Part shown: positions 1 to 64,000 of the stretch, piece by piece | Layout of the letters: every line of letters starts with the position of its first letter | How positions within the stretch are numbered: position 1 is the stretch's first letter | Source of the DNA: a virus | Lineage: Duplodnaviria > Heunggongvirae > Uroviricota > Caudoviricetes | Strand: one strand, 5' to 3' | DNA length: 64,000 bases | Virus record (IMG/VR): IMGVR_UViG_3300027819_000008 | Location: 27,405 to 91,404 of that record | The notes under the pieces: model-generated | The model's input: only the letters and a program-made list of their open reading frames with translations | Told to the model about the DNA's origin: nothing | Database searches by the model: none | Made by a program: the position numbers and the translations under genes

Positions 1-76
1 GGCGCACGGCGTCGGAGGCCTTGCTGATCAGGGCCTCCACGCCGGCACGGGACGCTGCGGACTTCTTCGCCACGGC

Positions 77-1138
77 CTACCGCTTCCGCGTGCGCGCAGG
101 GGGTGCGGCCGGCTGGCGCTGGGCCGGTGCCGGTTGGCGTGCCGCCGGAGGTCGCGCGGCCGGTGCGGACGGCTCCGTCGGGAAGTCGTCGGCCCCGTCG
201 CCCAGGCCGTCCAGCCCGTCGCCACCGCCGCCCATGATCGGGTCCTCCTCCACCGGAGCCGGTGCCGCGGTGCGGGCGGCCGCGGCCGGAGCGGGCTGGC
301 GCGGCGGGGGCTGCTGCGCGGCCGGGGGCGCGGCACCCTCCGGGTCCACCCCGTGGAACTCCTTGTAGAGGACCTCCCACGTCTTCGTCTCCTGCTCCAG
401 CAGCGCGTCCAGGTCGTAGATCAGCGTCCACCACCCGGCGAACTTGTCCTTCTCCGCCGGCAGGAACAGCCGCGTCGGGTCGGGCGCGCAGTTGACGACC
501 CAGCGCTGACCCTGCCCCGCAGGCCGGACGAGCTCCAGGTCGTACCCGACCGCCGGGTCGCTCACGTCCCCGCGCGCGAACGACTCCTGCTCGCCGCCGG
601 TCATGATGTTGGAGATGTACAGGAACACCGTGCCCGGGACGGACATCGGCCGCACGTCGAGCTTGCCGTCGTCCCCGAACTTCCGCTGGCCGGTCGCGCC
701 GACCGCCGCGTTGAACACGGCGACCTCCTTGGCCCCGATGCGCCGGGCCAGGTCGCGGTCCTCGGAGTTCGCCGAGCGCTTCAGCTCCTCGGCGGCCTCG
801 CACACCGGGCACTTGTCGCCGTACATCTGCGGGCACCACTCGCGCGTGGTCTTGCCCTCCGGCGTGTCCCACCAGTGCTCCATGGCCTCCACGTAGATCG
901 GCTTCTCGAGCGCGGCGAGGTCGGGCGTGACCTTGCCCGCGCCGTCCACGACGTAGCGGTCCCAGCGCGGCATGAGGCGGACGACGATGCTGTGGCCCGG
1001 CGCCACGATGGCCTGCTTGCCGCCGAGGTTCCACACGCGCGTGAACTGCGCGCTCTGGGCCTTGGCCTGCTGCTCCTTGATCTTGTTGGCGCGGGCGAGC
1101 ATGGCGTCGCGGACGGACTGCGGAAGCGGTGCACCCAT
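77..1138 (-). CDS. T4 gp32-like ssDNA-binding protein
   Basis: N-terminal region resembles gp32 (GGKQAIVAPGHSIVVRLMP versus GNGQAVIRFLP). His then Cys-x7-Cys-x2-Cys zinc-site spacing like gp32. Acidic DGLDGLGDGADDF segment near the C-terminus, followed by a Pro/Ala-rich tail. Confidence 0.55.
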   Translation of the reverse strand: MGAPLPQSVRDAMLARANKIKEQQAKAQSAQFTRVWNLGGKQAIVAPGHSIVVRLMPRWDRYVVDGAGKVTPDLAALEKPIYVEAMEHWWDTPEGKTTREWCPQMYGDKCPVCEAAEELKRSANSEDRDLARRIGAKEVAVFNAAVGATGQRKFGDDGKLDVRPMSVPGTVFLYISNIMTGGEQESFARGDVSDPAVGYDLELVRPAGQGQRWVVNCAPDPTRLFLPAEKDKFAGWWTLIYDLDALLEQETKTWEVLYKEFHGVDPEGAAPPAAQQPPPRQPAPAAAARTAAPAPVEEDPIMGGGGDGLDGLGDGADDFPTEPSAPAARPPAARQPAPAQRQPAAPPARTRKR

Positions 1139-1157
1139 GGCGTGTGTTCTGCTTTCT

Positions 1158-1724
1158 CTACTTCTTGGTGGTGGAACGCGGCAGCGCGCCCGGGGCGCGC
1201 GAGCCGGCGGGGTATCCCGTGTTGCCGTGGTCGCGGATCTGGAACATCCGGGCCTCCATCTCCGCGCGCATGTTGGACCCGATGGCGAGCAGTGAATCGC
1301 GGCGCTGGAGCATGGTCTGGCGCCCGACGGTGACCTGGTCCAGGTCGAGCTTGGCCTTGGCGACCTTGGCCTCGAGCGCGTGGCGCCGCGCGTCCAGCGT
1401 CACCGCCGACTTGATGGCGTCCACCGTCGGCGCCTTGCCGATCTTCTGCGCGAGCGCGGAGGTCGGGGAGCCGTGCTCGTTGTACAGCTCCGCGTCCAGG
1501 CGCTTGAGCTGGGTCTCCAGCTCCTCGTACTGCGCACGGGCGAGCGCCTCCAGCATGGCCCACCAGGCGAACTTGCCCGGGTGCTCGGAGAGCGCGTTGT
1601 TGAGCCCCTGCAGGTCGATCGGCGCCTGCGCGTCGTGGTTGAGGTCCTGCTCGTAGTCGCGCCCCCCGAGCTTGACGCGGAACTGAAGGAGCGGTTCGTT
1701 GGACGATGCGGGCTTACTGCTCAT
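1158..1724 (-). CDS. hypothetical protein with predicted coiled coil
   Basis: 188-aa ORF with non-junk amino-acid composition, directly downstream of the polymerase gene. Weak AGGGG Shine-Dalgarno site. No recognisable motifs. Confidence 0.35.
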   Translation of the reverse strand: MSSKPASSNEPLLQFRVKLGGRDYEQDLNHDAQAPIDLQGLNNALSEHPGKFAWWAMLEALARAQYEELETQLKRLDAELYNEHGSPTSALAQKIGKAPTVDAIKSAVTLDARRHALEAKVAKAKLDLDQVTVGRQTMLQRRDSLLAIGSNMRAEMEARMFQIRDHGNTGYPAGSRAPGALPRSTTKK

Positions 1725-1747
1725 ACTGATTACAACCCCTACGTTCC

Positions 1748-3397
1748 CTATATCTTAGGCAACTCAGTCAGGCCAAACTTCCGGGCCACGTCGTTATATG
1801 AAAACAGGAGTCCCATGTGGGGACCAACCGAGAAGTCCACGCGGTAGGGCACGTCCGCCTCCAGGCGCCAGTCGAACGGCAGCGCCGTGCAGCGGCGGTA
1901 CACGAGCATGGCCGTCGGCTCCAGGTACCCAGGCGCACAGTCACCCCAGCCGGAGTCGTGCACGGTGTTGCTGTGCCAGGAGCGGAACGGCTTACCGCCG
2001 GGGCCGGAGCCCCCGTGCAGCCGCCAGCCCGCGGCCTCCGGAAACAGCAGCCCGCGCGCCTCCCACATCGGCGGCACCGCGAGCTGGACGTACTCCCCGT
2101 GGTGCAGCAGCGCGATCATCCACAGGCAGTCCGTGGCGTTCATGGACTGCGTCGGCGTGTTGGCCGCCTTGTGAAAGTTGTGGGACAGCGGTCCCCAGAG
2201 GCGCTTGTCACCGACCTGGAACTTGGGCTTCCCGTCCACGCGGCCCAGGTACCGCACGCCCTCCGGCAGGCCGACCCACCGGCGGCGGCCGTACCCGTCC
2301 TGGCAGTACCCGAGGCGCCCGAGGTGGTCCTGGTCCCACTCGTAGAGCTCCGCCAGCCCCGTGTAGCCGGCGTCGAACGCGGCGGCGAGGCGCTTGGCCT
2401 CGTCGTCCGGCAGCAGCATCCGCGCCTCGTTCCACAGCGTCCCCTGCAGCGCGCGCCACGAGCCCCCGAAGATCTTAAGGAAGAACGTCTGCTTGCCGAC
2501 GGTGTCGCGCTCGTGCGTCCCCTTCTTGTACGTCCCCTCCGGCACGCCGTAGAGGAGCGAGGCCGTCTTGCTGTGGATGTCCTTCCCCTCGCGCAGGTAC
2601 TCGTACGCGATCGGGTCCGGCCGGGCGCAGTACTTCCACGTCAGCATGGCCGCGCGGATGCACGCCTCGGCGCCGGAGATGTCCCAGCGCCACACGCTGC
2701 CGTGCTTCCGCGGGTCCCACACGGCGGCCAGCACGTCCAGCTGCTCCGCGCCCGTCTTCTTGGCCGCGACCGCGGCCTCCACGTCCGGCGTGAGGTGCAC
2801 GGCCCCCTCCCGGGGCACGATGCAGGACTTGATGCCCTGGGCGACCACCTTGTCCGCGCGCTCCGGGATGTTCTGCACCTGGGGGTCCTCGCACGACAGC
2901 CGGGAGGTGCGGAGCGCCCAGTTGTACTTCGTGTGGATCGCGCCGTCGGGGCGCAGTCGGTCGCGCCACGCGCGCAGCCACTTCGCGCGCCCACCCTGCA
3001 GCGACCGGATCTTCATGACGGCGTACACCACCGGGTGGTCGCCCGCGCGGGGGACCTTGATGGACGCGTAGTGCTGCAGGAACTCATCGGCGGTGGACGG
3101 CGTCTCCCCCGCGGCCAGCCGCTGCCCCGTGGGCTCCAGTCCCAGCCCCTGCGCGGAGTACAGGAACTTGGCCAGCGTGGCGGGGTGAATGGAGTCGGCC
3201 TCGGAGTACTTGAGGGTCATGCCGCGCTTCGCGGCCTCGCCCTCCACCAGGGCCTTGTGCGCGGCGAGCTCGGCCCCCCACGCGCGGTCCACCTCGGCCA
3301 GGCGCCGCTGGTCCAGGAACAGACCGGCCCGGCGCAGCTGGGACACCGCCGCATTCGCGGGCACCAGCACGTTGGCGTAATAGCTCCAGAGCTCCAT
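1748..3397 (-). CDS. polA: DNA polymerase I (family A) polymerase domain; C-terminal piece of a split polA
   Basis: Contains motif A region (RTSRLSCEDPQVQNIPER), motif B (RDTVGKQTFFLKIFGGS) and an AANTPTQSMNATD block like Pol I AINAPMQGTAAD. Start is ATG (MELWSYY) at 3397, one nt after the upstream stop (TAGCATG); the track ORF is over-extended to 3496. The N-terminus aligns with the Pol I segment that immediately follows Exo III. Confidence 0.85.
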   Translation of the reverse strand: MELWSYYANVLVPANAAVSQLRRAGLFLDQRRLAEVDRAWGAELAAHKALVEGEAAKRGMTLKYSEADSIHPATLAKFLYSAQGLGLEPTGQRLAAGETPSTADEFLQHYASIKVPRAGDHPVVYAVMKIRSLQGGRAKWLRAWRDRLRPDGAIHTKYNWALRTSRLSCEDPQVQNIPERADKVVAQGIKSCIVPREGAVHLTPDVEAAVAAKKTGAEQLDVLAAVWDPRKHGSVWRWDISGAEACIRAAMLTWKYCARPDPIAYEYLREGKDIHSKTASLLYGVPEGTYKKGTHERDTVGKQTFFLKIFGGSWRALQGTLWNEARMLLPDDEAKRLAAAFDAGYTGLAELYEWDQDHLGRLGYCQDGYGRRRWVGLPEGVRYLGRVDGKPKFQVGDKRLWGPLSHNFHKAANTPTQSMNATDCLWMIALLHHGEYVQLAVPPMWEARGLLFPEAAGWRLHGGSGPGGKPFRSWHSNTVHDSGWGDCAPGYLEPTAMLVYRRCTALPFDWRLEADVPYRVDFSVGPHMGLLFSYNDVARKFGLTELPKI

Positions 3398-3398
3398 G

Positions 3399-3653
3399 CT
3401 AGAAGAACGCCTGCTGCGCCGCGGCGGGCCGGTAGGTCGCGCCCGCCTCGGTGATCTGTCGCTCCAGCGCGGTGAAGTATTGCACGTTGACCTCATGGCA
3501 CTTGAGCGTGTCGGCCGCCACCTCGTTCAGCGTGTACCCCATCTTCTCCACGTACCGGTGAACAGCCGTCCGCTCCGCGGGCATGTGATCCCGCGCGTAC
3601 AGGTACGAGTAGAGCCGGCGCTTCAGGCCAAGCTCCCACCACCGGGACTCCAC
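3399..3653 (-). CDS. small helix-turn-helix-like protein encoded inside the polA-splitting insert
   Basis: C-terminal 60-80 aa look protein-like (YVEKMGYTLNEVAADTLKCHEVNVQYFTALERQI, HTH-like). Candidate GTG start at 3653 follows GGGGA; an alternative ATG lies at 3584. The upstream part of the track ORF 3399..4013 is W/R-rich frame junk. Confidence 0.3.
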   Translation of the reverse strand: MESRWWELGLKRRLYSYLYARDHMPAERTAVHRYVEKMGYTLNEVAADTLKCHEVNVQYFTALERQITEAGATYRPAAAQQAFF

Positions 3654-3852
3654 TCCCCGAGGCAGGGACCCACACGCGAAGTAGAACCTCACCGGCACCC
3701 CCGGAGAGTCTTGGCCAACCCCAAAACGGGGTGTACAACCCCCAAAACGGGCCCGTACGGGGCGATTGGGGGCTTCCCGGTGTGGTTGCACGGGAACCCC
3801 CCTCCCGACCCGCCCAGGGGGAGCCACGGCCGGGCGTGTCGAAATGGCACGA

Positions 3853-5103
3853 TCACAGGTACTCCGCCCGCCGCAGCCGGGCGTCCAGGGCCACCTCCAG
3901 CTCCAGCGTGGCGCAGGCGTCGTGCACCGCCCCACTAGCCACCTGCTCCAGGGGAAGGTCGCGCATCCGTCCCTTGTCCACCTCGGCCCAATACTGGCGC
4001 TTGCCCAGGACATCCACCACGGCCTTCTCCAGGCGCAGGCTCTCGTGCGTCCCGTCGCTGAGGGAGACGAGCGCGAGCATGGCGTCGCGCGTGCGGCGGA
4101 CGCGGTGTGCCCACCCGGGGACGACCAGCCCCTCCTCGTCGAAGTGCCCGTTGAACGCCGTCCGGTCGGCCGCAGAGGTGAAGGCCGGGGTCAGCAGCTC
4201 GCACACCCGCGCGCGGTGCGCGAGCAGCGGCGCGAGCTCCAGCCACGCCCCCTGCGTGAACGACCACGCGACCGCGACGCCGCGCAGGCGGAAGTCCGGG
4301 TGGCACGGGTCGGTGGAGACCTCCTTGCGGCTCGGGAACGCACCCCCGTCAAAGGACTCTATGTCGAAGGCCCACATCGCGCGGTGGCGAGTCAGGCGCT
4401 CGGCGAGCGCGCCCAGCTGGTCCAGCGTGGTGACCACCGTGACGCGCACCGCGGACTGGGGCTCCTGCCCGTGCAGGCGCTCGGCCATCCGCCGCATGTC
4501 GTCGGTGAACTGCGCCGTGAGTTCCGCGCGCCGCGCGGGGTCCGGCACCTGCTGGAGCGACCCGGGGTGTCGGTCCACGAACGCGTCCCGCCCGTCCGGC
4601 GTCCTGATCCACAGCCCGCGCACGCCGCCGAGTCGCTGCCGGGTGTTCCCTGTGACGTGGTGGAGCGGCGCGAGGCCGAGCACGAGCAGCGGGACCCCCG
4701 GGTCGTAGCGCGCGAGGTCGCGGGCCAGGTGGGCCGCGCAGCGCCGAGCCGACTCCTTCCACGCCTTACCCTCGAAGTCGTCCCCGGCCGGCCGGCACCG
4801 CGCGAGGTGCAGGTACGCGACGCGGTCCGGGTCCACGTTCGCGGCCTGGAGCGCCGGGCGCAGCACCCACTGGTCACCCTGCCCGCCCGGTGCGGTGGTC
4901 AGCACGATCAGCTGCGGGTCCTCACAGTGCACCGGGGGGACCTTGCGGTCCGGGGCGTCACTCGGGCACCCACTGCACGGGTTGCCGAGGTCCGCGGGTG
5001 TACGGGGAGTTTGTGGTGCTCCGGCAGTCCGCTGCCGCCGCTTTGGTGCGCGGGCGAAGGCCGGCCGGTCGAACTGAGAGAAGAAAGACGGCTGCTCCGT
5101 CAA
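3853..5103 (-). CDS. UDG-like domain fused to 3'-5' proofreading exonuclease (N-terminal piece of split PolA)
   Basis: Exo I (AFDIESFDGG), Exo II (FNGHFDEE) and Exo III (HDACATLE) motifs are present. The N-terminal half is Cys-rich and resembles family-4 UDG (as in SPO1 polymerase-associated UDG). TTG start at 5103. Ends with a TGA immediately followed by a hairpin-rich insert. Confidence 0.75.
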   Translation of the reverse strand: MTEQPSFFSQFDRPAFARAPKRRQRTAGAPQTPRTPADLGNPCSGCPSDAPDRKVPPVHCEDPQLIVLTTAPGGQGDQWVLRPALQAANVDPDRVAYLHLARCRPAGDDFEGKAWKESARRCAAHLARDLARYDPGVPLLVLGLAPLHHVTGNTRQRLGGVRGLWIRTPDGRDAFVDRHPGSLQQVPDPARRAELTAQFTDDMRRMAERLHGQEPQSAVRVTVVTTLDQLGALAERLTRHRAMWAFDIESFDGGAFPSRKEVSTDPCHPDFRLRGVAVAWSFTQGAWLELAPLLAHRARVCELLTPAFTSAADRTAFNGHFDEEGLVVPGWAHRVRRTRDAMLALVSLSDGTHESLRLEKAVVDVLGKRQYWAEVDKGRMRDLPLEQVASGAVHDACATLELEVALDARLRRAEYL

Positions 5104-5166
5104 GACTTCTTGGGTACCGGCTTGACCCCGACCATCTGCATATCCTGCCGAGACGAGTGCCCGAAG

Positions 5167-5245
5167 CTAATGAGCACCCGAGCCCCCCCCGTTGACTGCG
5201 GACTTGCTGTGCGCACCCCCGAGCCCGAGGTAAATCTTCACCGCG
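5167..5245 (-). repeat. Q-repeat copy A (24-aa micro-ORF VKIYLGLGGAHSKSAVNGGGSGAH)
   Basis: GTG AAG ATT TAC CTC GGG start motif shared with the other Q copies. Nucleotide similarity to copy E over about 70 nt, including a G8 run and GGGTGCTC. Lies between the clamp and exonuclease genes. Confidence 0.5.
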
Positions 5246-5286
5246 GTTTGATACCGACGGCCTGACATACGGCTCGCGTAGTGGCC

Positions 5287-5375
5287 TTATATGACACAAG
5301 GACCCTCGCCTGCAGCTTCACTGCAGTGTGTGTGTGCGTTGTCGTTACCGGCCCCGAGATAAATCTTCACGCCAG
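5287..5375 (-). repeat. Q-repeat copy B (27-aa micro-ORF VKIYLGAGNDNAHTHCSEAAGEGPCVI)
   Basis: Its GTG start overlaps the clamp TGA stop (GTGA), the same coupling geometry as real genes in this genome. Paralogous to copies A, D and E and to the dpdA start. Confidence 0.5.
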
Positions 5376-6590
5376 CAGCATCACGATGTGCTCGAACCGC
5401 TTGTCCGCAGACACGAAGTACGCCGTGGTCCCGGCCCCCGCGGCCGGGAGCCAGAACCGACGGCCGACGACCTCGAGCGCCTCCTTGAGGTACTTGCCAT
5501 TGACCGAGAACGTCGTCGGCTCGCCCTGCACCGCGGCCGGGATCTCCTCCTCGGCGCGCGCGTCGGCCTCGGCCACCGTCAGCTTCAGCGAGTCCCGGCC
5601 GACCTCCCCCTGCACCCGGAACGTCGGGGCGGTGGCGAAGTGCAGCAGCCGCTCGAACGCGGCGGCCAGGTCCCCGGTGACGTCCACCCAGGTTCCCCCG
5701 CCGCGGGCGTCCTCCCGGACCTTCTTGAGGGCGCCGGCGAACCCGGCCGTCGGGAACCCCGCGGCCAGGAGCGACCCGTACACCGCCGCGCGCTCCCCGA
5801 GGAAGAACCACACGGTGGCGTCGCCCTCCAGGCACACGGAGGTCGCGTCGCGGCGGCGCGACCCGAGGCGCTCCAGCAGGTGGTCCGGCAGCAGCAGCCC
5901 ACCCTTCGGCGCGGGTGTGCGGTACTCCTTCGGGGGATTCAGCACCGAGATGCGGAACGTGTCGGTGGACAGCAACAGCCCACCCTCCGACCAGTACACG
6001 CCGCGGAGCGGGGGCTTCGTCTCGTCCCGGCACACCGTGAACATCACACGCTCGAGCTCGCCCCACCACCGCGGGTCCAGCGCCGTGCGTGGGGTCTTCG
6101 GCGCCTCCCGCTGCACGTACAGGGACACGTCCTCGGTGCCCGCGGGCCTGTAGCACCCCAGCTGCGCGCGGAACCTCCCGCCCCGGAGACGAATCGTCCC
6201 CTCGTGGGACTCCAGCACCAGCTCCTCCACGGACGAGTCGTTCAGCGACGTCACGATGCGGCGCAGGTGCGCGGCCGAGAGGGCGAACTCCCCGGGGAAG
6301 GTCCACGGCGTGGTGTGCACCGCGCCGGCGGACCCGGAGTTGGACCGGACCGACGTCCCCTGGAACCAGACCTGCTTGAGCCCGGGCACGAGGTCGCGGT
6401 CGGAGGCGAAGTCGCTCGTCAGCGTGATCGCCGGCAGCAGCTCCTCCACCGGGAGCGTGACCCCGGACCCCGGCTTCTTCTTGGCAGCCTTCGGGGCCTC
6501 CGGCCTGTCATCGTCCAGGAAGGACTGGGTGATCTCGGTCACCCCGGTCTCGCTGGTTACCCGCATCTCCGGCGCCCGCTTCTTGGCCAT
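5367..6590 (-). CDS. dnaN: DNA polymerase III beta sliding clamp
   Basis: Aligns with E. coli DnaN: IRLRGGRFRAQL versus RSGRSRFSLSTL, the YWSEGGLLLSTDTFRISV block, and the C-terminus TTAYFVSADKRFEHIVMLLA versus AAYVVMPMRL. ATG at 6590 overlaps the HNH stop (TAATG); the track ORF is over-extended to 6716. Confidence 0.8.
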   Translation of the reverse strand: MAKKRAPEMRVTSETGVTEITQSFLDDDRPEAPKAAKKKPGSGVTLPVEELLPAITLTSDFASDRDLVPGLKQVWFQGTSVRSNSGSAGAVHTTPWTFPGEFALSAAHLRRIVTSLNDSSVEELVLESHEGTIRLRGGRFRAQLGCYRPAGTEDVSLYVQREAPKTPRTALDPRWWGELERVMFTVCRDETKPPLRGVYWSEGGLLLSTDTFRISVLNPPKEYRTPAPKGGLLLPDHLLERLGSRRRDATSVCLEGDATVWFFLGERAAVYGSLLAAGFPTAGFAGALKKVREDARGGGTWVDVTGDLAAAFERLLHFATAPTFRVQGEVGRDSLKLTVAEADARAEEEIPAAVQGEPTTFSVNGKYLKEALEVVGRRFWLPAAGAGTTAYFVSADKRFEHIVMLLA

Positions 6591-7057
6591 TAAACGTGAC
6601 TCCAGGTTTGTCGTCGGCATATGTAAGAAATCATGACTTGAGAAACCCCATACCGTTTCGCAGCGACGCGCTGGCTGATCAGCCCACGCTTTCCTTTGCC
6701 AAGCCCCGGCCCACACACCCGGCGGATCTCTTTCACAACCGCGGCAGTTAGCTTTTTGGCAGCGCGCCCCTTATAAGTCTTGTCCGCCATGTTGGCGGCT
6801 TGAGTACCAAGGAACAGATGCGTCGGCTCGCCGCATGTTCCGGTATCACAGGTGTGGCAGACTTCCAAACCAACGGGGATAACCCCACGCACCAGAGTCC
6901 AGGCTAGCCTATGAACGAGCCAGCAAGTTCTCTGAAAAGTGACCGTGCCGTAAGCACCCCTCTCGTCATTGCACGCACCTTGCCAGAGCAGGCAGCCATT
7001 TGCAGAACGCTTGAACTTAAGCCAGAAGTCTGCCGGCATACTCGCTCGCTGAGGCAT
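6590..7057 (-). CDS. HNH homing endonuclease (free-standing)
   Basis: HNH core: CLLWQG...GYG...LVHRLAW...HTCDTGTCGEPTHLFLGT. The C-terminal tail is HTH-like. Sits between dpdA and dnaN. Confidence 0.8.
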   Translation of the reverse strand: MPQRASMPADFWLKFKRSANGCLLWQGACNDERGAYGTVTFQRTCWLVHRLAWTLVRGVIPVGLEVCHTCDTGTCGEPTHLFLGTQAANMADKTYKGRAAKKLTAAVVKEIRRVCGPGLGKGKRGLISQRVAAKRYGVSQVMISYICRRQTWSHV

Positions 7058-8011
7058 TTAAAAAAAGGACTTCTGCGTTGCCCGGCGCGACCAAGGACGA
7101 TCCACCCAGCTCTTTTCCAGATCGAGAAAAAATAGAACATTAAGCTCGTCGCGCTTCACGTAGTCCGTGGCCAGCTGCTCCGGCGCGTACCCCTTCCCCT
7201 CCACGTACGCAAGGATCGCGGCCTGCTCGGCCGGGGCGTACGTCTTGAAGTGGGCCCCGTCCTCGCTCAGCTTCGGCGAACGGTCGGAGAAGGACACGTT
7301 GTGCACCTTCCCGCCGAGCGGCACGTAGCAGCCGCCGAAGTTGCCGACCTTGACCCACGACGTGCTATCGACCGAGAACCAGGGATACATCTGCATGAGC
7401 GCGATGCTCGTCAGCCCGAACCCGTGGAAGCGGCGGAGGGGCCGGCCCTCATCGTCGGTCAGCAGCTCCATGGAGCGGTCCAGGGACTTGATGCGGTCCG
7501 CGGACGTCAGCCCCGGAGCGGCCAGCCCGCCGAGCGCGAAGTACTCGGCGTGGTCCATGAGCTTCCGGAGCCACTTGAGGTCCTCGCCCCGGTGGTACGT
7601 GTGGATGAGCTGGACGCCGGACCCCCGCAGCTTCTTCTGGAGGTACGCGTAGTTCTCCCACCCGCGCTCCGCGGCGCGCTCCACCTCGGCCGCGGACGCC
7701 GGCTGCCCCGGCTTCCCCGGGATCACGTCCAGGTTGGCGACGACGGTGAACGCGTCCCGGTTCGCGAGGACGAAGTCCGCGTAGTCGTCCAGGTTGATCT
7801 CCGACCCCTTGGCCCAGGCCGTGAACGCCCCGGAGTCCAGGAACAGGTCCACTGCCGGCTTGCCCCCACCGCTCATGAACACCTCCGCCCACGGCAGCCG
7901 CGCCGGGGTCTCGCGCACGATCGCGTACGAGTGCAGGCGGCGCCGCGCCCCGACGCGGGCCACGTTGGCCTCGCGCGTGCGCTCCAGGCTCCCGGCCAGG
8001 TACACCCTCAT
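7058..8011 (-). CDS. dpdA: DpdA-like DNA 7-deazaguanine transglycosylase (TGT superfamily)
   Basis: LFLDSGAFTAW matches the TGT catalytic TDSGGFQ motif. No zinc-site cysteines, which is typical of DpdA. Co-located with the preQ0 biosynthesis genes. The start MRVYLAGS is duplicated in the Q repeats. Confidence 0.6.
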   Translation of the reverse strand: MRVYLAGSLERTREANVARVGARRRLHSYAIVRETPARLPWAEVFMSGGGKPAVDLFLDSGAFTAWAKGSEINLDDYADFVLANRDAFTVVANLDVIPGKPGQPASAAEVERAAERGWENYAYLQKKLRGSGVQLIHTYHRGEDLKWLRKLMDHAEYFALGGLAAPGLTSADRIKSLDRSMELLTDDEGRPLRRFHGFGLTSIALMQMYPWFSVDSTSWVKVGNFGGCYVPLGGKVHNVSFSDRSPKLSEDGAHFKTYAPAEQAAILAYVEGKGYAPEQLATDYVKRDELNVLFFLDLEKSWVDRPWSRRATQKSFF

Positions 8012-8078
8012 CGCTTCAGCGCCGCCTTCATTACGCTGCTGTTTCTGTCCGCATAGGTAACGAGCAGGCGCACGCCGC

Positions 8079-8145
8079 TCACGCGAAGGACCATCTTCGC
8101 CACCGCTGTACTGTTAGGTGCCCGGCCAGGTACACCCTCACCGCT
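8079..8145 (-). repeat. Q-repeat copy D (20-aa micro-ORF VRVYLAGHLTVQRWRRWSFA; duplicate of the dpdA 5' end)
   Basis: A 24-nt near-identical copy of the dpdA start region (GTGAGGGTGTACCTGGCCGGG), 129 bp upstream of the genuine dpdA ATG. Confidence 0.45.
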
Positions 8146-8192
8146 GTGGCCTGAATCCTAGGAGCCTGCCGAGGGGAACGGACCGGCGATTG

Positions 8193-8295
8193 TCACCGTT
8201 CCCGTACGAAAAGAGCACCCGCCCCCCCCTTGGCGACCACGGACTTCGTGTGGGCCACGTCGTTCTTGCCGGCGCCGAGATACACCTTCACCGGC
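8193..8295 (-). repeat. Q-repeat copy E (32-aa micro-ORF VKVYLGAGKNDVAHTKSVVAKGGAGALFVRER)
   Basis: Its GTG overlaps the folE TGA stop (GTGA). Protein-level and nucleotide-level similarity to copies A and B. Confidence 0.5.
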
Positions 8296-9193
8296 GGATC
8301 AGCGCGAGGAACTCCGCGCGGGTCTCCGGGTGATCGCGGAAGACGCCGCGCATGGCCGACGTGACCATGGTGCTCTCCGGCTGCCGCACCCCGCGCATGA
8401 CCATGCAAAAGTGCGTGGCCTCCACCACGACGGCCACCCCGCGCGGCTCCAGGGCCTGCTCGAGCTCCAGGGCCACCTGCTGCGTCAGGCGCTCCTGCAC
8501 CTGCAGCCGGCGCGCGTACTTTTCCACCACGCGGGACAGCTTGGACACCCCGATGATCTTGGTGGACGGCAGGTACCCCACGTGGGCGCGCCCGAAGAAC
8601 GGCAGCATGTGGTGCTCGCAGTGGCTGACGAACTGGATGTCCCGCGAGATCACGACCTCGTCGGTCAGCCCGTCCTCGAACGTAGTGAGCGCCGGGGTCA
8701 TCGCGTACCCCCCGAACAGCTCCTTCCACGCCCGGGCCACGCGGGCCGGCGTCTCGCGCAGGCCCTCGCGCTTCGGGTCCTCCCCGAGGAACTCGAGCAT
8801 GCGCGTGATGATCTCGCTGCCGGGTTCCTCCTGCTTCTCGTAGGGGTACACGACCCAGTCGCCGGTCTCCTCCACCAGGTAGGTCGGCACCGACCGCGAG
8901 GCCGGGCGGACGTGGAGCACCGCCGTCAGGTGGTCGGGGTAGCGCGCGAGCGTCTCCCCGCTGTCGCAGATGTCGTCCACCACCAGGCACCCGGGCTCCG
9001 GGGTCTCCAGCAGGACCGGCTCGCGACCGCACTGCTGGGCCAGGGCCCGCGCGAGCAGCATGGCGACCGGGACCCCGCCGCTCGGGACCGGGTAGAGCGC
9101 GTCGAAGCGCGCCCCACGCGCGCAGATTGCGCTGGCCAGCTCCTGGGCCAGCAGGTCCAGCTCCGTCCAGGTGACCCGCCGCTGCACCCGCAT
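8288..9193 (-). CDS. folE: phosphoribosyltransferase-like domain fused to GTP cyclohydrolase I (FolE)
   Basis: The C-terminal ~185 aa carry the FolE signature (FVSHCEHHMLPFFGRAHVGYLPSTKIIGVSKLSRVVE...ATHFCMVMRG). The N-terminal ~116 aa look like a type I PRTase (VPSGGVPVAMLLARAL...LVVDDICDSGETL...WVVYPYE). ATG at 9193 overlaps the queE stop (ATGA); the track N-terminus is out-of-frame overlap. Confidence 0.75.
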   Translation of the reverse strand: MRVQRRVTWTELDLLAQELASAICARGARFDALYPVPSGGVPVAMLLARALAQQCGREPVLLETPEPGCLVVDDICDSGETLARYPDHLTAVLHVRPASRSVPTYLVEETGDWVVYPYEKQEEPGSEIITRMLEFLGEDPKREGLRETPARVARAWKELFGGYAMTPALTTFEDGLTDEVVISRDIQFVSHCEHHMLPFFGRAHVGYLPSTKIIGVSKLSRVVEKYARRLQVQERLTQQVALELEQALEPRGVAVVVEATHFCMVMRGVRQPESTMVTSAMRGVFRDHPETRAEFLALIRR

Positions 9194-9969
9194 CAGGCCA
9201 CGCCCAGCATCTTGTGCGTCTGCAGCGACAGCCGCCACTCCGGGTGATCCATCAGGGCCCGGAGGCAGAGCTCGGTGGCGCGCCGGGAGCAGGACATGGG
9301 CTGGACCGTCAGGGAGATCGGCCGGCGCGCGTCGCGCGGGCGCAGGTCCTGGGTCAGGCGCAGGTGCTCGGCGTGCCGGGACAGGAACACCTCGTAGGCC
9401 ACCACGTCGCGCTCGCTGCCGACGATCCACTTGACCTCGTTGGCCTCCGCGAGCACGTGCGGGTGGATCTGCAGGCGCCCGGCCGGCTTCGGCGAGACGC
9501 ACACCCAGTCCCACACGCCGGAGATGGGGTACACCCCGGAGGTCTCCAGCGCGGTCTTGATCCCGTGCCGGTGCAGCGCCGAGGTCAGCGCCCCGCAGTC
9601 GTGCCACAGGGGCTCGCCGCCGGTGACCAGCGCCCAGCGCGGCGGGTGGCCGTTGACGACGTCCCCCACCTGAGACGCGCTGAGGTCGGGCGCCGGAATC
9701 GGCCTACCCTCGTCCCCACCCGACAGCGAGGAGAAATTCTGGTCCCAGCTCTCCGGCGTGTCGCAGAAGATGCACCCGACCGGGCAGCCCTGGAGGCGCA
9801 CGATGGTCATCGGTGTGCCGCAGAGCGAGCCTTCCCCCTGCACGGTGGGGTAAATGCGATTGATCCTGTACCGCGTATAGTCGCGGCGGTTGAGCGGCCA
9901 GTCCGCACCGGAGGGGGCGACCGCGCCGTACTGTGCGGGTGTGAGGACCCGGTCCGCCGCGGGGATCAC
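9193..9969 (-). CDS. queE: 7-carboxy-7-deazaguanine synthase QueE (radical SAM)
   Basis: CPVGCIFC matches the Cys-x3-Cys-x2-Cys radical-SAM motif. LVTGGEPL and LSLQTHKMLG blocks are typical of QueE. Confidence 0.85.
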   Translation of the reverse strand: MIPAADRVLTPAQYGAVAPSGADWPLNRRDYTRYRINRIYPTVQGEGSLCGTPMTIVRLQGCPVGCIFCDTPESWDQNFSSLSGGDEGRPIPAPDLSASQVGDVVNGHPPRWALVTGGEPLWHDCGALTSALHRHGIKTALETSGVYPISGVWDWVCVSPKPAGRLQIHPHVLAEANEVKWIVGSERDVVAYEVFLSRHAEHLRLTQDLRPRDARRPISLTVQPMSCSRRATELCLRALMDHPEWRLSLQTHKMLGVA

Positions 9970-10346
9970 TCACCGTACTCCGCGCGCGACGTGCACGTCT
10001 CGTCGATCACCACCGCCCGAAGCCGGACCCCGGGCAGGTCCACCAGGTGGGCGCGCACGCGCTCGAACAACCACCGCGCGATGTTTTCCGACGTCGGGTG
10101 TCGCATGTTGAGCGTCTCGTTCAGGTAGTGGTGATCCAGGTACTGCTCCACGAGCGGCTGCACCGCGGCCTTGAGGTCCCCGTAGTCCGCCAGCATGCCG
10201 GCCTTGGCCCCGTCCTGCTGCAGGTACGGCCCGACGACGCGGACGCGCCCCCGCCAGGAGTGGCCGTGGAGCCTCTGGCAGCGACCATCGTGGTCCGGCA
10301 GCTTGTGGGCCGCCTCGAACGTGAATTCTTTCTCCAGCACGTACAT
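9966..10346 (-). CDS. queD: 6-carboxytetrahydropterin synthase QueD
   Basis: FEAAHKLP...CQRLHGHSW motif characteristic of PTPS/QueD. 126 aa. Confidence 0.85.
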   Translation of the reverse strand: MYVLEKEFTFEAAHKLPDHDGRCQRLHGHSWRGRVRVVGPYLQQDGAKAGMLADYGDLKAAVQPLVEQYLDHHYLNETLNMRHPTSENIARWLFERVRAHLVDLPGVRLRAVVIDETCTSRAEYGE

Positions 10347-10934
10347 TCACGCACCTCCGTCATGCATGCAGCGCTTCTCGGCCGCGCACCCGCCGTCCGG
10401 CGTCGTCAGGCAGTCCGCGTCCGGTGGGCGGCGCAACCGGCGCCACACCCACAGCGCGAACACGGCCACCGCCGTCACCCACGCCTTGCCGACAACCTGC
10501 CCGGGGAGGTACTGCAGGGACCCGAACGCGAGCGCGAGGAAGAGCGCGCTGTCCACCACGAGGCCGACCGCGTTGGACGCGGCCACCGCGAGCAGCCACC
10601 GGCGGCGCCGCAGCGGGGCGTACACCGCGAGGTCCGCGAGCTCGGACAGCAGGAACGCCGCCCCGCTCGCCAGCGCGAACGCCGGGGACACCACCGCAGA
10701 GCAGAGCGCCCCGAGAACCACAGCGGCCAGGACCCCGCGAAGCCCGACCGCGTCGTGCAGCAGGTCGCGCAGGGTGAACGTCAGGCCGGCGAAGTACACC
10801 CCCGCGGGGGCCAGCAGGCCGAAGCCGACGGGGACCGGGCCGAGGTGCACGATCGCGAGGTTGGCCGCGAAGATGGTCCCGATGAACGCGGCCATCAGGC
10901 CGCTGACCCGACCCGACACCGGCCCGATCCGCAT
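10347..10934 (-). CDS. putative YhhQ/Vut-family queuosine-precursor transporter (membrane)
   Basis: Multi-pass membrane protein containing an ...TFTLRDLLHD... block, positioned between queC and queD. ATG at 10934 lies 11 nt after the queC stop. The upstream part of the track ORF is junk. Confidence 0.45.
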   Translation of the reverse strand: MRIGPVSGRVSGLMAAFIGTIFAANLAIVHLGPVPVGFGLLAPAGVYFAGLTFTLRDLLHDAVGLRGVLAAVVLGALCSAVVSPAFALASGAAFLLSELADLAVYAPLRRRRWLLAVAASNAVGLVVDSALFLALAFGSLQYLPGQVVGKAWVTAVAVFALWVWRRLRRPPDADCLTTPDGGCAAEKRCMHDGGA

Positions 10935-10945
10935 GCCCGGGCCGC

Positions 10946-11623
10946 TCACGCCGCGTACTCCGTCGGGTCCGCGACGCCGGCGAGGTCGAAGGCCTCGCGC
11001 CTCTCGGTACACGTCCCACAGCGCCCGCAGTGGACCGGCCCTCCCTCGTAGCACGACCACGTGGCTGCGAACGGAACCCCGTGGTCCGCACCGACGGCCA
11101 CGACGGCCGCCTTGGTGACGTTGAGGAACGGGGCGTTCAGCCGAATGCCCGGCGCGTAGTGGCACTCGCGCGCGGCACCCTGCATGGCGCGCACGAAGTC
11201 CCCGCGGCAGTCCGGATAGATCGCGTGGTCCCCGGCGTGGGCCGCGTACGCGACCTCCTCCGCGCCCGAGGAGATGGCCCAGCCGATGGCCACGGCCAGC
11301 ATGATCATGTTGCGGTTCGGGACCACCGTCAGCTTCATGGTCTCGTCCGCATAGTGTCCGTGTGGAACCGCGACGTCGTCGCTGGTCTGGGAGGACCCGG
11401 CCAGAAACGGGCGCAGCGCGGTGAGATCGGCCACGCGGTAGGGAACCCCGAGCACGCTGCAGATGGCGCGCGCGGCCTCCAGCTCCTTCCGGTGACGCTG
11501 CCCGTAGTCGATCCCGAGCGGCAGCACCTCGTGTCCGGCACCGCGCAGCATGTAGAGGAGCGTCGTGCTGTCCAACCCGCCGGAATAGATGACCACGGTC
11601 TTCATCGCGCGCTGATCCCCCAT
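10946..11623 (-). CDS. queC: 7-cyano-7-deazaguanine synthase QueC
   Basis: SGGLDS PP-loop motif and a CGRCGTC zinc site near the C-terminus. Confidence 0.9.
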
Positions 11624-11625
11624 TG

Positions 11626-12096
11626 TCAGGAAAAGAACCCCCGCTGCGAGTCCTGCTGCGACACCACCAGGGCCCGCGTGAGCCAGCCGAGCTGCCGGCC
11701 GATCCCCAGGCCCTGCATGGGCCGGAGAAACTTTACCCGGTCACCCATGACCTGAATCAGCGGCACGGCGTACAGGGACCCGGCCAGCAGCGTGACGGTT
11801 GCGCCGGTGGCGACTAGACGCGGAAGGAGCTGCCCGGCTACACCGCTAGCCCAGCGCAGTCGGCCGGCCTTGTCGTACTCCGACAGGACCCGCTCGTACG
11901 GCGCCGTGACCTGCTCCGGGGCCAGCAGCCCGTGGAGCGCCGACACGATGAACCACGGGTGACCACTGCGCTCGGCCCACGCCCGGGCCTTGCGAAACCA
12001 CGGGGACACGTACAGGTCCCGGGCCGGGGCCGGCGAGGAGCGCTTCTGCTTTGCGCACGCGACCAGCACCACGTCCCTCAGCGCGCCACTACCCAT
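11626..12096 (-). CDS. hypothetical protein (first gene of the preQ0 operon)
   Basis: 156 aa, conserved-looking ([16 protein letters not shown]...[11 protein letters not shown]). Follows the terminator that ends the sigma gene. ATG at 12096. Confidence 0.35.
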
Positions 12097-12142
12097 CAAA
12101 CCTACATAACCACCCCGCGGGTATCCCGGCTAGAAATCTAGT

Positions 12143-12192
12143 CAAAAAAAATGCGGGGGAGCCAAAGGGTAAGGACCCCGTGACTCCCCCGC
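12143..12192 (-). terminator. rho-independent terminator after the sigma-like gene (T-run on both strands)
   Basis: On the minus strand: GCGGGGGAG...CUCCCCCGC stem followed by AUUUUUUUU. A T-run is also present on the plus strand. Located directly 3' of the stop at 12216. Confidence 0.6.
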
Positions 12193-12215
12193 GGTGGGAG
12201 GCCGAACCTTTTTTT

Positions 12216-13499
12216 TCAGGCCGGCTTGACGTACTTGCTGGCGATCATCGTGTTGCGACCCTTGAACCGGCAGCCGTAGCGCACGCCGGGCCCGACGTTG
12301 CCGTAGTACCGGAACACCTTGCCCTTGTCCCCCTTGCGCAGCCACTCCGCGCGGCTGCCACCCAGGTACACGACCTCGGTCCCCTTCGGGATGAGCTTCT
12401 CGCCGGCGCGCGGGACGTACTTCCCGCTGTCGATGCGCTCGAACGCCGTCTTGGCCGCCCACTCCTTGCTGCCGCTGCGCTCGGCGGCCGGCTTCTTGGT
12501 GACCTTCGCCGTCTTGGCCGCGTCGGCCTTGGCCTTCTTCGCGGCCTTAGCGGCCTGCTTCTCCGCCTTGGCCTTCTTGTCGGCGTCCGCCTTGGCCTTC
12601 TTATCGGCCTTCACCTTCTCCGCCTTCGCGGCCTTGTCGGCCTTCACCTTCTCCGCCTTCGCGGCCTTGTCGGCCTTGGCCTTGGCCTCGTCGGTCTTGA
12701 CCTTCGTGCTGTCCGCGCCGTTCGCGTCGGCCGCTTCCGCCGCCATGCCCGGCTCCATCGGGAACATCTGGTCCACCGCTCCCATTCGCTCCATCGTCGT
12801 CTCTCCTTTGTTCGGGGTCAACTGCCTCTTATCCACTATATCGAGCGGAGCACCATGAGGGTCGTCACGGTCGAGCGCGGCGCGCACCTGCCCCTCCACG
12901 CGCGACCACGCCAGCCGCAGCCGGGAAATGGGGACCTCGAGCACCTGTGCGAGCACGTGCTCACGCACCGACGCGAACGTTTGCTTGCCGCGCCCGCGAT
13001 GGGTCCACTGCCGGCGGAGCTCCGCGAGGGTTCCCGCCGCGGGTTCCAGGAGCTCGTGCAGCAGCCGGCGCTCCACCTCGGGGAGCAGGCGCTCGGCCTC
13101 CTGCAGTGCGAACTGGACCATCATGGTCCGCAGGCCGTCCTCCCCCACGGTCTCAGCCATGGCCCGGGCGCCGTCACCCAGGGGTTCGTCCAGGCTGAGC
13201 ACGCGCACGCCCCCACCCCCGAACGCGCGGCTGCGCGTGTAGGCCGTGATGCACGCGCGCGAGACCGTGGCCGTCCCCATCCGGCCCAGGTCCTCCGCCG
13301 GCACGCGGTGCCGGTGGCGCCGCCAGTTGCGCCAGAGGTTAAGCAGGCCGTCCTGGATCAGGTCCTCCTGGGACAGGTACGGGTGGTGCGACCCCCGCGC
13401 GCTGGACCCCGTGACGCGCTTGACCCACGGCTTCATCTTGACCAGGTACTGCTCGAACGCGACCTCCTCGTCCCGCGTCGGTGCGAGCTGCGCGCTCAA
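12216..13499 (-). CDS. sigma-70-family-like protein with C-terminal Lys/Ala-rich histone-H1-like repeats and a small C-terminal domain
   Basis: Region-2-like segment (YLSQEDLIQDGLLNLWRNW). Followed by KAKADKAAKAEKVKADKAAKAEK... repeats, then about 85 aa with a globular-looking composition. TTG start at 13499 overlaps the upstream TGA (TTGA). Confidence 0.45.
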   Translation of the reverse strand: MSAQLAPTRDEEVAFEQYLVKMKPWVKRVTGSSARGSHHPYLSQEDLIQDGLLNLWRNWRRHRHRVPAEDLGRMGTATVSRACITAYTRSRAFGGGGVRVLSLDEPLGDGARAMAETVGEDGLRTMMVQFALQEAERLLPEVERRLLHELLEPAAGTLAELRRQWTHRGRGKQTFASVREHVLAQVLEVPISRLRLAWSRVEGQVRAALDRDDPHGAPLDIVDKRQLTPNKGETTMERMGAVDQMFPMEPGMAAEAADANGADSTKVKTDEAKAKADKAAKAEKVKADKAAKAEKVKADKKAKADADKKAKAEKQAAKAAKKAKADAAKTAKVTKKPAAERSGSKEWAAKTAFERIDSGKYVPRAGEKLIPKGTEVVYLGGSRAEWLRKGDKGKVFRYYGNVGPGVRYGCRFKGRNTMIASKYVKPA

Positions 13500-14248
13500 A
13501 GCTGGGCTCCCCCCTTGCCGGTGGCCAGCCCGCGCTTGGTCTTCTTGTCCTCGCTGGGCTTCTGGCTCCCGGCCGTTCGGCACTTCCCGCATCGCCACGC
13601 CTTGGACTTGGTGGGCACGGACGCCTCGTGCCCGCACTCCAGCTCACACCACTTGGATTTACCGCGATCCGTGATGACGCGCTTAACGCTTCGCAGCGGA
13701 CCGTACTTCTTGACCAGCGCGTCGTTGCGATCAGCCAGAGCCTTGGAATCTTTTGGTACCGGCGCGCGCGTGCGCTTGGGAACCGGGACTGAATCCGGCT
13801 CCGGGGCCTGCGGCTTGCTGACGGCCACGCGCCCCGACCCGAGGCACGCCGGACACTTCTCGCCGGGCGACTGCTCGCCGAGCCCGGCGCACTTGGTGCA
13901 CTCCGCGTCCACCGGCACCTGCACCGGCCTGTTCAGCCCAAGCATCTTGTCGATCATGGACTGGGGGCGCCACCCCTCGCGCTGTCCCAGCGCCAGGGCC
14001 GCGCACTCGGGGGAGCAGTAGTTCTGCGTCGTCCGGCCGGACAGGACGAGCTCGGGCACGAACGTGCGCGTGCACGCCGGGACCCCGAAGACCTCGCGCG
14101 CCCGCAGGCAGGACCGGCGCCGCAGCTGGTCCAGCGCGGCCTTCGCCTTGGCCACCCCCTTCTCGTCGCCCACCTTCGTGGACTCCTTCAGCTGTGTCTT
14201 GGCCTGCTTGACGACTTCGCGCTTCACCCGCGCCGCAATCTTGGCCAC
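13496..14248 (-). CDS. zinc-ribbon / DnaJ-type CxxCxGxG zinc-finger protein
   Basis: CTKCAGLGEQSPGEKCPACLGSG and CELECGH...CGKC motifs. Lys-rich N-terminus. Translationally coupled to the sigma-like gene. Confidence 0.4.
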   Translation of the reverse strand: MAKIAARVKREVVKQAKTQLKESTKVGDEKGVAKAKAALDQLRRRSCLRAREVFGVPACTRTFVPELVLSGRTTQNYCSPECAALALGQREGWRPQSMIDKMLGLNRPVQVPVDAECTKCAGLGEQSPGEKCPACLGSGRVAVSKPQAPEPDSVPVPKRTRAPVPKDSKALADRNDALVKKYGPLRSVKRVITDRGKSKWCELECGHEASVPTKSKAWRCGKCRTAGSQKPSEDKKTKRGLATGKGGAQL

Positions 14249-14293
14249 CGATGCACCCTCCTTGTTTTTGGAATCGTGGGAAATCCTACAACA

Positions 14294-14650
14294 CTAGGCC
14301 GGTGAGTGTAAACCTGAATCCTTGACCCGGGGCCACCGCGCGCGGGTGGCCGTGCGCAGCGCGCGCAGGGTCTTCGGGCGCCGGCCGGCGCGCTCGCAGC
14401 ACACCCGGCAGACGCCCTCGAGTGGACCCCACCGGCGCTGCTTCATGCGACGCTCGAACGTCCGGTCGCGCCCGCGGAGCACGCGCCCGACCAGCACCTC
14501 GGAGCCGGCCTCCACCGCGACCTGCACCACCCGCGCCCCGCGCCCGGTCCGGTGGTGCGCGATGCGCCGCTTCACGTGGACGGCCCACCCGACGTAGTGC
14601 CGGACGTGCCGGTACGGCGGGTCCAGGTGCAGGACGTAGACGCTGCTCAC
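14294..14650 (-). CDS. GIY-YIG family endonuclease (putative homing endonuclease)
   Basis: VYVL...YVGW with about 10-aa spacing, followed by KRRIAHHRTG (the R...H motif). GTG start overlaps the upstream TGA. Confidence 0.55.
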   Translation of the reverse strand: MSSVYVLHLDPPYRHVRHYVGWAVHVKRRIAHHRTGRGARVVQVAVEAGSEVLVGRVLRGRDRTFERRMKQRRWGPLEGVCRVCCERAGRRPKTLRALRTATRARWPRVKDSGLHSPA

Positions 14651-14940
14651 CGCCAAGCCTCCACGAGCCGACGGTCGTCGCGCCACGGCTCGAGATGCTT
14701 CTGGCACCGCATGAGCACGCCCTTGCGCTCGAGCGCCCGTACGGTGGCGAAGGACGTGGACCACCACGGGACGTCGTAGTTCCCGGAGTGGCGCCCCTGC
14801 ATCATCCGCATGGAGACGACCTCGGTGTCGGGTGTCGTCCAGAACCCCCCGCGCAGGCGCACGAGCACCCCGGTGTGCTCGCGCACGTAGTCCAGGACGC
14901 GCTGCTGCTCGGGACTCAGCTTCACCACGTTGTTGCCCAC
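14647..14940 (-). CDS. hypothetical protein
   Basis: GTG start with an AGGAGG Shine-Dalgarno site 6 nt upstream, immediately 3' of R-element 1. The MREPGPNP residues at the track N-terminus are an artefact of the conserved repeat. Confidence 0.35.
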   Translation of the reverse strand: MGNNVVKLSPEQQRVLDYVREHTGVLVRLRGGFWTTPDTEVVSMRMMQGRHSGNYDVPWWSTSFATVRALERKGVLMRCQKHLEPWRDDRRLVEAWR

Positions 14941-14955
14941 CGCCGTCCTCCTCTG

Positions 14956-15014
14956 CCGGGGGTTGGGACCCGGCTCCCGCATTACACGGGGGGCGAACCC
15001 CCGTGCCCTCTGCG
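14956..15014 (-). promoter_or_regulatory. R-element copy 1 (two-hairpin conserved 5' leader)
   Basis: On the minus strand: GCAGAGGGCAC, hairpin CACGGGGG-UUCG-CCCCCGUG, GUGUAAUGCGGGAGC, then hairpin 2 CCGGG-UCCCAAC-CCCGG, then a Shine-Dalgarno site. Confidence 0.55.
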
Positions 15015-15018
15015 CTCT

Positions 15019-15174
15019 CTACTTCACCGTGACCGGCACCCCGTTGACCGCGTGCACGTCCACCACCATGTCGCGGTGCGCGCCGGTCAGCCGAAACCTG
15101 ATGACGTCCGCCACCTTGGCCGGGTGGACGTCCGTCCGCACGGTCAGCACCACCCGGTACTCCCGCGCGCTCAT
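15019..15174 (-). CDS. hypothetical small protein (51 aa)
   Basis: ATG overlaps the upstream TGA (ATGA). Sequence MSAREYRVVLTVRTD... Confidence 0.3.
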   Translation of the reverse strand: MSAREYRVVLTVRTDVHPAKVADVIRFRLTGAHRDMVVDVHAVNGVPVTVK

Positions 15175-15377
15175 GCCCAGCTCCAGCCCACGACCAGCGG
15201 CGCGAAGCCCAGCCCCCACTCCGCCCGCCCGAGGGCCTGATCCAGGTCCTCCGCCTCCAGCGTCACGTGCACGTGCTCGGTCCCGCGCTCCGTGACCGTG
15301 AACCCGGCCCCCTCCAGGCGGTCGGCGTACTCGTTCACCTGCGTGGGTCCCGTGTAAATGCGCAGCTTGTAGGTCAC
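15171..15377 (-). CDS. hypothetical small protein (68 aa)
   Basis: GTG overlaps the upstream TGA. Protein-like C-terminus (VTYKLRIYTGPTQVNEYADRLEGAGF). Confidence 0.3.
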   Translation of the reverse strand: MTYKLRIYTGPTQVNEYADRLEGAGFTVTERGTEHVHVTLEAEDLDQALGRAEWGLGFAPLVVGWSWA

Positions 15378-15718
15378 GCCTTGGTCCCCTTCCGCAGCCG
15401 GGCCACGCGGGCCAGCCGCTCCACGATCACCACGTCCCACCGGTCGGTGGGCTCGGTCTCGTTCAGCACGCGCTCGGCGTAGGGCTCCCCCAGCTCCCGC
15501 TCCACCACCGCCTTCCACGCCACGTTCCGGCGCGGGTGGTTCTCCGCCGACACGAGCAGCCGCCCGCGCTCCACCGGCTCCATGGTCTCGCGCAGGCGCC
15601 CCAGCATCACGGCCTCCGCCACGTCGGCCTTTTCCTTGAGGTCCTTGGCCGCGTCCCGCGCACGCTTGAGCCGGCGCTGAAGGAGCAGCAGCTCCCGGAG
15701 CTCCGCCTGCGTGATCAT
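15374..15718 (-). CDS. hypothetical protein (114 aa)
   Basis: ATGA overlap with the upstream gene. Sequence MITQAELRELLLLQRRLKRARD... Confidence 0.35.
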   Translation of the reverse strand: MITQAELRELLLLQRRLKRARDAAKDLKEKADVAEAVMLGRLRETMEPVERGRLLVSAENHPRRNVAWKAVVERELGEPYAERVLNETEPTDRWDVVIVERLARVARLRKGTKA

Positions 15719-15978
15719 CGACCGTCCACCGGCGGGTGCTTCTTCTCCCGCCACAGGTCCCCGGGCCCGTCCGCCCACAGAAGGTGCGCAATGTCCCCCG
15801 CCGCGTCGCAGTGGTAGACGTGCACCTCCGCCCCAGCGTCCCGCATCCCGCGCACGTAGAGCTCGCAGGACCGGTAGTCGGCCTGCATCACCCGCTGCTC
15901 CCGGCCACCACCCCCGACCGCCAGCTGAAAGACGTTCGCAAGCCCCACCTGGTAGACCAGCGCCACTCTCTTGATCAT
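15715..15978 (-). CDS. hypothetical protein (87 aa)
   Basis: TAATG overlap with the upstream lipoprotein gene. Sequence MIKRVALVYQVGLANVF... Confidence 0.35.
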   Translation of the reverse strand: MIKRVALVYQVGLANVFQLAVGGGGREQRVMQADYRSCELYVRGMRDAGAEVHVYHCDAAGDIAHLLWADGPGDLWREKKHPPVDGR

Positions 15979-16514
15979 TACCGTCCCCCCTTCACGGGTT
16001 CCCCACCGATTGGCTTCCACACCTCGTCATCATCCTCACCGCGCCGGCGGCGGCGCGTGCGGCGCGCCAGCAGGGCCACCGCGAGGTCGTGCTCCCCGTA
16101 CTTGTGACACGGCGCCGTCTTGTGCCCGAGAAGCGACTCCAGCACGTGGCAGTACTCGTGCGCCTCGAACATCAGGTCCCTCTCGCTCGGCAGGGCCTCG
16201 ACCGTGCGGACGACCTTGAAGATGCGCCAGCCGTCGGGCGCGACCCGCTCCTGCTTGCAGCCCGCCATGTTGTCGGCCCCGCGCGGGCCACCGAACAGCC
16301 CCCCGACCGCGACGGCCTCGTAGCAGTGCCGGCGCGCCTCCGCGCGGTTCACCGTCACCACCACCGTCAGCAGCGGGTAGTTCCCGGTGGTCCACCCCGC
16401 GGAGGTCACCCGCGTGGTCGCGCAGCCCGAGAGGAGCAGCAGCGCGACACCCGCCGCCAGAACGACCTTTACCAGAAACCCAAACAGCTTGGCCGCGACC
16501 TCACGGTCCGTCAT
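15978..16514 (-). CDS. lipoprotein with HExxH zinc-metallopeptidase-like motif
   Basis: Signal peptide plus lipobox (LLLLSGC). HEYCH motif. GGAGG Shine-Dalgarno site 7 nt before the ATG. Preceded by R-element 2. Confidence 0.45.
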   Translation of the reverse strand: MTDREVAAKLFGFLVKVVLAAGVALLLLSGCATTRVTSAGWTTGNYPLLTVVVTVNRAEARRHCYEAVAVGGLFGGPRGADNMAGCKQERVAPDGWRIFKVVRTVEALPSERDLMFEAHEYCHVLESLLGHKTAPCHKYGEHDLAVALLARRTRRRRRGEDDDEVWKPIGGEPVKGGR

Positions 16515-16532
16515 CACCTACCTCCCTCCCTG

Positions 16533-16596
16533 CCCGGGGTTGGGACCGGGCTCCCGCATTGCGCCCGGGGTGCCGTCCACCCCGGGCCCCTCTGCG
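16533..16596 (-). promoter_or_regulatory. R-element copy 2
   Basis: Same flanking motifs as copy 1. Hairpin 1 is CCCGGGGUG-GACGG-CACCCCGGG, a different sequence with the structure kept. Hairpin 2 is CCCGG/CCGGG, with compensatory changes. Confidence 0.55.
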
Positions 16597-16601
16597 CTAT
16601 T

Positions 16602-17243
16602 TCACGTCCCCTCCTTCTGGCAGGCGGGGTCGTCGCACACGACGTAGCACCACGCTGGACCGTGCTCGTCCTCTTCACGGTGGACATGCGCGCTTTGGTT
16701 CCGCGCGCTCGCGATTGCTACGCGCTTGGCCTCCTCCGCGTCGTGGTGCTGCGCGGGGTCGCCGGGCCGCACGGCGTGGCGCTCGATCAGTCCGCTCGGG
16801 GTCGCGGTCGTGTCGTAGATCGTCGTCATCATCCTGTCCTCCGTTCGCCCGCCGCTCGTGCTCGATCGATGCCGCCTCGGCGTCGCTCCCATGGTCCGCG
16901 AGCCCACTCGGTGGAGCAGGGCGCGGGCGCGGCACGACCAGCACGGCAGCGGCTTAAGTTCTCCGGCGATGATGAGCCCACCGAGATTGCATGTGCAGGC
17001 CGTGCGACACCACTCGAGCGGCTGCACCTTGTCGATCGCGTCCTTCAGGGCGAACAGCCGACCGGCCGCCCCCTCCGGCAACGCGTGCCGCGTCTTCTCG
17101 TCCATCTCCGCCTCCCCCGCCGCGCGGCGATCGTCCTGCCGGCGGCGCTTCTTGGACCCGGTTTTGGCCTCGGCGCGGCGGCCCCAGTGGCCCCCGCCGT
17201 TCTTCGCCCCCGCGTGCTCGGTCCTGCGGACCCGGTTCGCCAT
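16602..17243 (-). CDS. hypothetical protein
   Basis: 213 aa. ATG overlaps the helicase TGA (TGATG). Contains a Cys-cluster (CRTACTC...CWSC). Confidence 0.35.
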   Translation of the reverse strand: MANRVRRTEHAGAKNGGGHWGRRAEAKTGSKKRRRQDDRRAAGEAEMDEKTRHALPEGAAGRLFALKDAIDKVQPLEWCRTACTCNLGGLIIAGELKPLPCWSCRARALLHRVGSRTMGATPRRHRSSTSGGRTEDRMMTTIYDTTATPSGLIERHAVRPGDPAQHHDAEEAKRVAIASARNQSAHVHREEDEHGPAWCYVVCDDPACQKEGT

Positions 17244-18826
17244 CACGCCTCCTTCTTAGCGCGGCGCCGGCCACCGCACTTCGCGGGCTTCGCCTCGGAA
17301 GCCGCCGGCCCGTCCGGCGGAACCTGCAAGGCCGCCAGCGCCTGGACCGGCGGCACCTCGCTCTGTGGGTCGCGCACCATGACCAGCGTCTCCTTCGCGC
17401 GGGTCACCGCGACGTAGTGGATATTTTTTTCCTCCTGGTCCACGCGCTTGCCGCGGCAGTAGAGCGTGTCCGCGAGCACGAAGACCCGCGGGGCCTCCAG
17501 CCCCTTGGCGCGGTGGACCGTGCTCAGGACCACGCACGGTCCGCGCTGCTCCCCGAACATCTCGTCGATCCGCGCGAGGAGCTCCGGCACGCCGGCCAGC
17601 CCCTCGCTCAGCGCCTCCAGCGTCTCGTACTGGTCGTACAGCACGTCGATGCGGGCCTGCGCTGACTGCCGCTTGGTCGCGCGCAGCTTGTCGGCCTCAC
17701 GCTCCAGCCACACGTTGAGCCGGGCCAGGAGCTCGGGTACCGCGTCGGTCTTCTGGCGCCGGATCAGCGCGACCAGCGCCTTCGTCATGTCGCGCCCCTC
17801 TATGCGGGCGCGCTTGTTCATCCGGTACAGCGCGAGGCAGTGCTTGGCCAGCGGCGCGTTGAGGCGCGAGAGGATGAAGTCGCTGGGCTCGGCGTCCCGG
17901 AGCATCTGCTGGGTCGTCGCCCGGAGGACCTGGCCCTCGGGCGCCGTCGGGGCCGCGATGAAGTCGGGGCACAGGGGCAGGGCCTCGGCCACGACCGCCT
18001 TCGGGCACCGGTACGTCACGGTCAGGGGCAGCTCCAGGGCGTCCAGCACGCCGCGCAGCCGATCGATGGCGTTGCTGTCCGCGCCGCGGAACCCGTAGAT
18101 CGCCTGCTTGTCGTCGCCGACCACGGCCATGCGCCCGCGGCACAGGCCCATCGCGAGGGCCAGCTGCACCGCGTTCATGTCCTGGGCCTCGTCCACGACC
18201 ACGAGGTCGTACGTCGGGTGGAGCCAGCGGTTGGCCACCGGCAGCCACACCATGTCGTCAAAGTCGATGGTCCCGTCCCGGTCCGTGGCCGAGGCGCAGG
18301 CGTCCAGCGCCATGACCGCGAGGTCCTGCACGGTGATCTTGTCCTCCCACCCGTTCTCCGGCACCACGCCGAACGCGTAGGCCATGTCCACCACGTCCTC
18401 CACCCCGGGGGTGGTCGGGCTGGTGTTCTTGATGACGGCAGCCAGGCGCTTGATCAGGCTGGCCGGGTAGTCCGGGGCGTTGTCCGGGCTGCCCCCGCGG
18501 GCCGCGGCCCAGGCGCGCTTGGCCAACCGAAACCCGCGCTCGTCGTCCACGCGCACGCCCGACCACTGCCGCCGGATGAGGCCGAACCCCAGCCCGTGCA
18601 GGGTCTTGGCCTGCGCGCGGGGGTTCCGCAGCCGCGCCGTCAGCTCGTCCGCGATGCGCTTGTTGAAGGCGCACAGCATGATGCTCGTTTCCGGCGCGAA
18701 GTTGATGGCCTCGAGGATGGTCGTGGTCTTGCCCGTCCCGGCGCGGGCCCGCACCACGAGGTGCCCGGCCCCGACCCTGAACCACTGGAAGATCGCCCGC
18801 TGCTGGTCGCTCCACTCGCGCCCCAT
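17243..18826 (-). CDS. UvrD/PcrA-family SF1 DNA helicase
   Basis: Walker A ARAGTGKT, VVDEAQD, GDDKQAIYGFRGAD, STVHRAKGLE and YVAVTRAK motifs. ATG at 18826 with an AAGGAGG Shine-Dalgarno site; the track N-terminus is encoded by R-element 3. Confidence 0.85.
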   Translation of the reverse strand: MGREWSDQQRAIFQWFRVGAGHLVVRARAGTGKTTTILEAINFAPETSIMLCAFNKRIADELTARLRNPRAQAKTLHGLGFGLIRRQWSGVRVDDERGFRLAKRAWAAARGGSPDNAPDYPASLIKRLAAVIKNTSPTTPGVEDVVDMAYAFGVVPENGWEDKITVQDLAVMALDACASATDRDGTIDFDDMVWLPVANRWLHPTYDLVVVDEAQDMNAVQLALAMGLCRGRMAVVGDDKQAIYGFRGADSNAIDRLRGVLDALELPLTVTYRCPKAVVAEALPLCPDFIAAPTAPEGQVLRATTQQMLRDAEPSDFILSRLNAPLAKHCLALYRMNKRARIEGRDMTKALVALIRRQKTDAVPELLARLNVWLEREADKLRATKRQSAQARIDVLYDQYETLEALSEGLAGVPELLARIDEMFGEQRGPCVVLSTVHRAKGLEAPRVFVLADTLYCRGKRVDQEEKNIHYVAVTRAKETLVMVRDPQSEVPPVQALAALQVPPDGPAASEAKPAKCGGRRRAKKEA

Positions 18827-18843
18827 GGGGGCCTCCTTTTCGT

Positions 18844-18902
18844 CCCGGGCTTGGGACCGGGACTGCACATTACACCGGGAGCCGGCTCCCGGTGCCCTCT
18901 GC
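18844..18902 (-). promoter_or_regulatory. R-element copy 3
   Basis: Hairpin 1 is CACCGGGAGCC-GG-CUCCCGGUG. Hairpin 2 is CCCGG-UCCCAAG-CCGGG. Lies immediately 5' of the helicase Shine-Dalgarno site. Confidence 0.55.
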
Positions 18903-19455
18903 TAGAACAGCGCCTCGCGCAGCTTGACCTCCGCGAGCCACTGGCTGAGCGTCCGGCGCTCCAGCCGGTAGCTCGGGGTGGCGTGCACGTACGTGATCCA
19001 CTGCTCGGGCTCCCGGAGCACCCCGTCCAGGGTCAGGCCGCTCCGCGCGGCGTCCGGCACGTCGGGGGTCTCCAGCCGCCGCACCGGCTCGATCCCGACG
19101 CTGAACGAGTGCCACCGCGCAACCGTCACGTTGCCGCGGTGCGTCCCGTGCTTCGTCTTGTACGTGAGAGTCACCACGAGGTCCGGCCAGCGCGCGTCGT
19201 GGAACGCCACGTCGTACCGCAGCATGTCCGCGATGGCCTCCACCTGCCCGTCCCCGGCCCCGAACGGCAGGCCCCTCCCGGTCAGGCCCCGACGCTGGAT
19301 GCGCCACACGTGCACCTGCTTGATCGTGCGCTTCGGGTCCACCTCGGCGTCCACCCGCAGCTTGCCGGTGGTGTCGTCGTACGCGAGCTTGCCGCGCAGC
19401 GCCCTGGCGGCGCGGTCGGCCTCCCACTTGTCCTCGCACTGCACGCTCACCTTCA
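18902..19455 (-). CDS. hypothetical protein (184 aa)
   Basis: ATG (MKVSVQCEDKW) with an AGGAG Shine-Dalgarno site. Preceded by the degenerate R-element 4. Confidence 0.4.
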
Positions 19456-19471
19456 TGGGTAACTGCTCCTT

Positions 19472-19520
19472 TCCGGCCGGACTTGGGACCGGCCTGCGCA
19501 TTACCGCCACTGCCCGTCCC
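19472..19520 (-). promoter_or_regulatory. R-element copy 4 (degenerate; hairpin 1 absent)
   Basis: GGUAAUGCGCAGGCCGG-UCCCAAGU-CCGGCC then Shine-Dalgarno site. Keeps hairpin 2 with the conserved UCCCAA loop. Confidence 0.45.
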
Positions 19521-19671
19521 CAAACGTGTCCCTGATCCACCGCTTGGGCTTGAGCGTGAGCACCACGAACTCCGGCATCGTGGTCACCGCGTCCAGCTCC
19601 GCCACGTCCCGGACCGGCACGAACTGCGGGTGCCGGCACGTCCCGCACGACACGCTGAGCATCCTGGGCAT
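19501..19671 (-). CDS. hypothetical small protein (56 aa)
   Basis: ATGA overlap with the upstream gene. Cys-x2-Cys motif (SCGTCRH). Confidence 0.3.
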   Translation of the reverse strand: MPRMLSVSCGTCRHPQFVPVRDVAELDAVTTMPEFVVLTLKPKRWIRDTFGDGQWR

Positions 19672-19934
19672 CACCGCCCGCCTTTCTTGACCGGGCACAC
19701 CCACACCGCGGTCTCGTCGTGCTCCTCGTTGTGGTAGAGGTGCACCGTCCCCCGCAGCTTGCCGCCGAGGTTCCGGGCCAGCGCGTCCATCGGGTCGGTG
19801 CGCTCGCCGAGGTACACCGGGAAGGCCCCGGCCTTCCGCAGCTCGTCCTGCAGCACCTCGGCCTGCGCGTCGTCCTCGCGCATGGCGGCCAGGAACTGCG
19901 CGTCCACCTTCCGCTTCAGCTGGGCGTACGTCAT
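19671..19934 (-). CDS. hypothetical protein (87 aa)
   Basis: TGATG overlap with the upstream gene. Confidence 0.35.
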   Translation of the reverse strand: MTYAQLKRKVDAQFLAAMREDDAQAEVLQDELRKAGAFPVYLGERTDPMDALARNLGGKLRGTVHLYHNEEHDETAVWVCPVKKGGR

Positions 19935-20116
19935 CACTTGGCCTCCTCAGCCCGCGGGAACGCGTACCGCTCCACGCGCATGAAATTGGACTTCTGCTCC
20001 AGCTTAGTGATGAACTGCTGCATGCCGCGCTCGCTGCGGAACGACTTTTCCTTGGTGGTGAACTCGCCGCGCCGGTTGGTCTCGGTCCACTGGATCGTCC
20101 ACGTACCCATTACCAT
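19934..20116 (-). CDS. hypothetical small protein (60 aa)
   Basis: TAATG overlap with the upstream gene. Lys/Glu/Thr-rich, non-junk composition. Confidence 0.35.
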   Translation of the reverse strand: MVMGTWTIQWTETNRRGEFTTKEKSFRSERGMQQFITKLEQKSNFMRVERYAFPRAEEAK

Positions 20117-20364
20117 TAATGGTTCTCCCTTTTCACCAGCGTGGCGTACGTCTTGTCCATCTCGTACTCCTGTACCCGGAGGATGGCCCCGCGCGCAATG
20201 ACCCGGAGCCGGCGCTCAAACCCGGCCGGCGCGAGTTCATCACCCTGCTCGTCCACCTCGTACCCGCTCAGCGCGACCGGCGTGTCCCTGACGACCCGGA
20301 GGTAGCGTCCGCACCGCTCGCTCAGCACCGAGCCCCTGAACCACACCTTTACGTACCGGACCAT
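20116..20364 (-). CDS. hypothetical protein (82 aa)
   Basis: ATG with an AAGGGAGG Shine-Dalgarno site. The track N-terminus MREPGPNP comes from R-element 5. Confidence 0.35.
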   Translation of the reverse strand: MVRYVKVWFRGSVLSERCGRYLRVVRDTPVALSGYEVDEQGDELAPAGFERRLRVIARGAILRVQEYEMDKTYATLVKRENH

Positions 20365-20379
20365 GTGGCCTCCCTTGCG

Positions 20380-20440
20380 CCGGGGGTTGGGACCCGGCTC
20401 CCGCATTACACGGTGGGGCGGGCCCACCGTGCCCTCTGCG
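20380..20440 (-). promoter_or_regulatory. R-element copy 5
   Basis: Hairpin 1 is CACGGUGGG-CCCG-CCCACCGUG. Hairpin 2 is identical to copy 1. Confidence 0.55.
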
Positions 20441-20977
20441 TTACGACTTGGAGTGCACCTCGCACCGCCCCGCGATGATCGGGCACGTGGCCGCGGTAAA
20501 CGCTGCCGCATGATCCGCGCGCCAGCGCCGCTGCCATTCCGCGTTGCGAGCGTCCTGAAGCCGACCGGCTTCGACCCCCACCGCAGCGTTGTCCGTGGCC
20601 GCGTGATCCGCGCACCGATCACCCCGCGTCGCGTCCTTTGTGCACTGCACCGCGCGCACCAGCGGCAGAATGCCGTTAGAGTACTCCGGCCCGGTCACCA
20701 GCTTGAGGCCGGCGCAGCGGACCCGGTCGCGGCTCTCGACCGGCACGTTCACCACCGGGGCCGTGAACACCCGCGCGTACTGCGCCTGGGCCCACGCCTT
20801 GGCCCAGAGGGTACCGACCCGCTTCAGGGCCAGCGCCTGCGAGCCGTGGAAGGAGTACGCGATCAGCTTGCCGTCGTCCTTGCGCTCCACCACGACCGCC
20901 GCCACGTACTCGTGCTCCGTTTTGCGTTCCGCGATCAGCTGCCCGTCCACGATCACCTGCGCCTTGAACTTGGCCAT
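20441..20977 (-). CDS. hypothetical protein (178 aa)
   Basis: ATG (MAKFKAQVIVDG). First gene downstream of the 450-bp control region. Confidence 0.4.
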   Translation of the reverse strand: MAKFKAQVIVDGQLIAERKTEHEYVAAVVVERKDDGKLIAYSFHGSQALALKRVGTLWAKAWAQAQYARVFTAPVVNVPVESRDRVRCAGLKLVTGPEYSNGILPLVRAVQCTKDATRGDRCADHAATDNAAVGVEAGRLQDARNAEWQRRWRADHAAAFTAATCPIIAGRCEVHSKS

Positions 20978-21004
20978 GGTAGTCGTCTCCTTTGGGGGTG
21001 CACT

Positions 21005-21070
21005 GCGTCCTCTGCCTTTGGGTCCCGACTTGGAACGGGCCGCGCGGTGCGCGCGGGTGGCATTACGCTC
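21005..21070 (-). promoter_or_regulatory. R-element copy 6 (rearranged variant)
   Basis: GUAAUGCCAC, hairpin CCGCGCGCACCGCGCGG, then GGGACCCAAAGGCAGAGGA, then AAAGGAG Shine-Dalgarno site and ATG. Confidence 0.4.
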
Positions 21071-21289
21071 GTGGCGTACCCGGGGACGTGCGGCCGGCGG
21101 CGGTCATGTGATGACCCGCCATGTGGTGGCCCTGGTCCCCGTTCAGCTGGCGACCCGTCCGGCGCCTCCATCGTGCGCCTTGGGGTGGGGGTCTGGCCCT
21201 GCGTCCGCCGTGGTCCCCCTTACCGCCCCGCCGGGTTTTGCTGGTCCCGGCTACCCACCGCGTTCACTGCAACTCCCTACCTGACACCA

Positions 21290-21375
21290 CCATTAAACCA
21301 CCCCCGGGGGTGTTGATCAAGCGAAAAAATCAGGGGGTTTTATTGGGGTTTTCGCGTGTTTTGGCCCCCGCGCAA
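21290..21375. promoter_or_regulatory. AT-richer repeat tract (GGGGTTTT x3, CCCCCGGGGG, TTGATCAA) in a large intergenic region
   Basis: Local GC is far below the genome average. Lies between the primase stop and the early small-gene cluster. A nearby inverted repeat GGTCAT-GTG-ATGACC is at 21102-21116. Confidence 0.3.
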
Positions 21376-21426
21376 CGGTGGGTCAAGCACAGATCCCGGC
21401 GCGCACCGGAGGAACATTAAGGCGCC

Positions 21427-22443
21427 CTAATACCCGCGCAGGATGTCCGAGACCAGCGAGGCGGGGCCCGCGCCCGCGCTCCGGCGCTCCAGATCCGCCC
21501 CGGAGCCGGAATCCTTGCCGCCGACCCACGCGCCGACCTGCACCGGGAACCCCCACGCGCGCAGGTCCTCGGCGTACAGCCGGCCCCGGGCCTGTGCCGC
21601 GGGCTCGTTGTCCAGCGCGGGGATGACGCGCGACGGCTCCAGCGCCGCGATCAGCGCCAGCTTCTCCGGCGTCAGCGCGACGCCGAGGAGCGCGAGCGCG
21701 TGCGGGCGGCGGTCACGGTCGTCGCGGTGCCAGCGCATGGCGTCCCCCGGACCCTCCACCAGCAGCAGCTCCGCGCCGCGCAGCTCCGGCCGGTAGTTGA
21801 AGAGCATGGCGGAGGCCGGACGCCCGCACTCCTTCATGTAGGCCGACGTGCGGTACTTCGGCTCCTGCCCCGGCAGCAGCGCGCGGGCCTGGAACGCGAC
21901 CGGCCCCGGCATGCAGATCGGGATGACGATGCGGCGCGCGTAGGGCCCTGACCAGCACGAGCCGAGGCCCCACACCGCGGCCTGCGACCAGCCGAGCCCC
22001 CACTGGCGCTGTAGGAACCCGGCCGCGCCCCGCGTGAGCGGGGAGGTGGGACTGAGGTCGCGCAGCCAGCGGACCTCCTTCGGGAAGGTGACCCAGTCGT
22101 CCCCGCGCTCCGGGACGGGCGCGCGCGCGGTGGGGGCGCCACGGAACTCCCGGAGCAGGAACTGCCAGGCCTCGGGCCGGGTGATGCGTTCCACGCGAGC
22201 GACCCACTCCGCGGCCCCGCCGTCCAGGCGCTCATTTGCCGCGCACCCGAGGTTGAAGCACCCGGCCGTCCACCCGGTGACGGAGAGCCACCCACGACCC
22301 TTGCGCTCGCCGCAGAGCGGGCAGTCGAAGGTGCGGACGCCCTGATCGTAGCCGCGCCCGCCGGCCGTGTTGCGGATCGTGACGCGCCGAGTGAGGTAGC
22401 GCTCCAGGTCCACGGTGAGCCGCGCGGTGGCCCAGCCGGTCAC
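21427..22443 (-). CDS. DNA primase (zinc finger + TOPRIM, DnaG/T7-gp4-like)
   Basis: CPLCGERKGRGW...GCFNLGC zinc finger. TOPRIM motifs LLLVEGPGDAMR (EGxxD) and ALDNE (DxD). Confidence 0.8.
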   Translation of the reverse strand: MTGWATARLTVDLERYLTRRVTIRNTAGGRGYDQGVRTFDCPLCGERKGRGWLSVTGWTAGCFNLGCAANERLDGGAAEWVARVERITRPEAWQFLLREFRGAPTARAPVPERGDDWVTFPKEVRWLRDLSPTSPLTRGAAGFLQRQWGLGWSQAAVWGLGSCWSGPYARRIVIPICMPGPVAFQARALLPGQEPKYRTSAYMKECGRPASAMLFNYRPELRGAELLLVEGPGDAMRWHRDDRDRRPHALALLGVALTPEKLALIAALEPSRVIPALDNEPAAQARGRLYAEDLRAWGFPVQVGAWVGGKDSGSGADLERRSAGAGPASLVSDILRGY

Positions 22444-22452
22444 AACAGTAGA

Positions 22453-22520
22453 GGAGGGAACGCCGGGAGTTGAACCCGGTCACCCGGCTTGTGGCCAGAG
22501 CTCACGTGGCTTACGTTCCC
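22453..22520 (-). ncRNA. tRNA-like minihelix (perfect 7-bp acceptor stem + canonical T-arm, no D/anticodon arms)
   Basis: On the minus strand: GGGAACG, UA, a 32-nt spacer, T-stem CCGGG, T-loop UUCAACU, T-stem CCCGG, CGUUCCC, then U and CC. Too short (66 nt) for a canonical tRNA. Confidence 0.35.
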
Positions 22521-22530
22521 CGTGGCGAAC

Positions 22531-22797
22531 CTACCGCGTCCAGCCCTGCTGCTTTGGCACCGGAGGCGGTGTGCGTGGATCCGGCGCGCGCAGGCGCTCG
22601 GCCATCGCCGCGTCGCCGATCTTGGTCAGCTCGGCTAGGGCCTCCCGCTCCATCAGCGCCGCGTTCTCGCCGACCTGGGCCGCCGTCATCTTGGCCTCCC
22701 CCGGCAGGGCGGCGTCCCACCCCAGCTCCAGCGTGACCTCCTCGGCCTCGTACTGCTTCGGCTGCCACTGCCGGCGCCAGCGGATGAGCAGCCTCAC
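22531..22797 (-). CDS. hypothetical protein (88 aa)
   Basis: GTGA overlap start. Confidence 0.3.
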   Translation of the reverse strand: MRLLIRWRRQWQPKQYEAEEVTLELGWDAALPGEAKMTAAQVGENAALMEREALAELTKIGDAAMAERLRAPDPRTPPPVPKQQGWTR

Positions 22798-22991
22798 GCG
22801 CTGAGCTCCTCCTCGATGGCCACGTGGTCGTAGGCCCCGAGGAGGAGCGTGACCTTGTGGTCCGGGGTCTCGGTGCTGTAGTGGGCCCCCACGAACGCCA
22901 GCGACTGGTCCCCGACGATCGGGTTGGAGGAACTGCGCCACACGGTCGCCTTGCCCGACGCCGCGGTCACCACGGTGATCTTGTACTTCAC
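22794..22991 (-). CDS. hypothetical protein (65 aa)
   Basis: Lower-GC codon usage (MKYKITVVTAASGKATVW...). Confidence 0.35.
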   Translation of the reverse strand: MKYKITVVTAASGKATVWRSSSNPIVGDQSLAFVGAHYSTETPDHKVTLLLGAYDHVAIEEELSA

Positions 22992-23215
22992 GTCTCACTC
23001 CTTTTGCGCCCATCCACGTAGCCGAGGAACGCGTCGCGTGGCAGCGCTCGGGCTACCGGCCAGCCGTACATGATGTGGCCGACCTGGACGTTGAGGGCCG
23101 CGCGCTCCTGGGCCTGCTCCGGCGTCGTCCCGTCATTGCACAGGACGATCAGCCGCGACACGATGCGCTGGTCCCAGGTGAGCGGCCGCGGGTTGTGCTC
23201 GAAGGCGCTGTGCAT
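22988..23215 (-). CDS. hypothetical protein (~75 aa)
   Basis: ATG at 23215 (MHSAFEHNPRPLTWDQRIVSRLIVL...). The track N-terminus is junk. Confidence 0.3.
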   Translation of the reverse strand: MHSAFEHNPRPLTWDQRIVSRLIVLCNDGTTPEQAQERAALNVQVGHIMYGWPVARALPRDAFLGYVDGRKRSET

Positions 23216-23220
23216 GTTCG

Positions 23221-24504
23221 CTATCCCTTCACGCAGAGGACACCCTTGAGCACGTGCACCACGTCCACCAGGTCGGCCTGCGCGGCCATGACCGCGTCTA
23301 TGTCCTTGTAAGCTGCCGGCGTCTCGTCCAGCACCCCGGCATCCTTGCGGCACTCCACGCCGGCCGTCGCGGCCTCGTGGTCGGCCACCGTGAACTCCCG
23401 CTTGGCCCGGCCACGCGACATGCGGCGCCCGGCCCCGTGGCTGCACGACTGGAACGACTCGGGGTTCCCCCTGCCGCGCACGATGTACGACCGCGCGCCC
23501 ATGCTGCCGGGGATGATGCCGAGGTCGCCGAGGCCGGCGCGGACCGCGCCCTTGCGGGTCACCAGCACCCGCTCGCCGAAGTGGACCTCCTCGGCGACGT
23601 AATTGTGATGGCAGTTAACGACGACCTCGCACGCCCCGAGCCCCGACGCCCAGTAGGGCGCGCTGCCGCTGGGCGCGAAGGCGAACGTGTGCTTCTGGAC
23701 CGCGGCGAGGACGGCGCGCAGCATGACCTCCCGGTTGGTCGCGGCGTATCGCTGTGCCCACCCCACCGCCTCGACGTAGTCGTCGTACAGCGGCGTGCCC
23801 CGCGACAGCCACGACAGGTTCGGGTCGTGGCCCTGCGGGAGGCCGGCCGCGGCCTGTGGGAGCGTGGCGAACGCCATCTCCAGCGGGTGCGTCGCGACGT
23901 ACTCCTTGGCCTTGTCGATGAAGTACTGCCCGATGCCGTTGCCGACCCCGCGGCTGCCGCTGTGGAGCATGACCCACACGCGCTGCTCCTCGTCCAGGCA
24001 CACCTCGACGAAGTGGTTGCCCCCGCCGAGCGTCCCGAGCTGACAGAGTGGCGTCTGGCGCCGGCTCCTGACCGCCAGCGGGTGCTTCTGGTGAATCGCC
24101 GCGTAGCCGGCGGCTAGCGGATTCACACCGCCCGCCCACTCCCCGAACGGCGCGCGATCCTCCCGGTGGGCGCCGAACCCGACCGGCACGCCCCACTCTA
24201 TGTCCGCGCGCATGGTCTTCAGGCTCTCCGGCAGGTCGGACGCGGTCAGCGGCGTGCGCGCGGCAACCATGCCGCACCCGATGTCCACCCCGACCGCGGC
24301 CGGCACGATTGCCCCCACGGTCGCGACCACCGACCCGATCGTTGCGCCCATGCCCCAGTGCACGTCCGGCATCACCGCGAGGTGGCGAAAGATGAACGGC
24401 AGGGCCGCCGTGTTCCGCAACTGGTTCAGCGCCTCGTGCTCGACCTCGACGCCGTCGGTCCACATCTTGATCGGCGCGCGCCCCTTTTCCACGATCTCCC
24501 TCAT
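23221..24504 (-). CDS. rtcB: RtcB RNA 3'-phosphate/2',3'-cyclic phosphate-5'-OH ligase
   Basis: MPDVHWGMGATIGSV, GCGM, GGGNHFVEV, HSGSRGVG, NCHHNY, GSMG and SCSHGAGR motifs. ATG at 24504 overlaps the upstream TGA. Confidence 0.9.
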   Translation of the reverse strand: MREIVEKGRAPIKMWTDGVEVEHEALNQLRNTAALPFIFRHLAVMPDVHWGMGATIGSVVATVGAIVPAAVGVDIGCGMVAARTPLTASDLPESLKTMRADIEWGVPVGFGAHREDRAPFGEWAGGVNPLAAGYAAIHQKHPLAVRSRRQTPLCQLGTLGGGNHFVEVCLDEEQRVWVMLHSGSRGVGNGIGQYFIDKAKEYVATHPLEMAFATLPQAAAGLPQGHDPNLSWLSRGTPLYDDYVEAVGWAQRYAATNREVMLRAVLAAVQKHTFAFAPSGSAPYWASGLGACEVVVNCHHNYVAEEVHFGERVLVTRKGAVRAGLGDLGIIPGSMGARSYIVRGRGNPESFQSCSHGAGRRMSRGRAKREFTVADHEAATAGVECRKDAGVLDETPAAYKDIDAVMAAQADLVDVVHVLKGVLCVKG

Positions 24505-24932
24505 TCCGGGACTCCGCGTAGCATCCGCTCCACGAGCGAGCGCGCCCTGAGGATGTTGGCCGAGTCGTTCCACAGGCGGCTGCGGCCGGACGGGTGCGGC
24601 AGCATCACCGCCTGAAAGTCCGGGTCCACGCTCACGACCGCGAACGGTTGAAACGACTTGGGTAAGAATGCGTCGGCCACCTTGGCCCCGAGGAGGATCA
24701 GCGGCCGCGGGGTCCGGCGCAGGATCTTGGACGCAGCCTCACGCGCCTGGCGCGTCGACCACGCGCCGAGGCAGAGGTTCACCCGGTCGAACGCGCGCAG
24801 GTACTCGCGCTGCCCCATGTCGAGGATCAGGTGGCAGAGCCGGTGGCCGGCGCAGCCGGGCGGGTCGGGCCACAGCGCGTACTGTGGGTCCGGCCCATAG
24901 GGATTGACCTCGCCGACGAGGAGCGGCCTCAC
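24501..24932 (-). CDS. UDG-superfamily-like protein
   Basis: VGEVNPYG (GExPG-like motif A) and LPHPSGRSRLWN (HPS-like motif B). GTG start overlaps the stop of the 56-aa gene. Confidence 0.4.
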   Translation of the reverse strand: MRPLLVGEVNPYGPDPQYALWPDPPGCAGHRLCHLILDMGQREYLRAFDRVNLCLGAWSTRQAREAASKILRRTPRPLILLGAKVADAFLPKSFQPFAVVSVDPDFQAVMLPHPSGRSRLWNDSANILRARSLVERMLRGVPE

Positions 24933-25099
24933 TTCTTACCTCGCAGCTGGTCGTGCTTGTCCAGCATGGCCTGCAGCTCGTGCGGCGTCTGCGCCGCGTA
25001 GGTGATGCCGTCGCGGGCAGCCACCTTCGTCGGGGGCCCGAGGTACTCGTCAGGCTGCGCCCACCAGGCCGGAGTGTTCGTGTGCTTGCGTCGGCTCAT
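24929..25099 (-). CDS. hypothetical small protein (56 aa; below the ORF-track length cut-off)
   Basis: ATG with an AAGGGAG Shine-Dalgarno site 7 nt upstream, 2 nt after the dnaB TAG. Its TGA overlaps the next GTG. Open frame verified codon by codon (MSRRKHTNTPAWWAQPDEYLGPPTK...). Confidence 0.45.
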   Translation of the reverse strand: MSRRKHTNTPAWWAQPDEYLGPPTKVAARDGITYAAQTPHELQAMLDKHDQLRGKK

Positions 25100-25101
25100 C
25101 G

Positions 25102-26460
25102 CTACTCCCTTGTATCCGCGCCGTCCCCCTCCGCCTGCGGAAGGTCAGCCACGGGGGTGATGGTCATGCGACCGAGATCCACCGCGTACATCCCGCACGA
25201 GCGCTCGTCCTCCTCCTCGCGGAGCGCGGCCGCGTAGAGCCGCCGCATGCGGGCCGCACGGAGCTCCGCGTCCGCGCAGATGGCGATGGCGCCGTCCAGC
25301 ACCGCGATGACCTCGAAGGCCTCCGCGATGTCGGTCTTCCGGATGAACTTCTTGTCCACCGACGCGCGGTTGACGAGCGCGGCCGACCACACGACCACGC
25401 CCTCATTCTTGGCCAGCGCGCTGATCTCCCGCGAGGTGCGCGCGAGCTCGTGCCGCTTTTCCCGCTCGTTGCGGGAGGACCCCATGATGTTGAGGTAGTC
25501 CAGCACGGCCACGTCCACGCGCCCCCCGCGCTTGCGAATCTTCTCTATCCACCGGGCGGCCTCCGCGCACGCGTTGCTCTGCTGCGGGGTGGACTCCCAC
25601 ACGTAGAGCTCCCCACCACCCGCGGCCCGCAGCCCGCGGATCGCGCGGTCCAGGAGCATCGGGTTGTCCTGCAGCTCCTGCTTCGTGGCCTTGGCGAGCG
25701 AGCGGTCCGCGCGGTACAGCACGCGCTTCGCGCGCATCTCGTAGGAGACCATAAAGGCCCCGAAGCGGCGGCGCACGGCCCCGAGCGCGGTGGTCAGCTC
25801 GAACGTGGTCTTCGCACCCTTTGGTGGGGCCAGGAAGTAGTACGACTCCCCAATGCGTGGGCCCCCGGACAGGGCCTCGTCCAGTCCCAGGAGGCCGGTC
25901 GGAATCCGCTGGCCCCCCTGGTCGTCCGACCCCCACTCCCGGATGCGGTCGGCGGACCCCCCGACGAGCTGCTCCACCTCCGCGGCCGTGCCGGGCTCGT
26001 GCGACGCGAGCTCCTCCTCCACGTACTTCCGGACCACCCCGTAGTCGCGGTCCGGGTGCTCCAGCATCTGCGCGGCCTGCACGAGCGCGCGCGAGTACCG
26101 CTGATACATGGCCCAGTCCCGAATCTGCTGCTCCGCGAACCCGTGATCCTCAGGCAGGGGGACGGCCGACACGGCCTCCCACTCGGCCAGCAGCAGCGTC
26201 CGCTCCTGCGCAGTGACGCGCGCGGCGTCGCGCCGCACGAGCTCGTCGATCGCCGCGGTCCCGGGCGGGGTCCGGTGGGCCTCCCAGTACTTGACGACCT
26301 GCTCCGCGATGCGCTGGCGCGGCGGGCGCAGCTGGGCGGACCCGAGCCCCCCGAACATCTCCGCGCTCAGCGCCCCGGGGATGCGCGCCGGCCAGTCGCG
26401 TTGGACCGCCAGCGCGAGCACGAGCTGCTGGAAGCGCTCGCTCCAGGTCGGGGCGGCCAC
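25102..26460 (-). CDS. DnaB-family replicative helicase
   Basis: Walker A APPKGAKT, VDVAVLDYLNIMG (like DnaB LIVIDYLQLM) and ISALAKNEGVVVWSAALVNRA. GTG at 26460 with a GGAGG Shine-Dalgarno site 9 nt upstream; the track N-terminus is junk. Confidence 0.8.
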   Translation of the reverse strand: MAAPTWSERFQQLVLALAVQRDWPARIPGALSAEMFGGLGSAQLRPPRQRIAEQVVKYWEAHRTPPGTAAIDELVRRDAARVTAQERTLLLAEWEAVSAVPLPEDHGFAEQQIRDWAMYQRYSRALVQAAQMLEHPDRDYGVVRKYVEEELASHEPGTAAEVEQLVGGSADRIREWGSDDQGGQRIPTGLLGLDEALSGGPRIGESYYFLAPPKGAKTTFELTTALGAVRRRFGAFMVSYEMRAKRVLYRADRSLAKATKQELQDNPMLLDRAIRGLRAAGGGELYVWESTPQQSNACAEAARWIEKIRKRGGRVDVAVLDYLNIMGSSRNEREKRHELARTSREISALAKNEGVVVWSAALVNRASVDKKFIRKTDIAEAFEVIAVLDGAIAICADAELRAARMRRLYAAALREEEDERSCGMYAVDLGRMTITPVADLPQAEGDGADTRE

Positions 26461-26461
26461 C

Positions 26462-26791
26462 CTACGAAACCTCCACGCCATGCGCGGCGCAGTAAGGATC
26501 GTACGCGCCAGCGCAGGCGCACCGGGACCGCTTCGGCGACCGCCGACGCGCGTAGTAGAGCATCTGCCCGGCCCACACGGTGTTCGCCAGCGTGATGGAG
26601 ATCCCACCGAGGAAGCTGAGCCACTGACCGAGGTGGGGGTAGTACGCGAGGTGCCAGAAACCCCACGCCATGAAGAACGCGGTCGGCCCGACCCGAACGC
26701 CGCGCACCTGCTTGTCCCGGTACAGCGCGACGACGTTGGTCCAGATCATGACCGACCCGACGAATTCAAACAGGCTGTTGATCAGGTCCAC
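26462..26791 (-). CDS. small membrane protein
   Basis: Hydrophobic helices; aromatic-rich, non-junk composition. Confidence 0.4.
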   Translation of the reverse strand: MDLINSLFEFVGSVMIWTNVVALYRDKQVRGVRVGPTAFFMAWGFWHLAYYPHLGQWLSFLGGISITLANTVWAGQMLYYARRRSPKRSRCACAGAYDPYCAAHGVEVS

Positions 26792-26795
26792 GTGT

Positions 26796-27512
26796 TTACA
26801 GTCGCCTCCTCAGCGACGGGCCGCTCACCTGCACCAGGCGGAAGTGCGCGGGGTCCAGCAGCCGGTCCGCGCAGCGCTCCCCGAACCGCTGGGGAAACGC
26901 GCTCACCGGTGCGTTCACGGTCACGATCAGGTGGCGGCCGAGCTCCGGCCACCGCAGCAGCCTCAGCACGACGGCCTCCTTCCAGTCCCCGGCCGCGTCC
27001 ACGTCCAGGTCATCCACGGCCAGGGCTACCACGCGCTCGCGCAGCTCGTTGAGCAGCTCGACCTCCACGTCAGCCTCCCCGCCGCGGACCCTCCACGCCG
27101 TGCGCAGCCGGTCGCGCAGGTCGGCCCACGTCTCGAACCACACGGGGGCCGGCCGGCGGCGGAGGCGCCCGGAGGTCACCTCGGCCTCATACCCCGGCGA
27201 GGTGACGACGTTCCACAGCCCGCGGTCCCCGTGACCCCGGCAGGCCATGACGCGCACGGCGCACGCCGCGAGCCCACTCTTGCCGAGGCCGGTCGATCCC
27301 TGCAGCACCAGACCCCGGGGACCGGAGCTCAGCGGACTCCTCACCGCATCAGCCCACTCCTGTACGGCGTCCCGCACTCTGGCCGCGCCGGGGAACCCGT
27401 CGAACCGGTACGCGCGCATGGCCTCCGGCAGGTTGGTCGCGGCCACCCGCGCCTGCCGCGTGTTGTGCGCGAGGGTCAGGGACTCGAGGTCATCCAGCTG
27501 GTGGTCCGTCAT
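26796..27512 (-). CDS. DnaC/IstB-like AAA+ helicase loader
   Basis: Walker A LQGSTGLGKSGLA and Walker B LAVDDLDVD. ATGA overlap with the initiator gene. Confidence 0.65.
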   Translation of the reverse strand: MTDHQLDDLESLTLAHNTRQARVAATNLPEAMRAYRFDGFPGAARVRDAVQEWADAVRSPLSSGPRGLVLQGSTGLGKSGLAACAVRVMACRGHGDRGLWNVVTSPGYEAEVTSGRLRRRPAPVWFETWADLRDRLRTAWRVRGGEADVEVELLNELRERVVALAVDDLDVDAAGDWKEAVVLRLLRWPELGRHLIVTVNAPVSAFPQRFGERCADRLLDPAHFRLVQVSGPSLRRRL

Positions 27513-28354
27513 TCGGCCTCCTGGCGCCGCAGCATCTCGTCCACGCCCTCCTGCCAGTCCACCATGTCCTTGCCCGTGCGGTAAACGAGGTGGTTCGGCG
27601 CATCACCCGCGGACCGCGCAGCGGCTAGGTGGGCCGGAAACTTCAGGCCCCACATCCACAGCAGGTCCTTGAGTCCAGAGAAGCGCTGACCGGCGTCCCA
27701 CTGACTTCTCGCGTAGTCGGCCACGGCCAGGAGGTCATCGGGCGTGTACCCCTCCGCCAGGCGCTTGCGCATGAGGCCGAGAACCTTTGGTCCGTACGGC
27801 TCCGCAGTGGAGTTCGTGACTGAGAAGTTGATCCCCATCCGGCGCCGGGCTCGTTCCATCAGCGACACCTCCTCGTGGCGCTGCAAACTTCCGCGGGCCG
27901 TAGTCCCCGAAGGGGACTTACCATTTTCAGTAGACCCAACTATATATTTACTATATGCACTTGGAGAAACACGCCGCCCTCGTGGCGCGGGAATTAAGTC
28001 TTCATGGTTTTCCCAGCCGGTACCTGAAGACTTAGTTCCACCGTCCCCTCGTAGGCCGGGAACTAAGTCGTCGGACGTAGAAACACCCCCACGAGGGGAA
28101 CCGGGAACTAAGTCTTCTCGTGGAATTAAGTCTTCATGCCGGCCCGGACCCAGCCACGACTGCACCGGCAGGAGGGCCCACAGGCCGCGTAGCCTTGGCG
28201 CGATCAGCTTCAGGTCGGTCAATTCCCGACGGGCCGCGGTCACGTAGCGCGAGCCGAGTCCAGTGGCCTCCACCAGCTGCCCCAGCGTGCAGGGAAACGA
28301 GCCGTCTGGTTCCACGGTGACCCGACCGCGCAGCAGCCGCATGGCCCAGTACAC
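27509..28354 (-). CDS. replication initiator / replisome organizer (lambda O-like architecture; origin inside the gene)
   Basis: N-terminal winged HTH (FPCTLGQLVEATGLGSRYVTAARRELTDL). Internal peptide repeats (EDLIP/EDLVPG) are encoded by the iterons. C-terminal domain YTPDDLLAVADYARSQW. Confidence 0.55.
   Translation of the reverse strand: MYWAMRLLRGRVTVEPDGSFPCTLGQLVEATGLGSRYVTAARRELTDLKLIAPRLRGLWALLPVQSWLGPGRHEDLIPREDLVPGSPRGGVSTSDDLVPGLRGDGGTKSSGTGWENHEDLIPAPRGRRVSPSAYSKYIVGSTENGKSPSGTTARGSLQRHEEVSLMERARRRMGINFSVTNSTAEPYGPKVLGLMRKRLAEGYTPDDLLAVADYARSQWDAGQRFSGLKDLLWMWGLKFPAHLAAARSAGDAPNHLVYRTGKDMVDWQEGVDEMLRRQEAE
27921..28135. promoter_or_regulatory. putative origin of replication: palindrome + AT-rich unwinding element + 4 direct and 1 inverted 14-bp iterons (GGAAYTAAGTCKTC)
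   Basis: Palindrome GTCCCCGAAGGGGAC at 27903-27917, outside this interval. AT-rich tract ccattttcagtagacccaactatatatttactatatgcac. Direct iterons at 27989, 28058, 28103 and 28122; inverted copy at 28027. Confidence 0.55.
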
Positions 28355-28391
28355 CCGCAGCCCGCGGTCGCTGATGGTCTGCAGGAGGGAC

Positions 28392-31103
28392 CTACTGCGG
28401 GCCAGGGACGGCTCCGACCAGGGCGTGACCCTGCTCGCGGTACAGGCGCACGCGCTCCAGGGTGTGGAGCGCGAGGTGGTCCTTGTCCGGTCGGTCGGTC
28501 GGGGCGCCCCCGTCGGCGAAGTCGTACACGTCCACGGTGGTCTTGTCCGCGCGCGGGCGCAGCGCCCGGCCCAGGGCCTGCAGCGTGTCCACCTCGGACT
28601 TCCCCCCGGCCGCGTTCACGAACGCATCTATCTCCGGCAGGTCCACCCCCTCGCGGAAGAACGGGGTCGCGATGAGGAGCGCCCCGGTCGTAGCAGCCCG
28701 GAACGCCCCGAGCACGGCCTCGGCCCGCCCGGTCCCGACGTCGTCCCGGTCCAGCTGCCAGCACGGGTACTGCCGGGACACCGCGGACCACCAGTCGTGC
28801 AGGGCGCGGGCGTGCTCCACGATGCGGCACAGGACGAGGACCCGGTGGCCCTGCTTGGCGTGGTGCATCGCGATGCGCAGCACCCGCGCGTTCCGCTCCC
28901 GGTTGGTGGTGATCCCCCGCTCGTAGAAGGTGCCGTACAGCTGACTCCCCATCGTCTGCAGCCGGCGCGGGTCCCTCTTCCAGTCCGGGAGCACGATCTC
29001 GCGGACGTCCTCGTAGGACGGGTAACTCGAGGCCGGCGGACGCACGAAGCGGATGGTCGCGCGCGCCAGGTAGCCCTGCTGCGTCAGCGCGGTCGTGTCC
29101 GTCAGCACCACGATCGGGCCAAGCGCCCCCTCCATGTGCAGAGCGCGGACGGGGTCCTTGATGTTGACCGCGGTGCCCGACAGCCCGAGGCGGGTGCGCG
29201 CGCCGACGCACGCCTTGGCCACCGCGAGCCACGTCGCCGCGCTCGCGTGGTGGCAGTTATGTACTATGAGTCCCAAGCCTACGATGTAGGTGTGGGCGCG
29301 CTCGACTTCAAGGTTGTAGACGTAACCGTCTGGACACACGCCTCCAAATGTTCCATCACGTCCCGGTTCGAGAACCTCAACACTGTCCACCCGGCGCCTT
29401 TCAGGAAGTCTTCTTTCCGCTTGTCCCGGGCCCGTACCATCCGCGATCCGTGGCTCCCGCCGTCCACTTCTATCGCGATCTTCTCGGCTTTGTTCGCCAC
29501 ATCCACCTTGTAATGACTGGGGAGCCCCCTGAAAGCCGGACGCCGCCCCGTAGACACGACGACTTCCACTGGCCAACCTAATGCGTTGGCAAGTGCTTGC
29601 TGGGCAGCGGGGATCGGTTTCCCGTTGCCCCCTTGCGTCCGCGGCTTGTGGCCCATTGCTCGCAAGGTGGAGGAAACTTTCGCCCGCGACGTTGGGGACC
29701 TCATTGGGTTGTGCACCCGCATTCGTTGGGAGGCGCAACGTCGGTTCGTCGCGGCCATCGTTCTTGACGAGAGCTGTGCACACCACAGGCGCCGACACCG
29801 CTCGCTGCAATAGGCGCGTCTCACTGAGCGCCAAAGGTGCCGGGTTCCCTTGGTTGTGACTTTGGTCAACTCGCCACACCACGTGCACGTTACTTGAATC
29901 TCCGTCGGCCCCCACAGGCGGCGAGCCAGAGCCTTGAATTTCGCTGAAGCTTCCAGCTTGGCCTGCGTTGTTCGACACGTCGCGGAGCAGTATGCACGGG
30001 CCGATCTTCTGTAAAGCTTTCTCGCTACAGGTGTTTCCACCCGCGTTGCTTTCTGACATGTCGTGCACGGAACTTCTAATGGTACTGTCATGGTGCGTCC
30101 AGCATAACACAACGGACCCGGCGCAAAGTTTACCCGCAGCTACCCAGCCAGTTTCCGTCAAGATTGGGTGGTTCGGAGTGCAGACTATCTTTTCCCCGGA
30201 GACTGTGAGTCGTACCAAGCTTAAAGCGCGACTCCGCATGGTGTGAGTAACTTTGGCCATGACGTAACTGTCCTGGTACCACGCGGGGACAACGTCCCCC
30301 ACCTGAATAGATGAGATGGGTACATTGCCAACCATGGTGGACCCTGGAAAGCACTCGTCCTCTATCAGCATGTCGAAGTCCCGGAAGTACGGCGCGGTCA
30401 CCGAGTTCTTCAGCGAGGCCGTGAGCCCGACGGTGACCTCCCCCAGCTGGAACTCCCCGTCCCCGACCACGCCGAGGGTGACGGTCGGGAGGGACTCGCG
30501 CAGCTGGTCCAGCGTCTGCCGGAGCAGCGCCTGCGTCGGGACCACCCACAGCACGCACCCGCCGTGCTGGCGGGCCATCTCCACCCCGATCTTGGTCTTG
30601 CCGCCGCCGGTCGGGCACTGCAGGATCAGGCGGGGGACCGGCAGCGTCCGGAAGAGCTGGAAGGCCTGCAGCTGGTACGGGCGCCACTCTATGGTGGTGG
30701 GTGGTGCGAGTGGGAGTCGCTGCTGCGCGGTCTCCCGGGGCTCCACGAGGGCCACCCGGTACTTGTGCTCCTGCAGCACGCGCTGGACGCGCGCGAGGAG
30801 GCCGGTCTCAAACGAGTTGCCGGGTCGGCGCAGGAACTTGGTGCTGCCGTCCCAGCCAAACTTGGAGGCCCGGCTGTACTTGGCCTTCGGGTTCTTGACG
30901 GACAGTGCGGTGCTGACGAGCTCCACGGCCTCGTCGGGCCCGGTCAGGACCGAGCGCACGACGCCGACCCGGATCGTGCAGTCCGCGGTGTCCACGTCCC
31001 CTATATCCTGCGAGGTGGGTTGTATGGCGCGCACCGAACGCGCTACCATAGGGACCTCACCGTGCCTCTGGGTTAGCTGCAGCGCCCCGGGTCCGGCGGC
31101 CAC
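28392..31103 (-). CDS. SF2 DECH-box DNA helicase (ResIII/XPB-like) interrupted by an intein
   Basis: Walker A ILQCPTGGGKT. Motif II DE|CH is split by the intein (LIEDE + intein + CHHAS). Motif VI is QALGRALRP. GTG at 31103; an alternative ATG lies at 31049. Confidence 0.8.
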   Translation of the reverse strand: MAAGPGALQLTQRHGEVPMVARSVRAIQPTSQDIGDVDTADCTIRVGVVRSVLTGPDEAVELVSTALSVKNPKAKYSRASKFGWDGSTKFLRRPGNSFETGLLARVQRVLQEHKYRVALVEPRETAQQRLPLAPPTTIEWRPYQLQAFQLFRTLPVPRLILQCPTGGGKTKIGVEMARQHGGCVLWVVPTQALLRQTLDQLRESLPTVTLGVVGDGEFQLGEVTVGLTASLKNSVTAPYFRDFDMLIEDECFPGSTMVGNVPISSIQVGDVVPAWYQDSYVMAKVTHTMRSRALSLVRLTVSGEKIVCTPNHPILTETGWVAAGKLCAGSVVLCWTHHDSTIRSSVHDMSESNAGGNTCSEKALQKIGPCILLRDVSNNAGQAGSFSEIQGSGSPPVGADGDSSNVHVVWRVDQSHNQGNPAPLALSETRLLQRAVSAPVVCTALVKNDGRDEPTLRLPTNAGAQPNEVPNVAGESFLHLASNGPQAADARGQRETDPRCPASTCQRIRLASGSRRVYGAASGFQGAPQSLQGGCGEQSREDRDRSGRREPRIADGTGPGQAERRLPERRRVDSVEVLEPGRDGTFGGVCPDGYVYNLEVERAHTYIVGLGLIVHNCHHASAATWLAVAKACVGARTRLGLSGTAVNIKDPVRALHMEGALGPIVVLTDTTALTQQGYLARATIRFVRPPASSYPSYEDVREIVLPDWKRDPRRLQTMGSQLYGTFYERGITTNRERNARVLRIAMHHAKQGHRVLVLCRIVEHARALHDWWSAVSRQYPCWQLDRDDVGTGRAEAVLGAFRAATTGALLIATPFFREGVDLPEIDAFVNAAGGKSEVDTLQALGRALRPRADKTTVDVYDFADGGAPTDRPDKDHLALHTLERVRLYREQGHALVGAVPGPQ
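29256..30353 (-). mobile_element. intein (366 aa) in helicase motif II
   Basis: Block A CFPGSTMV, block B GEKIVCTPNHPILT, block F VYNLEVERAHTY, block G IVGLGLIVHN followed by extein Cys. The central ~250 in-frame aa are low-complexity. The surrounding region has lower GC. Confidence 0.75.
29279..30112 (-). CDS. DUF559/Vsr-like (PD-(D/E)xK) endonuclease with two zinc ribbons, nested in the +1 frame inside the intein
   Basis: Two CxxC...YCSxxC repeats. C-terminal region HYKVDVANKAEKIAIEVDGGSHGSRMVRARDKRKEDFLKGAGWTVLRFSNRDV matches the DUF559 core. The frame differs from the intein frame. Confidence 0.65.
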   Translation of the reverse strand: MCYAGRTMTVPLEVPCTTCQKATRVETPVARKLYRRSARAYCSATCRTTQAKLEASAKFKALARRLWGPTEIQVTCTWCGELTKVTTKGTRHLWRSVRRAYCSERCRRLWCAQLSSRTMAATNRRCASQRMRVHNPMRSPTSRAKVSSTLRAMGHKPRTQGGNGKPIPAAQQALANALGWPVEVVVSTGRRPAFRGLPSHYKVDVANKAEKIAIEVDGGSHGSRMVRARDKRKEDFLKGAGWTVLRFSNRDVMEHLEACVQTVTSTTLKSSAPTPTS

Positions 31104-31134
31104 ACACCGCCGGACCCATTCCCCTCACCGGCCG

Positions 31135-31524
31135 TCACAGGCAGGTCGCCGTGTGGCCCTCGACGCGAACCCCTCTGGGGCAGCGAAGCTCGGAGCCGCC
31201 TGCGCTACTCGGCACCTCCGCGAGAGTTCCCCGCTTTTCATTCATGCAGCGCTCGAAGTCTGGACCCTTGGCTGCACCAGTCTCCCTTGCGCAAACCGCT
31301 CGCTGCTGTACGTTGTGGTAGAACGGAATCGCGATCGCGGCCAGGATGCCGATGATCGCGGCGACGATCAGCAGCTCCACTAGCGTGAAGTCCTTCGGCC
31401 GCCACTTATCGTCGCGGAAGGCCCACCGCAGGTAGCTCGCGATGGCCCGCCCCGCCGCCCGGAACAGCGGCGCGGCGAGCACGAGAACGACCGCGAGGAT
31501 TACGACGATGGCCACAGCGCGCAC
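31135..31524 (-). CDS. prepilin-type N-terminal cleavage/methylation-domain (type IV pilin-like) protein
   Basis: KDFTLVELLIVAAIIGILAAIAIPFY matches the type IV pilin N-terminal helix. GTG start with an AAGGAG Shine-Dalgarno site 5 nt after the SPFH stop. Unusually long hydrophobic leader. Confidence 0.4.
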   Translation of the reverse strand: MRAVAIVVILAVVLVLAAPLFRAAGRAIASYLRWAFRDDKWRPKDFTLVELLIVAAIIGILAAIAIPFYHNVQQRAVCARETGAAKGPDFERCMNEKRGTLAEVPSSAGGSELRCPRGVRVEGHTATCL

Positions 31525-31529
31525 CCGGT

Positions 31530-32402
31530 CTACTCCTTCTTCGCGGGCGTCGGCATCGGGACCTGGAGCAGGACGCCGGCGGTGCCGCTGACGTGTGGAA
31601 CCTGCGAGCCCCCGGCCTTCCACGCCTCCACCGCCTGCTGCTGGACGAGGATCGGGGTCAGAGACGCGGAGACCTTGGCGTTGTACTCGGCCTGGGCCGT
31701 CCCCTTGGTCCGCAGCGCGTCGGCCTCGCCCTGGGCCTCGGCCCGGACGGCGTCGGCCTCGCCCTTGGCCTTGGCCGCTCGGGCGTCGGCCTGCTGGCGC
31801 ACCTGCTCCACCTTGTGGCGCTCCTGAAGGGCCTTCTGCTGCTCGATCTGCTTGTCCTCGACCGACTTCATGTAGGCGCCCGACGGGGCGAAGTTCACCA
31901 GCTTCACGCCGTTGTCCGCCACGATGATGTGGTATGGGAACACGCGCTCCTTCAGCGACTTGGTCACCTCGACCCGCAGCTTCTCGCGGTTCTGGATGAT
32001 CTCGTCCAGCGCGAAGTGCGCGGTCCCGGCCTTCAGCGAGTCGTCCAGCGCCGGCCCCAGGATGCGCTCCTTGTAGGCGTGACCGGCCTGGCCCTGCCCG
32101 AACATCTTGTGGCAGTTGGCCCCGTCCAGCGAGTAGTTGACCACGACGTCCGCGTGGACCTCCTGGATGTCGCGGGTCGCCGCCGCCATCTTCAGCTTCT
32201 GGAACGCCTGCTCCTGGACGCTGATGATGTCCATGTTTGTGCCGAACGGCTCGTACCAGTAGAGGCCCGGGCCGTAGCACTTGGCGTCCATCTCGCCCCA
32301 GCGGGAGAACACGGCGCTCTCCCCCTGGTCCACCTGCCCGCACGCGGCGCCGAGCACCAGCACCACGGCCAACATCATGAGCGTGAACAATCGCCTCACC
32401 AT
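31530..32402 (-). CDS. SPFH/band-7 (prohibitin/stomatin-like) membrane protein
   Basis: N-terminal TM segment plus SPFH domain plus a Gln/Ala/Glu-rich coiled coil. ATG at 32402 with an AAGGAG Shine-Dalgarno site. Confidence 0.75.
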   Translation of the reverse strand: MVRRLFTLMMLAVVLVLGAACGQVDQGESAVFSRWGEMDAKCYGPGLYWYEPFGTNMDIISVQEQAFQKLKMAAATRDIQEVHADVVVNYSLDGANCHKMFGQGQAGHAYKERILGPALDDSLKAGTAHFALDEIIQNREKLRVEVTKSLKERVFPYHIIVADNGVKLVNFAPSGAYMKSVEDKQIEQQKALQERHKVEQVRQQADARAAKAKGEADAVRAEAQGEADALRTKGTAQAEYNAKVSASLTPILVQQQAVEAWKAGGSQVPHVSGTAGVLLQVPMPTPAKKE

Positions 32403-32468
32403 CGCGCTCTCCTTTGAATGGGGGTTGTGAGAGGGGAAACACACACTAAGGGATATCCGTTCGGTTCC

Positions 32469-34091
32469 CTATGACCCGAGGTGCCACTTGCCGTCTATGA
32501 TGTTGATCAGCGCTCGCTTACCATTCGGGTAAATGACGCAGTGGGTGTGGAGCCAGCCGCTCGGGTACCCGGCGCCGTAGGTCAGGTTCAGGAGGCTGCT
32601 GGTGCCGACCTGGTAGGCGCCGTCCATGATCCCGGGCGAGTGAGCGTGACCGATGACCGACCGGACGCCCAGCTTGCGGAACCCCTCGCGCGAGCCCCGC
32701 GTTCCACCCGGGCCGCGGTCCCCGTGGTAGCTGACCTCTATGCCCTTGATTTGGTACGCGTGGTCCCGGCGGAGGAACACCGTCTGCTTGGCGGTCTTGA
32801 GCTTCTTCATGCCCCAGTAGGCGAAGGGGTCCCGGACCGAGACGCCCGCGGGGGTCCACCGCGTCTCCGTGGAGCGCAGCACCGCGAGGTACGTCTCCGC
32901 CCAGAACATGCAGTTCTCGGGGTCGCGCCGTGGGTCGGTGTTCTCGACCCACTCGCGCAGGAAGTCGTGGTGGTTGGAGGCGACCAGGACGTTGCGCGCG
33001 TCGGCGGGCGTGACCCGGTCGATGAACTCGAAGGTCCGGTTGATCTCCGCCTCGACGTTCCGGCGCCCCGAGTGGTGCTTCACGTACTCGTGGAAGGCTC
33101 GGCCGCGCTCGTGGTGGTTGTTGGACTGGCCGTCGAAGACGTCGTGCCAGACCAGCTGCTCGGGCCGCAGCGACTTTACGATGGAGTCGGGAGCCGTGAA
33201 GGTTGCGGCGACGACCGCCGGGTCTATTACCTCCACGTGGGTGTCTCCCATGACGAGAGCCGGCACTCGCTCGTAGCGCCGTATCTCGTCCCCGTCGTAC
33301 TCCGCGAGCAGGTCGCAGAAAGAACCGTCCTTGGTCATGTTGAGCTGGCGCAGGTGAAACGCGTCGCCCTCGAGCTCGACCACAATCGCACCGAAGGTAT
33401 GGTGGAACTCGCCCTTCTTGCCGGCCTTTGACGGGATGTAGTTCTTTTTGGTGACCGAGCCCGTCGTGGACAAAACCTTGGGAAGCTTCTGCTGCGGCGT
33501 TGGGATCGTCAAGAGCTCCAGCTTCGGGTGGCCGACGATTCCGGACCGGGGTCCGGTGATCGTCTCCAGGCCGTCCAGGGGACGGGTCGCGGTCGGCTGC
33601 ATCGCGATGTCTCCGAGCAGGACCAGGTGGCGGTTCAGGTCAACCCTCCGGTTGATCAGGTAAGGCAGGACCTCAGCCGTCCACCAATCGTCGTGCTGGG
33701 CCTTCGCGGACCACATGCTCGTTGGGTTCTTGTAGCGGTACGGGATTACCAGGAGCTGGGCCCCGCGGTCCCGACAGTAGGTAATCAGGGACTTCATGGC
33801 GTTGGCGTGAACCGGAGTTGCGTTCTGCGCCGCGGTGACCACGTAGATGGCCGGGCCCTTTCGGCTGCCGAGGATCGCCTTGCGCAGCGACTCGGCGGTT
33901 TCCTTTGGGACGCCGCTCATGGCCTCCAGCTCGGACCCGACTGCGTCCGTTCCGTGCCACGTGCACTTCAGGCGCTGCGCGACGCGGTGGGTGTAGCGCA
34001 GCCTGCCTCCTCGTGAGGAAGCCCGGCGAAATACGGGTTCGTGGCACTCCGGGCAGAACGTGGTGTGACTCGGCGTGCGCGCTGCTGCCAA
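32469..34091 (-). CDS. calcineurin-like metallophosphoesterase with N-terminal zinc ribbon
   Basis: LVMGDTHVE (GDxH), LVASNHHDFL (GNHD/E) and SVIGHAHSPGI (GHxH) motifs. N-terminal CPECH. Confidence 0.6.
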   Translation of the reverse strand: MAAARTPSHTTFCPECHEPVFRRASSRGGRLRYTHRVAQRLKCTWHGTDAVGSELEAMSGVPKETAESLRKAILGSRKGPAIYVVTAAQNATPVHANAMKSLITYCRDRGAQLLVIPYRYKNPTSMWSAKAQHDDWWTAEVLPYLINRRVDLNRHLVLLGDIAMQPTATRPLDGLETITGPRSGIVGHPKLELLTIPTPQQKLPKVLSTTGSVTKKNYIPSKAGKKGEFHHTFGAIVVELEGDAFHLRQLNMTKDGSFCDLLAEYDGDEIRRYERVPALVMGDTHVEVIDPAVVAATFTAPDSIVKSLRPEQLVWHDVFDGQSNNHHERGRAFHEYVKHHSGRRNVEAEINRTFEFIDRVTPADARNVLVASNHHDFLREWVENTDPRRDPENCMFWAETYLAVLRSTETRWTPAGVSVRDPFAYWGMKKLKTAKQTVFLRRDHAYQIKGIEVSYHGDRGPGGTRGSREGFRKLGVRSVIGHAHSPGIMDGAYQVGTSSLLNLTYGAGYPSGWLHTHCVIYPNGKRALINIIDGKWHLGS

Positions 34092-34135
34092 TACTTACCT
34101 CTTCAAAAGATATATCCGAAGGTTGACGGTGTGTT

Positions 34136-34762
34136 CTATGGCAGCAGGAACCCGGCCGCGCACCCGATCCCCGCGCCGACGAGCGTCCCGATGCCGGGGA
34201 ACACGGCGCTGCCTCCGAGGGCTCCAGACGCGCAGCCCGCGATGGTGCGCGCCTTGCGCGTCTCCCGGGCGGCCTCCGCGCGCACATCATCCACGCGGGC
34301 CTTCCAATGGTCGGCGCGCTCCTCGTCGATGCGCGCGAGGTCGCGCAGCTTGTCGGACTTCTGGCGCTCCAGGTCCAGGAGCTCGCGCAGGGCCGCGCTC
34401 TTGGCCTGCTCCAGCTCCAGGCGCTCCTGCAGCAGGGCGTTCGTCCGGCCGAACTCGCGCCCAGCCGCGGCCTCCCCAAGCAGGCGCACGTAGTCCGCGC
34501 GCGGGGACCAGAACCCCTCGTCGGACTCCTGGGCTCCAGCGCCGGACGGGAAGACGGTGAGCGAGATCAGGATCAGCAGGAGCGCCCAGGCGAGCACCCA
34601 CCAGTTGCGCTCAGCCGCCGTGAGGAACGCCCCGAACGCACTGCTGCACTCGTACTTGGTCAGTGGCCGCCCGTTCCACGGCCGCCACCGCTCCACGTCG
34701 CCGTCGAACACGGGGGGCAGGGAGGCGGACCAGACCTTGGCGAGCTGGATGGTGTCAGTCAC
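34136..34762 (-). CDS. membrane protein with coiled coil and C-terminal glycine-zipper helix (spanin-like)
   Basis: GTG overlaps the upstream TGA. TM segment WWVLAWALLLILISL, coiled coil, then GALGGSAVFPGIGTLVGAGIGCAAGF. Confidence 0.35.
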   Translation of the reverse strand: MTDTIQLAKVWSASLPPVFDGDVERWRPWNGRPLTKYECSSAFGAFLTAAERNWWVLAWALLLILISLTVFPSGAGAQESDEGFWSPRADYVRLLGEAAAGREFGRTNALLQERLELEQAKSAALRELLDLERQKSDKLRDLARIDEERADHWKARVDDVRAEAARETRKARTIAGCASGALGGSAVFPGIGTLVGAGIGCAAGFLLP

Positions 34763-35151
34763 CGCGGGCGCCGCGCCGGGACGGCCTCGTAGCCGAGCGC
34801 CCGCGCCTGCTCCACCACCTCGGGCGCGGTGCCGGTCGCGGCGAGCACCTCGAAGGTCCGGCGCGTCTGGGCCAGCTGGGCGCCGGCCTGGCGCAGCTTC
34901 TCGTCGGTCGCGCGCGCCTGCACCTCGATGCGCCCGATGTTGGCCTCCAGGCGCGCGGCGCGCCGGTCGAGGTCCGCGATCCCCGCCTGGGCCGCGGCCT
35001 TCGCCGCCTTGCTCGCCACCTCCACCTGCTGGTCCTGCTGGGCGCGCAGCGCGTCCAGCTGGGACGTCAGGGACCAGCGGTCGAGCACGATGGCGGCGAC
35101 CAGCGCGAGGATCACCCAAAACCAGACCGGCACGTGGCGAAGCAGGCTCAC
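34759..35151 (-). CDS. i-spanin (Rz)-like: N-terminal TM segment + periplasmic coiled coil
   Basis: GTG overlaps the holin-like TGA. TM segment VPVWFWVILALVAAIVL followed by a coiled coil. Confidence 0.4.
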   Translation of the reverse strand: MSLLRHVPVWFWVILALVAAIVLDRWSLTSQLDALRAQQDQQVEVASKAAKAAAQAGIADLDRRAARLEANIGRIEVQARATDEKLRQAGAQLAQTRRTFEVLAATGTAPEVVEQARALGYEAVPARRPR

Positions 35152-35447
35152 GGTGTCCCCGTGCTGGGCCCACCGCCGTTGGTGTGGCCGTTCCCGTTGC
35201 CGTTGGCCTTGCCGTTGCCGTTGCTCCACTTGAGCCGGATCCACTCCTTCAGCAATTCGGGGACGACCAGGATGCCCCCGACGACGCCGAATAGCCACGC
35301 CAGGGCCTCGGTCGGCGGGGCGACCCAGACGACCTTGAGGAATCCGGCAATGAGGGCGCCGGCCCCGCCGAGGCGGATGAGCTTGGTCGTGGAGCGGCGC
35401 CCGGTGGCCTCGTCGTCCAGGAACTCATCCAGCCGCAGGCGCGTCAC
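35148..35447 (-). CDS. holin-like two-TM small protein
   Basis: Two hydrophobic helices and an Asn/Gly-rich polar C-terminus. GTG overlaps the upstream TGA. Confidence 0.4.
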   Translation of the reverse strand: MTRLRLDEFLDDEATGRRSTTKLIRLGGAGALIAGFLKVVWVAPPTEALAWLFGVVGGILVVPELLKEWIRLKWSNGNGKANGNGNGHTNGGGPSTGTP

Positions 35448-35602
35448 CGCATTTCCTCCCGCCGCGTTAGGTCCTCACGCCGCTGGGCACGCGACACGAA
35501 GCCGATCGCCCGGCTGTTTCCGAGCAGTACCTGGTGGGGGTTGCACATGCAGCGCGCGGAGGCCCGCTGCTTGATCGGTCGGCGCCTCTTGTGGTGAGCC
35601 AT
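35444..35602 (-). CDS. small basic protein (52 aa)
   Basis: ATG overlaps the hydrolase TGA (TGATG). Its TGA overlaps the holin-like GTG. Sequence MAHHKRRRPIKQRASARCMC... Confidence 0.35.
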   Translation of the reverse strand: MAHHKRRRPIKQRASARCMCNPHQVLLGNSRAIGFVSRAQRREDLTRREEMR

Positions 35603-36072
35603 CAGGTCCGCTCGTCCGTCTCCGGACGCTCGCGCACCGTCCACCAGCAGTCCTCGCCGGCGCGGATGCGCGGGATGACCTTGGCCTTCAGCGCCTTGAG
35701 CGCCGCCCCCGACGCCCCGATCCAGTTGTCGGTCTTGGACGCCTGCTCCTGGCCAACCAAGGGGCAGCCCTCAGTGTCGTCGGCCTTGTTACCTGCGTGG
35801 ACGCGGATGTACTTGAAGCCCGGCACGCTGATCAGGGTCAGGGTGTCCGGCCCAAACCGCGCGGAGTGCTCCAGGACCACGCGGTAGCGGCCGGTCGGAA
35901 TGGCCGTCTTGCCCTGAACCTTCACGCGTTCGATCTCGCCGGGCGGCGTCTCGGAGTCGAGGTCCCGCGCCCGGTCCTCCAGCGTCCAGCACTCGCGCGC
36001 CCCGTTCAGGGAGAGCTCGCCCTCTGTCGCGTCGTCGGTGAACCAGCGCCGCGTGGCGACGAGGTCGATCAT
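35602..36072 (-). CDS. putative cell-wall hydrolase with L,D-peptidase (YkuD)-like His...Cys signature
   Basis: FKYIRVHAGNKADDTEGCPLVG gives a His-x10-Cys spacing. Adjacent to the holin and spanin candidates. Confidence 0.3.
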   Translation of the reverse strand: MIDLVATRRWFTDDATEGELSLNGARECWTLEDRARDLDSETPPGEIERVKVQGKTAIPTGRYRVVLEHSARFGPDTLTLISVPGFKYIRVHAGNKADDTEGCPLVGQEQASKTDNWIGASGAALKALKAKVIPRIRAGEDCWWTVRERPETDERT

Positions 36073-36203
36073 CGTCCGCTGCGAAACGCGTCCTTGACAG
36101 CCGCCGCCGAACGCACGACACCCGATCCGAAGCGGTAGTGCAGGTACCCACCCGCGCCGAGCCCGATGACCAGGAACACCAGTGACACGATCACGTAGCC
36201 CAT
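36069..36203 (-). CDS. small single-TM protein (44 aa; below the ORF-track cut-off)
   Basis: ATG with a GGAAGGGA Shine-Dalgarno site. Its TGA overlaps the hydrolase ATG (ATGA). TM segment VIVSLVFLVIGLGAGGYL. Confidence 0.4.
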   Translation of the reverse strand: MGYVIVSLVFLVIGLGAGGYLHYRFGSGVVRSAAAVKDAFRSGR

Positions 36204-36207
36204 CGGC

Positions 36208-36495
36208 CTATCCCTTCCAGAACGCGAGCGCCTTGGCGGCGGCCAGCAGTGAGGTGACGCCGGCGGCGACCCCGACGCACCAGGTGCGGAAGCGCTCCAG
36301 CCCGCGCACGCGCTTCTCGAGCGCGGCCCGCGCCTTGGCCTCTCCCTCGGTGTGGCGGTCGAACGCGGCGGCGATGTCCCGAAAGCCCTTGTTCATGTCC
36401 TCGCGCAGGCGCGAGTGCCCGCGGTCGAGCTCCGTGACGATGGCGCGGAGTCCCCCGAGCTGCGTGGCGACCTGGATGTCCCGGTCCTCAGCCAT
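36208..36495 (-). CDS. hypothetical protein (95 aa; C-terminal TM helix)
   Basis: ATG at 36495 (MAEDRDIQVATQLGGLRAIVTEL...). The track N-terminus is junk. Confidence 0.35.
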   Translation of the reverse strand: MAEDRDIQVATQLGGLRAIVTELDRGHSRLREDMNKGFRDIAAAFDRHTEGEAKARAALEKRVRGLERFRTWCVGVAAGVTSLLAAAKALAFWKG

Positions 36496-36509
36496 CGCCG
36501 TTACTCCCC

Positions 36510-36887
36510 CTACGCGCGGACCTTGAAGGCGTGGCCCACGAGGCCGATGTCCATGCAGGCAGTGGCCCACGCGGTTATCTTCAGGCTGTTGTTGATGTTG
36601 ATGCCGGGCAGCACGAGCGTCGGCCCCGGGAGCGCCTGGTCGCGGACGACCAGCGCGTGAACCATGTCGGCGGTGGAGTCCGTGCCAATCTGGAGAAACA
36701 GCTGGCGCGAGCACGCCGTTGCGGTCGCGTAGGGGAACGCCCAGAGCCAGACCTCGTCCACGTTGTCGGCGCCGGTGACGGCGGCGTCCACGGTGTGCAC
36801 AACCATGTTGCAGGAGGCCGCGAGCGCGGCGACCGTGATCGGCCGCCCGCTCGTCGACCCCGAGAGGACCACGCGCTGAATTGCCAT
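36510..36887 (-). CDS. tail-associated hypothetical protein
   Basis: Lies directly downstream of the large tail protein. Sequence MAIQRVVLSGSTSGRPITVAAL... Confidence 0.35.
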   Translation of the reverse strand: MAIQRVVLSGSTSGRPITVAALAASCNMVVHTVDAAVTGADNVDEVWLWAFPYATATACSRQLFLQIGTDSTADMVHALVVRDQALPGPTLVLPGININNSLKITAWATACMDIGLVGHAFKVRA

Positions 36888-36895
36888 TGTGAGCG

Positions 36896-39325
36896 TCACC
36901 CACCCATCGCGGAGAGCAGCCGGTTGCGCCCCCCATATACGTTATTATTCTCTGCCGGGTTGCGCCGCGCGAGGGTCCGCTGGGAGTTGGCGTACTGGAT
37001 CGGGACCAGCGCGGGCACTGCGCGCGGCTCGTCGGTGAACGCCTGCGCGAAGGACTCCCGGTCCCAGAACAGGTTGCACGCCTCGCGCAGCGTCGCGCTG
37101 AAGGTCCCGCGCGCGGGGTCGACCGACCGGCCCACGGCGAGGAACGACACGCCGGTCCCGCCGTGCTCGGCCAGAATCACGTGCCCGGTGAACTCCACGA
37201 CGTCGGCCACCTGCAGGGCGATCAGGTTGTACGCCGTGCTGAACTCGCTCTCCATCCGCGGCCGCTTCCACTGGTCGCGCCAGAACCGACCGAGGTCGTC
37301 GCGCATGGTCGTGTCGTGGACCCACGGCAGACTCAGCGTCTCCGGCACTGCGTCCTCGAACCCGGGCTGCGTCAGGTCCTCCCACGTCACGGTGTTGTCG
37401 TACTCGCCGTCCGCCGGATCGTACTGGCTCTCCACCGTCAGGCTGTTGCGAAGTCGCGTGCGGTCAACGCGGTCCAGCAGGGCGGGGGATGACTTTTCCG
37501 CGTCGCTCGCGTAGTCCACCGTGTGGTCCACGCTGGGGCCGTCGTCCAGGAACTTCCACTCCACCTTGCCACCCGCCGCGTAGAGCAGCGCGCGCCCCTC
37601 GCGCAGCGCCTCGGTGCGCAGCGCGGAGAACGAGGTGTAGTCCAGCGAGAGGGCCCACTCGTACCCCTTGGTTGCGTGCTTGGTGCGCGACGCGGCCCAC
37701 GTCGTGCCGAGATCTGCTGACAGCACGCCCGGGGTCGTGGCGTAGAGGCCCAGCACGATCGCCTTCCCGATGTCCGTCGGGTTCTCCAGCAGCAGGTCAG
37801 GCGTGCCGCTGATCGTCCCGCTGCCGTCGTCCTTGATGCCCTGGACCAGCGCCGTGACCTCCCCGATCGTGGCGTCCGCGGACGACTGCGCGCCGGACTG
37901 CCCCACGTCAGGCCAGGTGTAGTAGGCCTCCAGCACCTGGCAGTTCATGGCCGCCGCCGTCCCGTCCCAGAGGAAGCGCCACGTGATGGAGGTGTCGTAG
38001 GAGGGGACCGGCACGGTCACCGTGTACTCCTGCCCGTTCACCATCTCGTCCAGGTAGTCTTGCGTCGACCCGAAGTCGTCCAGGCGCAGCCGCGCGTTGC
38101 TGACCACCGGCGCGCCGTCCGTCCACGTCATCTTCACGCGCACGGTGACCGACTCGGGCTGGACGCTGAGCCGGCTCTTGGCCGGGAACGTCGTCCCAAC
38201 CGCGTTGGTGGACGTCGTATCGGTGTCGGACGCCGGCATCGTGGTCGTGGTGGCGACGGTCTTGCCCGAGCCCAGACAGTAGAAGTCGTAATAGTCCGCC
38301 TCGCTCGACCCCGCGTCCACGTCGATCACGGCGAACGAGTAGCCGGTCACGAGGTCCGTGGCGGCCAGTGTTGTCGTGGTCGTGATGGGGGACGCGACCT
38401 GCACCCCCCGCGCGAAGACGGTGGAGACCGCGTTTGTCCCGCCGTAGATGTTCATCCCGACCGCCAGGCGGAAGGCCTGCGAGCCCGTGCGGACTTTCAG
38501 TACCGACGTGCCCGACTCGTGGAGCGTCCCATCCGAGCTGCTGACCCCGCGCGTCAAGCCCGTGAAGGTCGTGGAGGTCACCCCGGTGTACTGGATCAGC
38601 TCACCGTTGATGAGCAGGTAGCCGCTGGACGAGAACCCCGTCGTGGACTCCACCGTCGCGGTGGCCCCCGTGGCCGAGAGCTCTACCGTCAGCGCGGTCT
38701 TCTTGCCGGCGATCACCGGCAGCGCGGTGATCTTGCGCCCGGTTGCGGTCAGGTCACCGAACAGGACGGGGATGTAGCGGTTCAGGATCGCCGCCGGCGC
38801 GGTCGCGAAGTCGTCGGTCGTGACCTTGACCAGCTCCATCTTGTTCTCGAGGGCCAGCGTCACGTCGCTCATGGAAATTTCAAGCTCGGTCCGCCCCACC
38901 GCCCGCGGCTCGTCCACATAGAAGACGCCGAGCGTCACGAGGTCGCCCGCCGCGGCCGTCTCGCTGAGCGCCTGGGATACCGTCACCTTCGCGTTGGACC
39001 ACTCGTACGTGCTGCGCGTGTTCTGAGGCGTCCAGATGTAGTCGCTCAGCCGCGCCTTGCCGTTAATGGCGCGCGAGTTGTCCAGCGTCACGCTGAACGT
39101 CTCCGGGGAGACCGACGCGTCTTGGAGGTCGAACCGGCTGGTCATCCGGCCCCAGCGCACAACGTATGGCAGCCACTCGGCACCACCGCAGCTGGCGAGG
39201 TGCCGGTCGCTGAACCGGAGCGTGCCGGTGATTGGCTTGGTGAACTCGATCTTGAGCAGCGTGCAGACGTCGGCGTGCGTCTTGAGCGCGGCGGCCTCTG
39301 TCGCGGCGGAGAGCGTGACGGCCAC
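36896..39325 (-). CDS. large distal tail / host-specificity (tail fiber-like) protein
   Basis: 809 aa, Thr/Ser/Gly-rich beta-type composition. Located after the tape measure protein and distal tail genes. Confidence 0.55.
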   Translation of the reverse strand: MAVTLSAATEAAALKTHADVCTLLKIEFTKPITGTLRFSDRHLASCGGAEWLPYVVRWGRMTSRFDLQDASVSPETFSVTLDNSRAINGKARLSDYIWTPQNTRSTYEWSNAKVTVSQALSETAAAGDLVTLGVFYVDEPRAVGRTELEISMSDVTLALENKMELVKVTTDDFATAPAAILNRYIPVLFGDLTATGRKITALPVIAGKKTALTVELSATGATATVESTTGFSSSGYLLINGELIQYTGVTSTTFTGLTRGVSSSDGTLHESGTSVLKVRTGSQAFRLAVGMNIYGGTNAVSTVFARGVQVASPITTTTTLAATDLVTGYSFAVIDVDAGSSEADYYDFYCLGSGKTVATTTTMPASDTDTTSTNAVGTTFPAKSRLSVQPESVTVRVKMTWTDGAPVVSNARLRLDDFGSTQDYLDEMVNGQEYTVTVPVPSYDTSITWRFLWDGTAAAMNCQVLEAYYTWPDVGQSGAQSSADATIGEVTALVQGIKDDGSGTISGTPDLLLENPTDIGKAIVLGLYATTPGVLSADLGTTWAASRTKHATKGYEWALSLDYTSFSALRTEALREGRALLYAAGGKVEWKFLDDGPSVDHTVDYASDAEKSSPALLDRVDRTRLRNSLTVESQYDPADGEYDNTVTWEDLTQPGFEDAVPETLSLPWVHDTTMRDDLGRFWRDQWKRPRMESEFSTAYNLIALQVADVVEFTGHVILAEHGGTGVSFLAVGRSVDPARGTFSATLREACNLFWDRESFAQAFTDEPRAVPALVPIQYANSQRTLARRNPAENNNVYGGRNRLLSAMGG

Positions 39326-39326
39326 G

Positions 39327-40085
39327 CTACAGCCCCTCGCGGAAGGTCAGCGCAACGACGCGCAGGAAGGTCCCGTCCGCGAGCTTGTGGACGCGGCGCG
39401 CCTCCAGGCGCGGGGTCACCAGCTCGACCCACCGCGCGGAGCCGTCCACGTCCAGCAGGGGGAACTGCTTGGCCCCCTCCCCGACGTCCTCGAACCACGT
39501 GGTGAGGTTGTCCCAGTCCGCGCCCGGCAGCACGTTCCACGTCCACCCGAAGCCGCGGCGCATCGTCCCCAGCCGCACCTTGCGGACGACGCCGCCGACC
39601 GACTCCACCATCGCGACGTTCCCCTCCCGCACGTCCTGGGGCCCCGGGTCGTACGCCGGCTCCACGGAGATGGAGACCGCAGCTCCGAGGAAGAACTCCC
39701 CGATGGCCGGCGTGCCGGAGAACGACGGGACGCGGAGCATCCAGTAGCGGATCGTCTGCGTGCCGATCGTCCGGAACACGTCCGTGCCGCTGACCCCCGT
39801 GAAGGTGTCGCGCACCGTGTACGTGATGTCGTCCGGGGAGCTCTCCAGCGTGATGCCGACCACGCTGAAGTTGTGGGCGTGGAGCGAGAACTCGGTGAGC
39901 GCCGACGGCGACGCGCTGAGGTCGACCTTGATCTGCCACTCCGCGGCCGACCCACCGGCGGTGCACAGCGGGGACTTCGCGCGGTCGTACAGCCGCGTCG
40001 CGGTCGACCCCGACGCGATCGTGGACGTCGTGACGGAGGTCGCCGTCTCCAGCAGGTTGTCACCGAGCAGCTTGGGCGCGCTCAC
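39327..40085 (-). CDS. distal tail protein (Dit-like)
   Basis: 252 aa. Second gene after the tape measure protein. Confidence 0.45.
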   Translation of the reverse strand: MSAPKLLGDNLLETATSVTTSTIASGSTATRLYDRAKSPLCTAGGSAAEWQIKVDLSASPSALTEFSLHAHNFSVVGITLESSPDDITYTVRDTFTGVSGTDVFRTIGTQTIRYWMLRVPSFSGTPAIGEFFLGAAVSISVEPAYDPGPQDVREGNVAMVESVGGVVRKVRLGTMRRGFGWTWNVLPGADWDNLTTWFEDVGEGAKQFPLLDVDGSARWVELVTPRLEARRVHKLADGTFLRVVALTFREGL

Positions 40086-40483
40086 CGGCTACCCTCCACG
40101 CCACCCCGCCCGGAGCGGATCGGGTTGTTGCTGCCGAACACCGCGCGCTCGAAGGCGGCCAGGAACGGCCCGGCCTGCCGGCGCTCGATCGCGTGCTGGA
40201 GAGTCGCGACCAGGTCGAACTCATCCATGCGCTGCCCCATCTCCCGCGCCAGCCGGTCCAGGAACGTGCGGTCCTGGAAGATGCCCTCCTGTAGCAGCTT
40301 GCTCAGCAGGAGGCCCTGGCGCGTGTTGACCATGCCGACCTCGGCGTCCCCGTTGGCCATTCCGATCGTCATTGCCTGGAGCGTGTTGACGAGCACGTTG
40401 ATGTGGGCGGCTGAAGCGAGGGCCTTGCCGCCGAGCTCCTCGATCTTCGCGCCCGCCCGCTCCGCCGCGTCCTCGATGGCCAT
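40082..40483 (-). CDS. tail protein (first gene after the tape measure protein)
   Basis: 133 aa, overlapping start and stop with both neighbours. Confidence 0.35.
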   Translation of the reverse strand: MAIEDAAERAGAKIEELGGKALASAAHINVLVNTLQAMTIGMANGDAEVGMVNTRQGLLLSKLLQEGIFQDRTFLDRLAREMGQRMDEFDLVATLQHAIERRQAGPFLAAFERAVFGSNNPIRSGRGGVEGSR

Positions 40484-43239
40484 CAGTACGCGTCCCCCTC
40501 ACCGACGGTCGGCTGAGAACCCGCCAGGATGCGCCCGGCGTTCTCCGGGGAGAGGCTGTCGATGACCCGGGAGATCGGCACCTCCGCGGGCGCCGAGGTT
40601 CCGCTCCCGCGCGCCTCGGCCACCGCGGCGCGCACGGCCGGGGAGTTGGAGTAGGCGCGCGCCTTCGCGTCCCCACCGCTCAGCGACATGGCCCCCTCCA
40701 GCCCCCGCAGTGAAGCCGTGAGCACGGCCGCCTGCTCGGCGAGCGTGGCCATCCGCACCCCGAAGGACGCGAGGGCACTGTCCGCCTTCCCGGCCGCGTC
40801 TCCAACGCGCAGAACCTGGTTCCCGGCGCCGCGCAGGCTGTCCAGCTGCGTGCGGAACTCTCCCATCGGGCCGGTGTTGACGATGTTCTCGAATCCACCG
40901 CCCCGCCGCATCTGCGTGACCAGCTCCCGGACCTGGCGCTCCACCACCGACGGCACCCGCGTGAACGCCGGGGTCATGGCCTCCAGGCGCCCGATCAGGT
41001 TCTCCGTGAACTCTCGGCCGGCCTCGTTGACCTCGCGGTACATCAGGCCGCCCGAGTCCGACGCCGCGCGCAGCGCCTGCTGCATGGTCGCGGCCTCCTC
41101 GCGGATGCGGTTGATCTCCGACAGCCCCTTCAGCGCGCCGGGTGCGCCCGACACGCCGGCCCCGGCCGCGACGGCCTGCTTCTGGGCACCATAGAGGCCC
41201 ATCTGCGCACGGACGATCTCGGCGCTGGCCTTGGCCGCCGCATGGACGCGCGCCTGCTCCACGGCCTCCGCGGTGCGCGACCCCTCTCGGAGCATCTTGT
41301 CGAGCTCCTGGGTGCGCTTCGCGTACTCGCTCTGGACCACGCGCGTCTGGGCCGCGGCGGAGGCCCGGGCCGCGTCGTACATCTTGCCCTCGGCCTGGTA
41401 CGTGGCGACCACCGTGTCGTCGATCGCGCGCTGGCGGTCCACGGCCGCGTCGCGGGTCAGCTCCGCGGAGTCCTCCGCCACCTGCTTCCGCTTCGCGCGG
41501 TCCTGCTGCTCGGCCAGGGCGGTCTGCTGCGCGAGCTTCTCGCGGATCTTCACCCGCTGGTCCGCGGCCCACTGCTCCACCTCCACGGTGCGTACCATGC
41601 GGGAGAGCTCCTGGTCCAGCGCCCGGAGCTCGGCCGCTGCTCCGCGCTCCGCGCCGGCGATCTTGGCGGCGGTGGCGGCCCGCTCGGCATCGGTGCCACG
41701 GTTCAGGTTGCGCAGGCGCTGCTCGTGGACCTGCTCCTCGATTCCGCGTACGGCCTCGGCGGCCTGGGTCAGGCGGTCCCCGCGCTCGGTCGCGGCCAGC
41801 TGCTCCTCCCGGAGGGCCTGCAGGCGCTGCGTGCGCGCCGACTCCTCCTGTGCGGTCGTCTGGGCCAGGGCCTGTGCGCGGGCGTTCTGCAGCGTCAGCT
41901 CGGCGTTGATCTCGTAGTCCGACGAGGCGCGCAGGATGCGCAGGCGCTCGTCGAACATCTCCTCCACGGCCGCGCGCTCCCGCGCGATGATCCCGAGGCG
42001 CGCGTCGGCCGCGGCGGCCTCCGTGGTCGTCTGCAGGGACGCCGCGCGCTGGACGAGCTCGGTCTCCCGGGCCAGCTGCTGCCGCTTGGCGTCGAACGCC
42101 CCCGCCGTGCCGAGCTCCAGGCGCTGGACCGAGAGCTTGCCGACCCCGACCGCGTTGCGGGACGCGCCGTTGGCGATGGCGACCTCCGCGCGGGCCAGGT
42201 CCTCCTGCGCGCGCTCCATCGCGGACTCCGGCGACGTGGCCGCCGACCGCATGGTCGCGGCGCCCTCCCGCCGCTGCCGCACCGCGGCGATCTCGGCCTC
42301 GGTGTAGATGCGGCTGCCGGACAGCTCGAAGGCGGCACCCCCGAGGATGTCCCGGCCGCCAGCCGCGCCGGCCAGCAGGGCCTCCAGGGGGTTCCGGCTG
42401 TTCCGCCCGAGCGCCTCCACCTGGGCCGCGATGCTGCCGGCCACGTCCGCGACGTACCGCCCCGCGCTGACCAGCGCCGGGTACGTGGCGCGCGACACGA
42501 CCATGAACAGCCCCTCGGCCGAGAGCTTGAGCTCCTGGACGCGGCGGTTCATCTCCATCGCCGCGTCCTGGTCGGCCTGCGACCACGGCGGCTGCAGCGC
42601 GTTCGCGCGCTCCCCGAGCCGCTCCCACTCCTCGGACGTCGCGCGGAAGGCCGGAGACAGCTCCTTGAACCCGCGGCCGAAGAGCTGCATGCCCGTCGCG
42701 TTCTGTGCGGCCGCGTCGGTCATGGCCGAGATCTTGTCGCGCACCTCGAGCAGGAGAGCCCCCGGCTCCTTCAGCGCCCCGGACGCGCTGCGGATGGAGA
42801 TGCCGAGCTTCTCCAGCTGGGCCCCGCCGTTGTCGATGTCCGCCGACAGGCGGAGCAGGGCCACGTCCAGCGTGCCGACGTTCAGGCCGAGGAGGGTGAA
42901 CTTGTCCGCGAGGTCGTCCGCGTCGGTGACCGTCAGGCCCGAGACCGCGGACAGGCGCCGCGCCTCGATCCCCATCTGGCGGTACTTCTCCAGCGACAGG
43001 CCGACACCCGCGGCCAGCGCGGCGAACGAGGCCCCCGCGAGCGCGGTCGGGGAGTTGAGCGAGGTGAGGATGCGGCCGAGGGACACGCCCTGGACCCCGA
43101 CCCGCGCGAGCGCGCTGTCGAGCGCGCCGCCGGCCTTGGCCAGGCCCGCCTGTGCGGCCTCCGCGGCCTTGAAGCCGGAAACGAAGTTCCCGACGTCGGC
43201 CCGGAGGGTCGCGACCAGGTCCGCTACGTTGACTGCCAC
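40483..43239 (-). CDS. tail tape measure protein
   Basis: 918 aa. Ala/Glu/Arg/Gln-rich coiled coil throughout. Directly follows the G/GT chaperone pair. Confidence 0.85.
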   Translation of the reverse strand: MAVNVADLVATLRADVGNFVSGFKAAEAAQAGLAKAGGALDSALARVGVQGVSLGRILTSLNSPTALAGASFAALAAGVGLSLEKYRQMGIEARRLSAVSGLTVTDADDLADKFTLLGLNVGTLDVALLRLSADIDNGGAQLEKLGISIRSASGALKEPGALLLEVRDKISAMTDAAAQNATGMQLFGRGFKELSPAFRATSEEWERLGERANALQPPWSQADQDAAMEMNRRVQELKLSAEGLFMVVSRATYPALVSAGRYVADVAGSIAAQVEALGRNSRNPLEALLAGAAGGRDILGGAAFELSGSRIYTEAEIAAVRQRREGAATMRSAATSPESAMERAQEDLARAEVAIANGASRNAVGVGKLSVQRLELGTAGAFDAKRQQLARETELVQRAASLQTTTEAAAADARLGIIARERAAVEEMFDERLRILRASSDYEINAELTLQNARAQALAQTTAQEESARTQRLQALREEQLAATERGDRLTQAAEAVRGIEEQVHEQRLRNLNRGTDAERAATAAKIAGAERGAAAELRALDQELSRMVRTVEVEQWAADQRVKIREKLAQQTALAEQQDRAKRKQVAEDSAELTRDAAVDRQRAIDDTVVATYQAEGKMYDAARASAAAQTRVVQSEYAKRTQELDKMLREGSRTAEAVEQARVHAAAKASAEIVRAQMGLYGAQKQAVAAGAGVSGAPGALKGLSEINRIREEAATMQQALRAASDSGGLMYREVNEAGREFTENLIGRLEAMTPAFTRVPSVVERQVRELVTQMRRGGGFENIVNTGPMGEFRTQLDSLRGAGNQVLRVGDAAGKADSALASFGVRMATLAEQAAVLTASLRGLEGAMSLSGGDAKARAYSNSPAVRAAVAEARGSGTSAPAEVPISRVIDSLSPENAGRILAGSQPTVGEGDAY

Positions 43240-43480
43240 TACTTCGGCTCCTTGCCCGCGAGCTCCTCGACCGTCACGCTCTTACCCAGCGCGCTGAGGA
43301 CGTGCATCCACGGCAGCGCGGCCCACGCGCGCTCGTTGTACTTCAGCCGGGCGTAGGCCCGGTGGGCGCAGCGGAGCTCGGCCGGCGTCGCGGCTGCGAA
43401 CTCCGCGGGCTTCCACCCGAGCGAGTACGCGACCTCCTCCGCCGCGGCGAGCCACCCCGCTAGGGAGCGGTCGCCGCCTC
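43239..43480 (-). CDS. T-extension of the G/GT chaperone (probable programmed -1 frameshift product)
   Basis: The overlapping alternative frame is protein-like (LAGWLAAAEEVAYSLGWKPAEFAAATPAELRCAHRAYARLKYNERAW...) and ends exactly at the tape measure start. Confidence 0.4.
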
Positions 43481-43852
43481 GGCGTTTCCCGCGGGGTCCT
43501 CCGCGACGACGGCATCCGGGGACTGCACGACACCACCCCGGATCAGCGCGTCGCTGACGGCCTCGTAGAGCCGGGCGTACAGCTTCCGGTGCCCGTCCGC
43601 GACGTGCTTGGCGGCCTCGAGCTCCGCGTTGACCAGGACGCCGACCTCGCTGAGGGAGGGCGCCTTCGGGTCGTGGAGTGCGCCGGCCCAGAGCAGGGCG
43701 CGCAGGTCCCGCCAGCGCATGTCCCCCATCTCCGCGATGACGCGGAGGGCCGGCCGGCCGGCACCGAGCGCGGCCTCCATCTCGCACAGGGCGTTGAACG
43801 AGTACCGCAGCGGGAGCTCGCGGCCTCCGATCGTGACCTTGATGTCGTTCAC
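43460..43852 (-). CDS. tail assembly chaperone G
   Basis: GTG with an AAGGAG Shine-Dalgarno site (VNDIKVTIGGRELPLRYSFNALCEMEAALG). Lies between the tail-tube genes and the tape measure protein. Confidence 0.5.
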   Translation of the reverse strand: MNDIKVTIGGRELPLRYSFNALCEMEAALGAGRPALRVIAEMGDMRWRDLRALLWAGALHDPKAPSLSEVGVLVNAELEAAKHVADGHRKLYARLYEAVSDALIRGGVVQSPDAVVAEDPAGNAEAATAP

Positions 43853-43991
43853 AGCACTTCTCCTTTCGCGCGTTGAGGAAGCCGCCCAGCCGCGGGGGTG
43901 TCCCTGCCGGTGAGAAAAGGAGGAAACCCACCGGGCGGGGCCAGCGCGGCCACTGGACACCCGCCACCCCATCGGGGCGGCCGTTGGGTCT

Positions 43992-44399
43992 CTACGTTGC
44001 AGCCACCGTGCGGCTCAGGTCACCGGCCGGCATGAACTTCACGACCGCCGTCAGCAGGTCGCCGACCGCGCCGCCCATCGGCGGGTAGCTCTGGAGGAGC
44101 CACGTGGACTGGTACCGCGGGTTGGAGTCCGTGCTGCACGCGTTGCAGGCCCGGACCTCGATGCACGTCTGGCAGCCGACCATGCCGAACAGGTTGGCGT
44201 CCACGCACGTGTACTTCTGGAAGAACGTGACGTCCAGCGCCTGGCTCTTCAGGCCGCCGCGCTGCTTGCGCGTGCTGTCGCCCATCGCGGTCTCGTCGAG
44301 GCTGGCGGCCTCGTACGACAGCGCGAGCGACTGGACGGAGCCGGAGTAGTCCACCCCGTTGACGAGCAGCATCGCGTTCTTGAAGACGATCGTGGGCAT
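43992..44399 (-). CDS. tail tube / major tail protein paralog 1
   Basis: MPTIVFKNAMLLVNGVDYSG...ASLDETAMGDSTRKQRGGLKS, paralogous to 44799..45203. Confidence 0.45.
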   Translation of the reverse strand: MPTIVFKNAMLLVNGVDYSGSVQSLALSYEAASLDETAMGDSTRKQRGGLKSQALDVTFFQKYTCVDANLFGMVGCQTCIEVRACNACSTDSNPRYQSTWLLQSYPPMGGAVGDLLTAVVKFMPAGDLSRTVAAT

Positions 44400-44415
44400 G
44401 GTGTGTTCCCTCTTC

Positions 44416-44802
44416 CTACGGCTCGACCGCCAGCGACAGCAGCCACTTGTTTTCCTGGTTGCACGTCTGCGTCCACGCCGCCCGGTAGTACCGCCGCTGC
44501 GTGGACGTGGCGGACGCGCAGTTCCACGGGATGTACGACCACTGGGAGTCCCGGCACGTCTGCGACGTGTACGCGATGATGTCGGTGCCGGTGTTCAGCG
44601 CCGTGTACCCCGACGAGCTGTTCGCCTGCAGGAAGGCCTTGATGCCCCCCGCGGTGGAGCTCAGGATCTGCAGCCCCGCGAAGACGTTCACGTCGCAGGC
44701 GCGCCCCCCGAGGTCCATGACCGTGCCGGCGCCGGCTCCCGTGCACGCGCACGAGGTCCCGGTGACGGTGGCATTCTTGGCGGCGACCGCCCGCGTGATC
44801 AC
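44416..44802 (-). CDS. structural protein between the tail-tube paralogs
   Basis: 128 aa, Thr/Ser/Ala-rich. Confidence 0.3.
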   Translation of the reverse strand: MITRAVAAKNATVTGTSCACTGAGAGTVMDLGGRACDVNVFAGLQILSSTAGGIKAFLQANSSSGYTALNTGTDIIAYTSQTCRDSQWSYIPWNCASATSTQRRYYRAAWTQTCNQENKWLLSLAVEP

Positions 44803-45203
44803 AGGCCGATCCCCCGCCCGACCGCCTCGATGGAGAACGCCCGCAGGCTACCGACCTGCCCGCCGTCGATCGGGACCCACTTCAGCAGCTCCGCCTTGAA
44901 CTGGTAGCCGGAGCCCGTGGAGGTCGCGCCCTCCCCGATGGCCTCGGGGAACAGCGTCACAACAACGTCCTGCAGCGCGACCGAGTCGTGGAACACGGGG
45001 TCGACGTTGCCGGTGCACGCCTGGTAGAAGCCCCCGCCCGTCAGGCGCACGGTCTTCAGCCCCCCGCGCATCTTGCGCGTGGAGGCCCCGAAGGTCGTCT
45101 CGTCCAGCGGCTCCGCGGCGTAGTCCAGCGCGACCTTGTTGAACTGGCTCTCCAGCTGGTACCCCCCGAAGAAAATCTTGGCGTCGGTCAGCACGATGGC
45201 CAT
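44799..45203 (-). CDS. tail tube / major tail protein paralog 2
   Basis: MAIVLTDAKIFFGGYQLES...EPLDETTFGASTRKMRGGLKT. Confidence 0.45.
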   Translation of the reverse strand: MAIVLTDAKIFFGGYQLESQFNKVALDYAAEPLDETTFGASTRKMRGGLKTVRLTGGGFYQACTGNVDPVFHDSVALQDVVVTLFPEAIGEGATSTGSGYQFKAELLKWVPIDGGQVGSLRAFSIEAVGRGIGL

Positions 45204-45512
45204 CTACTCGTCCCCCTGCTCCCCGCACGCGCACACCCACGCCCCCGGCGCGCCCATGCGCGGGACCTCAGTGCGCCGCCCCGGTGGGTGCGCGCACGGT
45301 CCCTCCACCGGCGACGAGGTCTGGGCCTCCAGCGCCGCGTCGCACTGGGCGACGATCGCGGCGGCGGAGGCACGGACGGCGAGGAGCTGCACCCTGGTCA
45401 TGCTTCTATTTTGCTACGGCGCATGCGCGCACTTCCGGTCCCCCATGAAGTTCACTCACGAGGACGTCGCGAGGTCCCGCAGGACGGTGCTCTGGAGTAA
45501 GCGGAACATCTT

Positions 45513-45917
45513 TCATGAAGAAGTCGCAAGCTCTCGAAGAATTTCAAAATTGACCACGTACAGGTGGCGCCCGGCGTTGTCCTCCTCCAGGAAGAACGGG
45601 GCCTGGAGGGCCTCGATCCAGTGGTACAGGACGCCGTTGATCGCCACCGGCCCCAGGTGGTCCAGCGCGTGGTACGCGTCCTGGGCCCGCTTGTGGGCGG
45701 TGTCCGGGCGCGCCGCGCGGGCGCGCAGCTGGACGTGCGGGCGCTCGATCAGGGCCGTGCCGGCCGACGCGCTCATGGCGCGCTCGAGCGGCCCGCCCGC
45801 CGTCTGCAGCAGGACGAGGAGCTCGTCGGGTGTGGACGGCATGCTGGTCTTGAAGATCTCCGCCGCCGTGCCCACCCCCTGCGAGGTCAGCTTGTCCGCG
45901 AGGTCGTCCAGCAGCAC
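45513..45917 (-). CDS. tail terminator-like protein
   Basis: GTG overlaps the upstream TAG (TAGTG). 134 aa. Upstream there is a lower-GC 110-bp intergenic region. Confidence 0.3.
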   Translation of the reverse strand: MLLDDLADKLTSQGVGTAAEIFKTSMPSTPDELLVLLQTAGGPLERAMSASAGTALIERPHVQLRARAARPDTAHKRAQDAYHALDHLGPVAINGVLYHWIEALQAPFFLEEDNAGRHLYVVNFEILRELATSS

Positions 45918-46414
45918 TACTTCTTCCCCCTCACGTCGCGGGCGATCTGCACGGCTACGTCCTGGGCCAGGCGCTTGTCCATCCCGCGTCGCGCGTTGTT
46001 GGCCGGCGTCTCCAGGTACTTGAGCGGCCGCTGCCCGCGCTGCCCGATGGCGCGCGCGATGGCGAAGGCCGCCTCCTCGGGGATGCCCTTGCGCTTGGCC
46101 CACTTCCGGATGGCGTCCACCGGGGGCATGAACGGCGGCCGGCCGACGACCGGCCCCGTCCCCTCGTGGAGGTAGACCGCGTACCCGGAGGCGGCCCCGC
46201 CGTACCCCATCGTCACCACGACGCGGGTGCCCGAGACCACGGGGAGTTGGACGTGCCCGCTGCCCTTCAGCGTGCCCAGGTCCACCGGCACGTGGTGCTG
46301 CTTGGAGTCCGCCATGATCCGCTCGGCCTCGCGGTAGAGCGCGCGCCCGAGCATGAGGATCGGGCTGACCCGCAGGTTGGCCGGCGCCCCCGACATGACC
46401 CGGCTCAGCTTCAC
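45917..46414 (-). CDS. HK97 gp10-family head-tail joining protein
   Basis: VDLGTLKGSGHVQLPVVSGTRVVVTMGYGGAASGYAVYLHEGTG pattern. GTGA overlap start. Confidence 0.5.
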   Translation of the reverse strand: MKLSRVMSGAPANLRVSPILMLGRALYREAERIMADSKQHHVPVDLGTLKGSGHVQLPVVSGTRVVVTMGYGGAASGYAVYLHEGTGPVVGRPPFMPPVDAIRKWAKRKGIPEEAAFAIARAIGQRGQRPLKYLETPANNARRGMDKRLAQDVAVQIARDVRGKK

Positions 46415-46752
46415 GCGAGGAACACCGTGAGGTGGGTCCGGCCGACGTCGTCCGGGTACTTCCCGACCGCCAGGATCTTCGGCTGCCGCGCCCCCGCCTC
46501 CGTGGAGTTCACGTCCCCGGTGGAGAGGGTGATGCGGTCGTGCGCCCCGATCGCCGGCGACAGGTAGAAGTAGACCTGGTGCGTGGAGATGACCTCGTCG
46601 CCGGCGTCGTTGCGCACGAGGCGCCGCTTGCCGCTGACGCGCACCCGGTGGCTGACCGCCGCACCGTAGGAGGCTACGTTGTAGCTGTCCACCGAGGAGT
46701 ACGGCTCCACGGTCACGCTCTGCCGGTACAGGTCCGAGAGCTCGGGCATCAT
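46411..46752 (-). CDS. head-tail adaptor protein
   Basis: 113 aa. Position between the connector and the gp10-like gene. Confidence 0.35.
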   Translation of the reverse strand: MMPELSDLYRQSVTVEPYSSVDSYNVASYGAAVSHRVRVSGKRRLVRNDAGDEVISTHQVYFYLSPAIGAHDRITLSTGDVNSTEAGARQPKILAVGKYPDDVGRTHLTVFLA

Positions 46753-46755
46753 GGC

Positions 46756-47490
46756 TCAGGCGCTCCGCAGCATGTAGGAGTCCAGGGCTCCATTGAACGG
46801 GTCGGACCCCCCGCCGTCCCGGCGCGCCCCGTAGGAGACGCTGAGGTCCCCGACGCTGCGGCTGGAGACGCCCAGCGGGTTCGTGTACGCCTGCGCAGCG
46901 CGCAGCGCGACGGCCTGCGCGAGGTCGTCCGGCAGCGTTGGGCCGGTCGTCCACGTCGGGTCGTCGGTCGTGCGGCCGGTCGCGGTGCTCGTGGTCCCGG
47001 TCGGGCTGAACCCGGCAATGTACTCCACCAACCACGGGCGCGTGCGCTGCCCCGGGCGCCACGCCGGGGAGAGGCCCATGTTAAAGCACGTCTCCCCGGT
47101 CACGAGGTCGGCCGTCCACCGCCAGCCCGCGTCGCGGCTCAGCAGCCCCGCGTCCCAGCTCTCCACCCGGTAGTCGGTGGAGCAGATCTCCGTCGCGTCG
47201 GCCGTGGACGTGGAGTCGAAGAACCGGAGCACCTTGACCAGGGGGACGACGCCGAGCATGAGCCGGCGCCCGCCCGCGCTGTCCAAGGCCTCCGAGTAGA
47301 CCTGCTGGGCCAGCGTGTACCCGACCACCCGGTCGGCGTCCCGCGACGCGCGCCGGGCCAGGCGCCCGATGTAGTCCATCTCCTGGGTCGTGGCCACCAT
47401 CGCGGTGGAGGTGGACCGAAAGAGGACCATCATGACGTCGCCCGTCGTGGCGTAGTCGGCGTCCGCGGCGGTTGTGCAGACCTGAAACAC
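46756..47490 (-). CDS. head-tail connector protein
   Basis: 244 aa. Positioned after the head genes. Confidence 0.4.
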   Translation of the reverse strand: MFQVCTTAADADYATTGDVMMVLFRSTSTAMVATTQEMDYIGRLARRASRDADRVVGYTLAQQVYSEALDSAGGRRLMLGVVPLVKVLRFFDSTSTADATEICSTDYRVESWDAGLLSRDAGWRWTADLVTGETCFNMGLSPAWRPGQRTRPWLVEYIAGFSPTGTTSTATGRTTDDPTWTTGPTLPDDLAQAVALRAAQAYTNPLGVSSRSVGDLSVSYGARRDGGGSDPFNGALDSYMLRSA

Positions 47491-47736
47491 CTAGCCCTCC
47501 CAGGCGCGGGCGAGTCGGCCTACGCGGATACCGTTGGTCAGGAGCCCGAGCGCGTAGGTGGCGCCCCCGTTGGTGCAGTGGATCTCCAGCTCGTCCCCGC
47601 GCAGGCGCAGGCGCTTGCCGTCCGCCCGGGCCAGGAGGTCCTGGTCGAATGCGACGCTCGGGAACCACGTGGACAGGCGCTCGATGGCCCCGTCCTCGTG
47701 CACCGCGAAGCGCAGCGTCGGGCAGGTGAGGATCAC
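47491..47736 (-). CDS. hypothetical structural protein (81 aa)
   Basis: ORF in the structural module. Confidence 0.3.
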   Translation of the reverse strand: MILTCPTLRFAVHEDGAIERLSTWFPSVAFDQDLLARADGKRLRLRGDELEIHCTNGGATYALGLLTNGIRVGRLARAWEG

Positions 47737-48101
47737 GCCGGGGACCCCGCGGCGTGCGGTGCATCCGCCGAGGCCTCTCGCTGCAGGTCATCCAGGGAGA
47801 TGAGCCGGGCCACGACCGGCGCGTCGGCCTCCACGAGGAGGTGCCCGAGGAGCTCCAGCTTGATTTCCACCAGGTCCCCCACCCGCGCGCCGATGGCCAG
47901 AGCGCGGCAGGCGTGGCTGATATCGTGGCCGTCCACGAGCACCTGCCCCGTATGGGCGGCCGGGCTGGGGAAACGGACTACGAAGCTCGCGAACGGGTCG
48001 GCCGGCTTCCTGGTGGAGCGCGACAGGATCGCCAGCGCCAACGCGCGCAGGAGTTGAATCACGCCCGCTCTCCGCGCCGCGCCTTCAGAACGCTGCACCA
48101 C
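47733..48101 (-). CDS. hypothetical protein (122 aa)
   Basis: ORF in the structural module. Confidence 0.25.
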   Translation of the reverse strand: MVQRSEGAARRAGVIQLLRALALAILSRSTRKPADPFASFVVRFPSPAAHTGQVLVDGHDISHACRALAIGARVGDLVEIKLELLGHLLVEADAPVVARLISLDDLQREASADAPHAAGSPA

Positions 48102-48451
48102 CCGTTACTGAACCGCTCCGCGAAGGCCTCGATCGTGGTGATGGCGGTACGGTCACCGTCGTCATAGTGGACAACCGAGCGCCCCGCGTCGTCCACGAGG
48201 CGGGCGGCGAACGGTGGCTCGAAGGATGGCTGCCCGCCCGGGCCGGCTACGTAGCGACCGTAATAGGCGAACGCGGCCTCGGTCGCGGGGTTGAGATCGT
48301 AGACTTCCTCGTACACCCCCTCCTCCGCTCCGCACTGAGCGACCGGCTGAACCCCGAGGCGCGGCGCGCCCTCCGGGGGCTTCGGCAGGTCGGCCGCGAG
48401 GGCCGAAGAAAACGTTAGCAGGACAAGCACCGCGGCAATCAGGGATCGCAT
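48059..48451 (-). CDS. secreted protein (signal peptide)
   Basis: MRSLIAAVLVLLTFSSALAADLP signal peptide. Confidence 0.4.
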   Translation of the reverse strand: MRSLIAAVLVLLTFSSALAADLPKPPEGAPRLGVQPVAQCGAEEGVYEEVYDLNPATEAAFAYYGRYVAGPGGQPSFEPPFAARLVDDAGRSVVHYDDGDRTAITTIEAFAERFSNGWCSVLKARRGERA

Positions 48452-48464
48452 GGTCGAACTCCTT

Positions 48465-48740
48465 TCACGCCGAGGCCCACGCGCTGACCCCGACGAGGGG
48501 CCGCGACGTGCAGGAGCTCGACGTCGTCAGCAGGCCCAGGCTCCCGGTCGGCGGGATCGGGGACAGCACCGTGGCGCTGCACCCGGCGATGAAGTCACCG
48601 GCCGTCGTCGGGGCGCCCTTGAGGCTGTAGAACACGCGGTCGCCGCACGAGTTGTTGATCCGTAGGCCCACCGCCGCGAAGTCGAAGGTCAGCAGGTCGG
48701 TCGGGAAGAACCCGCCGGTCCAGGAGCTCGACGCGCTCAT
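48465..48740 (-). CDS. small structural protein, paralog group (1 of 3)
   Basis: MSASSSWTGGFFPTDLLTFDFAAVGLRINN... The start is uncertain. Confidence 0.3.
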   Translation of the reverse strand: MSASSSWTGGFFPTDLLTFDFAAVGLRINNSCGDRVFYSLKGAPTTAGDFIAGCSATVLSPIPPTGSLGLLTTSSSCTSRPLVGVSAWASA

Positions 48741-48783
48741 CAGGTGCCCGGTGGTGTGGAACTTCGGGGACTCGCTCACGGGC

Positions 48784-49083
48784 TTACCCTCCCGACGCAG
48801 CCAGCCGGGCCTGGCGGATGTCCGTCCCGTCCGTGGACGTGGACGTGGTGTAGAGGCCGAACACGTGAGAGCGGATGCCGGTCCACTCGTGAACCTGCCC
48901 CGGCGCAACGACCATGTCGGAGCAGGCGGCCTGCGAGGAGGCCACGGTCGCGCGCAGCGGAACGGTCCCGTCGTTGTGGACGCGCACGCGCGTGGCGTCG
49001 AACCCGAAGTCCACGCTGAGCAGCGACCCCGTGGAGGTCGTGCCCGCCGCGAGGTCGCTGGCGTACTGGCTGCCGGTGAGCAT
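48784..49083 (-). CDS. small structural protein, paralog group (2 of 3)
   Basis: MLTGSQYASDLAAGTTSTGSLLSVDFGFDATRVRVHNDG... Confidence 0.35.
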   Translation of the reverse strand: MLTGSQYASDLAAGTTSTGSLLSVDFGFDATRVRVHNDGTVPLRATVASSQAACSDMVVAPGQVHEWTGIRSHVFGLYTTSTSTDGTDIRQARLAASGG

Positions 49084-49097
49084 TTCTGTCTCTCCCC

Positions 49098-49625
49098 CTA
49101 CTCGCTCGTCTTGTAGTCGATCAGGACCGACAGCGCCGGCACGTTGTCGCAGGCGTTGAGGCTGGAGGCCCCGAGCATGATGTCCTGGCACGCGGCCAGG
49201 CAGGTGTAGGTCCCCAGCGTCATGATGATCGGCACCCCGACCGGCCCGATGGCGGTGGAGCAGAACGTGAAGGTCGCGACCTCCCCGTAGCAGCTCCAGA
49301 GCTGGAGGTTGCCGCCGGAGGTCACGGCCGAGAACGCGGTCAGGGGGACCAGCGCGACGCGGACCACCTCGGCCCGGACGCTCAGGCGCTGGACCGTGAA
49401 CGAGGTCGTCCCGAACCCGGTCCCCGCCGCGGGGTCGGGCGTCGCTCCCACGGCGCTGCGCGTGACCAGCGGCGTGGACGCCTTCTCGCTCGTCACCGAC
49501 CCCGCGGCGAGGTCGGCCGTCTCGACGTCGGCCGTGATGGTGCCGGCCTTCTGCTTGAAGATCGGCCGCGTCACGTTCCGGTCGAGGTCGACCACACTGT
49601 GCTGGGAGCCGGTGACGATGGGCAT
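49098..49625 (-). CDS. structural protein, paralog group (3 of 3)
   Basis: ATG with a GAGGAAAAG Shine-Dalgarno site. Sequence MPIVTGSQHSVVDLDRNVTRPIF... Confidence 0.4.
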   Translation of the reverse strand: MPIVTGSQHSVVDLDRNVTRPIFKQKAGTITADVETADLAAGSVTSEKASTPLVTRSAVGATPDPAAGTGFGTTSFTVQRLSVRAEVVRVALVPLTAFSAVTSGGNLQLWSCYGEVATFTFCSTAIGPVGVPIIMTLGTYTCLAACQDIMLGASSLNACDNVPALSVLIDYKTSE

Positions 49626-49636
49626 AGGCTTTTCCT

Positions 49637-50686
49637 CTACGTCGCTTCGTTGGTGACGACTTCCCCGCCCTTGGAGCGGAGGTCGCCGATGTCCTTCCAG
49701 TAGCCGTTCTCCTGCAGCGCCCCATCCACTGTGTGAAGCCGCGCGATGAGCTGGTCCCGCTCCTTTTGAAGCGCCACGTTGCGCCGCTGGACCTCGCCCA
49801 GCTTGATGAGCTGCCCCTCCGGCTCGGTCTGGTACCCGTAGCGCCAGCGCTGCTTGAGCAGCGCGCACGCCTGGGGCAGCCGGACCGTGATCCCGCGCGA
49901 CTGGGCCAAACCCAGGTAGAACTCCACGCAGGCCTTCTGGAAGTCGAACTCGGTGCCGACGATCAGGTCGATCCCGAAGAGGGCGATCTCCCGCTCCGCG
50001 TACCGCTCCACCTGCCACTTGCGCAGGGCGAAGGGATCCAGCAGGAGCTCTCGCGCGGCCTCGCGGTCGGCCAGCCGGCGCTCCACGTCCTCCACGACCA
50101 CGACCCGGCGACCCTTGGCGCGGCTCTTGGCCTCGACCACGGCGACCTCGGGCTCGAACTTGGCCGCGTCCCGCAGCTTGCGGAGCTTGGCCTCCACCTG
50201 CAGGTCCGCCAGGTAGATCGCGTACGCGACCTCGAAGGCGACCGTGGAGGTGAAGTAGTCGATCCCGGAGACCTTCTCGATCACCGCCTGCAGCGGGTAG
50301 TTCACGCAGGTCGGGATGGACGGCTCGTACGTGCTCATGTAGACCGGGATGCCGGACTCGGCCAGCCACCGCGGGTGGTCCGTCCCCTCGACGTTGTCCT
50401 CCCGCCAGTTGGCGTGGATGTCGAAGTGCCGGGTCGCGCGGGGGACGTGGCGGTACAGCTGGTTCAGCGTCCAGATCTCGTAGGTCGGGTCGTCGAACGG
50501 CGCGAGGTTGCGGCTGGACGCCGCGAACCCGACGATCGCGAACTTCTTCCGGGGCTCCCCCTCGGCGACCTCCACGACCCCGTTGGGACCGTCGACCACC
50601 TTCAGGCTGTAGCCCCGGCCGGCCGGGTGGTTGGGCTGGACCCCGGACCCCGGCTTGGCCTCCTTGTACGTCACGTTGCTCGACAT
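49637..50686 (-). CDS. hypothetical head-module protein (349 aa)
   Basis: Well-composed ORF between the capsid-associated genes and the connector genes. Confidence 0.4.
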   Translation of the reverse strand: MSSNVTYKEAKPGSGVQPNHPAGRGYSLKVVDGPNGVVEVAEGEPRKKFAIVGFAASSRNLAPFDDPTYEIWTLNQLYRHVPRATRHFDIHANWREDNVEGTDHPRWLAESGIPVYMSTYEPSIPTCVNYPLQAVIEKVSGIDYFTSTVAFEVAYAIYLADLQVEAKLRKLRDAAKFEPEVAVVEAKSRAKGRRVVVVEDVERRLADREAARELLLDPFALRKWQVERYAEREIALFGIDLIVGTEFDFQKACVEFYLGLAQSRGITVRLPQACALLKQRWRYGYQTEPEGQLIKLGEVQRRNVALQKERDQLIARLHTVDGALQENGYWKDIGDLRSKGGEVVTNEAT

Positions 50687-50744
50687 GGCTGCTCGCTCTC
50701 CTTCTCGGTTCAGGGATTACTGGGAATGGCGCGAGCCGACGGAG

Positions 50745-51017
50745 CTACTTCTTGCGGAGCTGCTCCCGGCTCTTGTTCTGCCCGCCGACCATCTTGTCCG
50801 CCGGCGGGGCGGCGACCGACTTCTTCTCTTCGCTCATGAGATCGTCCTCCTCCAGCGCCGGATAGCAGAGACCCCCGAGCACCGGGCGGGCCAGGCCGCG
50901 CCGCACGAGGTCCAGGGCCACGTCGGCCGCGAAGCCGGCGACCTCCCCCTTGCGGAGGAGACCGCCGCCCCGGTGGCTGACGCGGGCGAGGAGCTCGACG
51001 GCGACGGCCTCACCCAT
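50745..51017 (-). CDS. hypothetical protein (90 aa)
   Basis: Small ORF in the head module. Confidence 0.25.
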   Translation of the reverse strand: MGEAVAVELLARVSHRGGGLLRKGEVAGFAADVALDLVRRGLARPVLGGLCYPALEEDDLMSEEKKSVAAPPADKMVGGQNKSREQLRKK

Positions 51018-51020
51018 GGG

Positions 51021-51728
51021 CTAGGTCGCGCAGCCCGTCGTGACCAGGATGCGCTTGACCGGCTGGTTCGGCGGGGGCGCCTGCCCCGGCGCGCCGAAGA
51101 TGGCCAGGGCCGACAGGTCCATGAACCCGCTGCCGCAGGCCGTGCTGTTGATGACCGGCCGCACGAGCACGCGGAGGTACCGCTTGGCCGCGCTGAGGTC
51201 GAAGATCGCCGGAGGACCCGAGTAGTACGCGTATCCCGTGGACGAGGACCCGGCGATCTGGTTCACGCCGTCCGCCGTGGACGTGGTCGTGGTCAGGTTG
51301 CCGCCGAGCACGTCCGCGACGTCCCGCTGGGCCGCCGTGTACATCGCGCAGGCCGTGGCCGTCGCGGTCGTCTGGCGCCAGAGGCCGCGGTCCACGATCC
51401 ACTCCTGCGTGGAGAGGTCCGCCCACGTGCCTCCCGAGGCCGAGGTGTGCTGGAGGCCCACGCCGACCGCGAAGCTCTGCACCCGCGCGTTCTCGTCCGA
51501 CACCCGGAGGTCGACCCACGCCAGGGGCGCGATGGCCACCGAGTTGAAGAGGTGCGTCAGGCCGAGGCGGTCGATCGTGAATCCCGGCCACCAGGTCGAT
51601 CCCGCGGCCGCGATGCCGCCCGAGCACGTGCACGAGCCGGCCACGACGCCGGTCTCGCAGTTCTGGAACTGCGCGTTGTGCCGGAACGCCGGCACGACCT
51701 GGAGCTCTCCGATGTCTCGCGTGATCAT
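51021..51728 (-). CDS. capsid-associated (decoration-like) protein
   Basis: 235 aa, Thr/Ser/Gly/Ala-rich. Directly downstream of the major capsid protein gene. Confidence 0.35.
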   Translation of the reverse strand: MITRDIGELQVVPAFRHNAQFQNCETGVVAGSCTCSGGIAAAGSTWWPGFTIDRLGLTHLFNSVAIAPLAWVDLRVSDENARVQSFAVGVGLQHTSASGGTWADLSTQEWIVDRGLWRQTTATATACAMYTAAQRDVADVLGGNLTTTTSTADGVNQIAGSSSTGYAYYSGPPAIFDLSAAKRYLRVLVRPVINSTACGSGFMDLSALAIFGAPGQAPPPNQPVKRILVTTGCAT

Positions 51729-51811
51729 CTCTCTCGTCCCTCCTGAGGACCCTGATTCGTTGGTCCCGGCGCCGGGTTAGGGCGCCGGGGTTTCATCCGT
51801 CATGCGGGCGG

Positions 51812-53065
51812 CTAGATGCTGCCCGGCTTCCAGCTCACCTCGGTGAGCACCGCGACCGCCTTGTCGTGCCGCATGCCGAAGTCGTGCTCCGCGATGGCGC
51901 GCACGACCGTCTGGTCCTGCGAGAACGCGGCGACGACGCTGGACCCGTCGTAGTACGCGGCGTCCGCCGACGTGTCCACGAGCAGGTTCATCGACTCGCC
52001 GATGACCGCCTGGGCCATGTCGGCCAGGTACAGCTCGGACTTGTTCGACGCCGCACCGACGTTCACCGGCACGTTCGTCGTCACGCCGTACGGCCAGCCC
52101 CAGAGGGTGCCGCGCGTCGCCATCTCCTCGAGGAAGACCGCGTAGCCGTTGCTGTTGAGGACGGTCTTGAGGAACGTCTCGGTCCGCGGCGCCATGATCC
52201 ACGCCGGGGCCAGCATCGGGATGTTCGCCTCGAGCAGCTTGAGGATCATGTCCCCCAGGTCGTTGAAGACGTTCTGGAGGGTCACCGAGGAGCGGGCCGC
52301 GATGACGTTGTCGGCGTGCGCCCAGTAGCGCAGGCCCTTCGGGCCGGAGCCCGTTCCGTCGTCCCGGATGAACGCCTGGTCCTCCCGCTGCCGCATCGCG
52401 TTCACCGTGTCGTCGCGGACGATCGTGTCCGCGCCCGGCGAGCTGTAGCGCAGGAGGTCGTTGGACATCGGCACCAGCGTGACGAGCTTCTTGAACGTCA
52501 GCGCCAGCTGGCCCGTCGTCTGCTCGCTCTTGGTCGCGTTGGCGTTCTCACCGACGTAGTACGCCGTCGCGCCGCCCGTCAGCTTCGGGATCTTCGTCGT
52601 GCCGGTCGGGACCGGCAGCGTCCGCGCCCGCAGCTTGCGCACGACCGACTGCGCCCGGAGGAACTCGATGACCTCCTGGCTGAACTGGGTCGGCACCAGG
52701 AACCCGCCCGCGGTGGCGTCGCCGGCCGCGAGGGCCTTGGTGCGGGCGTCCTCCCACTTCTCGGCGAGGTCCGGGCTGCCCCACTTCTTCAGGATCTCGA
52801 TGGCCCCGGCCGGGCCCGCCTGCGCGAGCTTGGAGGCCGCCGTCGCGCGCACGCACTTGGCGAACGCGAGGCCCTTCTCGTCCATCGGGACGACGCGCTC
52901 GGCCGCGGCGCCCCCCTTGAACATCTGCGACATCTGCGCGACCCACGCGGGCGCCTGCGCCCCCTGGGCCTCGGCCAGCTGCGACTTGATCTGCTCGCCG
53001 ACCACCTCGGCCACGATCGGGCCGCAGTTCTCGCGGATGAGCGCGACCAGCTCCTGCTTCGTCAT
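51812..53065 (-). CDS. major capsid protein (HK97 fold)
   Basis: 417 aa with typical HK97-family blocks (GGFLVPTQFSQEV..., NNLQPY-like region). Directly follows the prohead protease. Confidence 0.85.
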   Translation of the reverse strand: MTKQELVALIRENCGPIVAEVVGEQIKSQLAEAQGAQAPAWVAQMSQMFKGGAAAERVVPMDEKGLAFAKCVRATAASKLAQAGPAGAIEILKKWGSPDLAEKWEDARTKALAAGDATAGGFLVPTQFSQEVIEFLRAQSVVRKLRARTLPVPTGTTKIPKLTGGATAYYVGENANATKSEQTTGQLALTFKKLVTLVPMSNDLLRYSSPGADTIVRDDTVNAMRQREDQAFIRDDGTGSGPKGLRYWAHADNVIAARSSVTLQNVFNDLGDMILKLLEANIPMLAPAWIMAPRTETFLKTVLNSNGYAVFLEEMATRGTLWGWPYGVTTNVPVNVGAASNKSELYLADMAQAVIGESMNLLVDTSADAAYYDGSSVVAAFSQDQTVVRAIAEHDFGMRHDKAVAVLTEVSWKPGSI

Positions 53066-53097
53066 GACTCTCGTCCTCCGTCCCTTCTGGTTCGAAA

Positions 53098-54576
53098 CTA
53101 GTCCACGCGTCCGCGCGCGATGTTCATGGCGCGGCGGGTTTCCACTGCGATCGCCTCTCGGAGCGTCGCGGCGAACTCCGCCGCGCTGATGTCCTCGAGT
53201 CCGTCCGCGGCCTTGATGTCGTCCAAGTCGATCACGTCGTCCGCGGTGAGCTGGATGATGTGGTCTTCATTGGGCGCCGCCACCACCACGAGGGCCGGAT
53301 CATTGTCCGTACCGCCCCCTGCGGACTGGGCCGGGGGTAGCGGCGCCGCCGCACTGCCTGCGGGCATCAGCGCGTGCCGGTGCCCGTCGCTCTCTTCGGT
53401 CTCGCCGCGCGCCAGGCTCGCCGCCGTGATGCGGTGCGAGTGGTCCGCGACCTGAAACGCCATGCCGCCGTCGAAGACCACCTGGCCCCCGTCGCGGGTG
53501 TAGACGTACAGCGAATAGTCGTGGACGTGGATCGCCGCGCTGGAGCCCTGGGCGGGGGTGGTGTACCCGGCGGTCTCGAACCCGCCGTAGGCCTTCTCCA
53601 CCTTGGGGGGCGCCTTGATCGCCGCTGCGGCGTCCTTGGGCGCGTCCTCCACGACCGGGGCCTGCGCGACCAGGGCGAGTACCTCGCCGATCTTCTCGTG
53701 GGCCTGCCGGAGCTTGCCCTCGTTGGCGCTCGACAGGACCCGGCCGCGCTTGGCGACGGCTTCCGCGAGCTTGAGGACGGCCTCCGCGGCCTTCCCCTCC
53801 TCCATCGGGCACTCCTCGCCCATGCCGCAGGCCCCGTTCTCACCCTCACCGGCCATGCACTCCTCGCCGGCCGGGCATTCGCGCTTGCGCGAGGCCTTGG
53901 CAAACGAGTAGGACCGGTTGACGGAGGCCTCGAGCGCGGTGAAGCGCTCCAGGAAGGCCGGGTCCAGGACGGCGGTCGGCGCGCAGCCGACGGCCTCCAG
54001 GGTCTTGGCCGCCCACTCGCGCAGCGGCTCTACGTCCACCCCGGCCGAGCGGGCCTCCACGAGGGCGCCCGCGTTGGCGGGGACCGGGACGATGCTGACC
54101 TCCAGGAGCGACTGCTTCGCGAAGTTCACGCCCTTGCGCTGCTCGTCGTACGACCAGTCCTCGGGCTTGAACCCGACCGAGGTCGCGTTGAGCCACCCGC
54201 CCTTGACCATCCGGAAGATGGTGTCGGCGAACGGGGAGAGCTCCTTAGGCATGAACTCGATGTCGGACGACATCTTGGAGGCCCCCATCGTCAGCGCGAG
54301 CGAGCGCCCGATCGGCGGCTGGCTGTAGTCGTGGGCCCACTGGATGACGGGGTTGGCGTTGAAGTCCTTGACGTCCCACCCCGCCGAGTCGATGACGTCT
54401 CGGTCGCGGTCGACCTGGTTGGTCGTGACCGTGAAGCGGACCACCCGCGAGTCATCCCCGCCGACCAGCGCCTTGGACGCGATCGTGAACGCCTTGCGGA
54501 TGCCGTACTCCTCGGGGAGCTCGCCGGACTTCTGGAGCCGAACCATCTGGTCGGAGGTCAGCCAAGAGCGCTTCAT
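53098..54576 (-). CDS. prohead protease (HK97 family) with C-terminal scaffold-like region
   Basis: FTVTTNQVDRDRDVI...NPVIQWAHD...PIG block typical of HK97 proheads. Cys/Glu-rich linker and Ala-rich helical C-terminus. Confidence 0.75.
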   Translation of the reverse strand: MKRSWLTSDQMVRLQKSGELPEEYGIRKAFTIASKALVGGDDSRVVRFTVTTNQVDRDRDVIDSAGWDVKDFNANPVIQWAHDYSQPPIGRSLALTMGASKMSSDIEFMPKELSPFADTIFRMVKGGWLNATSVGFKPEDWSYDEQRKGVNFAKQSLLEVSIVPVPANAGALVEARSAGVDVEPLREWAAKTLEAVGCAPTAVLDPAFLERFTALEASVNRSYSFAKASRKRECPAGEECMAGEGENGACGMGEECPMEEGKAAEAVLKLAEAVAKRGRVLSSANEGKLRQAHEKIGEVLALVAQAPVVEDAPKDAAAAIKAPPKVEKAYGGFETAGYTTPAQGSSAAIHVHDYSLYVYTRDGGQVVFDGGMAFQVADHSHRITAASLARGETEESDGHRHALMPAGSAAAPLPPAQSAGGGTDNDPALVVVAAPNEDHIIQLTADDVIDLDDIKAADGLEDISAAEFAATLREAIAVETRRAMNIARGRVD

Positions 54577-54722
54577 GCACGAACCCCCGGAGTCGAAGTC
54601 TTCTGTACGCGCATTACACGACTATCGTATTTCGACGTCGGGTGAAGAATGAAACGCCGGGGAAAGTTAAACCGCCCGGGAGGCCGGGCGGTCTGGGGGG
54701 AAGCGCTGCGGAGGGGCGGGGA

Positions 54723-55445
54723 CTAGTTGGGCGGCTGGGGCGGCCGACCCTGGTTCCGGTCCACGGCGAACCACTCGCGGCCGCGCTTGGTCAGCTCCTC
54801 GTGATGGATCGCGCGGCGCGCGTCGCTGACGACGTCGTTGCCGTACTCCAGCTCCTTGTCGTAGTGGTAGCCGTACAGGTACGGCGAGGACGTCAGCAGC
54901 GAGGCGTCGGTCACCTTGATCCCGCGGCCCTCGGCCACGCCTATCCAGTACGTGACGCATGGCAGCTCCAGCAGCCGCTCGCGCGGCGAGCCCCGCCACA
55001 GCTGGAGGCCGTACAGCCCGATCTCCGTGAACCCGTCCACGATGGCCAGCGCGATCTGGTACGCGAACGTGCAGGTGAAGTAGTCGTCGCGCAGCCCGGC
55101 CGCGTGCAGGCGCTCCATCGGGTACACCACGCCCTGCGGGACCAGCGGCGTCGCCTCTAGGACGTAGCACGGGGTCCGGCACGCCGCGAGGAACGCCATC
55201 TCCCGCGCATCCTGCGGCGGTACGGTGACTGGGTGGAGCTCGAAGTGCCGGTCGTAGTGCGGCTGCCAGATCTCGTTGATGGCCCACACGCACCACTCGC
55301 GGTCCCCACGGTCGTAGCCCGGGGCCTGCCCGCGCCCGGCAGCAGCGCCGACGATGGCGACCCTGGTGTGGTGGCAGCGGACCTCGCCGCGCTCGCGCGA
55401 GGTGATGAACTCGTGGGGGGCCTCCAGGAGGGGCGGTGACTGGCT
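54723..55445 (-). CDS. hypothetical protein (240 aa)
   Basis: ATG (MSQSPPLLEAPHEF) overlaps the upstream stop. The track N-terminus is junk. Confidence 0.35.
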   Translation of the reverse strand, partial: SQSPPLLEAPHEFITSRERGEVRCHHTRVAIVGAAAGRGQAPGYDRGDREWCVWAINEIWQPHYDRHFELHPVTVPPQDAREMAFLAACRTPCYVLEATPLVPQGVVYPMERLHAAGLRDDYFTCTFAYQIALAIVDGFTEIGLYGLQLWRGSPRERLLELPCVTYWIGVAEGRGIKVTDASLLTSSPYLYGYHYDKELEYGNDVVSDARRAIHHEELTKRGREWFAVDRNQGRPPQPPN

Positions 55446-55930
55446 CATCGGTCGGCCAGCTCGACGGCGAGGAGCGCCGGCCAGTGCTCGCTGCTGCCCC
55501 GCTTCATTTCCGCGCCCCGCGCGTCGCTGACGCGGTGTTCCCGAAACGGGAGTGCCGCGCAGCGAAACCACACGGCGCAGACCTTCCCGTCGGGGCCGAC
55601 CTCGACGTCCAGCCAGGTCGAGCGGTGGAGCGTCCGGTCGTGACCGTAGACCTTGCCATGGAGGAGTTCGTTGACAGGAGGGGCCTGCCCCATGCGCGGC
55701 GGAGCGCCGTGCTGCTCCAGGCACGCCACCCCGAGCGCGGTGACCTTGCGGAGCTCGTGCAGGGCGAGCTTCGTACCCTCGTTCTCGGTCAGCGCGCGCC
55801 GGGCCTTCGCGAGGTACTCCTCCATGTAGACCAGGAAGGCGCCGACGCCCTCGCGGTCCGCCCCCCACTTCTTGACCTGAAACGCGCGCTCGCCGTCCAG
55901 CGCCTCGTAGACTTCCGCCCTCGTGGCCAT
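55445..55930 (-). CDS. hypothetical protein (possible MazG-like NTP pyrophosphohydrolase)
   Basis: MATRAEVYEALDGERAF...FLVYMEEYLAKARRAL. Weak call. Confidence 0.25.
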   Translation of the reverse strand: MATRAEVYEALDGERAFQVKKWGADREGVGAFLVYMEEYLAKARRALTENEGTKLALHELRKVTALGVACLEQHGAPPRMGQAPPVNELLHGKVYGHDRTLHRSTWLDVEVGPDGKVCAVWFRCAALPFREHRVSDARGAEMKRGSSEHWPALLAVELADR

Positions 55931-56081
55931 CAGGACTTCTCCTTCTTTCGGTTCCCGCTGAGCTTCGCGGGCAAAATGTTGGCGGCCTGGGAACACGCGC
56001 CGCAGCGCGTCAGGCCGCGCGCGTCGGGGCGGCAGCGGTGGCACCGCATGCGGGCATCGCACCTGCAAATCGTGCAGACAC

Positions 56082-56558
56082 TTACGCGCTGACTAGCGGG
56101 CCGGTCCACTGATTGCGACAGCGTCCCCGCTCCATCCTGTCGCGCATGTTTTGCTTGTGCGTTCCTGGGTAAAGGTGCTCCGGACGAACGCAGCGACGAT
56201 TGTCGCAAGTGTGAAGCGTGTTCATCCCGTTCGCGATTGCTCCACGAATTAGCGCAAATGACACCTGGTGCGCTAGATAGGTTTGATTGAGGAAGGAAAA
56301 CGACCCGTAACCATTGCAACCATCGTTCGGCCATTCCCAGCATCCCGCCTCCGTAACGCAGACGCGGCTATAGAACTTTGTCGCATCAATCAATTGCGCG
56401 AGATTGACGAGGTCAAGTCGCTCCGATGCTCGCCGACGAGCGCGTTTTACCTTGGCGTGGTTCACACAAAGGGAGCGATTCGCCTCGGCAGGCTCGGAGC
56501 AGAAAAGGCAGAGGCCAAGCACACGATGGCGTTCTCGATACGCCGCTTGCGGCGTCAC
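56082..56558 (-). CDS. HNH homing endonuclease (free-standing, low-GC island)
   Basis: CWEW...GYGSFSF...AHQVSFALIRG...HTCDNRRCVRPEHLYPGT. Local GC about 52%. Confidence 0.8.
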   Translation of the reverse strand: MTPQAAYRERHRVLGLCLFCSEPAEANRSLCVNHAKVKRARRRASERLDLVNLAQLIDATKFYSRVCVTEAGCWEWPNDGCNGYGSFSFLNQTYLAHQVSFALIRGAIANGMNTLHTCDNRRCVRPEHLYPGTHKQNMRDRMERGRCRNQWTGPLVSA

Positions 56559-56715
56559 CGGCGCGGGCTCCGCCCGAGCTGCACCTGGACTTGGACTTGC
56601 CGAAGGGACTCCCGCTTCGGCGGCGCGGCCTGGTCGAGGAGCCTGGTGTAGGCGAAGTACTTCATGATCTGCTCGTAGGGGACTCCGACCCGCAGCAGGG
56701 ACTCCACCGTCGAGT

Positions 56716-57753
56716 TCACTCGGCGGCTGCCTCGGTCAGCTCGGTCAGGCTTGACGCGGAGAGGTCATCCTCGCGCTCCGCCTGCGGCGGGCGCGGCGGG
56801 ACCTTCCCCCGGTGAAAGAAGTCGCAATTGTGGGTTATGATAGTTCCCGCCACCAGTAGTCCGGATCTGCTGTAGAAGGAGTACACATGTTCCGCAAGCA
56901 ACACCTGCCGAACGAGGACGACCTCATCCACCGTTACCAAACCGGAGAGTCGCTGCTGAAGCTGAGCCGCGACTGCGGTCGCTCCGTCACCATGCTCCAG
57001 CGCCACTTCAGGAAGCGCGGTGTGTCGCTGCGCGGGTGGTCCGCCGCGCAGCGGATCGTTTGGCAAGATCGCGACCGCGCAGCTACCGTCGCCCAGTGCT
57101 CGGCCGCGTGGCGGGCGAGCCGAGGCGCCCCGGTCCCGGAGGAGCGGCTGAGAAAGATAGCCCGGGCGCGAGGACGAAGGGTTGGCAGGTACGAGCAGCG
57201 CGTCGCCCGGCTGCTGCGCGAGGCGGGCTTTCAGGTCCAAACCCAACTGCCGGTGAACCGCTACAACCTCGACGTCGCCATTTTCGCCTCGCGCGTCGCC
57301 GTGGAAATCGAGGGCCGTCCGCTGTACTCGCCCCGTGAAAGACGCCGTTTGCTGGAGCGCACGAAACACCTCACCAGCGCGGGGTGGCGCGTGCTGTACG
57401 TATACCTGCGATCCCGCTATCCCTGTCCTGTGATCCGGCCCACCAGTGCGGTGGTGGAACACGTAGTCGCCCTCACGCAGGGCCGAGGCCTCCACCCAGC
57501 CGCGGGCGGTGGCTACCGGGTGATTCGGAGTGACGGCCAGCCGTTGTCCCGATCGTGTTTCCACCTGGACGGCGTTCCCCAGGTATAGGTACCGCGCGGC
57601 GCCCAGCCACGCGTCGCTACTTACTGGGATGGAAGCGGGTACGCACATGATTCTGTTCGCCACCGCCCAGTCGTCGCCGTAGACGCAGTGGTGGTGGGGA
57701 CAGAGCGCGATGCTGCTCGCGAGCTGAAGACCACAGATCGCACAGATACTCAC
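56716..57753 (-). CDS. Hint/intein-like domain ORF with very short flanking sequences
   Basis: CVYGDDWAV (block-A-like), VTPNHPV (block B) and a C-terminal GTIITHN followed by Cys. The central part is low-complexity, being antisense to the DUF559 gene. GTG start. Confidence 0.4.
   Translation of the reverse strand: MSICAICGLQLASSIALCPHHHCVYGDDWAVANRIMCVPASIPVSSDAWLGAARYLYLGNAVQVETRSGQRLAVTPNHPVATARGWVEASALREGDYVFHHRTGGPDHRTGIAGSQVYVQHAPPRAGEVFRALQQTASFTGRVQRTALDFHGDARGENGDVEVVAVHRQLGLDLKARLAQQPGDALLVPANPSSSRPGYLSQPLLRDRGASARPPRGRALGDGSCAVAILPNDPLRGGPPAQRHTALPEVALEHGDGATAVAAQLQQRLSGLVTVDEVVLVRQVLLAEHVYSFYSRSGLLVAGTIITHNCDFFHRGKVPPRPPQAEREDDLSASSLTELTEAAAE
56887..57588 (+). CDS. DUF559/Vsr-like endonuclease with N-terminal HTH (the only clear plus-strand gene)
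   Basis: NRYNLDVAIFASRVAVEIEGRPLYSPRERRRLLERTKHLTSAGWRVLYVY matches the DUF559 core. HTH TGESLLKLSRDCGRSVTMLQRHF. Lower-GC region. Confidence 0.65.
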   Translation: MFRKQHLPNEDDLIHRYQTGESLLKLSRDCGRSVTMLQRHFRKRGVSLRGWSAAQRIVWQDRDRAATVAQCSAAWRASRGAPVPEERLRKIARARGRRVGRYEQRVARLLREAGFQVQTQLPVNRYNLDVAIFASRVAVEIEGRPLYSPRERRRLLERTKHLTSAGWRVLYVYLRSRYPCPVIRPTSAVVEHVVALTQGRGLHPAAGGGYRVIRSDGQPLSRSCFHLDGVPQV

Positions 57754-57757
57754 GGGC

Positions 57758-57988
57758 TCACCCGCGCACCAGGTAGAACCCGCTGCTGGTCCGCCCCGTC
57801 TCGCCCTTGCGGTAGTCGGCGAACGCCGCGAGCACGACGGCCTCGGCCCGGTCCAGCTCGGCCGGAGTCAGCCCCGGCTGCAGGCGCAGGAACCCAAACA
57901 CGCGCGTCTCGGCCAGGACCTCCTCTATGCGGGCGCGGAGCGCGGCCATCCGGGCCTCCGCCTCGCCGGGGGTCGCGGGCGCACTCAT
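57758..57988 (-). CDS. hypothetical small protein (76 aa)
   Basis: ATGA overlap start (MSAPATPGEAEARMAALRARIEEVL...). Confidence 0.3.
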   Translation of the reverse strand: MSAPATPGEAEARMAALRARIEEVLAETRVFGFLRLQPGLTPAELDRAEAVVLAAFADYRKGETGRTSSGFYLVRG

Positions 57989-58335
57989 AGTCCCCACGAC
58001 CGGTCCCACTGCAGCACCGGCGCCCCACCCGGTACGGTTCCGTCCCACGGTCCCTCCCTCCCAGGGAACGCGCGGGTGCGGACGACCTCGTGGGTCGTCG
58101 GGTCCCGGTCATACCCCAGCACCAGGTGGTGCGTGATCCGGCCAGCCAGGTCCATGTACGTCACCACGGTCGGCTCGCCCCACGCGTCGAACCACGGCTG
58201 CCCCGAGTCCCGCAAGAGGCTGCTCCCGACTCCGTACACCACACCCGAGGGCGCGGGGCTGCGCTCAGCCGCGAGTCGGTACTGGGTATCCGCGGCATGC
58301 TGGACGATCTCGGCGAGGATTTTCGGTGCGCTCAC
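57985..58335 (-). CDS. hypothetical protein (116 aa)
   Basis: Well-composed ORF. Confidence 0.35.
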   Translation of the reverse strand: MSAPKILAEIVQHAADTQYRLAAERSPAPSGVVYGVGSSLLRDSGQPWFDAWGEPTVVTYMDLAGRITHHLVLGYDRDPTTHEVVRTRAFPGREGPWDGTVPGGAPVLQWDRSWGL

Positions 58336-58342
58336 GCCGGGG

Positions 58343-58567
58343 TCACGGCCGGGCCACGCGCAGCTGGCGGACGATCGGGAGGTCGAGGTCCTCCTCAGAT
58401 TTCGCGTAGTACAGGTCCACGACGATCACGCGCTCGGCGTTGACCTCGAGCTCCAGGAGCTGGGCCTCCGCGGCGCGGCGGACCCGACCCGGCAAGTGCA
58501 CGCGGCCGAGCTCGGCCAGCGCGTTGGCGACGCTGGTCGCGACGAAGGAGCAGTCATTCTTTGGCAC
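58343..58567 (-). CDS. hypothetical small protein (74 aa)
   Basis: ORF. Confidence 0.3.
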   Translation of the reverse strand: MPKNDCSFVATSVANALAELGRVHLPGRVRRAAEAQLLELEVNAERVIVVDLYYAKSEEDLDLPIVRQLRVARP

Positions 58568-58587
58568 GCCGCTACCTCCCTACTCCC

Positions 58588-59277
58588 CTATATCCGCGCC
58601 GGGCGATTGCGCAGCCAGTCTGTGTTCTCTTCTCCCTCAAGCTGCACGGCCTCATCGTCCCCCTCGGCTTTCCCAATGACGCTGTTGACCCGAGCTTTCG
58701 GGAGCTTGACGCCCAGGACTATGTGCTCGAACTCGGTCGCCATCTTGTTCTTGGGCGCGAGCGCGGTCAGGACCTCGTGGGTTGCAAAGACCTGGGAGAC
58801 TGGGACGCGAATCTTGAGCACCGCGCCGCGCTTCCCTCGCTCCTCCGACTGGTACTCGGCGAACCCGTCCGCAACCTCCATCTCGGTCGTCCATGAGGAA
58901 AGGGGATTCTGCTTCGGGTCAACCTTGGCCCCGCGCCGGAGCTTCTGGTCCGTCCCGATCCCCCGGTACAGGGTGACCTGAGTGACGCCGGCCTGCCGAA
59001 ATGCCTCCTGCGTCAGGGCGTAGATGGTCCGGGCGGCCTCGCGGTCGACGTCGTTGGCCGCGGGCGGCTTCTTGCCTCCAGTGAACTGAAACTGCCCGCC
59101 CGCCTCCTCCATGACCGCCGCCTGGAGGTGGAGCGCGTCGACTCCAACCGCGCTGATGTTGGTCCACCGCTGCGCCGCGTCTTGCATGCGCTTGGCGATT
59201 TTCGGCGGGACGTTCTCGGGATCTCGGACCCAGGCCCCGAGTCGAGCGACCCGCTGATCCCACGACCCCTCGCCCAT
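58588..59277 (-). CDS. putative ADP-ribosyltransferase (Arg / Ser-Thr-Ser / Glu-x-Glu type)
   Basis: LYRGIG (Arg), SSWTT (Ser-Thr-Ser-like) and ATEFEHIV (Glu-x-Glu), with the spacing expected of a cholera-toxin-like ADP-ribosyltransferase. Directly downstream of the MuF gene. Confidence 0.4.
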   Translation of the reverse strand: MGEGSWDQRVARLGAWVRDPENVPPKIAKRMQDAAQRWTNISAVGVDALHLQAAVMEEAGGQFQFTGGKKPPAANDVDREAARTIYALTQEAFRQAGVTQVTLYRGIGTDQKLRRGAKVDPKQNPLSSWTTEMEVADGFAEYQSEERGKRGAVLKIRVPVSQVFATHEVLTALAPKNKMATEFEHIVLGVKLPKARVNSVIGKAEGDDEAVQLEGEENTDWLRNRPARI

Positions 59278-59312
59278 GTCGAAGGTCCTCTCCCCCAGCG
59301 CCGCCGGGGCCC

Positions 59313-61256
59313 TCAGCTCTCCGTCGTGGGTCCACGCCCCACCCCCAGCGTGCGGCGCGCCGCCTCCCTCGACCGCCTCGTCACCGCCTTGCTAAACCGC
59401 CCGGCGTCGTCGCGCGGGTGCTCCGACTCGTCAAACTCCTTGGCCTCCGCCACCAGCCGAATGACCACCGGGATGCTGCCGTCGGCCGGCATGAAGAGGA
59501 CCTCGCCCACCTGGGCCTCGGCGTCGAAGAACGCCAGGTCCCCGTCCAGCTCGGGGCAGCAGCCCGGCCGCACGTACGCGAGCGTCAGGTGGGGGACGTA
59601 CGCGGGCTGGGTGTCCTCGTGGGGCAGCGCGCCGAGCGCGTCGTGCAGGGCCACCAGGTCGTCGGACTGCACGCTGGCGTAGAGCACGTCCGCGTCGGGC
59701 TGCCGGAAGCGCCGGACGTCCCCGAGCTTGAGGTGGACCGGCCCGCGGCCGCGCAGCAGCGGGGCGACCCGCTCCGCGGTGACCCCCGGGTCCAGGCCGT
59801 AGCGCACGGTCACGTGCGGGTGCAGCTCCCGGCCGCCCTCGGCCAGGTCCCCGTCGGCCACGCGGTCCCGGGCCCACGCGAGCGCGGCCTCGGCGAGGTG
59901 CTCCGGCAGCTCGACCTGGGTGCTCGCGTACTCGTGCGGTGCGCCCTTGATCAGGCTCTCGGCGCGGGTCCAGTCGGCCTCACTCTGCTCCAAATGCTTT
60001 CTGGGCTTGGCCCCCACCGACTCGCGATAGTCCAGGACCCACGCCGGCGCAAACTTGAAGCCCGCCCGCTTCCAGAAGCGCACCCGGTGATTGCCGTCCA
60101 GCACGGTCAGCCGCGACTTGCCGTCGCGCCCCTGGGAAACTACCCGGGGCGACCGGTCCTCGGCGTCCGGGCGCCCCCAGTCAGTCTTGGGCGCCTCTCC
60201 GGGCTCCATCGGGCGCCACGTCCCGACACGATCCTCCGGGCCTTCCCCACCGCCACCGGACTCATCACCACCTCCGCCCCCGCCCGAACCGAAGCGCCCG
60301 TCCTCGTCTCTCGGGGGGTCCTCCTCGTTCCACTCGCCCTTAGTCCAGCCCGGCACGACCGCCCGGCGCTCCACCTTCTGGAAGCGCAGGACGACCGCAC
60401 ATCTGCAGCCGGGATGCGCCGGTGGGCGGAAGTAGGCCTCGCCATTCGGGTGCTCAAACGGTGCGTCCAGGGAGGTCTCAGCTTCGTCCAAACTTTCACA
60501 AATCTTTATGTCCACGCGATCGTCCTGCGCGGTACTCCAGACGCGCGTGGTCTCTTCGCGGTCCAGCAGGCCCTCGTTCGCGGCGGCCTGCCACAGGGCC
60601 TCCTGCCCCGCGGAGCTTGCATTTATAGTCTCGGTTCTCGCGATGTTCATGGCGCGGTAGTCCAGCAGTGCGTCGGCGTACTTCGCGACGCGGCGCTCGA
60701 CCCTGGCCGCGGACTCCCCACCCTCGACCAGCCGCGCGCGGAACTTGGCGACGGCCTCGATCTGCCGGGAGTGCAGGCCGACCACCCGCCGGATCTCCTC
60801 GGCCAGGTCGGTCGGCGCGATCCCCTGCTCCTGCGAGCGCAGGACCAAGGCGCGCACGCCGGCGCGGGTGGAGTCGGTCAGCTCTGTCACGAGCTCCGCC
60901 CCGTGCTCGCGCACCCACGCGATGCTCAGCGGGTTCTTGAGGTCGAAGCCGAGCGGTCCCTCCTCCACCCCGATGAGCTCCGCCCCGAGCGACACACCCA
61001 GCGCGAAAGTCCGGCCGAGCAGGGGGTCCAGCAGGCGCTTGACGGTGTCCGGCAGTACGCGGTCCAGCAGCGCGGCCACCTCCACCTGGGACAGGGAGCC
61101 CGAGCGCAGGGCCTCGGCCAGCGCCCCGACGTCCACCTGTGAGGCCGTGGAGCGCGCGGCGCGCCGAAAGGCGCGGGCGACGTGGGGCTCCATGCGCGCG
61201 GCAAGCCGTGTCATCAGCGGGTCGCGGTCCGAGGGCGCCTTGTACCGGGACCCCAT
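59313..61256 (-). CDS. MuF/SPP1-gp7-like minor head protein fused to a ParB/Srx-like domain and a 2H (LigT-like) phosphoesterase domain
   Basis: MuF block NIARTETINASSAGQE...PPAHPGCRCAV. Then LTVLDGNHRVRFWKRAG (the ParB/sulfiredoxin DGxHR motif). The C-terminus has two His-x-Thr-x motifs (HPHVTV and PHLTLAY). The start is uncertain: track 61463, likely ATG near 61256. Confidence 0.65.
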   Translation of the reverse strand: MGSRYKAPSDRDPLMTRLAARMEPHVARAFRRAARSTASQVDVGALAEALRSGSLSQVEVAALLDRVLPDTVKRLLDPLLGRTFALGVSLGAELIGVEEGPLGFDLKNPLSIAWVREHGAELVTELTDSTRAGVRALVLRSQEQGIAPTDLAEEIRRVVGLHSRQIEAVAKFRARLVEGGESAARVERRVAKYADALLDYRAMNIARTETINASSAGQEALWQAAANEGLLDREETTRVWSTAQDDRVDIKICESLDEAETSLDAPFEHPNGEAYFRPPAHPGCRCAVVLRFQKVERRAVVPGWTKGEWNEEDPPRDEDGRFGSGGGGGGDESGGGGEGPEDRVGTWRPMEPGEAPKTDWGRPDAEDRSPRVVSQGRDGKSRLTVLDGNHRVRFWKRAGFKFAPAWVLDYRESVGAKPRKHLEQSEADWTRAESLIKGAPHEYASTQVELPEHLAEAALAWARDRVADGDLAEGGRELHPHVTVRYGLDPGVTAERVAPLLRGRGPVHLKLGDVRRFRQPDADVLYASVQSDDLVALHDALGALPHEDTQPAYVPHLTLAYVRPGCCPELDGDLAFFDAEAQVGEVLFMPADGSIPVVIRLVAEAKEFDESEHPRDDAGRFSKAVTRRSREAARRTLGVGRGPTTES

Positions 61257-61592
61257 CACGACACCACCCGGCGCGCGTGGGGGGCCGGTGGCGGCAGGAG
61301 GCGACGCTCGCGCTCCACCTTCTCCGCGTAGCTGTCGGCGGCCGGGCGCTTGACCAGCTTCCCGGTGCGCTCGTCCACCTTCCAGGACCCCCGGTGGGCC
61401 TGCGGGTGCACGTCCATCAGCTACACAGCAGGTCGCGCCACTCGGCGCGGGTCTGCCCCTCATAGCGCTGGCGGGAGAAGAACTCCACGCACTGATCGAG
61501 GTTTTCCTGGGAGTACTCGTGATCGCACATTAGCCGCGGCTCCGCCGGCAGCGCGGGGTCTATGACCAGGTAGAAGAACAAGCAGAACAGGC

Positions 61593-62189
61593 TCACCGCG
61601 CGCCCTCCACCGGCCAGTCGTCGTCGGTCCGCAGCGTCCCCGCGTCCTCGCGATGGCAGAGGTAGGCGACCGGGCCAAGCGCCCCGTCCTCCAGCCGGAG
61701 TCTGAGCACCGCGACGGCGGGGTGGTCGGGCGCGAGCGGCTCGAGGTCCTGCACCAGCGCGAGCGCGTGGCAGTCCTCGTGGGCCGCGCCCAGGTACGAG
61801 GATGCCGGGCGGTTCGGCGACAAGGCCGCGACCCAGGTGGCGGTGCGCACTGCGCGACCGAAGAAGTCTACCCGCGGCCCGCGCTCCACGCATCGGGCGG
61901 CGCCGTCCTTGCGGCACAGGGTGGAGACGTTCTCGGCCGGCACGTACACCGCGGTCACGAGGCAGTGGCGACCGTCATCCCAGCACCCCCGCTTGACGAT
62001 CAGCGGCCGGTCCTGCCGGACCCCGTCACCCAGCGTCGTCGCGCAGCTCTGGAGGAGCGCGACCGCGGCAAGCGCCAGGAGGGTCAGTCGCAGCATCACA
62101 GCGGCCTCAGCAGCTTGGCCGCGCAGTTGGGGCGCCGGCACCACGCGATCCGCCGCGAGCCGGCGAAGTCGTGCCGACCGAACATGCAC
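61593..62189 (-). CDS. lipoprotein
   Basis: Lipobox LLQSC after a signal peptide. Several Cys residues. Confidence 0.45.
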   Translation of the reverse strand: MHVRSARLRRLAADRVVPAPQLRGQAAEAAVMLRLTLLALAAVALLQSCATTLGDGVRQDRPLIVKRGCWDDGRHCLVTAVYVPAENVSTLCRKDGAARCVERGPRVDFFGRAVRTATWVAALSPNRPASSYLGAAHEDCHALALVQDLEPLAPDHPAVAVLRLRLEDGALGPVAYLCHREDAGTLRTDDDWPVEGAR

Positions 62190-62247
62190 TTCAGCATCCC
62201 GAGCGCGATCTTGAGGGTCCCCATACCCACCTTATATCCCTTCCGGC

Positions 62248-62745
62248 CTAGAGGAGAAGGTCGCGGATCATGCCGAGGACTGCGGCGTCGTCGGCGCGGA
62301 CCCGGGCCGCGTCCACGCGGTCCACCCGCGCGGCGCCCCCGTAGGTCAGGCTCAGCCGGGTCACCGGGTGCCGGCGCTCCGCAGAGGTGGCGGCCGCCCC
62401 GCCCACGCGCACCGACAGGCGCGCCGCCGCGCGGTGCATCTTGCCGACCCGCAGGCCGCGGCCGCGGAACGTGAAGGACCCGCGGCTCTCGAACAGCAGC
62501 TCGCGGACCGACCACTCGAACACCGCCTCGCCGCCGTAGGCGAGGCCCCCGCCCGCGCTGCGAAAGTCGAGCTCGGCCGGAGTGGGCTTCTCGAAGACGT
62601 GGCTGTAGACCGGCGCGCGGAAGGCCGTCGTCTGGACGGGCCGCACGCTGTCGACCGGCAGCGGGTCGATCTGGAACAGCTTGGGCGCGGCGGAGTCCTC
62701 GGTCGCCCGGTGCTGGAACAGGTTCCGCTGGAAGACGGACGCCAT
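62248..62745 (-). CDS. hypothetical protein (165 aa)
   Basis: ORF adjacent to the tail-collar gene. Confidence 0.3.
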   Translation of the reverse strand: MASVFQRNLFQHRATEDSAAPKLFQIDPLPVDSVRPVQTTAFRAPVYSHVFEKPTPAELDFRSAGGGLAYGGEAVFEWSVRELLFESRGSFTFRGRGLRVGKMHRAAARLSVRVGGAAATSAERRHPVTRLSLTYGGAARVDRVDAARVRADDAAVLGMIRDLLL

Positions 62746-62746
62746 G

Positions 62747-63394
62747 TCAGGCCACCCGCTTCCAGAACCGCACGACCACGTACGGCTGGAGGTTGTTGTG
62801 GGCCTGCCCGCCGCCCGCGGCCTGGTTGACCGCCGTCGCGTCCGCCGTGATGTAGCCAGCGTTCACCGGGGTGGCGGTGCTGGTGTCCACCCCGTACCCG
62901 CGCAGGGCGCCCGTGGAAGCGCTGTTGACGCGCTGCGCGTGGCTGTGGGGGTTCTGCACGTGGGTGTGTGCGGGCATCTCCGCGGCCGTCAGCGCGTGGG
63001 CCTTCTCCCCACCGACCTGCTCCAGCGCCGCGAACTCAAGCTGCTCGGCGTCGAGCCCGACCAGGGCCCGGCCGGGGCCGAGCGCCTGCCACGACCCGTA
63101 GCCCAGGAGCTGCGCGGGGTCGGCGCCCACCACCGCGATGAAGACGGCCCCGACTGGGAACGCCTCGCTCCCGCCCCCACCGCCCACACCGGGCCACGTG
63201 CACTGCCGCCACGACGCCGCGGACCCCGCCTCCCACCACGTGTCGGTGTCGGCCGTATACGCGAGGTCCCCCATCCGGAGGCCGGACGCCGAAAGCTCGG
63301 ACTGAAGGTCGCACGCGTAGGCGACCGCCCCGCGGACGAGCGCGCCGGAGGCCATGAACAGCGCGGGCCGCAGAAGCTGGACCGCGACGGCCAC
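62747..63394 (-). CDS. phage tail collar domain protein (T4 gp12-like / MdpB-like)
   Basis: LTAAEMPAHTHVQNPHSHAQ...AGGGQAHNNLQPYVVVRFWKRV is the hallmark C-terminal block of tail-collar domain proteins. Confidence 0.65.
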   Translation of the reverse strand: MAVAVQLLRPALFMASGALVRGAVAYACDLQSELSASGLRMGDLAYTADTDTWWEAGSAASWRQCTWPGVGGGGGSEAFPVGAVFIAVVGADPAQLLGYGSWQALGPGRALVGLDAEQLEFAALEQVGGEKAHALTAAEMPAHTHVQNPHSHAQRVNSASTGALRGYGVDTSTATPVNAGYITADATAVNQAAGGGQAHNNLQPYVVVRFWKRVA

Positions 63395-63398
63395 TGGC

Positions 63399-63815
63399 TT
63401 AGACGTCCAGCGCGCCGGCGAACTCCGGGCGCTCGGCCTTCAGAAACCGGTAGACCTGGGTCCGGCTGGCGCTGAGCAGGCCCTTCCCGTCATCACCTGG
63501 CAGTCCCAGGTACATGGTGAAGTGCCGGCGCTCGGGGATCGCGGGGACGACCTCCACCACGTTGAACCGGCCGGGGCTGCCCTCCACGGGCTCCTCGCGC
63601 GTGACCCCGGGGACCGCCGGGTGGTCGGCGATCGCGTAGTCGCCCGCCGAGACCGGCGACTTCCCGGCCGCGCGCGAGGCGGCGTCGGCGTAGACCGACA
63701 CGCGCACCTGGGCGACGCCGTGCAGCGTGTCCACCTCCAGGCAGTCGACGCGGTGGTAGGCGCTCGGGAACGACGCGCCTGTATCGGGGTCCGTGAAGCT
63801 CTTCTGCAGGGCCAT
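63399..63815 (-). CDS. hypothetical protein (138 aa)
   Basis: ORF upstream of the tail-collar gene. Confidence 0.3.
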   Translation of the reverse strand: MALQKSFTDPDTGASFPSAYHRVDCLEVDTLHGVAQVRVSVYADAASRAAGKSPVSAGDYAIADHPAVPGVTREEPVEGSPGRFNVVEVVPAIPERRHFTMYLGLPGDDGKGLLSASRTQVYRFLKAERPEFAGALDV

Positions 63816-64000
63816 GGTGTGTTTTTTCCTTTCTATGCGATGTCGAACGCCGTCACGTTGACGCCGGTGATGGTGGCCGTCCCACCAGTGATTGCCGCCA
63901 GGCTCACGTCCAGCCAGTAGGCCGTCCCACCGGTCAGACCGGTCACGACCGCGCTCACGCTGAACGGAACCTCCTCGTTCGTCACGCCGGCGTCCACGTG

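Follow-up and report, generated by a model that had tools for sequence, protein, structure and literature searches.

A putative replication origin within the linker region of an initiator gene from an uncultured high-GC phage

Replication block and initiator gene

The DNA analysed in this study, hereafter the window, is a 64-kb stretch of a phage genome with a GC content of ∼70%, on which likely genes are nearly all located on the minus strand. Head, connector, tape-measure, and tail genes occupy ∼34–64 kb of the window, and these structural genes are followed by a T5 A1-like protein and then by a replication block. This block opens with an SF2 helicase containing an intein, the initiator ORF, a DnaC-like loader, and a DnaB-like helicase, and it also encodes a UDG-like protein, RtcB, a DnaG-like primase, a second helicase, a DpdA-like transglycosylase, a clamp-like factor, DNA polymerase pieces, and SSB. 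The exact loader protein was also present on a 70,150-bp metagenome contig (GCA_900218215.1). The phage is a non-lambdoid virus of ∼70 kb that encodes its own replication proteins. At the DNA level, a search with positions 26500–29000 against 50,697 phage records returned no match. The genes at the locus and the regions of the initiator protein are as follows:

27509..28354, minus strand: replication initiator (replisome organizer) gene, one continuous ORF of 281 aa
28157..28354, minus strand: N-terminal winged helix-turn-helix domain (aa 1–66), presumed iteron-binding domain
27887..28156, minus strand: disordered interdomain linker (aa 67–156), carrying the putative origin DNA
27512..27886, minus strand: C-terminal helical domain (aa 157–281), a putative distant Phg_2220_C relative and presumed contact for loader and helicase
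26796..27512, minus strand: DnaC/IstB-like AAA+ helicase loader (PHROG 50 and 3277, E about 1e-9)
25102..26607, minus strand: DnaB-family replicative helicase (Pfam DnaB_C, 4.5e-12; PHROG 19, 5e-40; TIGR03600 phage_DnaB)

The start of the loader gene overlaps the initiator stop codon, and the loader had further weak matches to NCBIfam IstB and PRK08116. An earlier reading of this locus, made from the sequence only, had placed DnaC-like and DnaB-like genes immediately downstream of an initiator candidate, and the profile matches bear this out.

In an AF2 model of the initiator built with 43 sequences (mean pLDDT of 77.8), the N-terminal domain (aa 1–66) had pLDDT values of 93–96 and an H-E-H-H-E-E topology, the C-terminal domain had values of 82–98 except for one short loop, and linker residues 86–147 remained below 50. 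Foldseek searches with the N-terminal domain retrieved winged-helix domains, including those of the RepA_N plasmid initiators 4pql, 4pt7, and 5kbj, at weak E-values (0.2–0.6). Pfam HTH_36 (PF13730) was matched by 12 of 42 family members, the window initiator itself having no match to it at E<0.01. For the C-terminal domain, the match of the window initiator to PF09524 (Phg_2220_C; E 0.0055, 17.2 bits) was under the 27-bit cutoff, and three of the 42 homologs also matched this profile weakly.

Relatives of the initiator were found by exhaustive phmmer search only, which yielded 51 homologs, all through the C-terminal domain. No matches were obtained by tblastn of the C-terminal domain against the phage collection or by a word-indexed protein search with the initiator, and back-translated scans of viral and genome contigs with the single protein found nothing, while alignment scans with close relatives gave one distant match in a Clostridia MAG and nothing in IMG/VR. 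The C-terminal domain is 55–79% identical to proteins P0001–P0004, and distant homologs of 220–290 aa with an N-terminal HTH share the same two-domain architecture. Four diverged relatives, L001, L002, L003/L004, and L005, come from groundwater and other metagenomes. The closest of them is L005, in which the N- and C-terminal domains are 70% identical to those of the window protein and the linker 24%. The gene order of SF2 helicase, initiator, AAA+ loader, and DnaB was complete in L003 and in two further homolog-bearing contigs (L007 and L016), and partial on shorter contigs.

Repeats, AT-rich tract, and palindrome in the linker

The following DNA elements were identified between the regions encoding the two folded domains, where they coincide with the low-pLDDT linker between the winged-helix domain and the helical C-terminal domain:

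28122..28135, plus strand: iteron GGAATTAAGTCTTC, exact match, first copy in gene orientation
28104..28117, plus strand: iteron GGAACTAAGTCTTC, exact match
28059..28072, plus strand: iteron GGAACTAAGTCGTC, exact match
28026..28039, minus strand: inverted iteron GGAACTAAGTCTTC, exact minus-strand match
27990..28003, plus strand: iteron GGAATTAAGTCTTC, exact match, adjoining the AT-rich tract
27965..28117, no strand assigned: extended repeat units of ∼39–45 nt, composed of an iteron flanked by CCTCGTGG/CCACGAGG and AGAAACAC
27919..27969, no strand assigned: AT-rich tract, presumed DNA-unwinding element, containing GCATATAG / TATATAG
27902..27918, no strand assigned: perfect palindrome AGTCCCCGAAGGGGACT with a 7-bp stem and a 3-nt loop, on the C-domain side of the AT-rich tract

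The motif GGAAYTAAGTCKTC had five exact copies, four direct (27990, 28059, 28104, and 28122) and one inverted (28026), in full agreement with the four direct and one inverted 14-bp iterons of the sequence-only reading. When up to two mismatches were allowed, a single further match was found in the 64 kb, at position 14770; the shuffle expectation at this stringency was 0.31 matches, and none of 100 shuffles reached six. Direct iterons were spaced 69, 45, and 18 nt from start to start, every spacing being a multiple of 3, and all five exact copies fell in codons 73–122 of the initiator gene. A repeat search recovered the extended units as direct copies at 27965, 28034, and 28079, plus one inverted pair. 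The window repeats, 14–16 bp long, are asymmetric and have no internal dyad, and their spacings of 18–69 bp are not helically phased. In the rest of the window, there was no other cluster of at least three short-range repeats of non-coding type. A scan of viral contigs for the iteron-pair pattern gave zero matches; four metagenome matches to this pattern were discarded as unrelated low-GC tandem repeats accompanied by no related protein.

The AT-rich tract directly adjoins the iterons on the C-domain side. The 40-nt stretch singled out beforehand as strikingly AT-rich corresponds to positions 27921–27960, and this region does contain the lowest-GC 40-mer of the window (27.5% versus a mean of 70%). 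Duplex stability in the window likewise reaches its minimum here at 30-, 50-, and 100-bp scales (z ∼5), with 27919–27969 as the least stable 50-mer (−58.7 versus a mean of −82.5 kcal/mol; z 5.3). A −10-like TATAGT lies within the tract. The palindrome was likewise present as described, its core GTCCCCGAAGGGGAC at 27903–27917 extending to 17 nt at 27902–27918. Given that it is not followed by a T-run, it does not represent an intrinsic terminator; the sole terminator-like match of a terminator scan was located at 28086–28099, among the iterons and not at the palindrome, and the Rfam search gave a chance-level match only (20 bits versus a 70-bit threshold).

All of these elements (27902–28135) are located within the minus-strand ORF 27509..28354, and the placement of the iterons inside initiator coding sequence therefore stands. 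The initiator frame had zero stops in 27870–28150, compared to 4–7 stops in four other frames, and the only other open frame was an antisense one with a shared wobble position. GC3 was 0.8–0.9 in codons 1–70 and 146–281 and dropped to 0.15–0.5 in codons 72–145, while rare codons made up 32 of 76 codons in the linker versus 18 of 205 elsewhere in the gene. The codon TTA accounted for 4 of the 76 linker codons versus 8 of 16,216 codons in 59 other genes, which by our arithmetic represents a ∼100-fold enrichment (Poisson probability near 1e-7). A tRNA scan of the window found no tRNA, so that no phage-encoded tRNA-Leu(UAA) is available for reading the linker TTA codons. These results indicate that the linker region is translated, yet its sequence is not shaped by codon preference.

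At the peptide level, direct iteron copies read as (E/D)DL(I/V)P, as had been noted from the sequence, but this does not hold for the inverted copy, which reads GTKSS and so cannot be a protein-level repeat. Differences between iteron copies are non-synonymous (E/D and I/V). Codon bias, TTA usage, the inverted copy, and these non-synonymous differences argue for a constraint that acts on DNA rather than on the peptide. That the repeats stay in frame and that very rare codons are tolerated is explained by the same DNA being translated as a disordered, fast-evolving linker.

An alternative explanation for these elements is transcriptional, with the repeats as operators and the AT-rich tract as an internal promoter, so that the winged-helix protein would regulate the C-terminal part, the loader, and the helicase; in one variant, translation of a separate C-terminal protein might begin at M166, preceded by a Shine-Dalgarno-like GAGGAGG sequence. 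Winged-helix proteins are often repressors, TATAGT-type hexamers are found within the tract, and GAGGAGG precedes the M166 ATG by a few bases. Moreover, public gene calls for initiators begin at or near M166, and the public record annotates just a 116-aa C-terminal piece of the window initiator. However, a promoter scan of 27400–28500 revealed no sigma-70-type promoter, GAGGAGG is accounted for by the codons of the conserved RHEE peptide, and the truncation of the public gene calls is attributable to the loss of codon bias in the linker. Ribosomes must also read through the linker, given that the N-terminal domain lacks a stop codon of its own, and both the protein family and the gene order are those of replication organizers. 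We therefore regard regulation from within the gene as unlikely, although a promoter might still exist as a component of the origin.

Gene models with separate products were also considered. A two-gene model, comprising a small winged-helix gene and a C-domain gene, was rejected, as the N-domain frame is free of stops and the initiator ORF is continuous in L003 and L005, as it is in the window. An internal translation start at M166 was rejected because the ATG is not conserved, the residue being Leu in L005 and L001. The apparent split of the ORF in L001 was discarded as evidence for two genes: the conserved GxWxxLP motif continues in the second frame, and the split most likely reflects a 1-nt error in this contig, whose coverage is 2x.

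Relatives and known replication origins

In the window and in the four relatives, elements followed the same order in gene orientation: winged-helix coding region, repeats, AT-rich tract, hairpin, and C-terminal domain near RHEE. The elements detected in the relatives were the following:

L005: four copies of CACGTCGTAGCGAGG(A/T)CGCT; AT motif GCATATACAG; hairpin GAGGGAGC TAAA GCTCCCTC
L003/L004: three 57-nt repeats; AT minimum; hairpin AAGGCT TAAA AGCCTT inside the AT minimum
L002: two copies of GTACCTAGCRRTCCCGAGTTAGGTAC; AT motif ACATATATATATG; hairpin AGGCATCCGT AGA ACGGATGCCT
L001: AGATTATCTTACC / AAGTAATCTTACC; AT motif CCATATATAGG; hairpin AGAGCCCC TTC GGGGCTCT

Repeats had 2–4 copies in the relatives (identified by eye in L001) and were homogeneous inside each genome but different between genomes. 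Their spacings were 45, 66, and 69 nt in L005, 96 and 138 nt (long repeat) or 72, 96, and 138 nt (shorter repeat) in L003, and 45 nt in L002, all multiples of 3. We calculated a chance of ∼(1/3)^9 for the nine in-frame spacings of the window, L005, the long L003 repeat, and L002. A CATATA-type motif was common to the AT-rich tracts of the window, L001, L002, and L005, and it falls in three different reading frames across these loci, indicating that it is conserved as DNA. Hairpins of the relatives were perfect, with stems of 6–10 bp and loops of 3–4 nt whose sequences differ among loci, and were positioned just past the AT-rich tract in L001, L002, and L005 and at the AT-rich tract in L003. 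The place of the hairpin was kept in the five diverged lineages, its sequence was not, and the lambda palindrome occupies an equivalent place. Among more distant homologs, L015, L016, and L017 have a linker AT minimum flanked by direct or inverted repeats, and L006 has an AT-rich tract in the linker. The layout is not universal in the family, given that in another distant homolog, L007, the linker is short and lacks both repeats and AT-rich tract.

These comparisons also bear on whether the repeats could be an in-frame minisatellite that evolves neutrally, or a peptide motif repeated within the disordered linker, with no function at the DNA level. This explanation would be compatible with the disorder and fast evolution of the linker, with the repeats being in frame, and with the recurrence of ED..P-like peptides in the window and L005. 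We nevertheless consider it very unlikely, given that one copy is inverted and codes for an unrelated peptide, that the copies contain the rarest codons in the genome, that repeats, AT minimum, and perfect hairpin occur together in a fixed order in five lineages, that CATATA is kept irrespective of reading frame, and that repeats uniform within genomes are unlike between them.

Judged by profile alignment, the closest homologous system to this locus is SPP1 G38P/oriL rather than lambda O-P. In hhalign comparisons, the family profile aligned to SPP1 G38P over both domains (probability 84%, E 7e-6), while the alignment to lambda O was weak and restricted to the N-terminal region (probability 20%). 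SPP1 G38P belongs to pfam09524, and gene 38 itself harbours oriL with its AB boxes and AT-rich DUE, a 356-bp oriL fragment being sufficient for replication (PMC5737612). Both phages have a two-domain initiator with repeats and an AT-rich DUE (a presumed one in the window) inside its gene, and by our placement the short repeats and AT-rich stretch of gene 38 fall between the segments aligned with the N- and C-terminal domains. SPP1 genes 38, 39, and 40 encode initiator, loader, and DnaB-type helicase in the same order as here, and SPP1 likewise supplies its own helicase. The two systems differ in that G39P is annotated as a 126-aa helicase loader, whereas the loader here is AAA+ DnaC/IstB-like, and in iteron sequence and number; furthermore, tblastn against the phage collection found no direct sequence match to SPP1. 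In contrast to SPP1, a perfect palindrome flanks the AT-rich tract in the window, the genome has 70% GC, and no second, oriR-like iteron cluster was seen in the 64 kb.

The sequence-only reading had described the locus as a classic ori-lambda arrangement, which is accurate with respect to element order. Lambda O was assigned HTH_36 and Phg_2220_C by HHpred (PMC5509034), the lambdoid origin sits in the middle of gene O, and iterons, ∼40 bp of AT-rich DNA, and a palindrome follow one another in gene orientation (PMC3349717, PMC7466680). When applied to the lambda O gene, our tools recovered four iterons, an AT-rich tract, and then the palindrome GTCAGAGAATTC/GAATCCTCTGAC. The loader gene also directly follows the initiator in lambda. 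A strictly lambdoid origin is not what we found, however: the window initiator had no match to Pfam Phage_rep_O, and lambda iterons are 18–19 bp long with an internal dyad and 20–24 bp spacing, whereas window iterons are asymmetric and include one inverted copy. Instead of recruiting the host DnaB via a P-type loader, as lambda does, this phage encodes DnaB and an AAA+ DnaC/IstB-like loader, and, unlike lambda, it also encodes a primase, a polymerase, a clamp-like factor, and SSB. A further parallel with lambdoid phages is that iteron number changes in frame, which in Stx phages adds residues to the O protein (PMC7466680).

For the iteron-plasmid replicons covered by one review (PMC4980987), the iterons are counted as belonging to the origin sequence. 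Staphylococcal RepA_N plasmids resemble the window in having asymmetric direct repeats beside an AT-rich unwinding element and an initiator with a winged-helix N-terminal domain. They differ in that the iterons here are located inside the initiator coding region and the C-terminal domain is putatively of the phage Phg_2220_C type.

Another phage protein could instead bind the repeats as a cis-acting site for packaging, partition, or recombination, which would then be located inside the initiator gene by chance. Repeat arrays beside AT-rich tracts are also known at pac and par sites, in line with this possibility. We find it extremely improbable, as the place of the elements is fixed in the initiator gene beside loader and helicase genes in all relatives, head and packaging genes are >20 kb distant, and the homologous sites of SPP1 and lambda have been proven to act as origins (PMC5737612, PMC7466680). 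The arrangement itself is already known from lambda and SPP1, and the locus described here is most likely a further, well-supported example, from an uncultured high-GC phage.

Proposed initiation mechanism and implications

Based on these comparisons, the locus is probably a phage replication origin of the lambda O / SPP1 G38P replisome-organizer class. At such an origin, the N-terminal winged-helix domain would bind the five 14-bp iterons and form a nucleoprotein complex, which, together with supercoiling, would melt the adjacent AT-rich tract, consistent with the calculated instability of this DNA. The C-terminal domain would then recruit the phage AAA+ loader and DnaB-type helicase onto the opened strands, a step suggested by homology with SPP1 G38P-G39P-G40P and lambda O-P-DnaB. 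More speculatively, the palindrome may form an extruded hairpin that delimits or marks the bubble. Cumulative GC skew, proposed with the sequence-only reading as a check on the origin, was monotonic with no inflection at 28 kb, and it is uninformative here because essentially all genes are on one strand.

If so, this study provides a precise candidate origin and an initiator-loader-helicase module for an uncultured ∼70-kb high-GC phage lineage, and the origin-in-initiator-linker design of lambda and SPP1 would reach a very distant clade. In 70% GC genomes, the combination of GC3 collapse, clustered TTA codons, and the genome-wide minimum of duplex stability forms a clear signature that could be used to find origins automatically. 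Many initiators of this family are probably mis-annotated, since the origin destroys the codon signal on which gene callers depend.

A broader and rather doubtful proposal is that the hairpin beside the unwinding element is an integral, structure-specific part of this origin class and that linker origins are family-wide. In that case, the extruded hairpin could mark the site of loading or priming for the phage DnaB-loader complex or the primase. HTH_36-Phg_2220_C initiators may, as a family-wide rule, carry the origin in their own disordered linker, and the DNA-binding domain and its binding sites would then be inherited and exchanged as one module.

Linker arrangement in initiator relatives

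In three of the more distant initiator homologs (L015, L016 and L017), the AT minimum of the linker contains either TTTTATA or TCTTATA as a motif and has repeats on its flanks, these being direct repeats in L015 and 12-19-nt inverted repeats in L016 and L017. Therefore, carriage of the origin within the linker may be common throughout the initiator protein family. In the linker of a fourth distant homolog, L007, this arrangement of AT minimum plus repeats was absent. Two of the closest relatives carry a second palindrome, nearly all G + C, directly after the first hairpin: GCGCGCGG GGGA CCGCGCGC at L005 1563-1582 and CGCGCGC GGAC GCGCGCG at L002 223-240. At the corresponding place, the window has CCGCGG only.

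Public gene calls retain only the C-terminal 88-123 aa of this family (L003 5086-6001; L005 1011-1709; L019 1121-1654), leaving the winged helix and the origin-bearing linker uncalled in these three records despite a continuous open reading frame, probably because codon bias collapses in the initiator genes and defeats gene finders.

Tandem copies of the window's 14-mer iteron were also found in four low-GC, unrelated metagenome contigs (L011-L014; 37-46% GC), for example two copies of GAGTGGAATTAAGTCTTC in L013, which adjoin AT-rich DNA. No related protein was found on these four contigs, and the copies are probably a coincidence, or possibly unrelated iterons.

Helicase intein and other nucleic-acid genes

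The window encodes several further replication and nucleic-acid proteins:

28392-31103, (-), SF2 helicase upstream of the initiator, with an intein at motif II (DE|C ... HN|C)
29279-30112, (-), DUF559/Vsr-like endonuclease ORF inside the helicase/intein gene (Pfam E 6e-13)
23221-24573, (-), full-length RtcB RNA ligase within the replication block (Pfam E 2e-117)
7058-8011, (-), queuine tRNA-ribosyltransferase (DpdA-like) homolog (PHROG 887, E 1e-47)
3853-5103 and 1748-3496, both (-), two ORFs with DNA polymerase similarity (phrog_17 profile)

In the helicase frame, GC3 was 0.42-0.72 over the intein portion vs 0.9-1.0 in the exteins. The endonuclease ORF lies in the +1 frame relative to the helicase, where GC3 is higher, and the helicase frame remains open. 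This ORF may represent a homing endonuclease overprinted within the intein. The polymerase-like ORFs are ∼360 nt apart and match profile positions 628-829 (3853-5103) and 836-1240 (1748-3496). This could mean that the gene is split or carries an insertion, or that the two ORFs encode separate subunits. The DpdA-like homolog hints at modification by the phage of its own DNA with a 7-deazaguanine. A weak RNA-ligase-like match was also detected at the C terminus of the head-morphogenesis protein (59313-61463).

Other repeats in the window

A further repeat region lies within a 473-aa ORF (12216-13637) that had no match in PHROG:

12495-12698, (-), long array of periodic 9- to 57-nt repeats

Two pairs of 23-30-nt direct repeats (7986-8015 and 8116-8145; 5219-5241 and 5348-5370), the copies of each ∼130 nt apart, lie either at the start of a gene or immediately upstream of one. 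These could be promoter motifs or regulatory motifs that are repeated.

Follow-up and report, generated by a model that had tools for sequence, protein, structure and literature searches.

An SF2 helicase of a tailed phage carries in its motif II (DE|xH) what is very probably a mobile class-1 intein whose homing endonuclease is an independent gene, overprinted in the +1 frame of the same DNA, where it would cover the intein middle and part of the C-terminal splicing lobe. The window, meaning the whole stretch of DNA that was analysed, comprises 64,000 nucleotides (positions 27,405 to 91,404 of the IMG/VR record IMGVR_UViG_3300027819_000008, Caudoviricetes), and its relevant features are compiled in Table 1.

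Table 1. Features of the helicase, its intein and the nested nuclease gene (window positions; aa, amino acids).
Feature	Position	Strand	Evidence or property
SF2 (ResIII/Helicase_C) helicase precursor ORF	28392..31103	-	Pfam ResIII E=8e-10, Helicase_C E=7e-8
N-extein, aa 1-250, ends in motif II ...LIEDE	30354..31103	-	GC 0.70, GC3 0.92
Class-1 intein, 366 aa, CFPGS...IVHN (helicase aa 251-616)	29256..30353	-	splicing residues, Foldseek
Intein N-terminal HINT lobe, intein aa 1-88, blocks A and B	30090..30353	-	AF2 pLDDT 92-97
Frame-0 read-through linker, intein aa ~90-311	29421..30086	-	AF2 pLDDT 30-49, without secondary structure
Intein C-terminal HINT lobe, intein aa ~315-366, blocks F and G	29256..29411	-	AF2 pLDDT 88-95
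C-extein, aa 617-903, starts CHHAS	28395..29255	-	GC 0.73, GC3 0.95
Nested gene, putative homing endonuclease, 270 aa	29279..30091 incl. stop	-	+1 relative to helicase frame
Zinc ribbon 1, C9,C12...C35,C39, FCS/MYM-like 'AYCS..C'	29975..30067	-	weak zf-FCS E=0.018
Zinc ribbon 2, C69,C72...C95,C99	29795..29887	-	in every family member
Vsr-like/DUF559 PD-(D/E)xK domain, nested aa ~172-263	29303..29578	-	3hrl E=4.5e-9
Dual-coding zone: nuclease C-terminus GWTVLRFSN... (+1), intein C-lobe start RVDSVEVLEPG... (frame 0)	29279..29411	-	column identities

The helicase ORF (903 aa) is a single open frame across the intein and matches phrog_16 (DNA helicase, E=6e-52); it is located in the replication module. 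As a preceding reading made without database searches (the sequence-only reading) had described and as we could confirm from the sequence, the 366-aa intein interrupts motif II at DE|CH and the Cys at position +1 restores DECH. Its splicing residues are Cys1, T59-P-N-H62 in block B, the terminal H365-N366 and the +1 Cys, and C1, T59, H62, N366 and C+1 are invariant in 23 homologues, with the penultimate His being replaced by Ser in three of them. The score against the Pfam profile Intein_splicing (30.6 bits) is below the curated cutoff of 35.8, and PT-HINT is matched as well. Using Foldseek the best PDB hits were the NpuDnaB, Ssp DnaB, DnaX and gp41-1 inteins (probability 1.00, E = 3e-5), which together with the confidently modelled lobes (pLDDT 88-97) identifies the HINT fold of a class-1 intein. 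The intein middle of about 220 aa in frame 0 is predicted to be disordered; a Pfam search found no domain there, neither the LAGLIDADG nor the HNH domain of a canonical intein, in agreement with the earlier remark that it shows no known endonuclease motif. In place of the stops expected in this linker mostly Ser, Gln and Glu occur, and a hydrophobicity bias beyond stop avoidance was not found in it (0.289 observed versus 0.294 after synonymous permutation). Judged from the intact catalytic residues, the selection on frame 0 described below and the position of the helicase in the replication module, the intein presumably still splices.

The nested ORF was originally read as 29279..30112 (277 aa). 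The frame is indeed open over this length, but the start that is conserved, and most likely used, is the ATG at 30091, and the TTG at 30112 would add seven codons. The product matches Pfam DUF559 (PF04480) with E=6e-13 and 49 bits (cutoff 20.6), and its model (pLDDT 91) resembles DUF559, I-Bth0305I and Vsr, so that both the profile match above the curated cutoff and the Vsr-like fold place it among the DUF559/Vsr-like PD-(D/E)xK nucleases, with D197, E208, D210, H214 and D223 being invariant. The two zinc ribbons also proposed in the sequence-only reading appear as two CxxC...CxxxC modules, a repeated strand-strand-helix-helix unit. The first ribbon is missing from many members of the nested-nuclease family. 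In the second one all four Cys are invariant in an alignment from seven phages, and in an alignment of 47 sequences C69, C72 and C95 are invariant and C99 is conserved in at least 90%.

To place the window among its relatives, we took 87 distinct related loci from genome and IMG/VR contigs. In 85 of them an ORF of 687-2546 aa covers the nuclease match in such a frame that the nuclease is +1 to it, the insertion site is the same or nearby, and the helicase frame is stop-free; a nuclease at +2 or in frame with the covering ORF was found in none of the 87. Phages of Corynebacterium, Vibrio and Pseudomonas with complete genomes and 42-59% GC are among them, and six GenBank phages each show one uninterrupted helicase CDS with the intein at DE|CH and a DUF559 ORF of 204-256 aa in +1. 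All GenBank records inspected annotate the helicase only, and metagenome gene callers either missed the nuclease or fragmented the helicase. The family itself amounts to 987 clusters at 50% identity (E<=1e-30).

This regularity bears on a first objection, namely that the DUF559 domain really lies in frame with the intein and has been displaced by two compensating indel errors of sequencing or assembly. We regard this as practically negligible, as the +1 phase recurs in independent projects including finished isolate phage genomes, and frame 0 is free of stops against expectation. No nuclease in frame within an intact helicase, as the sequence-only reading had suggested looking for, occurs among 103 protein-search hits (all 150-286 aa) or among the best 150 hits of a second protein search, 149 of which are 158-329 aa long. 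The exception of 496 aa (P0158 on the metagenomic contig L167) does have the N-extein and the N-lobe in the frame of the nuclease by a single-base-type shift and thus speaks for such errors, but this shift breaks the helicase and the frame of the C-lobe is still open over the nuclease region, and therefore the standard layout underlies L167 too.

A second objection concerns the helicase itself. Dassa et al. 2009 (PMC2677866) described inteins split into two halves that are separated by a free-standing endonuclease gene of the Vsr-like or GIY-YIG type, and as in our loci these are found in phage DNA-metabolism genes, the autonomous Vsr-like nuclease gene sits at the place of the intein endonuclease, and the 3' end of this gene extends into the sequence coding for the C-intein (by 6-69 bp in their loci). 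Accordingly the helicase could be a fractured gene of this type, made as two polypeptides that are trans-spliced, and besides these parallels the fact that PHROG 16259 and 9690 separately match the N-half with the N-intein and the C-intein with the C-half, and that some gene callers split relatives, would fit. In Dassa's loci, however, the host gene consists of two ORFs that must trans-splice, whereas here the intein is contiguous and frame 0 runs through it without a stop in the window and in 85 related loci, with no case of a host gene in two ORFs each carrying half an intein; loci split by gene callers (L160, L163 and L165) turned out to be continuous when read. A fractured gene is thus extremely unlikely, and we return to the overprinted, contiguous intein.

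Selection was observed to be specific for each of the two frames. In the nuclease core, codons with a single difference between close pairs are synonymous in 153 and non-synonymous in 63 cases when read in +1, whereas reading in frame 0 gives 44 synonymous and 184 non-synonymous cases; purifying selection hence acts on the +1 frame there. In the two splicing lobes it is frame 0 that is selected: column identity in the N-terminal HINT lobe is 0.30-0.62 in frame 0 versus 0.14-0.23 in +1 and third positions of frame 0 take 75% of the close-pair substitutions, while the C-terminal lobe reaches 0.56-0.76 in frame 0. Where nuclease and C-lobe overlap, constraint acts on about 40 codons in either frame, with identities in frame 0 and +1 of 0.36 and 0.53 at intein aa 321-340 and of 0.56 and 0.41 at aa 341-360, and here close-pair substitutions are distributed over all three codon positions. 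The linker is kept stop-free in frame 0 and is otherwise unconstrained. The sequence-only reading had called the openness of both frames unlikely by chance. For the window this depends on the model, since synonymous-codon permutation of the nested ORF gives P = 0.0003 for a helicase frame without stops but the codon usage of the exteins gives 0.245, and in such a GC-rich genome double openness is weak evidence alone. The comparison across phages is decisive and upholds the claim: in the six GenBank phages the helicase frame contains 0 stops versus 5-20 expected (P<=0.005), and the third frame contains 12-21. The phase in the 85 loci and the selection on +1 likewise support the earlier proposal of a separate nested gene.

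The same data make it very unlikely that the nuclease is a decaying relic, intact only through recent shared ancestry within a fixed mini-intein with a junk loop. Such decay is suggested by mini-intein derivatives without the nuclease (P0114, P0116, P0121 and P0124), by the weak translation signal in the window, where only GGA precedes the ATG as a Shine-Dalgarno sequence, and by locus L126 with a stop inside the first zinc ribbon. This is, however, the sole locus that may be broken, as 86 of the 87 distinct nuclease ORFs are intact at identities down to ~35%, and the invariant catalytic residues and zinc ligands, the excess of synonymous changes in +1 and the well-folded nuclease model all speak against decay. 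Conservation of the nested ORF in related phages, on which the sequence-only reading had made its proposal depend, is therefore given. Stops in some other loci were rejected as breaks of the nested frame: in L080, L152 and L105 they are upstream of the true start, and in L102 and L104 they are the terminator of the ORF itself, overrun by the tblastn match. The mini-inteins are informative in another respect, because P0114 and P0116 correspond to the P0109 helicase with the nuclease region cleanly deleted and so the frame-0 linker is dispensable.

How the nested gene is translated has to be derived from its start region. The conserved ATG is located at intein aa ~85-100, and a Shine-Dalgarno sequence of at least 4 nt is present in 39 of 73 loci. 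Since 25 of the 73 have none, since the nested ORF begins within a translated region and since L167 shows that a fusion can be encoded, one might think of programmed +1 frameshifting from the helicase frame, resulting in an N-extein/N-intein/nuclease fusion instead of independent initiation. Against this, many members show a GAGG-type Shine-Dalgarno sequence 7-10 nt from the conserved ATG, in several loci there are +1-frame stops just upstream of it, free-standing homologues (L011 and L142) begin at the equivalent Met, and a non-systematic inspection of sequences revealed no conserved slippery motif. We consider frameshifting improbable and infer internal initiation. A scan of 28300-31400 found no promoter or terminator, including no promoter-like site inside the gene.

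Thus, in the model that we favour, frame 0 would be translated straight through with the stop-free, unstructured linker of ~220 residues joining the two HINT lobes, which would then fold, excise the intein and rebuild DECH to give an active helicase. Ribosomes starting at the internal ATG just past the N-lobe would produce the free protein of 270 aa, with family members having one or two FCS-type zinc ribbons and the Vsr-like/DUF559 nuclease, so that the nuclease would be supplied in trans as the sequence-only reading had supposed. Presumably it cuts intein-less helicase alleles near the DExH codons, and repair of the cut allele would copy the intein and the nuclease gene together. The nuclease gene itself likely originated as a free-standing gene that invaded a mini-intein.

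Regarding mobility, the helicase exteins of phages phi673 and phi674 are ~99% identical over 1605 nt, and an intein of 906 nt is precisely present in phi673 and absent from phi674 at GAG|, where the empty site in phi674 gp40 reads GAG|GTGCATCAC. Within 25 nt downstream of the site the two differ by five substitutions, including Val to Cys at +1. As a single pair they could also reflect precise loss instead of gain. In the window the intein has a foreign base composition with a GC of 0.58 versus 0.70 and 0.73 in the exteins and a GC3 of 0.59-0.63 versus 0.92-0.95, which agrees with the low GC noted before for the nested region. An intein-less allele of this particular helicase was not found, and megablast of window positions 24000-36000 against the phage collection gave no match, as did queries for sequences identical to the two window proteins. 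The nuclease of L011 (60% identity to the nested ones) is encoded immediately upstream of a helicase that is homologous to the host of the nested ones but has no intein. Presence and absence in the phi673/phi674 pair, the GC anomaly and this free-standing copy point indirectly to a function as homing endonuclease.

That no such arrangement is known, as the sequence-only reading had stated, does not hold, since the general layout of an out-of-frame intein nuclease has been known since 1998. For the motif-II helicase intein and the zinc-ribbon/DUF559 family we found no description in the literature, with the sole exception of one sentence that mentions a putative intein for phi673 gp43. The chances seem even to us that they represent a large unreported homing-endonuclease family (~1000 clusters at 50% identity), occurring almost only as +1 overprint on one lineage of helicase-motif-II inteins with the phase kept across phages of many bacterial phyla. 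If true, this would be the most widespread and oldest known pair of intein and nuclease sharing DNA in different frames, part of the DUF559 family of 'unknown function' would gain a role, and there would be a natural system to test by which steps a free-standing nuclease gene turns into a domain of an intein. The overprinted intein resembles a stable intermediate state, with a mini-intein plus free-standing nuclease gene on one side and the canonical two-domain intein on the other, and as free-standing, nested, nuclease-deleted and frameshift-fused relatives have all been found they can be compared. The family is relevant to the old question of the route by which inteins gained endonucleases and of whether protein splicing was there before them, and the phi673/phi674 pair allows a direct homing test. 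As a natural case of overlapping genes it is clean, and its selective logic is easy to follow: one frame need only remain open, ordinary purifying selection acts on the other, and within a short zone both are constrained.

According to a paper citing the work, Gorbalenya 1998 had already described non-canonical inteins whose nuclease is antisense or in a different frame. Gosselin, Arsenault & Gogarten 2025 (10.1101/2025.01.02.630785) reported antisense LAGLIDADG, antisense VSR-like and same-strand frame-3 EndoVII-like cases from actinobacteriophages in DNA polymerase, minor capsid, terminase and thymidylate synthase genes. As in the window, these inteins are full-length and contiguous, the nuclease ORF is at the usual endonuclease position in another frame, translation in frame gives a stop-free stretch without structure, and invasion by a free-standing nuclease was proposed as origin, with nucleases of the VSR-like superfamily being among them. 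In contrast to the same-strand zinc-ribbon nuclease described here, their VSR-like ORFs are antisense with HTH-type N-termini, which we checked on the sequences of Angelicage and Keitabear (291 and 266 aa, opposite strand), and the profile of our nuclease family did not detect the published actinophage VSR-like intein nucleases. Because they are antisense and missed by this profile we rejected a kinship. Their same-strand case is the frame-3 EndoVII-like ORF, and helicases are not among their hosts. Phillips et al. 2026 (10.64898/2026.09.14.751524) found a +2 ORF in a dnaX intein, likewise an overlapping ORF with frame-dependent purifying selection derived from substitutions and read as secondary invasion of a mini-intein; there, however, the host is cellular dnaX and Vsr is unmentioned, whereas here zinc ribbons and DUF559 are encoded in +1 within phage SF2 helicases. 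The EDxHD family of homing endonucleases, to which I-Bth0305I belongs (Taylor et al. 2011, PMC3239194; PDB 3R3P), shares with the nested nuclease the Vsr-like catalytic domain and its conserved E/D/H/D residues, but not the N-terminal NUMOD/HTH modules, as a zinc-ribbon N-terminus is present instead, and the similarity to 3r3p is not significant (E = 0.06). ShiLan, an out-of-frame HNH insertion in phage methylases (Arsenault et al. 2025, PMC11855218), is also a mobile nuclease ORF in another frame with the frame of the host stop-free throughout, but it lacks splicing domains, and what it encodes in the host frame remains part of the protein, whereas here the intein removes the read-through. 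As in the non-canonical inteins, the nuclease ORF of the window lies between the splicing blocks in another frame under purifying selection, and the extein frame is stop-free and has no recognisable domain across it.

The helicase gene of the window is a single ORF of 903 aa, whose product shows a ResIII/DEAD domain at the N-terminus and a Helicase_C domain at the C-terminus in Pfam and also matches PHROG 'DNA helicase' families. Once the insertion is taken out, motif II (DECH) is regained. The insertion itself carries the residues of a class-1 intein (C1, T59-x-x-H62, H365-N366 and C+1), all of which are invariant among the 23 homologues compared except for the penultimate His, this position being a Ser in three of them (P0106, P0121 and P0124). 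For the product of the nested ORF, the Pfam match to DUF559 passes the threshold (E = 6e-13). ORFs, junctions and Pfam match thus confirm the intein-split helicase with a nested DUF559 ORF that had been described from the sequence alone. Nearby genes encode a DnaB-like helicase, a DnaC-like loader, an SPFH-like protein and a PHROG 'DNA transfer protein', which marks this as the replication region of a phage or prophage. Between the helicase start and the SPFH-like gene, a short ORF encodes an N-terminal methylation motif resembling that of type IV pilins (KDFTLVELLIVAAIIGILAAIAIP; Pfam N_methyl E = 7e-4, slightly under the cutoff), an odd find for such a region.

Coordinates of features in the window and at related loci
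Feature	Sequence	Coordinates	Strand	Remark
SF2 helicase ORF	window	28392..31103	minus	
Intein insertion	window	30353..29256	minus	helicase residues 251-616; Cys right after ...LIEDE, ...IVHN right before CHHAS
Nested ORF	window	29279..30112	minus	inside intein, +1 relative to helicase frame
Pilin-like motif ORF	window	31135-31400	minus	
Intein and nuclease after DEAH	L133	430-8067		giant ORF of 2546 aa
Intein and nuclease after DEAH	L141	2-5164		giant ORF of 1721 aa
Frameshifted locus	L167	420-2890		JGI 3300037810 Ga0376277_0041324
Free-standing nuclease locus	L011	3968-6033		Spirochaetaceae MAG DAOWEB010000035.1

That both frames stay open had been called unlikely by chance, a claim which from the window alone is uncertain: permuting the synonymous codons of the nested ORF left the helicase frame with 6.2 stops on average and gave P(0) = 0.0003, but P(0) = 0.245 when the GC-rich codon usage of the extein replaced that of the nested ORF. 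The comparison across phages settles that the double openness exceeds chance. Using tblastn, the nested protein was found inside annotated single-gene helicases of six phages (Corynebacterium phi673, Vibrio CP-T1, 1.088.O, 159E43-1b and 104E43.1, and Pseudomonas MR14), all six with an intein at DE-CH (the hyphen here and below marks the junction) and a DUF559 ORF in +1. These genomes have 42-59% GC, and their helicase frame shows 0 stops versus 5-20 expected (P <= 0.005), while the third frame contains 12-21.

The two frames are constrained in different parts of the intein, as seen from 73 non-identical inteins and their close pairs (80-99.5% nucleotide identity). The helicase frame shows high column identity at intein aa 1-80 and 341-366 and the +1 frame at aa 181-340, with appreciable values in both at aa ~321-360. 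Between close pairs, 75% of the differences in the N-terminal splicing lobe fall on third positions of the helicase frame (80 synonymous, 18 non-synonymous), whereas in the nuclease core 64% fall on third positions of +1, where codons with a single difference give 153 synonymous and 63 non-synonymous changes read in +1 versus 44 and 184 read in the helicase frame. Where the nuclease overlaps the C-lobe the pattern is mixed. For the helicase-frame linker between the lobes, stop removal was the only selection that a composition test revealed. The predicted model of the intein is confident only at aa 1-88 and ~315-366, parts that resemble PDB mini-inteins, and residues ~90-311 have a pLDDT of 30-49 without secondary structure. 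P0114 and P0116 are near-identical to the helicase P0109 minus the nuclease region, a clean deletion leaving a mini-intein of ~150 aa, and P0121 and P0124 carry mini versions of the same intein too. From these homologues the linker appears to be dispensable.

Scanning the nuclease alignment against one genome per species and IMG/VR yielded 153 further loci. Among 87 distinct strong matches, 85 are spanned by an ORF of 687-2546 aa in the frame that puts the nuclease at +1, and in no case does the nuclease lie at +2 or in frame. Junctions are nearly always DE-C(F/M)...HN-CH, with a few located 2 or 4 residues downstream (DEAH-C and DEAHHA-C). The former are seen at L133 and L141, the latter in other helicases at L018 and L165, which suggests occasional retargeting within motif II. 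At L007 and L103 the nested ORF extends ~11-12 codons beyond the intein end into the C-extein coding sequence; wherever else both junctions could be placed and the nested ORF is intact, it terminates 3.7-17.7 codons short of that end. For L160 a discrepancy (3003-3614 vs 3472-5631) is either an error or real. A nuclease in frame within an intact helicase was returned by neither of two protein searches: all 103 matches of the first were 150-286 aa long, and a full-library profile search gave 987 clusters at E <= 1e-30, with 158-329 aa for 149 of the best 150. The sole exception among these 150 is P0158 (496 aa) from L167, the only locus where N-extein and N-lobe are shifted into the nuclease frame, truncating the helicase as a result; the frame of C-lobe and C-extein is a different one, still open across the nuclease region. 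This is a one-base frameshift, either an assembly error or a natural fusion or fractured variant.

Sequence evolution strongly supports a separate nested gene instead of an in-frame domain. Its start codon, mostly ATG, is found at intein aa ~85-100, a few residues ahead of the first CxxC. At 39 of 73 loci a GAGG/AGGAG-type Shine-Dalgarno sequence precedes this codon, and the helicase-frame motif D-E-V-L encodes that sequence in many members; the window has only GGA. Free-standing copies starting at the equivalent Met occur at two loci. At L011 such a nuclease (204-aa ORF, 60% identical to nested ones) is located directly upstream of an SF2 helicase that has motif DESH and no intein; the two overlap by ~37 nt at the helicase start, and this helicase shares 39% identity with the spliced helicases that host those nested nucleases. 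At L011 the same homing nuclease may be present in a free-living form next to the gene it targets, and since the nuclease adjoins an intein-less homologous helicase the locus fits an origin of the nested gene from a free-standing, helicase-targeting homing endonuclease gene. We infer translation of the nested ORF, protein splicing, DNA cleavage and homing. Phage phi674, ~85% identical to phi673 genome-wide, has been reported to carry a helicase without intein (PMC6132909). The exteins of both are ~99% identical over 1605 nt with a precise presence or absence of the 906-nt intein after GAG, and five substitutions cluster in the 25 nt downstream of that junction, among them those turning GTG (Val) into TGT (Cys) at +1. 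The window's intein has 58% GC (GC3 ~0.6) compared to 70-73% (GC3 0.92-0.95) in the exteins, indicating acquisition from a lower-GC donor and no amelioration so far.

The sequence-only reading knew of no such arrangement, but out-of-frame or antisense intein nucleases have been published. Antisense LAGLIDADG nucleases are known since Gorbalenya 1998, and cases given by Gosselin et al. 2025 include antisense LAGLIDADG, antisense VSR-like and same-strand frame-3 EndoVII-like nucleases in genes for DNA polymerase, minor capsid, terminase and thymidylate synthase (bioRxiv 10.1101/2025.01.02.630785). Phillips et al. (2026) describe a +2 ORF in a cyanobacterial dnaX intein (bioRxiv 10.64898/2026.09.14.751524) with frame-dependent selection of the same kind as found here. 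Among related arrangements are Vsr-like nuclease genes between split-intein halves (Dassa et al. 2009, PMC2677866) and an out-of-frame HNH insertion without splicing domains (Arsenault et al. 2025, PMC11855218). We rejected the published VSR-like nucleases as members of the same family, as the two Gosselin VSR inteins examined have antisense nuclease ORFs with HTH-type N-termini and were not detected by our profile. In contrast to the published cases, the nested ORF described here shares the strand of its host gene and is in +1, overlaps both splicing lobes, encodes a DUF559-type domain together with FCS-type zinc ribbons, and has as its host an SF2 helicase with the insertion at motif II. As our literature search for this helicase intein family found no description beyond a one-line 'a putative intein' in phi673, and the precedents concern the arrangement, the latter is already known, and the +1 zinc-ribbon/DUF559 helicase inteins are a large and apparently undescribed family within it.

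Follow-up and report, generated by a model that had tools for sequence, protein, structure and literature searches.

The window analysed here is a stretch of 64,000 nucleotides (positions 27,405 to 91,404) of the IMG/VR virus record IMGVR_UViG_3300027819_000008, assigned to the Caudoviricetes. Within it, a minus-strand ORF of 345 codons comprises the two halves of a small conserved gene and an in-frame insert that is, judging from its sequence, a class-1 intein predicted to splice. An earlier note, made from the DNA letters alone, had described this ORF as intein-like, with a gene for an HTH plus DUF559 nuclease running antisense through its centre, and profile searches, Pfam and the codon register all bear that description out. 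The features of the locus are as follows.

56716..57753, minus strand: precursor ORF (N-extein, intein and C-extein), GTG start, 345 aa
57646..57753, minus strand: N-extein, 36 aa (MSICAICGLQLASSIALCPHHHCVYGDDWAVANRIM), delimited by colinearity with uninterrupted homologues and by codon-position GC
56827..57645, minus strand: intein, 273 aa, C37..N309, with a class-1 signature (Cys1, TPNH block B, terminal His-Asn)
57451..57645, minus strand: Hint N-terminal half, blocks A and B (CVPAS...TPNHP...GWVEASALREGDYVF), from a partial Pfam Intein_splicing match, the mini-intein profile and AF2 strands
56953..57450, minus strand: central part of the intein frame, antisense to the nuclease gene and in register with it, with low pLDDT
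56827..56952, minus strand: Hint C-terminal half, blocks F and G (...AEHVYSFYSRSGLLVAGTIITHN), from the family alignment and the mini-intein profile
56716..56826, minus strand: C-extein, 36 aa plus stop, starting at the +1 Cys (56824..56826)
56887..57588, plus strand: antisense homing-endonuclease-like gene, 233 aa, from Pfam and the family profile
about 56917..57054, plus strand: nuclease N-terminal HTH
about 57151..57399, plus strand: DUF559/MTES_1575 Vsr-like nuclease core, with invariant D129 and E140
from about 57460, plus strand: nuclease C-terminal tail, a shadow of Hint block B
56875..56889, plus strand: Shine-Dalgarno GAAGGAG, 5-nt spacer and nuclease ATG
56812..56841, plus strand: sigma-70-like promoter match GTGAAA-18-TATGAT, a match to the consensus only
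56082..56558: neighbouring HNH_3 gene, from Pfam

The precursor ORF is tightly packed within a minus-strand head-module operon: its stop codon overlaps the GTG of the next ORF (GTGA), and 4 nt separate its start from the end of the ORF upstream. The nuclease ORF is nested in the intein on the opposite strand, in exact codon register with it (56887-56716 = 171 = 57x3), and the intein ORF is contiguous. The promoter-like match lies 46 nt upstream of the nuclease ATG, across the codons of the intein/C-extein junction; one such match was found in 2.4 kb, against 0.1 expected. The HNH gene reported next door is present. A claimed low-GC island is marked over that gene (0.57) but only modest over the intein (0.66, with a window mean of 0.70). 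In the public gene calls for the contig, the nuclease ORF is listed and the intein ORF is absent. A megablast search of positions 55500..59000 against phage genomes returned no match.

When the insert is removed, the flanks join into a sequence colinear with uninterrupted homologues of 62-74 aa, at 58-76% identity, and the predicted spliced product is a small conserved Cys/His-rich protein of 72 aa, to which the intein adds almost four times its length (273 vs 72 aa). The alignment corrects the earlier note on three points. The string CVYGDDWAV, read there as an intein block, belongs to the conserved extein, the intein starting at C37; the N-terminal flank is 36 aa long rather than 22; and what was called almost no extein is, on the homology, a complete conserved protein of 66-72 aa and not a vestige. 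The junction falls between the invariant extein residue M36 and a Cys that is invariant in the host family, NRIM|CDFFH(RG), so that the +1 residue, C310, is that same Cys.

The search for an empty target site gave abundant results. The 104 extein homologues in the protein database are 43-117 aa long and none contains an intein-sized insert (the junction itself was inspected in nine aligned homologues). Uninterrupted homologues, over 100 in all, come mostly from Rokubacteria/Methylomirabilota and soil metagenomes; 18 loci are from MAGs of Rokubacteria/Methylomirabilota and other groups. At the DNA level, 95 intein-less alleles were recovered (for example L029, 3001..3201), in which the junction lies within the most conserved stretch of the gene, and an empty allele also occurs on an IMG/VR viral contig. 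No other intein-bearing allele of the small gene was detected in viral, genome and metagenome collections or in the protein database, about 200 homologues in all, and a tblastn search of phages with the spliced extein gave nothing. Six hits that looked partial (L039, L078, L098, L037, L066 and L083) proved either to lack the intein or to be truncated at the end of a contig.

The intein begins with C37 (CVPASIPV), directly after M36, and ends with H308-N309, followed by C310. Both TPNHP and the terminal IITHN before the Cys, picked out by the earlier note, are in place. Block B is T75-P-N-H78, and T-P-N-H is invariant in an alignment of eight family sequences; the residue that follows is Pro in seven of them and Gln in Snoke. 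One residue of block F, usually Asp or Asn, is Ser here. Taken alone, the intein sequence stays below the gathering score of Pfam Intein_splicing (22.9-24.2 vs 35.8 bits). Used as a profile, the joined Hint halves match solved mini-inteins over both halves, with Mtu RecA 5k08 at E 2e-11, and further matches include Pho RadA, NrdJ-1, DnaX and DnaB (26 PDB sequences at E<=0.01). AF2 runs on both frames, from shallow alignments of four sequences, reached mean pLDDT values of only 42 and 51; in this low-confidence model of the intein, the Hint halves score 64-78, with beta strands in the N-terminal half, and the centre scores 23-50. The central intein frame is probably an unstructured linker, kept open as the antisense of the nuclease gene, and its conserved motifs LDFHGD and GDVEVV reflect, in antisense, the VAVEIEG and YNLDV motifs of the nuclease.

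By its sequence, the plus-strand ORF is a genuine gene for an HTH plus DUF559/MTES_1575 (Vsr-like) nuclease. The Pfam comparison suggested for both ORFs gave a partial, sub-threshold Hint hit for the intein and, for the nuclease, scores above three gathering thresholds: 41.8/38.2 bits for MTES_1575, 29/20.6 for DUF559 and 27.4/23.8 for HTH_58. A phmmer search of the single nuclease sequence against PDB sequences found nothing meaningful; the family profile matched the DUF559 structure 3HRL at E 1.9e-7, and Vsr (1CW0) only at E 0.39. The family is large, with 1,531 representative clusters (50% identity) at E<=1e-3 and 689 at E<=1e-10. Its core motif reads Y-x-x-D ... V-A-V-E-x-(D/E)-G, in which D129 and E140 are the only invariant core residues. 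The residue two positions beyond the catalytic Glu is not conserved across the family, and the third acidic/Lys residue of the canonical motif varies; the window nuclease has the acidic E142 there.

The start and the end of this gene are both written across Hint motifs. The ATG is the antisense of the codon (CAT) for block-F His289, and it is preceded by a strong, ideally spaced Shine-Dalgarno sequence. In five lineages, namely the window and four other phage lineages, ATG and Shine-Dalgarno lie antisense to the block-F motif GHVYxL. In the tail, 130 of 149 nuclease homologues are restricted to antisense-Pro and antisense-Thr residues, i.e., the shadow of the block B motif TxxHP: the antisense-Pro position is G/R/W in 123 of these 130, and the antisense-Thr position G/R/S/C in 127. 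The best non-self homologue, P0112, is itself antisense to a MuF intein. A start codon and ribosome-binding site fixed in the block-F antisense, and a tail reading back through block B, are among the observations on which the composite-element reading discussed below is based.

At the 70% GC of the window, an overlap that stays open in either frame is what chance alone would give (P about 0.6 by synonymous resampling). Since both frames are uninformative at this composition, the frame test was moved to relatives with about 50% GC. For the E. coli phage Snoke (51% GC), the same resampling gave P = 4e-4 for an open antisense frame and P = 8e-3 for an open intein frame. Between close relatives, differences in the Hint ends are at the third positions of intein codons (e.g., [1,0,6]), and those in the centre at the first positions, which are third positions for the nuclease (e.g., [24,2,3] and [63,11,28]). 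This pattern points to purifying selection on the intein frame at both ends of the relatives' homologous inteins, and on their nuclease frame. Such frame-specific constraint was measured in relatives: megablast of the locus and tblastn of the spliced extein gave no phage match, and the window allele consequently has no close relatives for a direct dN/dS. Its own codon-position GC follows the same division, with m3 values of 0.81-0.86 in the exteins (in the N-extein 0.81, the highest value being at minus-frame position 3) and, in the centre, p3 of 0.81 vs p1 of 0.70. Domain and profile hits, codon-position composition and the relatives together indicate that both frames are real.

The relatives are found in MuF genes. 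Both window ORFs match the same places, on opposite strands, in the MuF genes of Pseudomonas, Salmonella, E. coli, Pantoea and Gordonia phages. With tblastn, the two frames hit the MuF genes of Gordonia phages at E 9e-13 and 9e-11, again on opposite strands; the phages matched were Affeca, Fosterous, Vivi2, Angelicage and Malisha, which carry MuF inteins. The lineage otherwise occupies the HPxN|CRC site of MuF/minor-capsid genes, implying that the window element has switched host gene. The window has a MuF gene of its own (59313..61463), whose corresponding site, HPG|CRC, is empty. The occupied site shares no DNA similarity with this empty one beyond the TGC Cys codon.

A helicase ORF elsewhere in the window (28392..31103, minus strand) harbors a second intein, with a DUF559 ORF in its +1 frame. 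The earlier note had seen in the two elements a recurring design and had proposed comparing them for paralogy. The second pairing of a Hint domain with a DUF559 gene, in a shifted frame, is there. The two nucleases share 32% identity over 73 aa of the core, and for the Hint domains the figure is 46% over 39 aa around block B; these identities are those of distant homologues, and recent paralogy was rejected for both pairs. The DNA-binding N-termini of the nucleases also differ (HTH vs zinc ribbons). Distant homology and different N-termini together imply that the two elements are independent, though alike in their general type.

Taking the anatomy of the locus, the homologies, the empty sites and the frame-specific constraint in relatives as our observational basis, we infer splicing, expression, nuclease activity and a target site, and we consider it highly probable that the locus is a class-1 intein in a 72-aa gene, carrying its homing-nuclease gene in antisense. 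The two ends of the intein would make up the Hint splicing domain; the middle would merely be kept open, because the opposite strand there encodes the nuclease in exact register. The nuclease would be a homing endonuclease of free-standing type, with an HTH and a DUF559/Vsr-like PD-(D/E)xK-type core, expressed from its own Shine-Dalgarno and ATG within the block-F antisense and possibly from its own promoter. Upon translation of the precursor, the stretch antisense to the nuclease would form a disordered loop at the point of the Hint fold where endonucleases are usually inserted. The Hint halves would then pair and splice by means of Cys37, Thr75/His78, His308-Asn309 and Cys310, freeing the intact 72-aa host protein. 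The nuclease, made separately, would cleave intein-less alleles near ...AACMGNATCATG^TGYGACTTCTTY..., and recombinational repair would copy intein and nuclease gene together, i.e., homing.

One alternative is a relic element. The intein might still splice, as it would have to if the small host protein is important, while the nuclease, fixed, decaying or retargeted, no longer acts as a homing enzyme here, its ORF being open from high GC. This would agree with the non-significant openness of the nuclease frame in the window (P about 0.6), with the absence of a second intein-bearing allele among about 200 homologues, and with a nuclease-frame GC3 of 0.81, a weaker bias than in core phage genes (0.87-0.99). 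At a related locus, L118/P0110, the nuclease is truncated, and the antisense intein frame meets a stop codon before it reaches the C-terminal half of the Hint domain. However, the window nuclease is of full length, retains D129, E140 and the acidic E142, exceeds its three Pfam thresholds and has both a strong, ideally spaced Shine-Dalgarno and a promoter-like site, and codon-position GC in the centre still favors its frame. We regard a relic as unlikely, if a good deal less so than the two alternatives below.

The earlier note had named the outcome that would undo it, namely that the minus-strand ORF lacks a Hint hit and is simply the open antisense frame of the DUF559 gene, which would then be a free-standing gene that destroyed the small one. 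Antisense frames in register with high-GC genes are usually open, the window's Pfam Hint match is sub-threshold, and the public callers give the nuclease ORF only. Yet the nuclease domain overlaps little of the Hint blocks and the profile match to 5k08 stands at E 2e-11. The insert is exactly in frame, with Cys first and His-Asn last before the host's invariant Cys, its flanks rebuild an uninterrupted protein and show minus-strand codon bias, and the homologous inteins appear to be under intein-frame purifying selection at both ends. The proposal is largely refuted already, and we give it very little probability. No more credible is a fractured gene, in which a split intein would be made as two polypeptides that splice in trans, as in Dassa et al. 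2009. The nuclease does sit at the canonical endonuclease-insertion/split site, and that report (PMC2677866) documents free-standing, Vsr-like homing-endonuclease genes lying between the halves of split inteins. Here, by contrast, the 345 codons contain no in-frame stop, relatives with about 50% GC keep the intein frame open more than chance predicts (P = 8e-3), the nuclease runs on the opposite strand, whereas in fractured genes it is described only as a free-standing gene between the halves, and no start or ribosome-binding site for a separate C-half was seen.

With the antisense-nuclease intein thus preferred, its architecture is already known: Gosselin, Arsenault & Gogarten (bioRxiv 10.1101/2025.01.02.630785, 2025) described antisense VSR-like homing endonucleases in actinophage inteins, and what is new here is the host gene, with its unusually small extein. 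The likeness extends to the contiguous Hint domain, the antisense Vsr-like nuclease and the structureless in-frame centre, and both window ORFs are directly homologous to the Gordonia MuF inteins. Whereas their hosts are minor capsid, terminase, polymerase and thymidylate synthase genes, ours encodes a 72-aa Cys/His-rich protein. The window phage is not an actinophage, the chromosomal homologues of its extein being in Rokubacteria/Methylomirabilota. The same architecture is found here also in Pseudomonas, Salmonella, E. coli and Pantoea phages, and the nuclease start and Shine-Dalgarno are seen to be hard-wired into block F. Those authors also suggested, from HHpred, an affinity to EDxHD enzymes; our searches reach 3HRL and not 3R3P (I-Bth0305I), which gave no match at E<=10 from either the single nuclease sequence or the family profile. 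No EDxHD motif was seen by eye in the aligned core, and at the sequence/profile level the window nuclease does not group with the EDxHD homing endonucleases. It resembles the DUF559/MTES_1575/Vsr-like nucleases (PF04480, PF18741; 3HRL, 1CW0) in core motif, Pfam scores and 3HRL match, and differs from them in its N-terminal HTH_58 and its long C-terminal tail shadowing block B.

An antisense or out-of-frame LAGLIDADG endonuclease in a cyanobacterial DnaX intein is credited to Gorbalenya 1998 and Gogarten 2002, and Phillips et al. (bioRxiv 10.64898/2026.09.14.751524) reported purifying selection on its endonuclease frame, with the intein frame relaxed in the overlap. That element likewise has an overlapping-frame endonuclease gene in a contiguous intein, with a selection pattern like that of the window element's relatives; the nuclease family (LAGLIDADG there, DUF559/Vsr-like here), the host gene and the organisms differ. 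The fractured genes, as described by Dassa et al. 2009 (PMC2677866), also place a Vsr-superfamily gene of free-standing type, with its own expression signals, at the endonuclease-insertion site of an intein in a phage context. There the free-standing gene lies between the halves of a host gene split into two trans-splicing ORFs; here the nuclease is antisense and the intein a single contiguous ORF.

The antisense TxxHP fingerprint in most of the best-matching nucleases suggests that most family members may live inside inteins. The Hint domain and the antisense DUF559/HTH nuclease could, beyond that, form an ancient, obligately overlapped composite element rather than an occasional accident of insertion, a tentative reading whose chances we put slightly short of even. 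If it is true, gene callers would systematically pick up the nuclease and overlook the host gene it interrupts, as happened at this locus; the lineage would jump between unrelated hosts, from MuF to a 72-aa zinc-finger-like protein; and the latter may rank among the smallest intein hosts known.

Irrespective of that reading, the antisense-nuclease intein, so far confined to the actinophage preprint, now has members in proteobacterial phages and in one whose hosts form a quite different and uncultivated group, and it can colonise a very small, non-enzymatic gene. The omission of the intein-bearing gene from the public calls of the same contig exposes an annotation blind spot. The element is also a clean natural case of two proteins that share one codon register on opposite strands, in which the passing of constraint from one frame to the other can be measured along its length, and its 72-aa extein, 273-aa intein and 233-aa nuclease would make a compact pair for tests of splicing and homing.

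A 345-aa ORF on the minus strand and a 233-aa ORF on the plus strand overlap in exactly the same codon register (56887-56716 = 171 = 57 codons), so that every plus-strand codon is the reverse complement of a minus-strand codon. The features of this locus, which is surrounded by head-module genes, are:

56716..57753, minus: ORF of 345 aa, GTG start (the precursor: N-extein, intein, C-extein)
56827..57645, minus: intein, 273 aa, C37..N309, delimited by colinear uninterrupted homologues
56887..57588, plus: ORF of 233 aa, ATG start (the antisense nuclease)
56812..56841, plus: sigma-70-like consensus match GTGAAA-18-TATGAT, putative promoter
56082..56558, minus: HNH_3 endonuclease gene
59313..61463, minus: MuF-like protein, in the head module
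around these, in the same module: S78 protease and major capsid protein

The precursor ORF is packed tightly in a minus-strand operon: at GTGA its stop and the start of the following ORF overlap, and its own GTG comes 4 nt after the stop of the ORF upstream. The antisense HTH plus DUF559 gene described in the earlier note was borne out by three Pfam matches of the plus ORF, all above gathering scores: MTES_1575 (E 1.2e-10, 41.8 bits; gathering score 38.2), DUF559 (E 1e-6, 29 bits; 20.6) and HTH_58 (E 3.2e-6, 27.4 bits; 23.8). The minus ORF itself gave a partial, sub-threshold match to Intein_splicing (E 8.2e-5, 22.9 bits; gathering score 35.8). The nearby HNH gene is likewise there (HNH_3, E 1.4e-8, 34.7 bits; gathering score 24.8), as a free-standing endonuclease two genes downstream of the intein gene. 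It is the GC minimum of the neighbourhood (0.57 vs a window mean of 0.70, or 69.8%), which suggests a mobile nuclease acquired separately, in the head module.

With the entire minus ORF as query, a protein (P0003) was found that has the uninterrupted C-terminus ...CPHHHCVYGDDWAVANRIM-CDFFHRRKVPP.... When the joined flanks (aa 1-36 + aa 310-345) were used as query, 104 proteins of 43-117 aa were found (most about 62-115 aa), 53-81% identical to the query and mostly without a Pfam domain; none of the 104 has room for an intein-sized insert. In a ten-sequence alignment the spliced window protein (72 aa) is colinear with the other nine, and the junction (slash) lies between an invariant M36 and an invariant C37, in the motif NRIM/CDFFHRG. 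Because the flank alignment places the junction there, the intein runs from C37 to N309, and its +1 residue is the host protein's own invariant Cys. Two details had been misread: CVYGDDWAV, taken for block A, belongs to the extein according to the uninterrupted homologues, and the N-extein has 36 residues, not 22.

The class-1 intein signature is complete (Cys1, T75-P-N-H78, H308-N309, C310), in agreement with the TPNHP block and the terminal HN followed by Cys noticed earlier. We joined the N- and C-terminal Hint halves of the window element and seven relatives into a "mini-intein" alignment, whose profile matched solved mini-inteins across both halves, including Mtu RecA (5k08, E 2e-11), and also Pho RadA, NrdJ-1, Spl DnaX, DnaB and Hedgehog (26 PDB sequences at E<=0.01). 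All eight members of the alignment matched Pfam Intein_splicing (best E 1.3e-9). At the profile level the minus ORF thus has a significant Hint match and is not simply the open antisense frame of the nuclease gene; the finding is real, and the earlier outline is correct once the boundaries are corrected.

Relatives of the host gene in genome collections come mostly from Candidatus Rokubacteria/Methylomirabilota MAGs. In the two metagenome loci examined (L005, L007) the small gene is chromosomal, between PLD-like and B12-binding radical-SAM genes, and one IMG/VR viral contig (L029) carries an uninterrupted copy. The metagenome scan kept 80 loci from 98 relatives; from these and other fetched loci we extracted 95 alleles with the NR[IL]MC motif, all uninterrupted there. 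The junction falls in the most conserved DNA of the gene (ATCATG/TGYGACTTCTT in the 95 alleles), and the window flanks agree with the intein-less consensus at 41 of 48 positions. No second intein-bearing allele of the small gene was found among protein, genome, viral or metagenome relatives. The CxxC...CPHHHC...NRIMCDFFHRG protein, of 62-74 aa, is conserved and unannotated in Rokubacteria/Methylomirabilota chromosomes (relatives L005, L007, L011-L028), and these chromosomal relatives indicate the likely host phylum of the phage.

When phage genomes were searched by tblastn, the minus ORF matched 122 records and the plus ORF 89. The two sets of matches coincide in position but lie on opposite strands, within MuF/head-morphogenesis genes of phages of Pseudomonas, Salmonella (Jerseyvirus), E. 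coli (Snoke), Pantoea, Cronobacter and Gordonia. In Snoke (51% GC), whose MuF intein is annotated, the 630-aa MuF ORF is continuous and an antisense 269-aa ORF with nuclease motifs is open; such double openness also occurs in one Pseudomonas and two Gordonia phages. Over the 273 codons translated (272 of the intein and the +1 Cys codon), four enterobacterial phages each have a single stop in the antisense in-register frame, at the intein N-terminus. The best non-self homologue of the window nuclease in a 1.84-billion-protein library (P0112, 43% identity) is encoded antisense to a MuF intein (...EPM/CFVPGTEV...TPNHP...GHVYDLQ...IVTSN/CRC). Judging by these two-strand relatives, P0112 included, the window element belongs to the MuF-intein lineage and has moved to another host gene.

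The window's own MuF-like protein has the usual intein site empty (HPG-CRC), and no DNA similarity beyond the Cys codon was seen between that site and the small-gene site. Its C-terminus is a 2H-phosphoesterase domain (Pfam 2_5_RNA_ligase2, E 3e-11, residues 544-655) faintly resembling the anti-CBASS protein Acb1 (E 0.099), a possible virion-delivered effector. At a related MuF-intein locus (L118, 431..958, plus), the nuclease is truncated to 175 aa (P0110) and the antisense intein frame is broken ahead of the Hint C-terminal half; an element of this type may be decaying here.

Could one of the two frames be open by chance? Openness is by itself uninformative in the window: when synonymous codons were resampled at the frequencies that the phage itself uses, the opposite frame stayed open with a probability P of about 0.6, whichever of the two was resampled. 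The same test gave P 4e-4 for the antisense frame and P 8e-3 for the intein frame of Snoke, and in Vibrio phage CP-T1, a helicase-intein case, either frame stayed open in 0 of 20,000 resamples (P below about 5e-5). Double openness in the lower-GC relatives is not due to chance. We also compared close relatives in pairs and sorted their differences by codon position in the intein frame:

Differences at intein-frame codon positions [1,2,3]
Snoke vs LP31: Hint N-end [1,1,3]; Hint C-end [1,0,4]; centre [24,2,3]
Snoke vs Pantoea AH01: Hint N-end [14,8,17]; Hint C-end [2,1,11]; centre [63,11,28]
Affeca vs Angelicage: Hint N-end [1,1,16]; Hint C-end [1,1,6]; centre [49,7,25]

Intein codon position 1 is nuclease codon position 3, so that differences at position 3 in the ends and at position 1 in the centre mean that the ends evolve as intein-coding DNA and the centre as nuclease-coding DNA of the opposite strand. 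Codon-position GC in the window switches between strands as the substitutions do in relatives: minus-frame GC3 is 0.81-0.86 in the exteins, and in the intein centre plus-frame GC3 is 0.81 vs 0.70 at what would be the third position of the minus frame. The centre motifs LDFHGD and GDVEVV are reverse-complement shadows of nuclease motifs VAVEIEG and YNLDV, and the conserved nuclease tail YRVIRG is the shadow of the intein's VTPNHP.

The nuclease starts at an ATG (56887) that reads, on the other strand, as the CAT codon of block-F His289; ahead of this ATG come GAAGGAG (56875..56881) and then a 5-nt spacer. The ATG is likewise opposite the invariant His of GHVYxL in Snoke, the Pseudomonas phage, Affeca and Malisha, with GAGG, AAGG or GGAGG 5-7 nt before it. 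The sigma-70-like site is the sole match within 2.4 kb (0.1 expected). In the nuclease family alignment Y126, D129 and V137-A-V-E140 are invariant, and the window protein retains E142, giving E-x-E. The alignment profile matched the DUF559 structure 3HRL over the core (E 1.9e-7) and E. coli Vsr (1CW0) only at E 0.39; it did not match I-Bth0305I (3R3P). The N-terminus is an HTH (HTH_58 in 5/7 members), duplicated in the Gordonia relatives Affeca and Malisha and in a metagenome protein (P0111). AF2 models were of low confidence, the alignments being shallow.

The nuclease family comprises 1,531 clusters at E<=1e-3 (689 at E<=1e-10). Among the 149 best homologues, 130 have the tail motif; opposite the Pro of H-P stands G, R or W in 123 of these, exactly the NGG-encoded amino acids, and opposite the block-B Thr stands G, R, S or C in 127, exactly those encoded by NGT. 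A start of M-[P/T/S/A] occurs in 125/149; its second residue stands antisense to the Gly of G-H in block F. From the tail and start fingerprints, family members among the top matches are probably mostly nested antisense in inteins. Many homologues among P0112-P0260 terminate in ...LDGLPR(I/V)PGF and most begin M-[P/T/S/A]; both termini resemble what Hint blocks A and F would give when read antisense, which suggests that the nuclease ORF covers nearly the whole intein in most members.

The window holds a second Hint plus DUF559 pair:

28392..31103, minus: helicase ORF
29256..30353, minus: helicase intein, 366 aa, at DE/CH of motif II
29279..30112, minus: DUF559 ORF, 277 aa, same strand in the +1 frame, likely ATG at 30091

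The +1-frame ORF matches DUF559 above the gathering score (E 6e-13) and begins with zinc-ribbon-like repeats. The arrangement also occurs in Corynebacterium phage phi673 and in CP-T1 (L030; 46% GC), where ORF 2001..2750 lies inside helicase CDS 1118..4099 and both frames are open far above chance (P<5e-5). The recurrent pairing proposed earlier therefore stands, albeit not as a recent duplication, which is ruled out by the low identity of the two nucleases (32% over 73 aa, E 1e-5, catalytic core only) and of the two Hint domains (46% over 39 aa). The two are independent elements of one general design.

We propose that the precursor would be translated through the antisense-of-nuclease stretch, which would loop out where endonucleases are usually inserted in the Hint fold; the Hint halves would then associate and excise themselves by splicing, and the 72-aa host protein would remain. 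The nuclease, produced separately from the opposite strand, would cleave alleles that lack the intein, at the junction or close to it, and the entire element would be copied during repair. Anatomy, homology, abundant empty sites and frame-specific selection in relatives support this scheme.

Inteins with antisense VSR-like HENs are recently described and still rare. They were reported in a PhagesDB survey by Gosselin, Arsenault and Gogarten (bioRxiv 10.1101/2025.01.02.630785), in DNA polymerase, minor capsid, terminase and thymidylate synthase; that paper also cites an antisense LAGLIDADG in Synechocystis DnaX (Gorbalenya 1998; Gogarten 2002). Frame-specific selection on out-of-frame LAGLIDADG in cyanobacterial DnaX inteins was described by Phillips et al. 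(bioRxiv 10.64898/2026.09.14.751524), and the work of Dassa et al. 2009 (PMC2677866) includes free-standing Vsr-like endonuclease genes between split-intein halves. Given its shared architecture and its homology to the Gordonia examples of Gosselin et al., the window element belongs to the antisense VSR-like HEN kind. Several points go beyond that survey: the protein encoded by the host gene is tiny and non-enzymatic, the phage lies outside the actinophages, the architecture also occurs in Proteobacteria phages, the nuclease start is hard-wired into block F and the antisense fingerprint runs through the nuclease family.

Two contigs, L009 and L010, have the same sequence as window 52887..61588 and 55048..58385. 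Their public gene calls include the antisense nuclease (P0109) and lack the small gene that bears the intein, and the 345-aa precursor is not present in a 15-billion-protein collection. Host genes carrying such inteins are probably missed systematically by gene callers.
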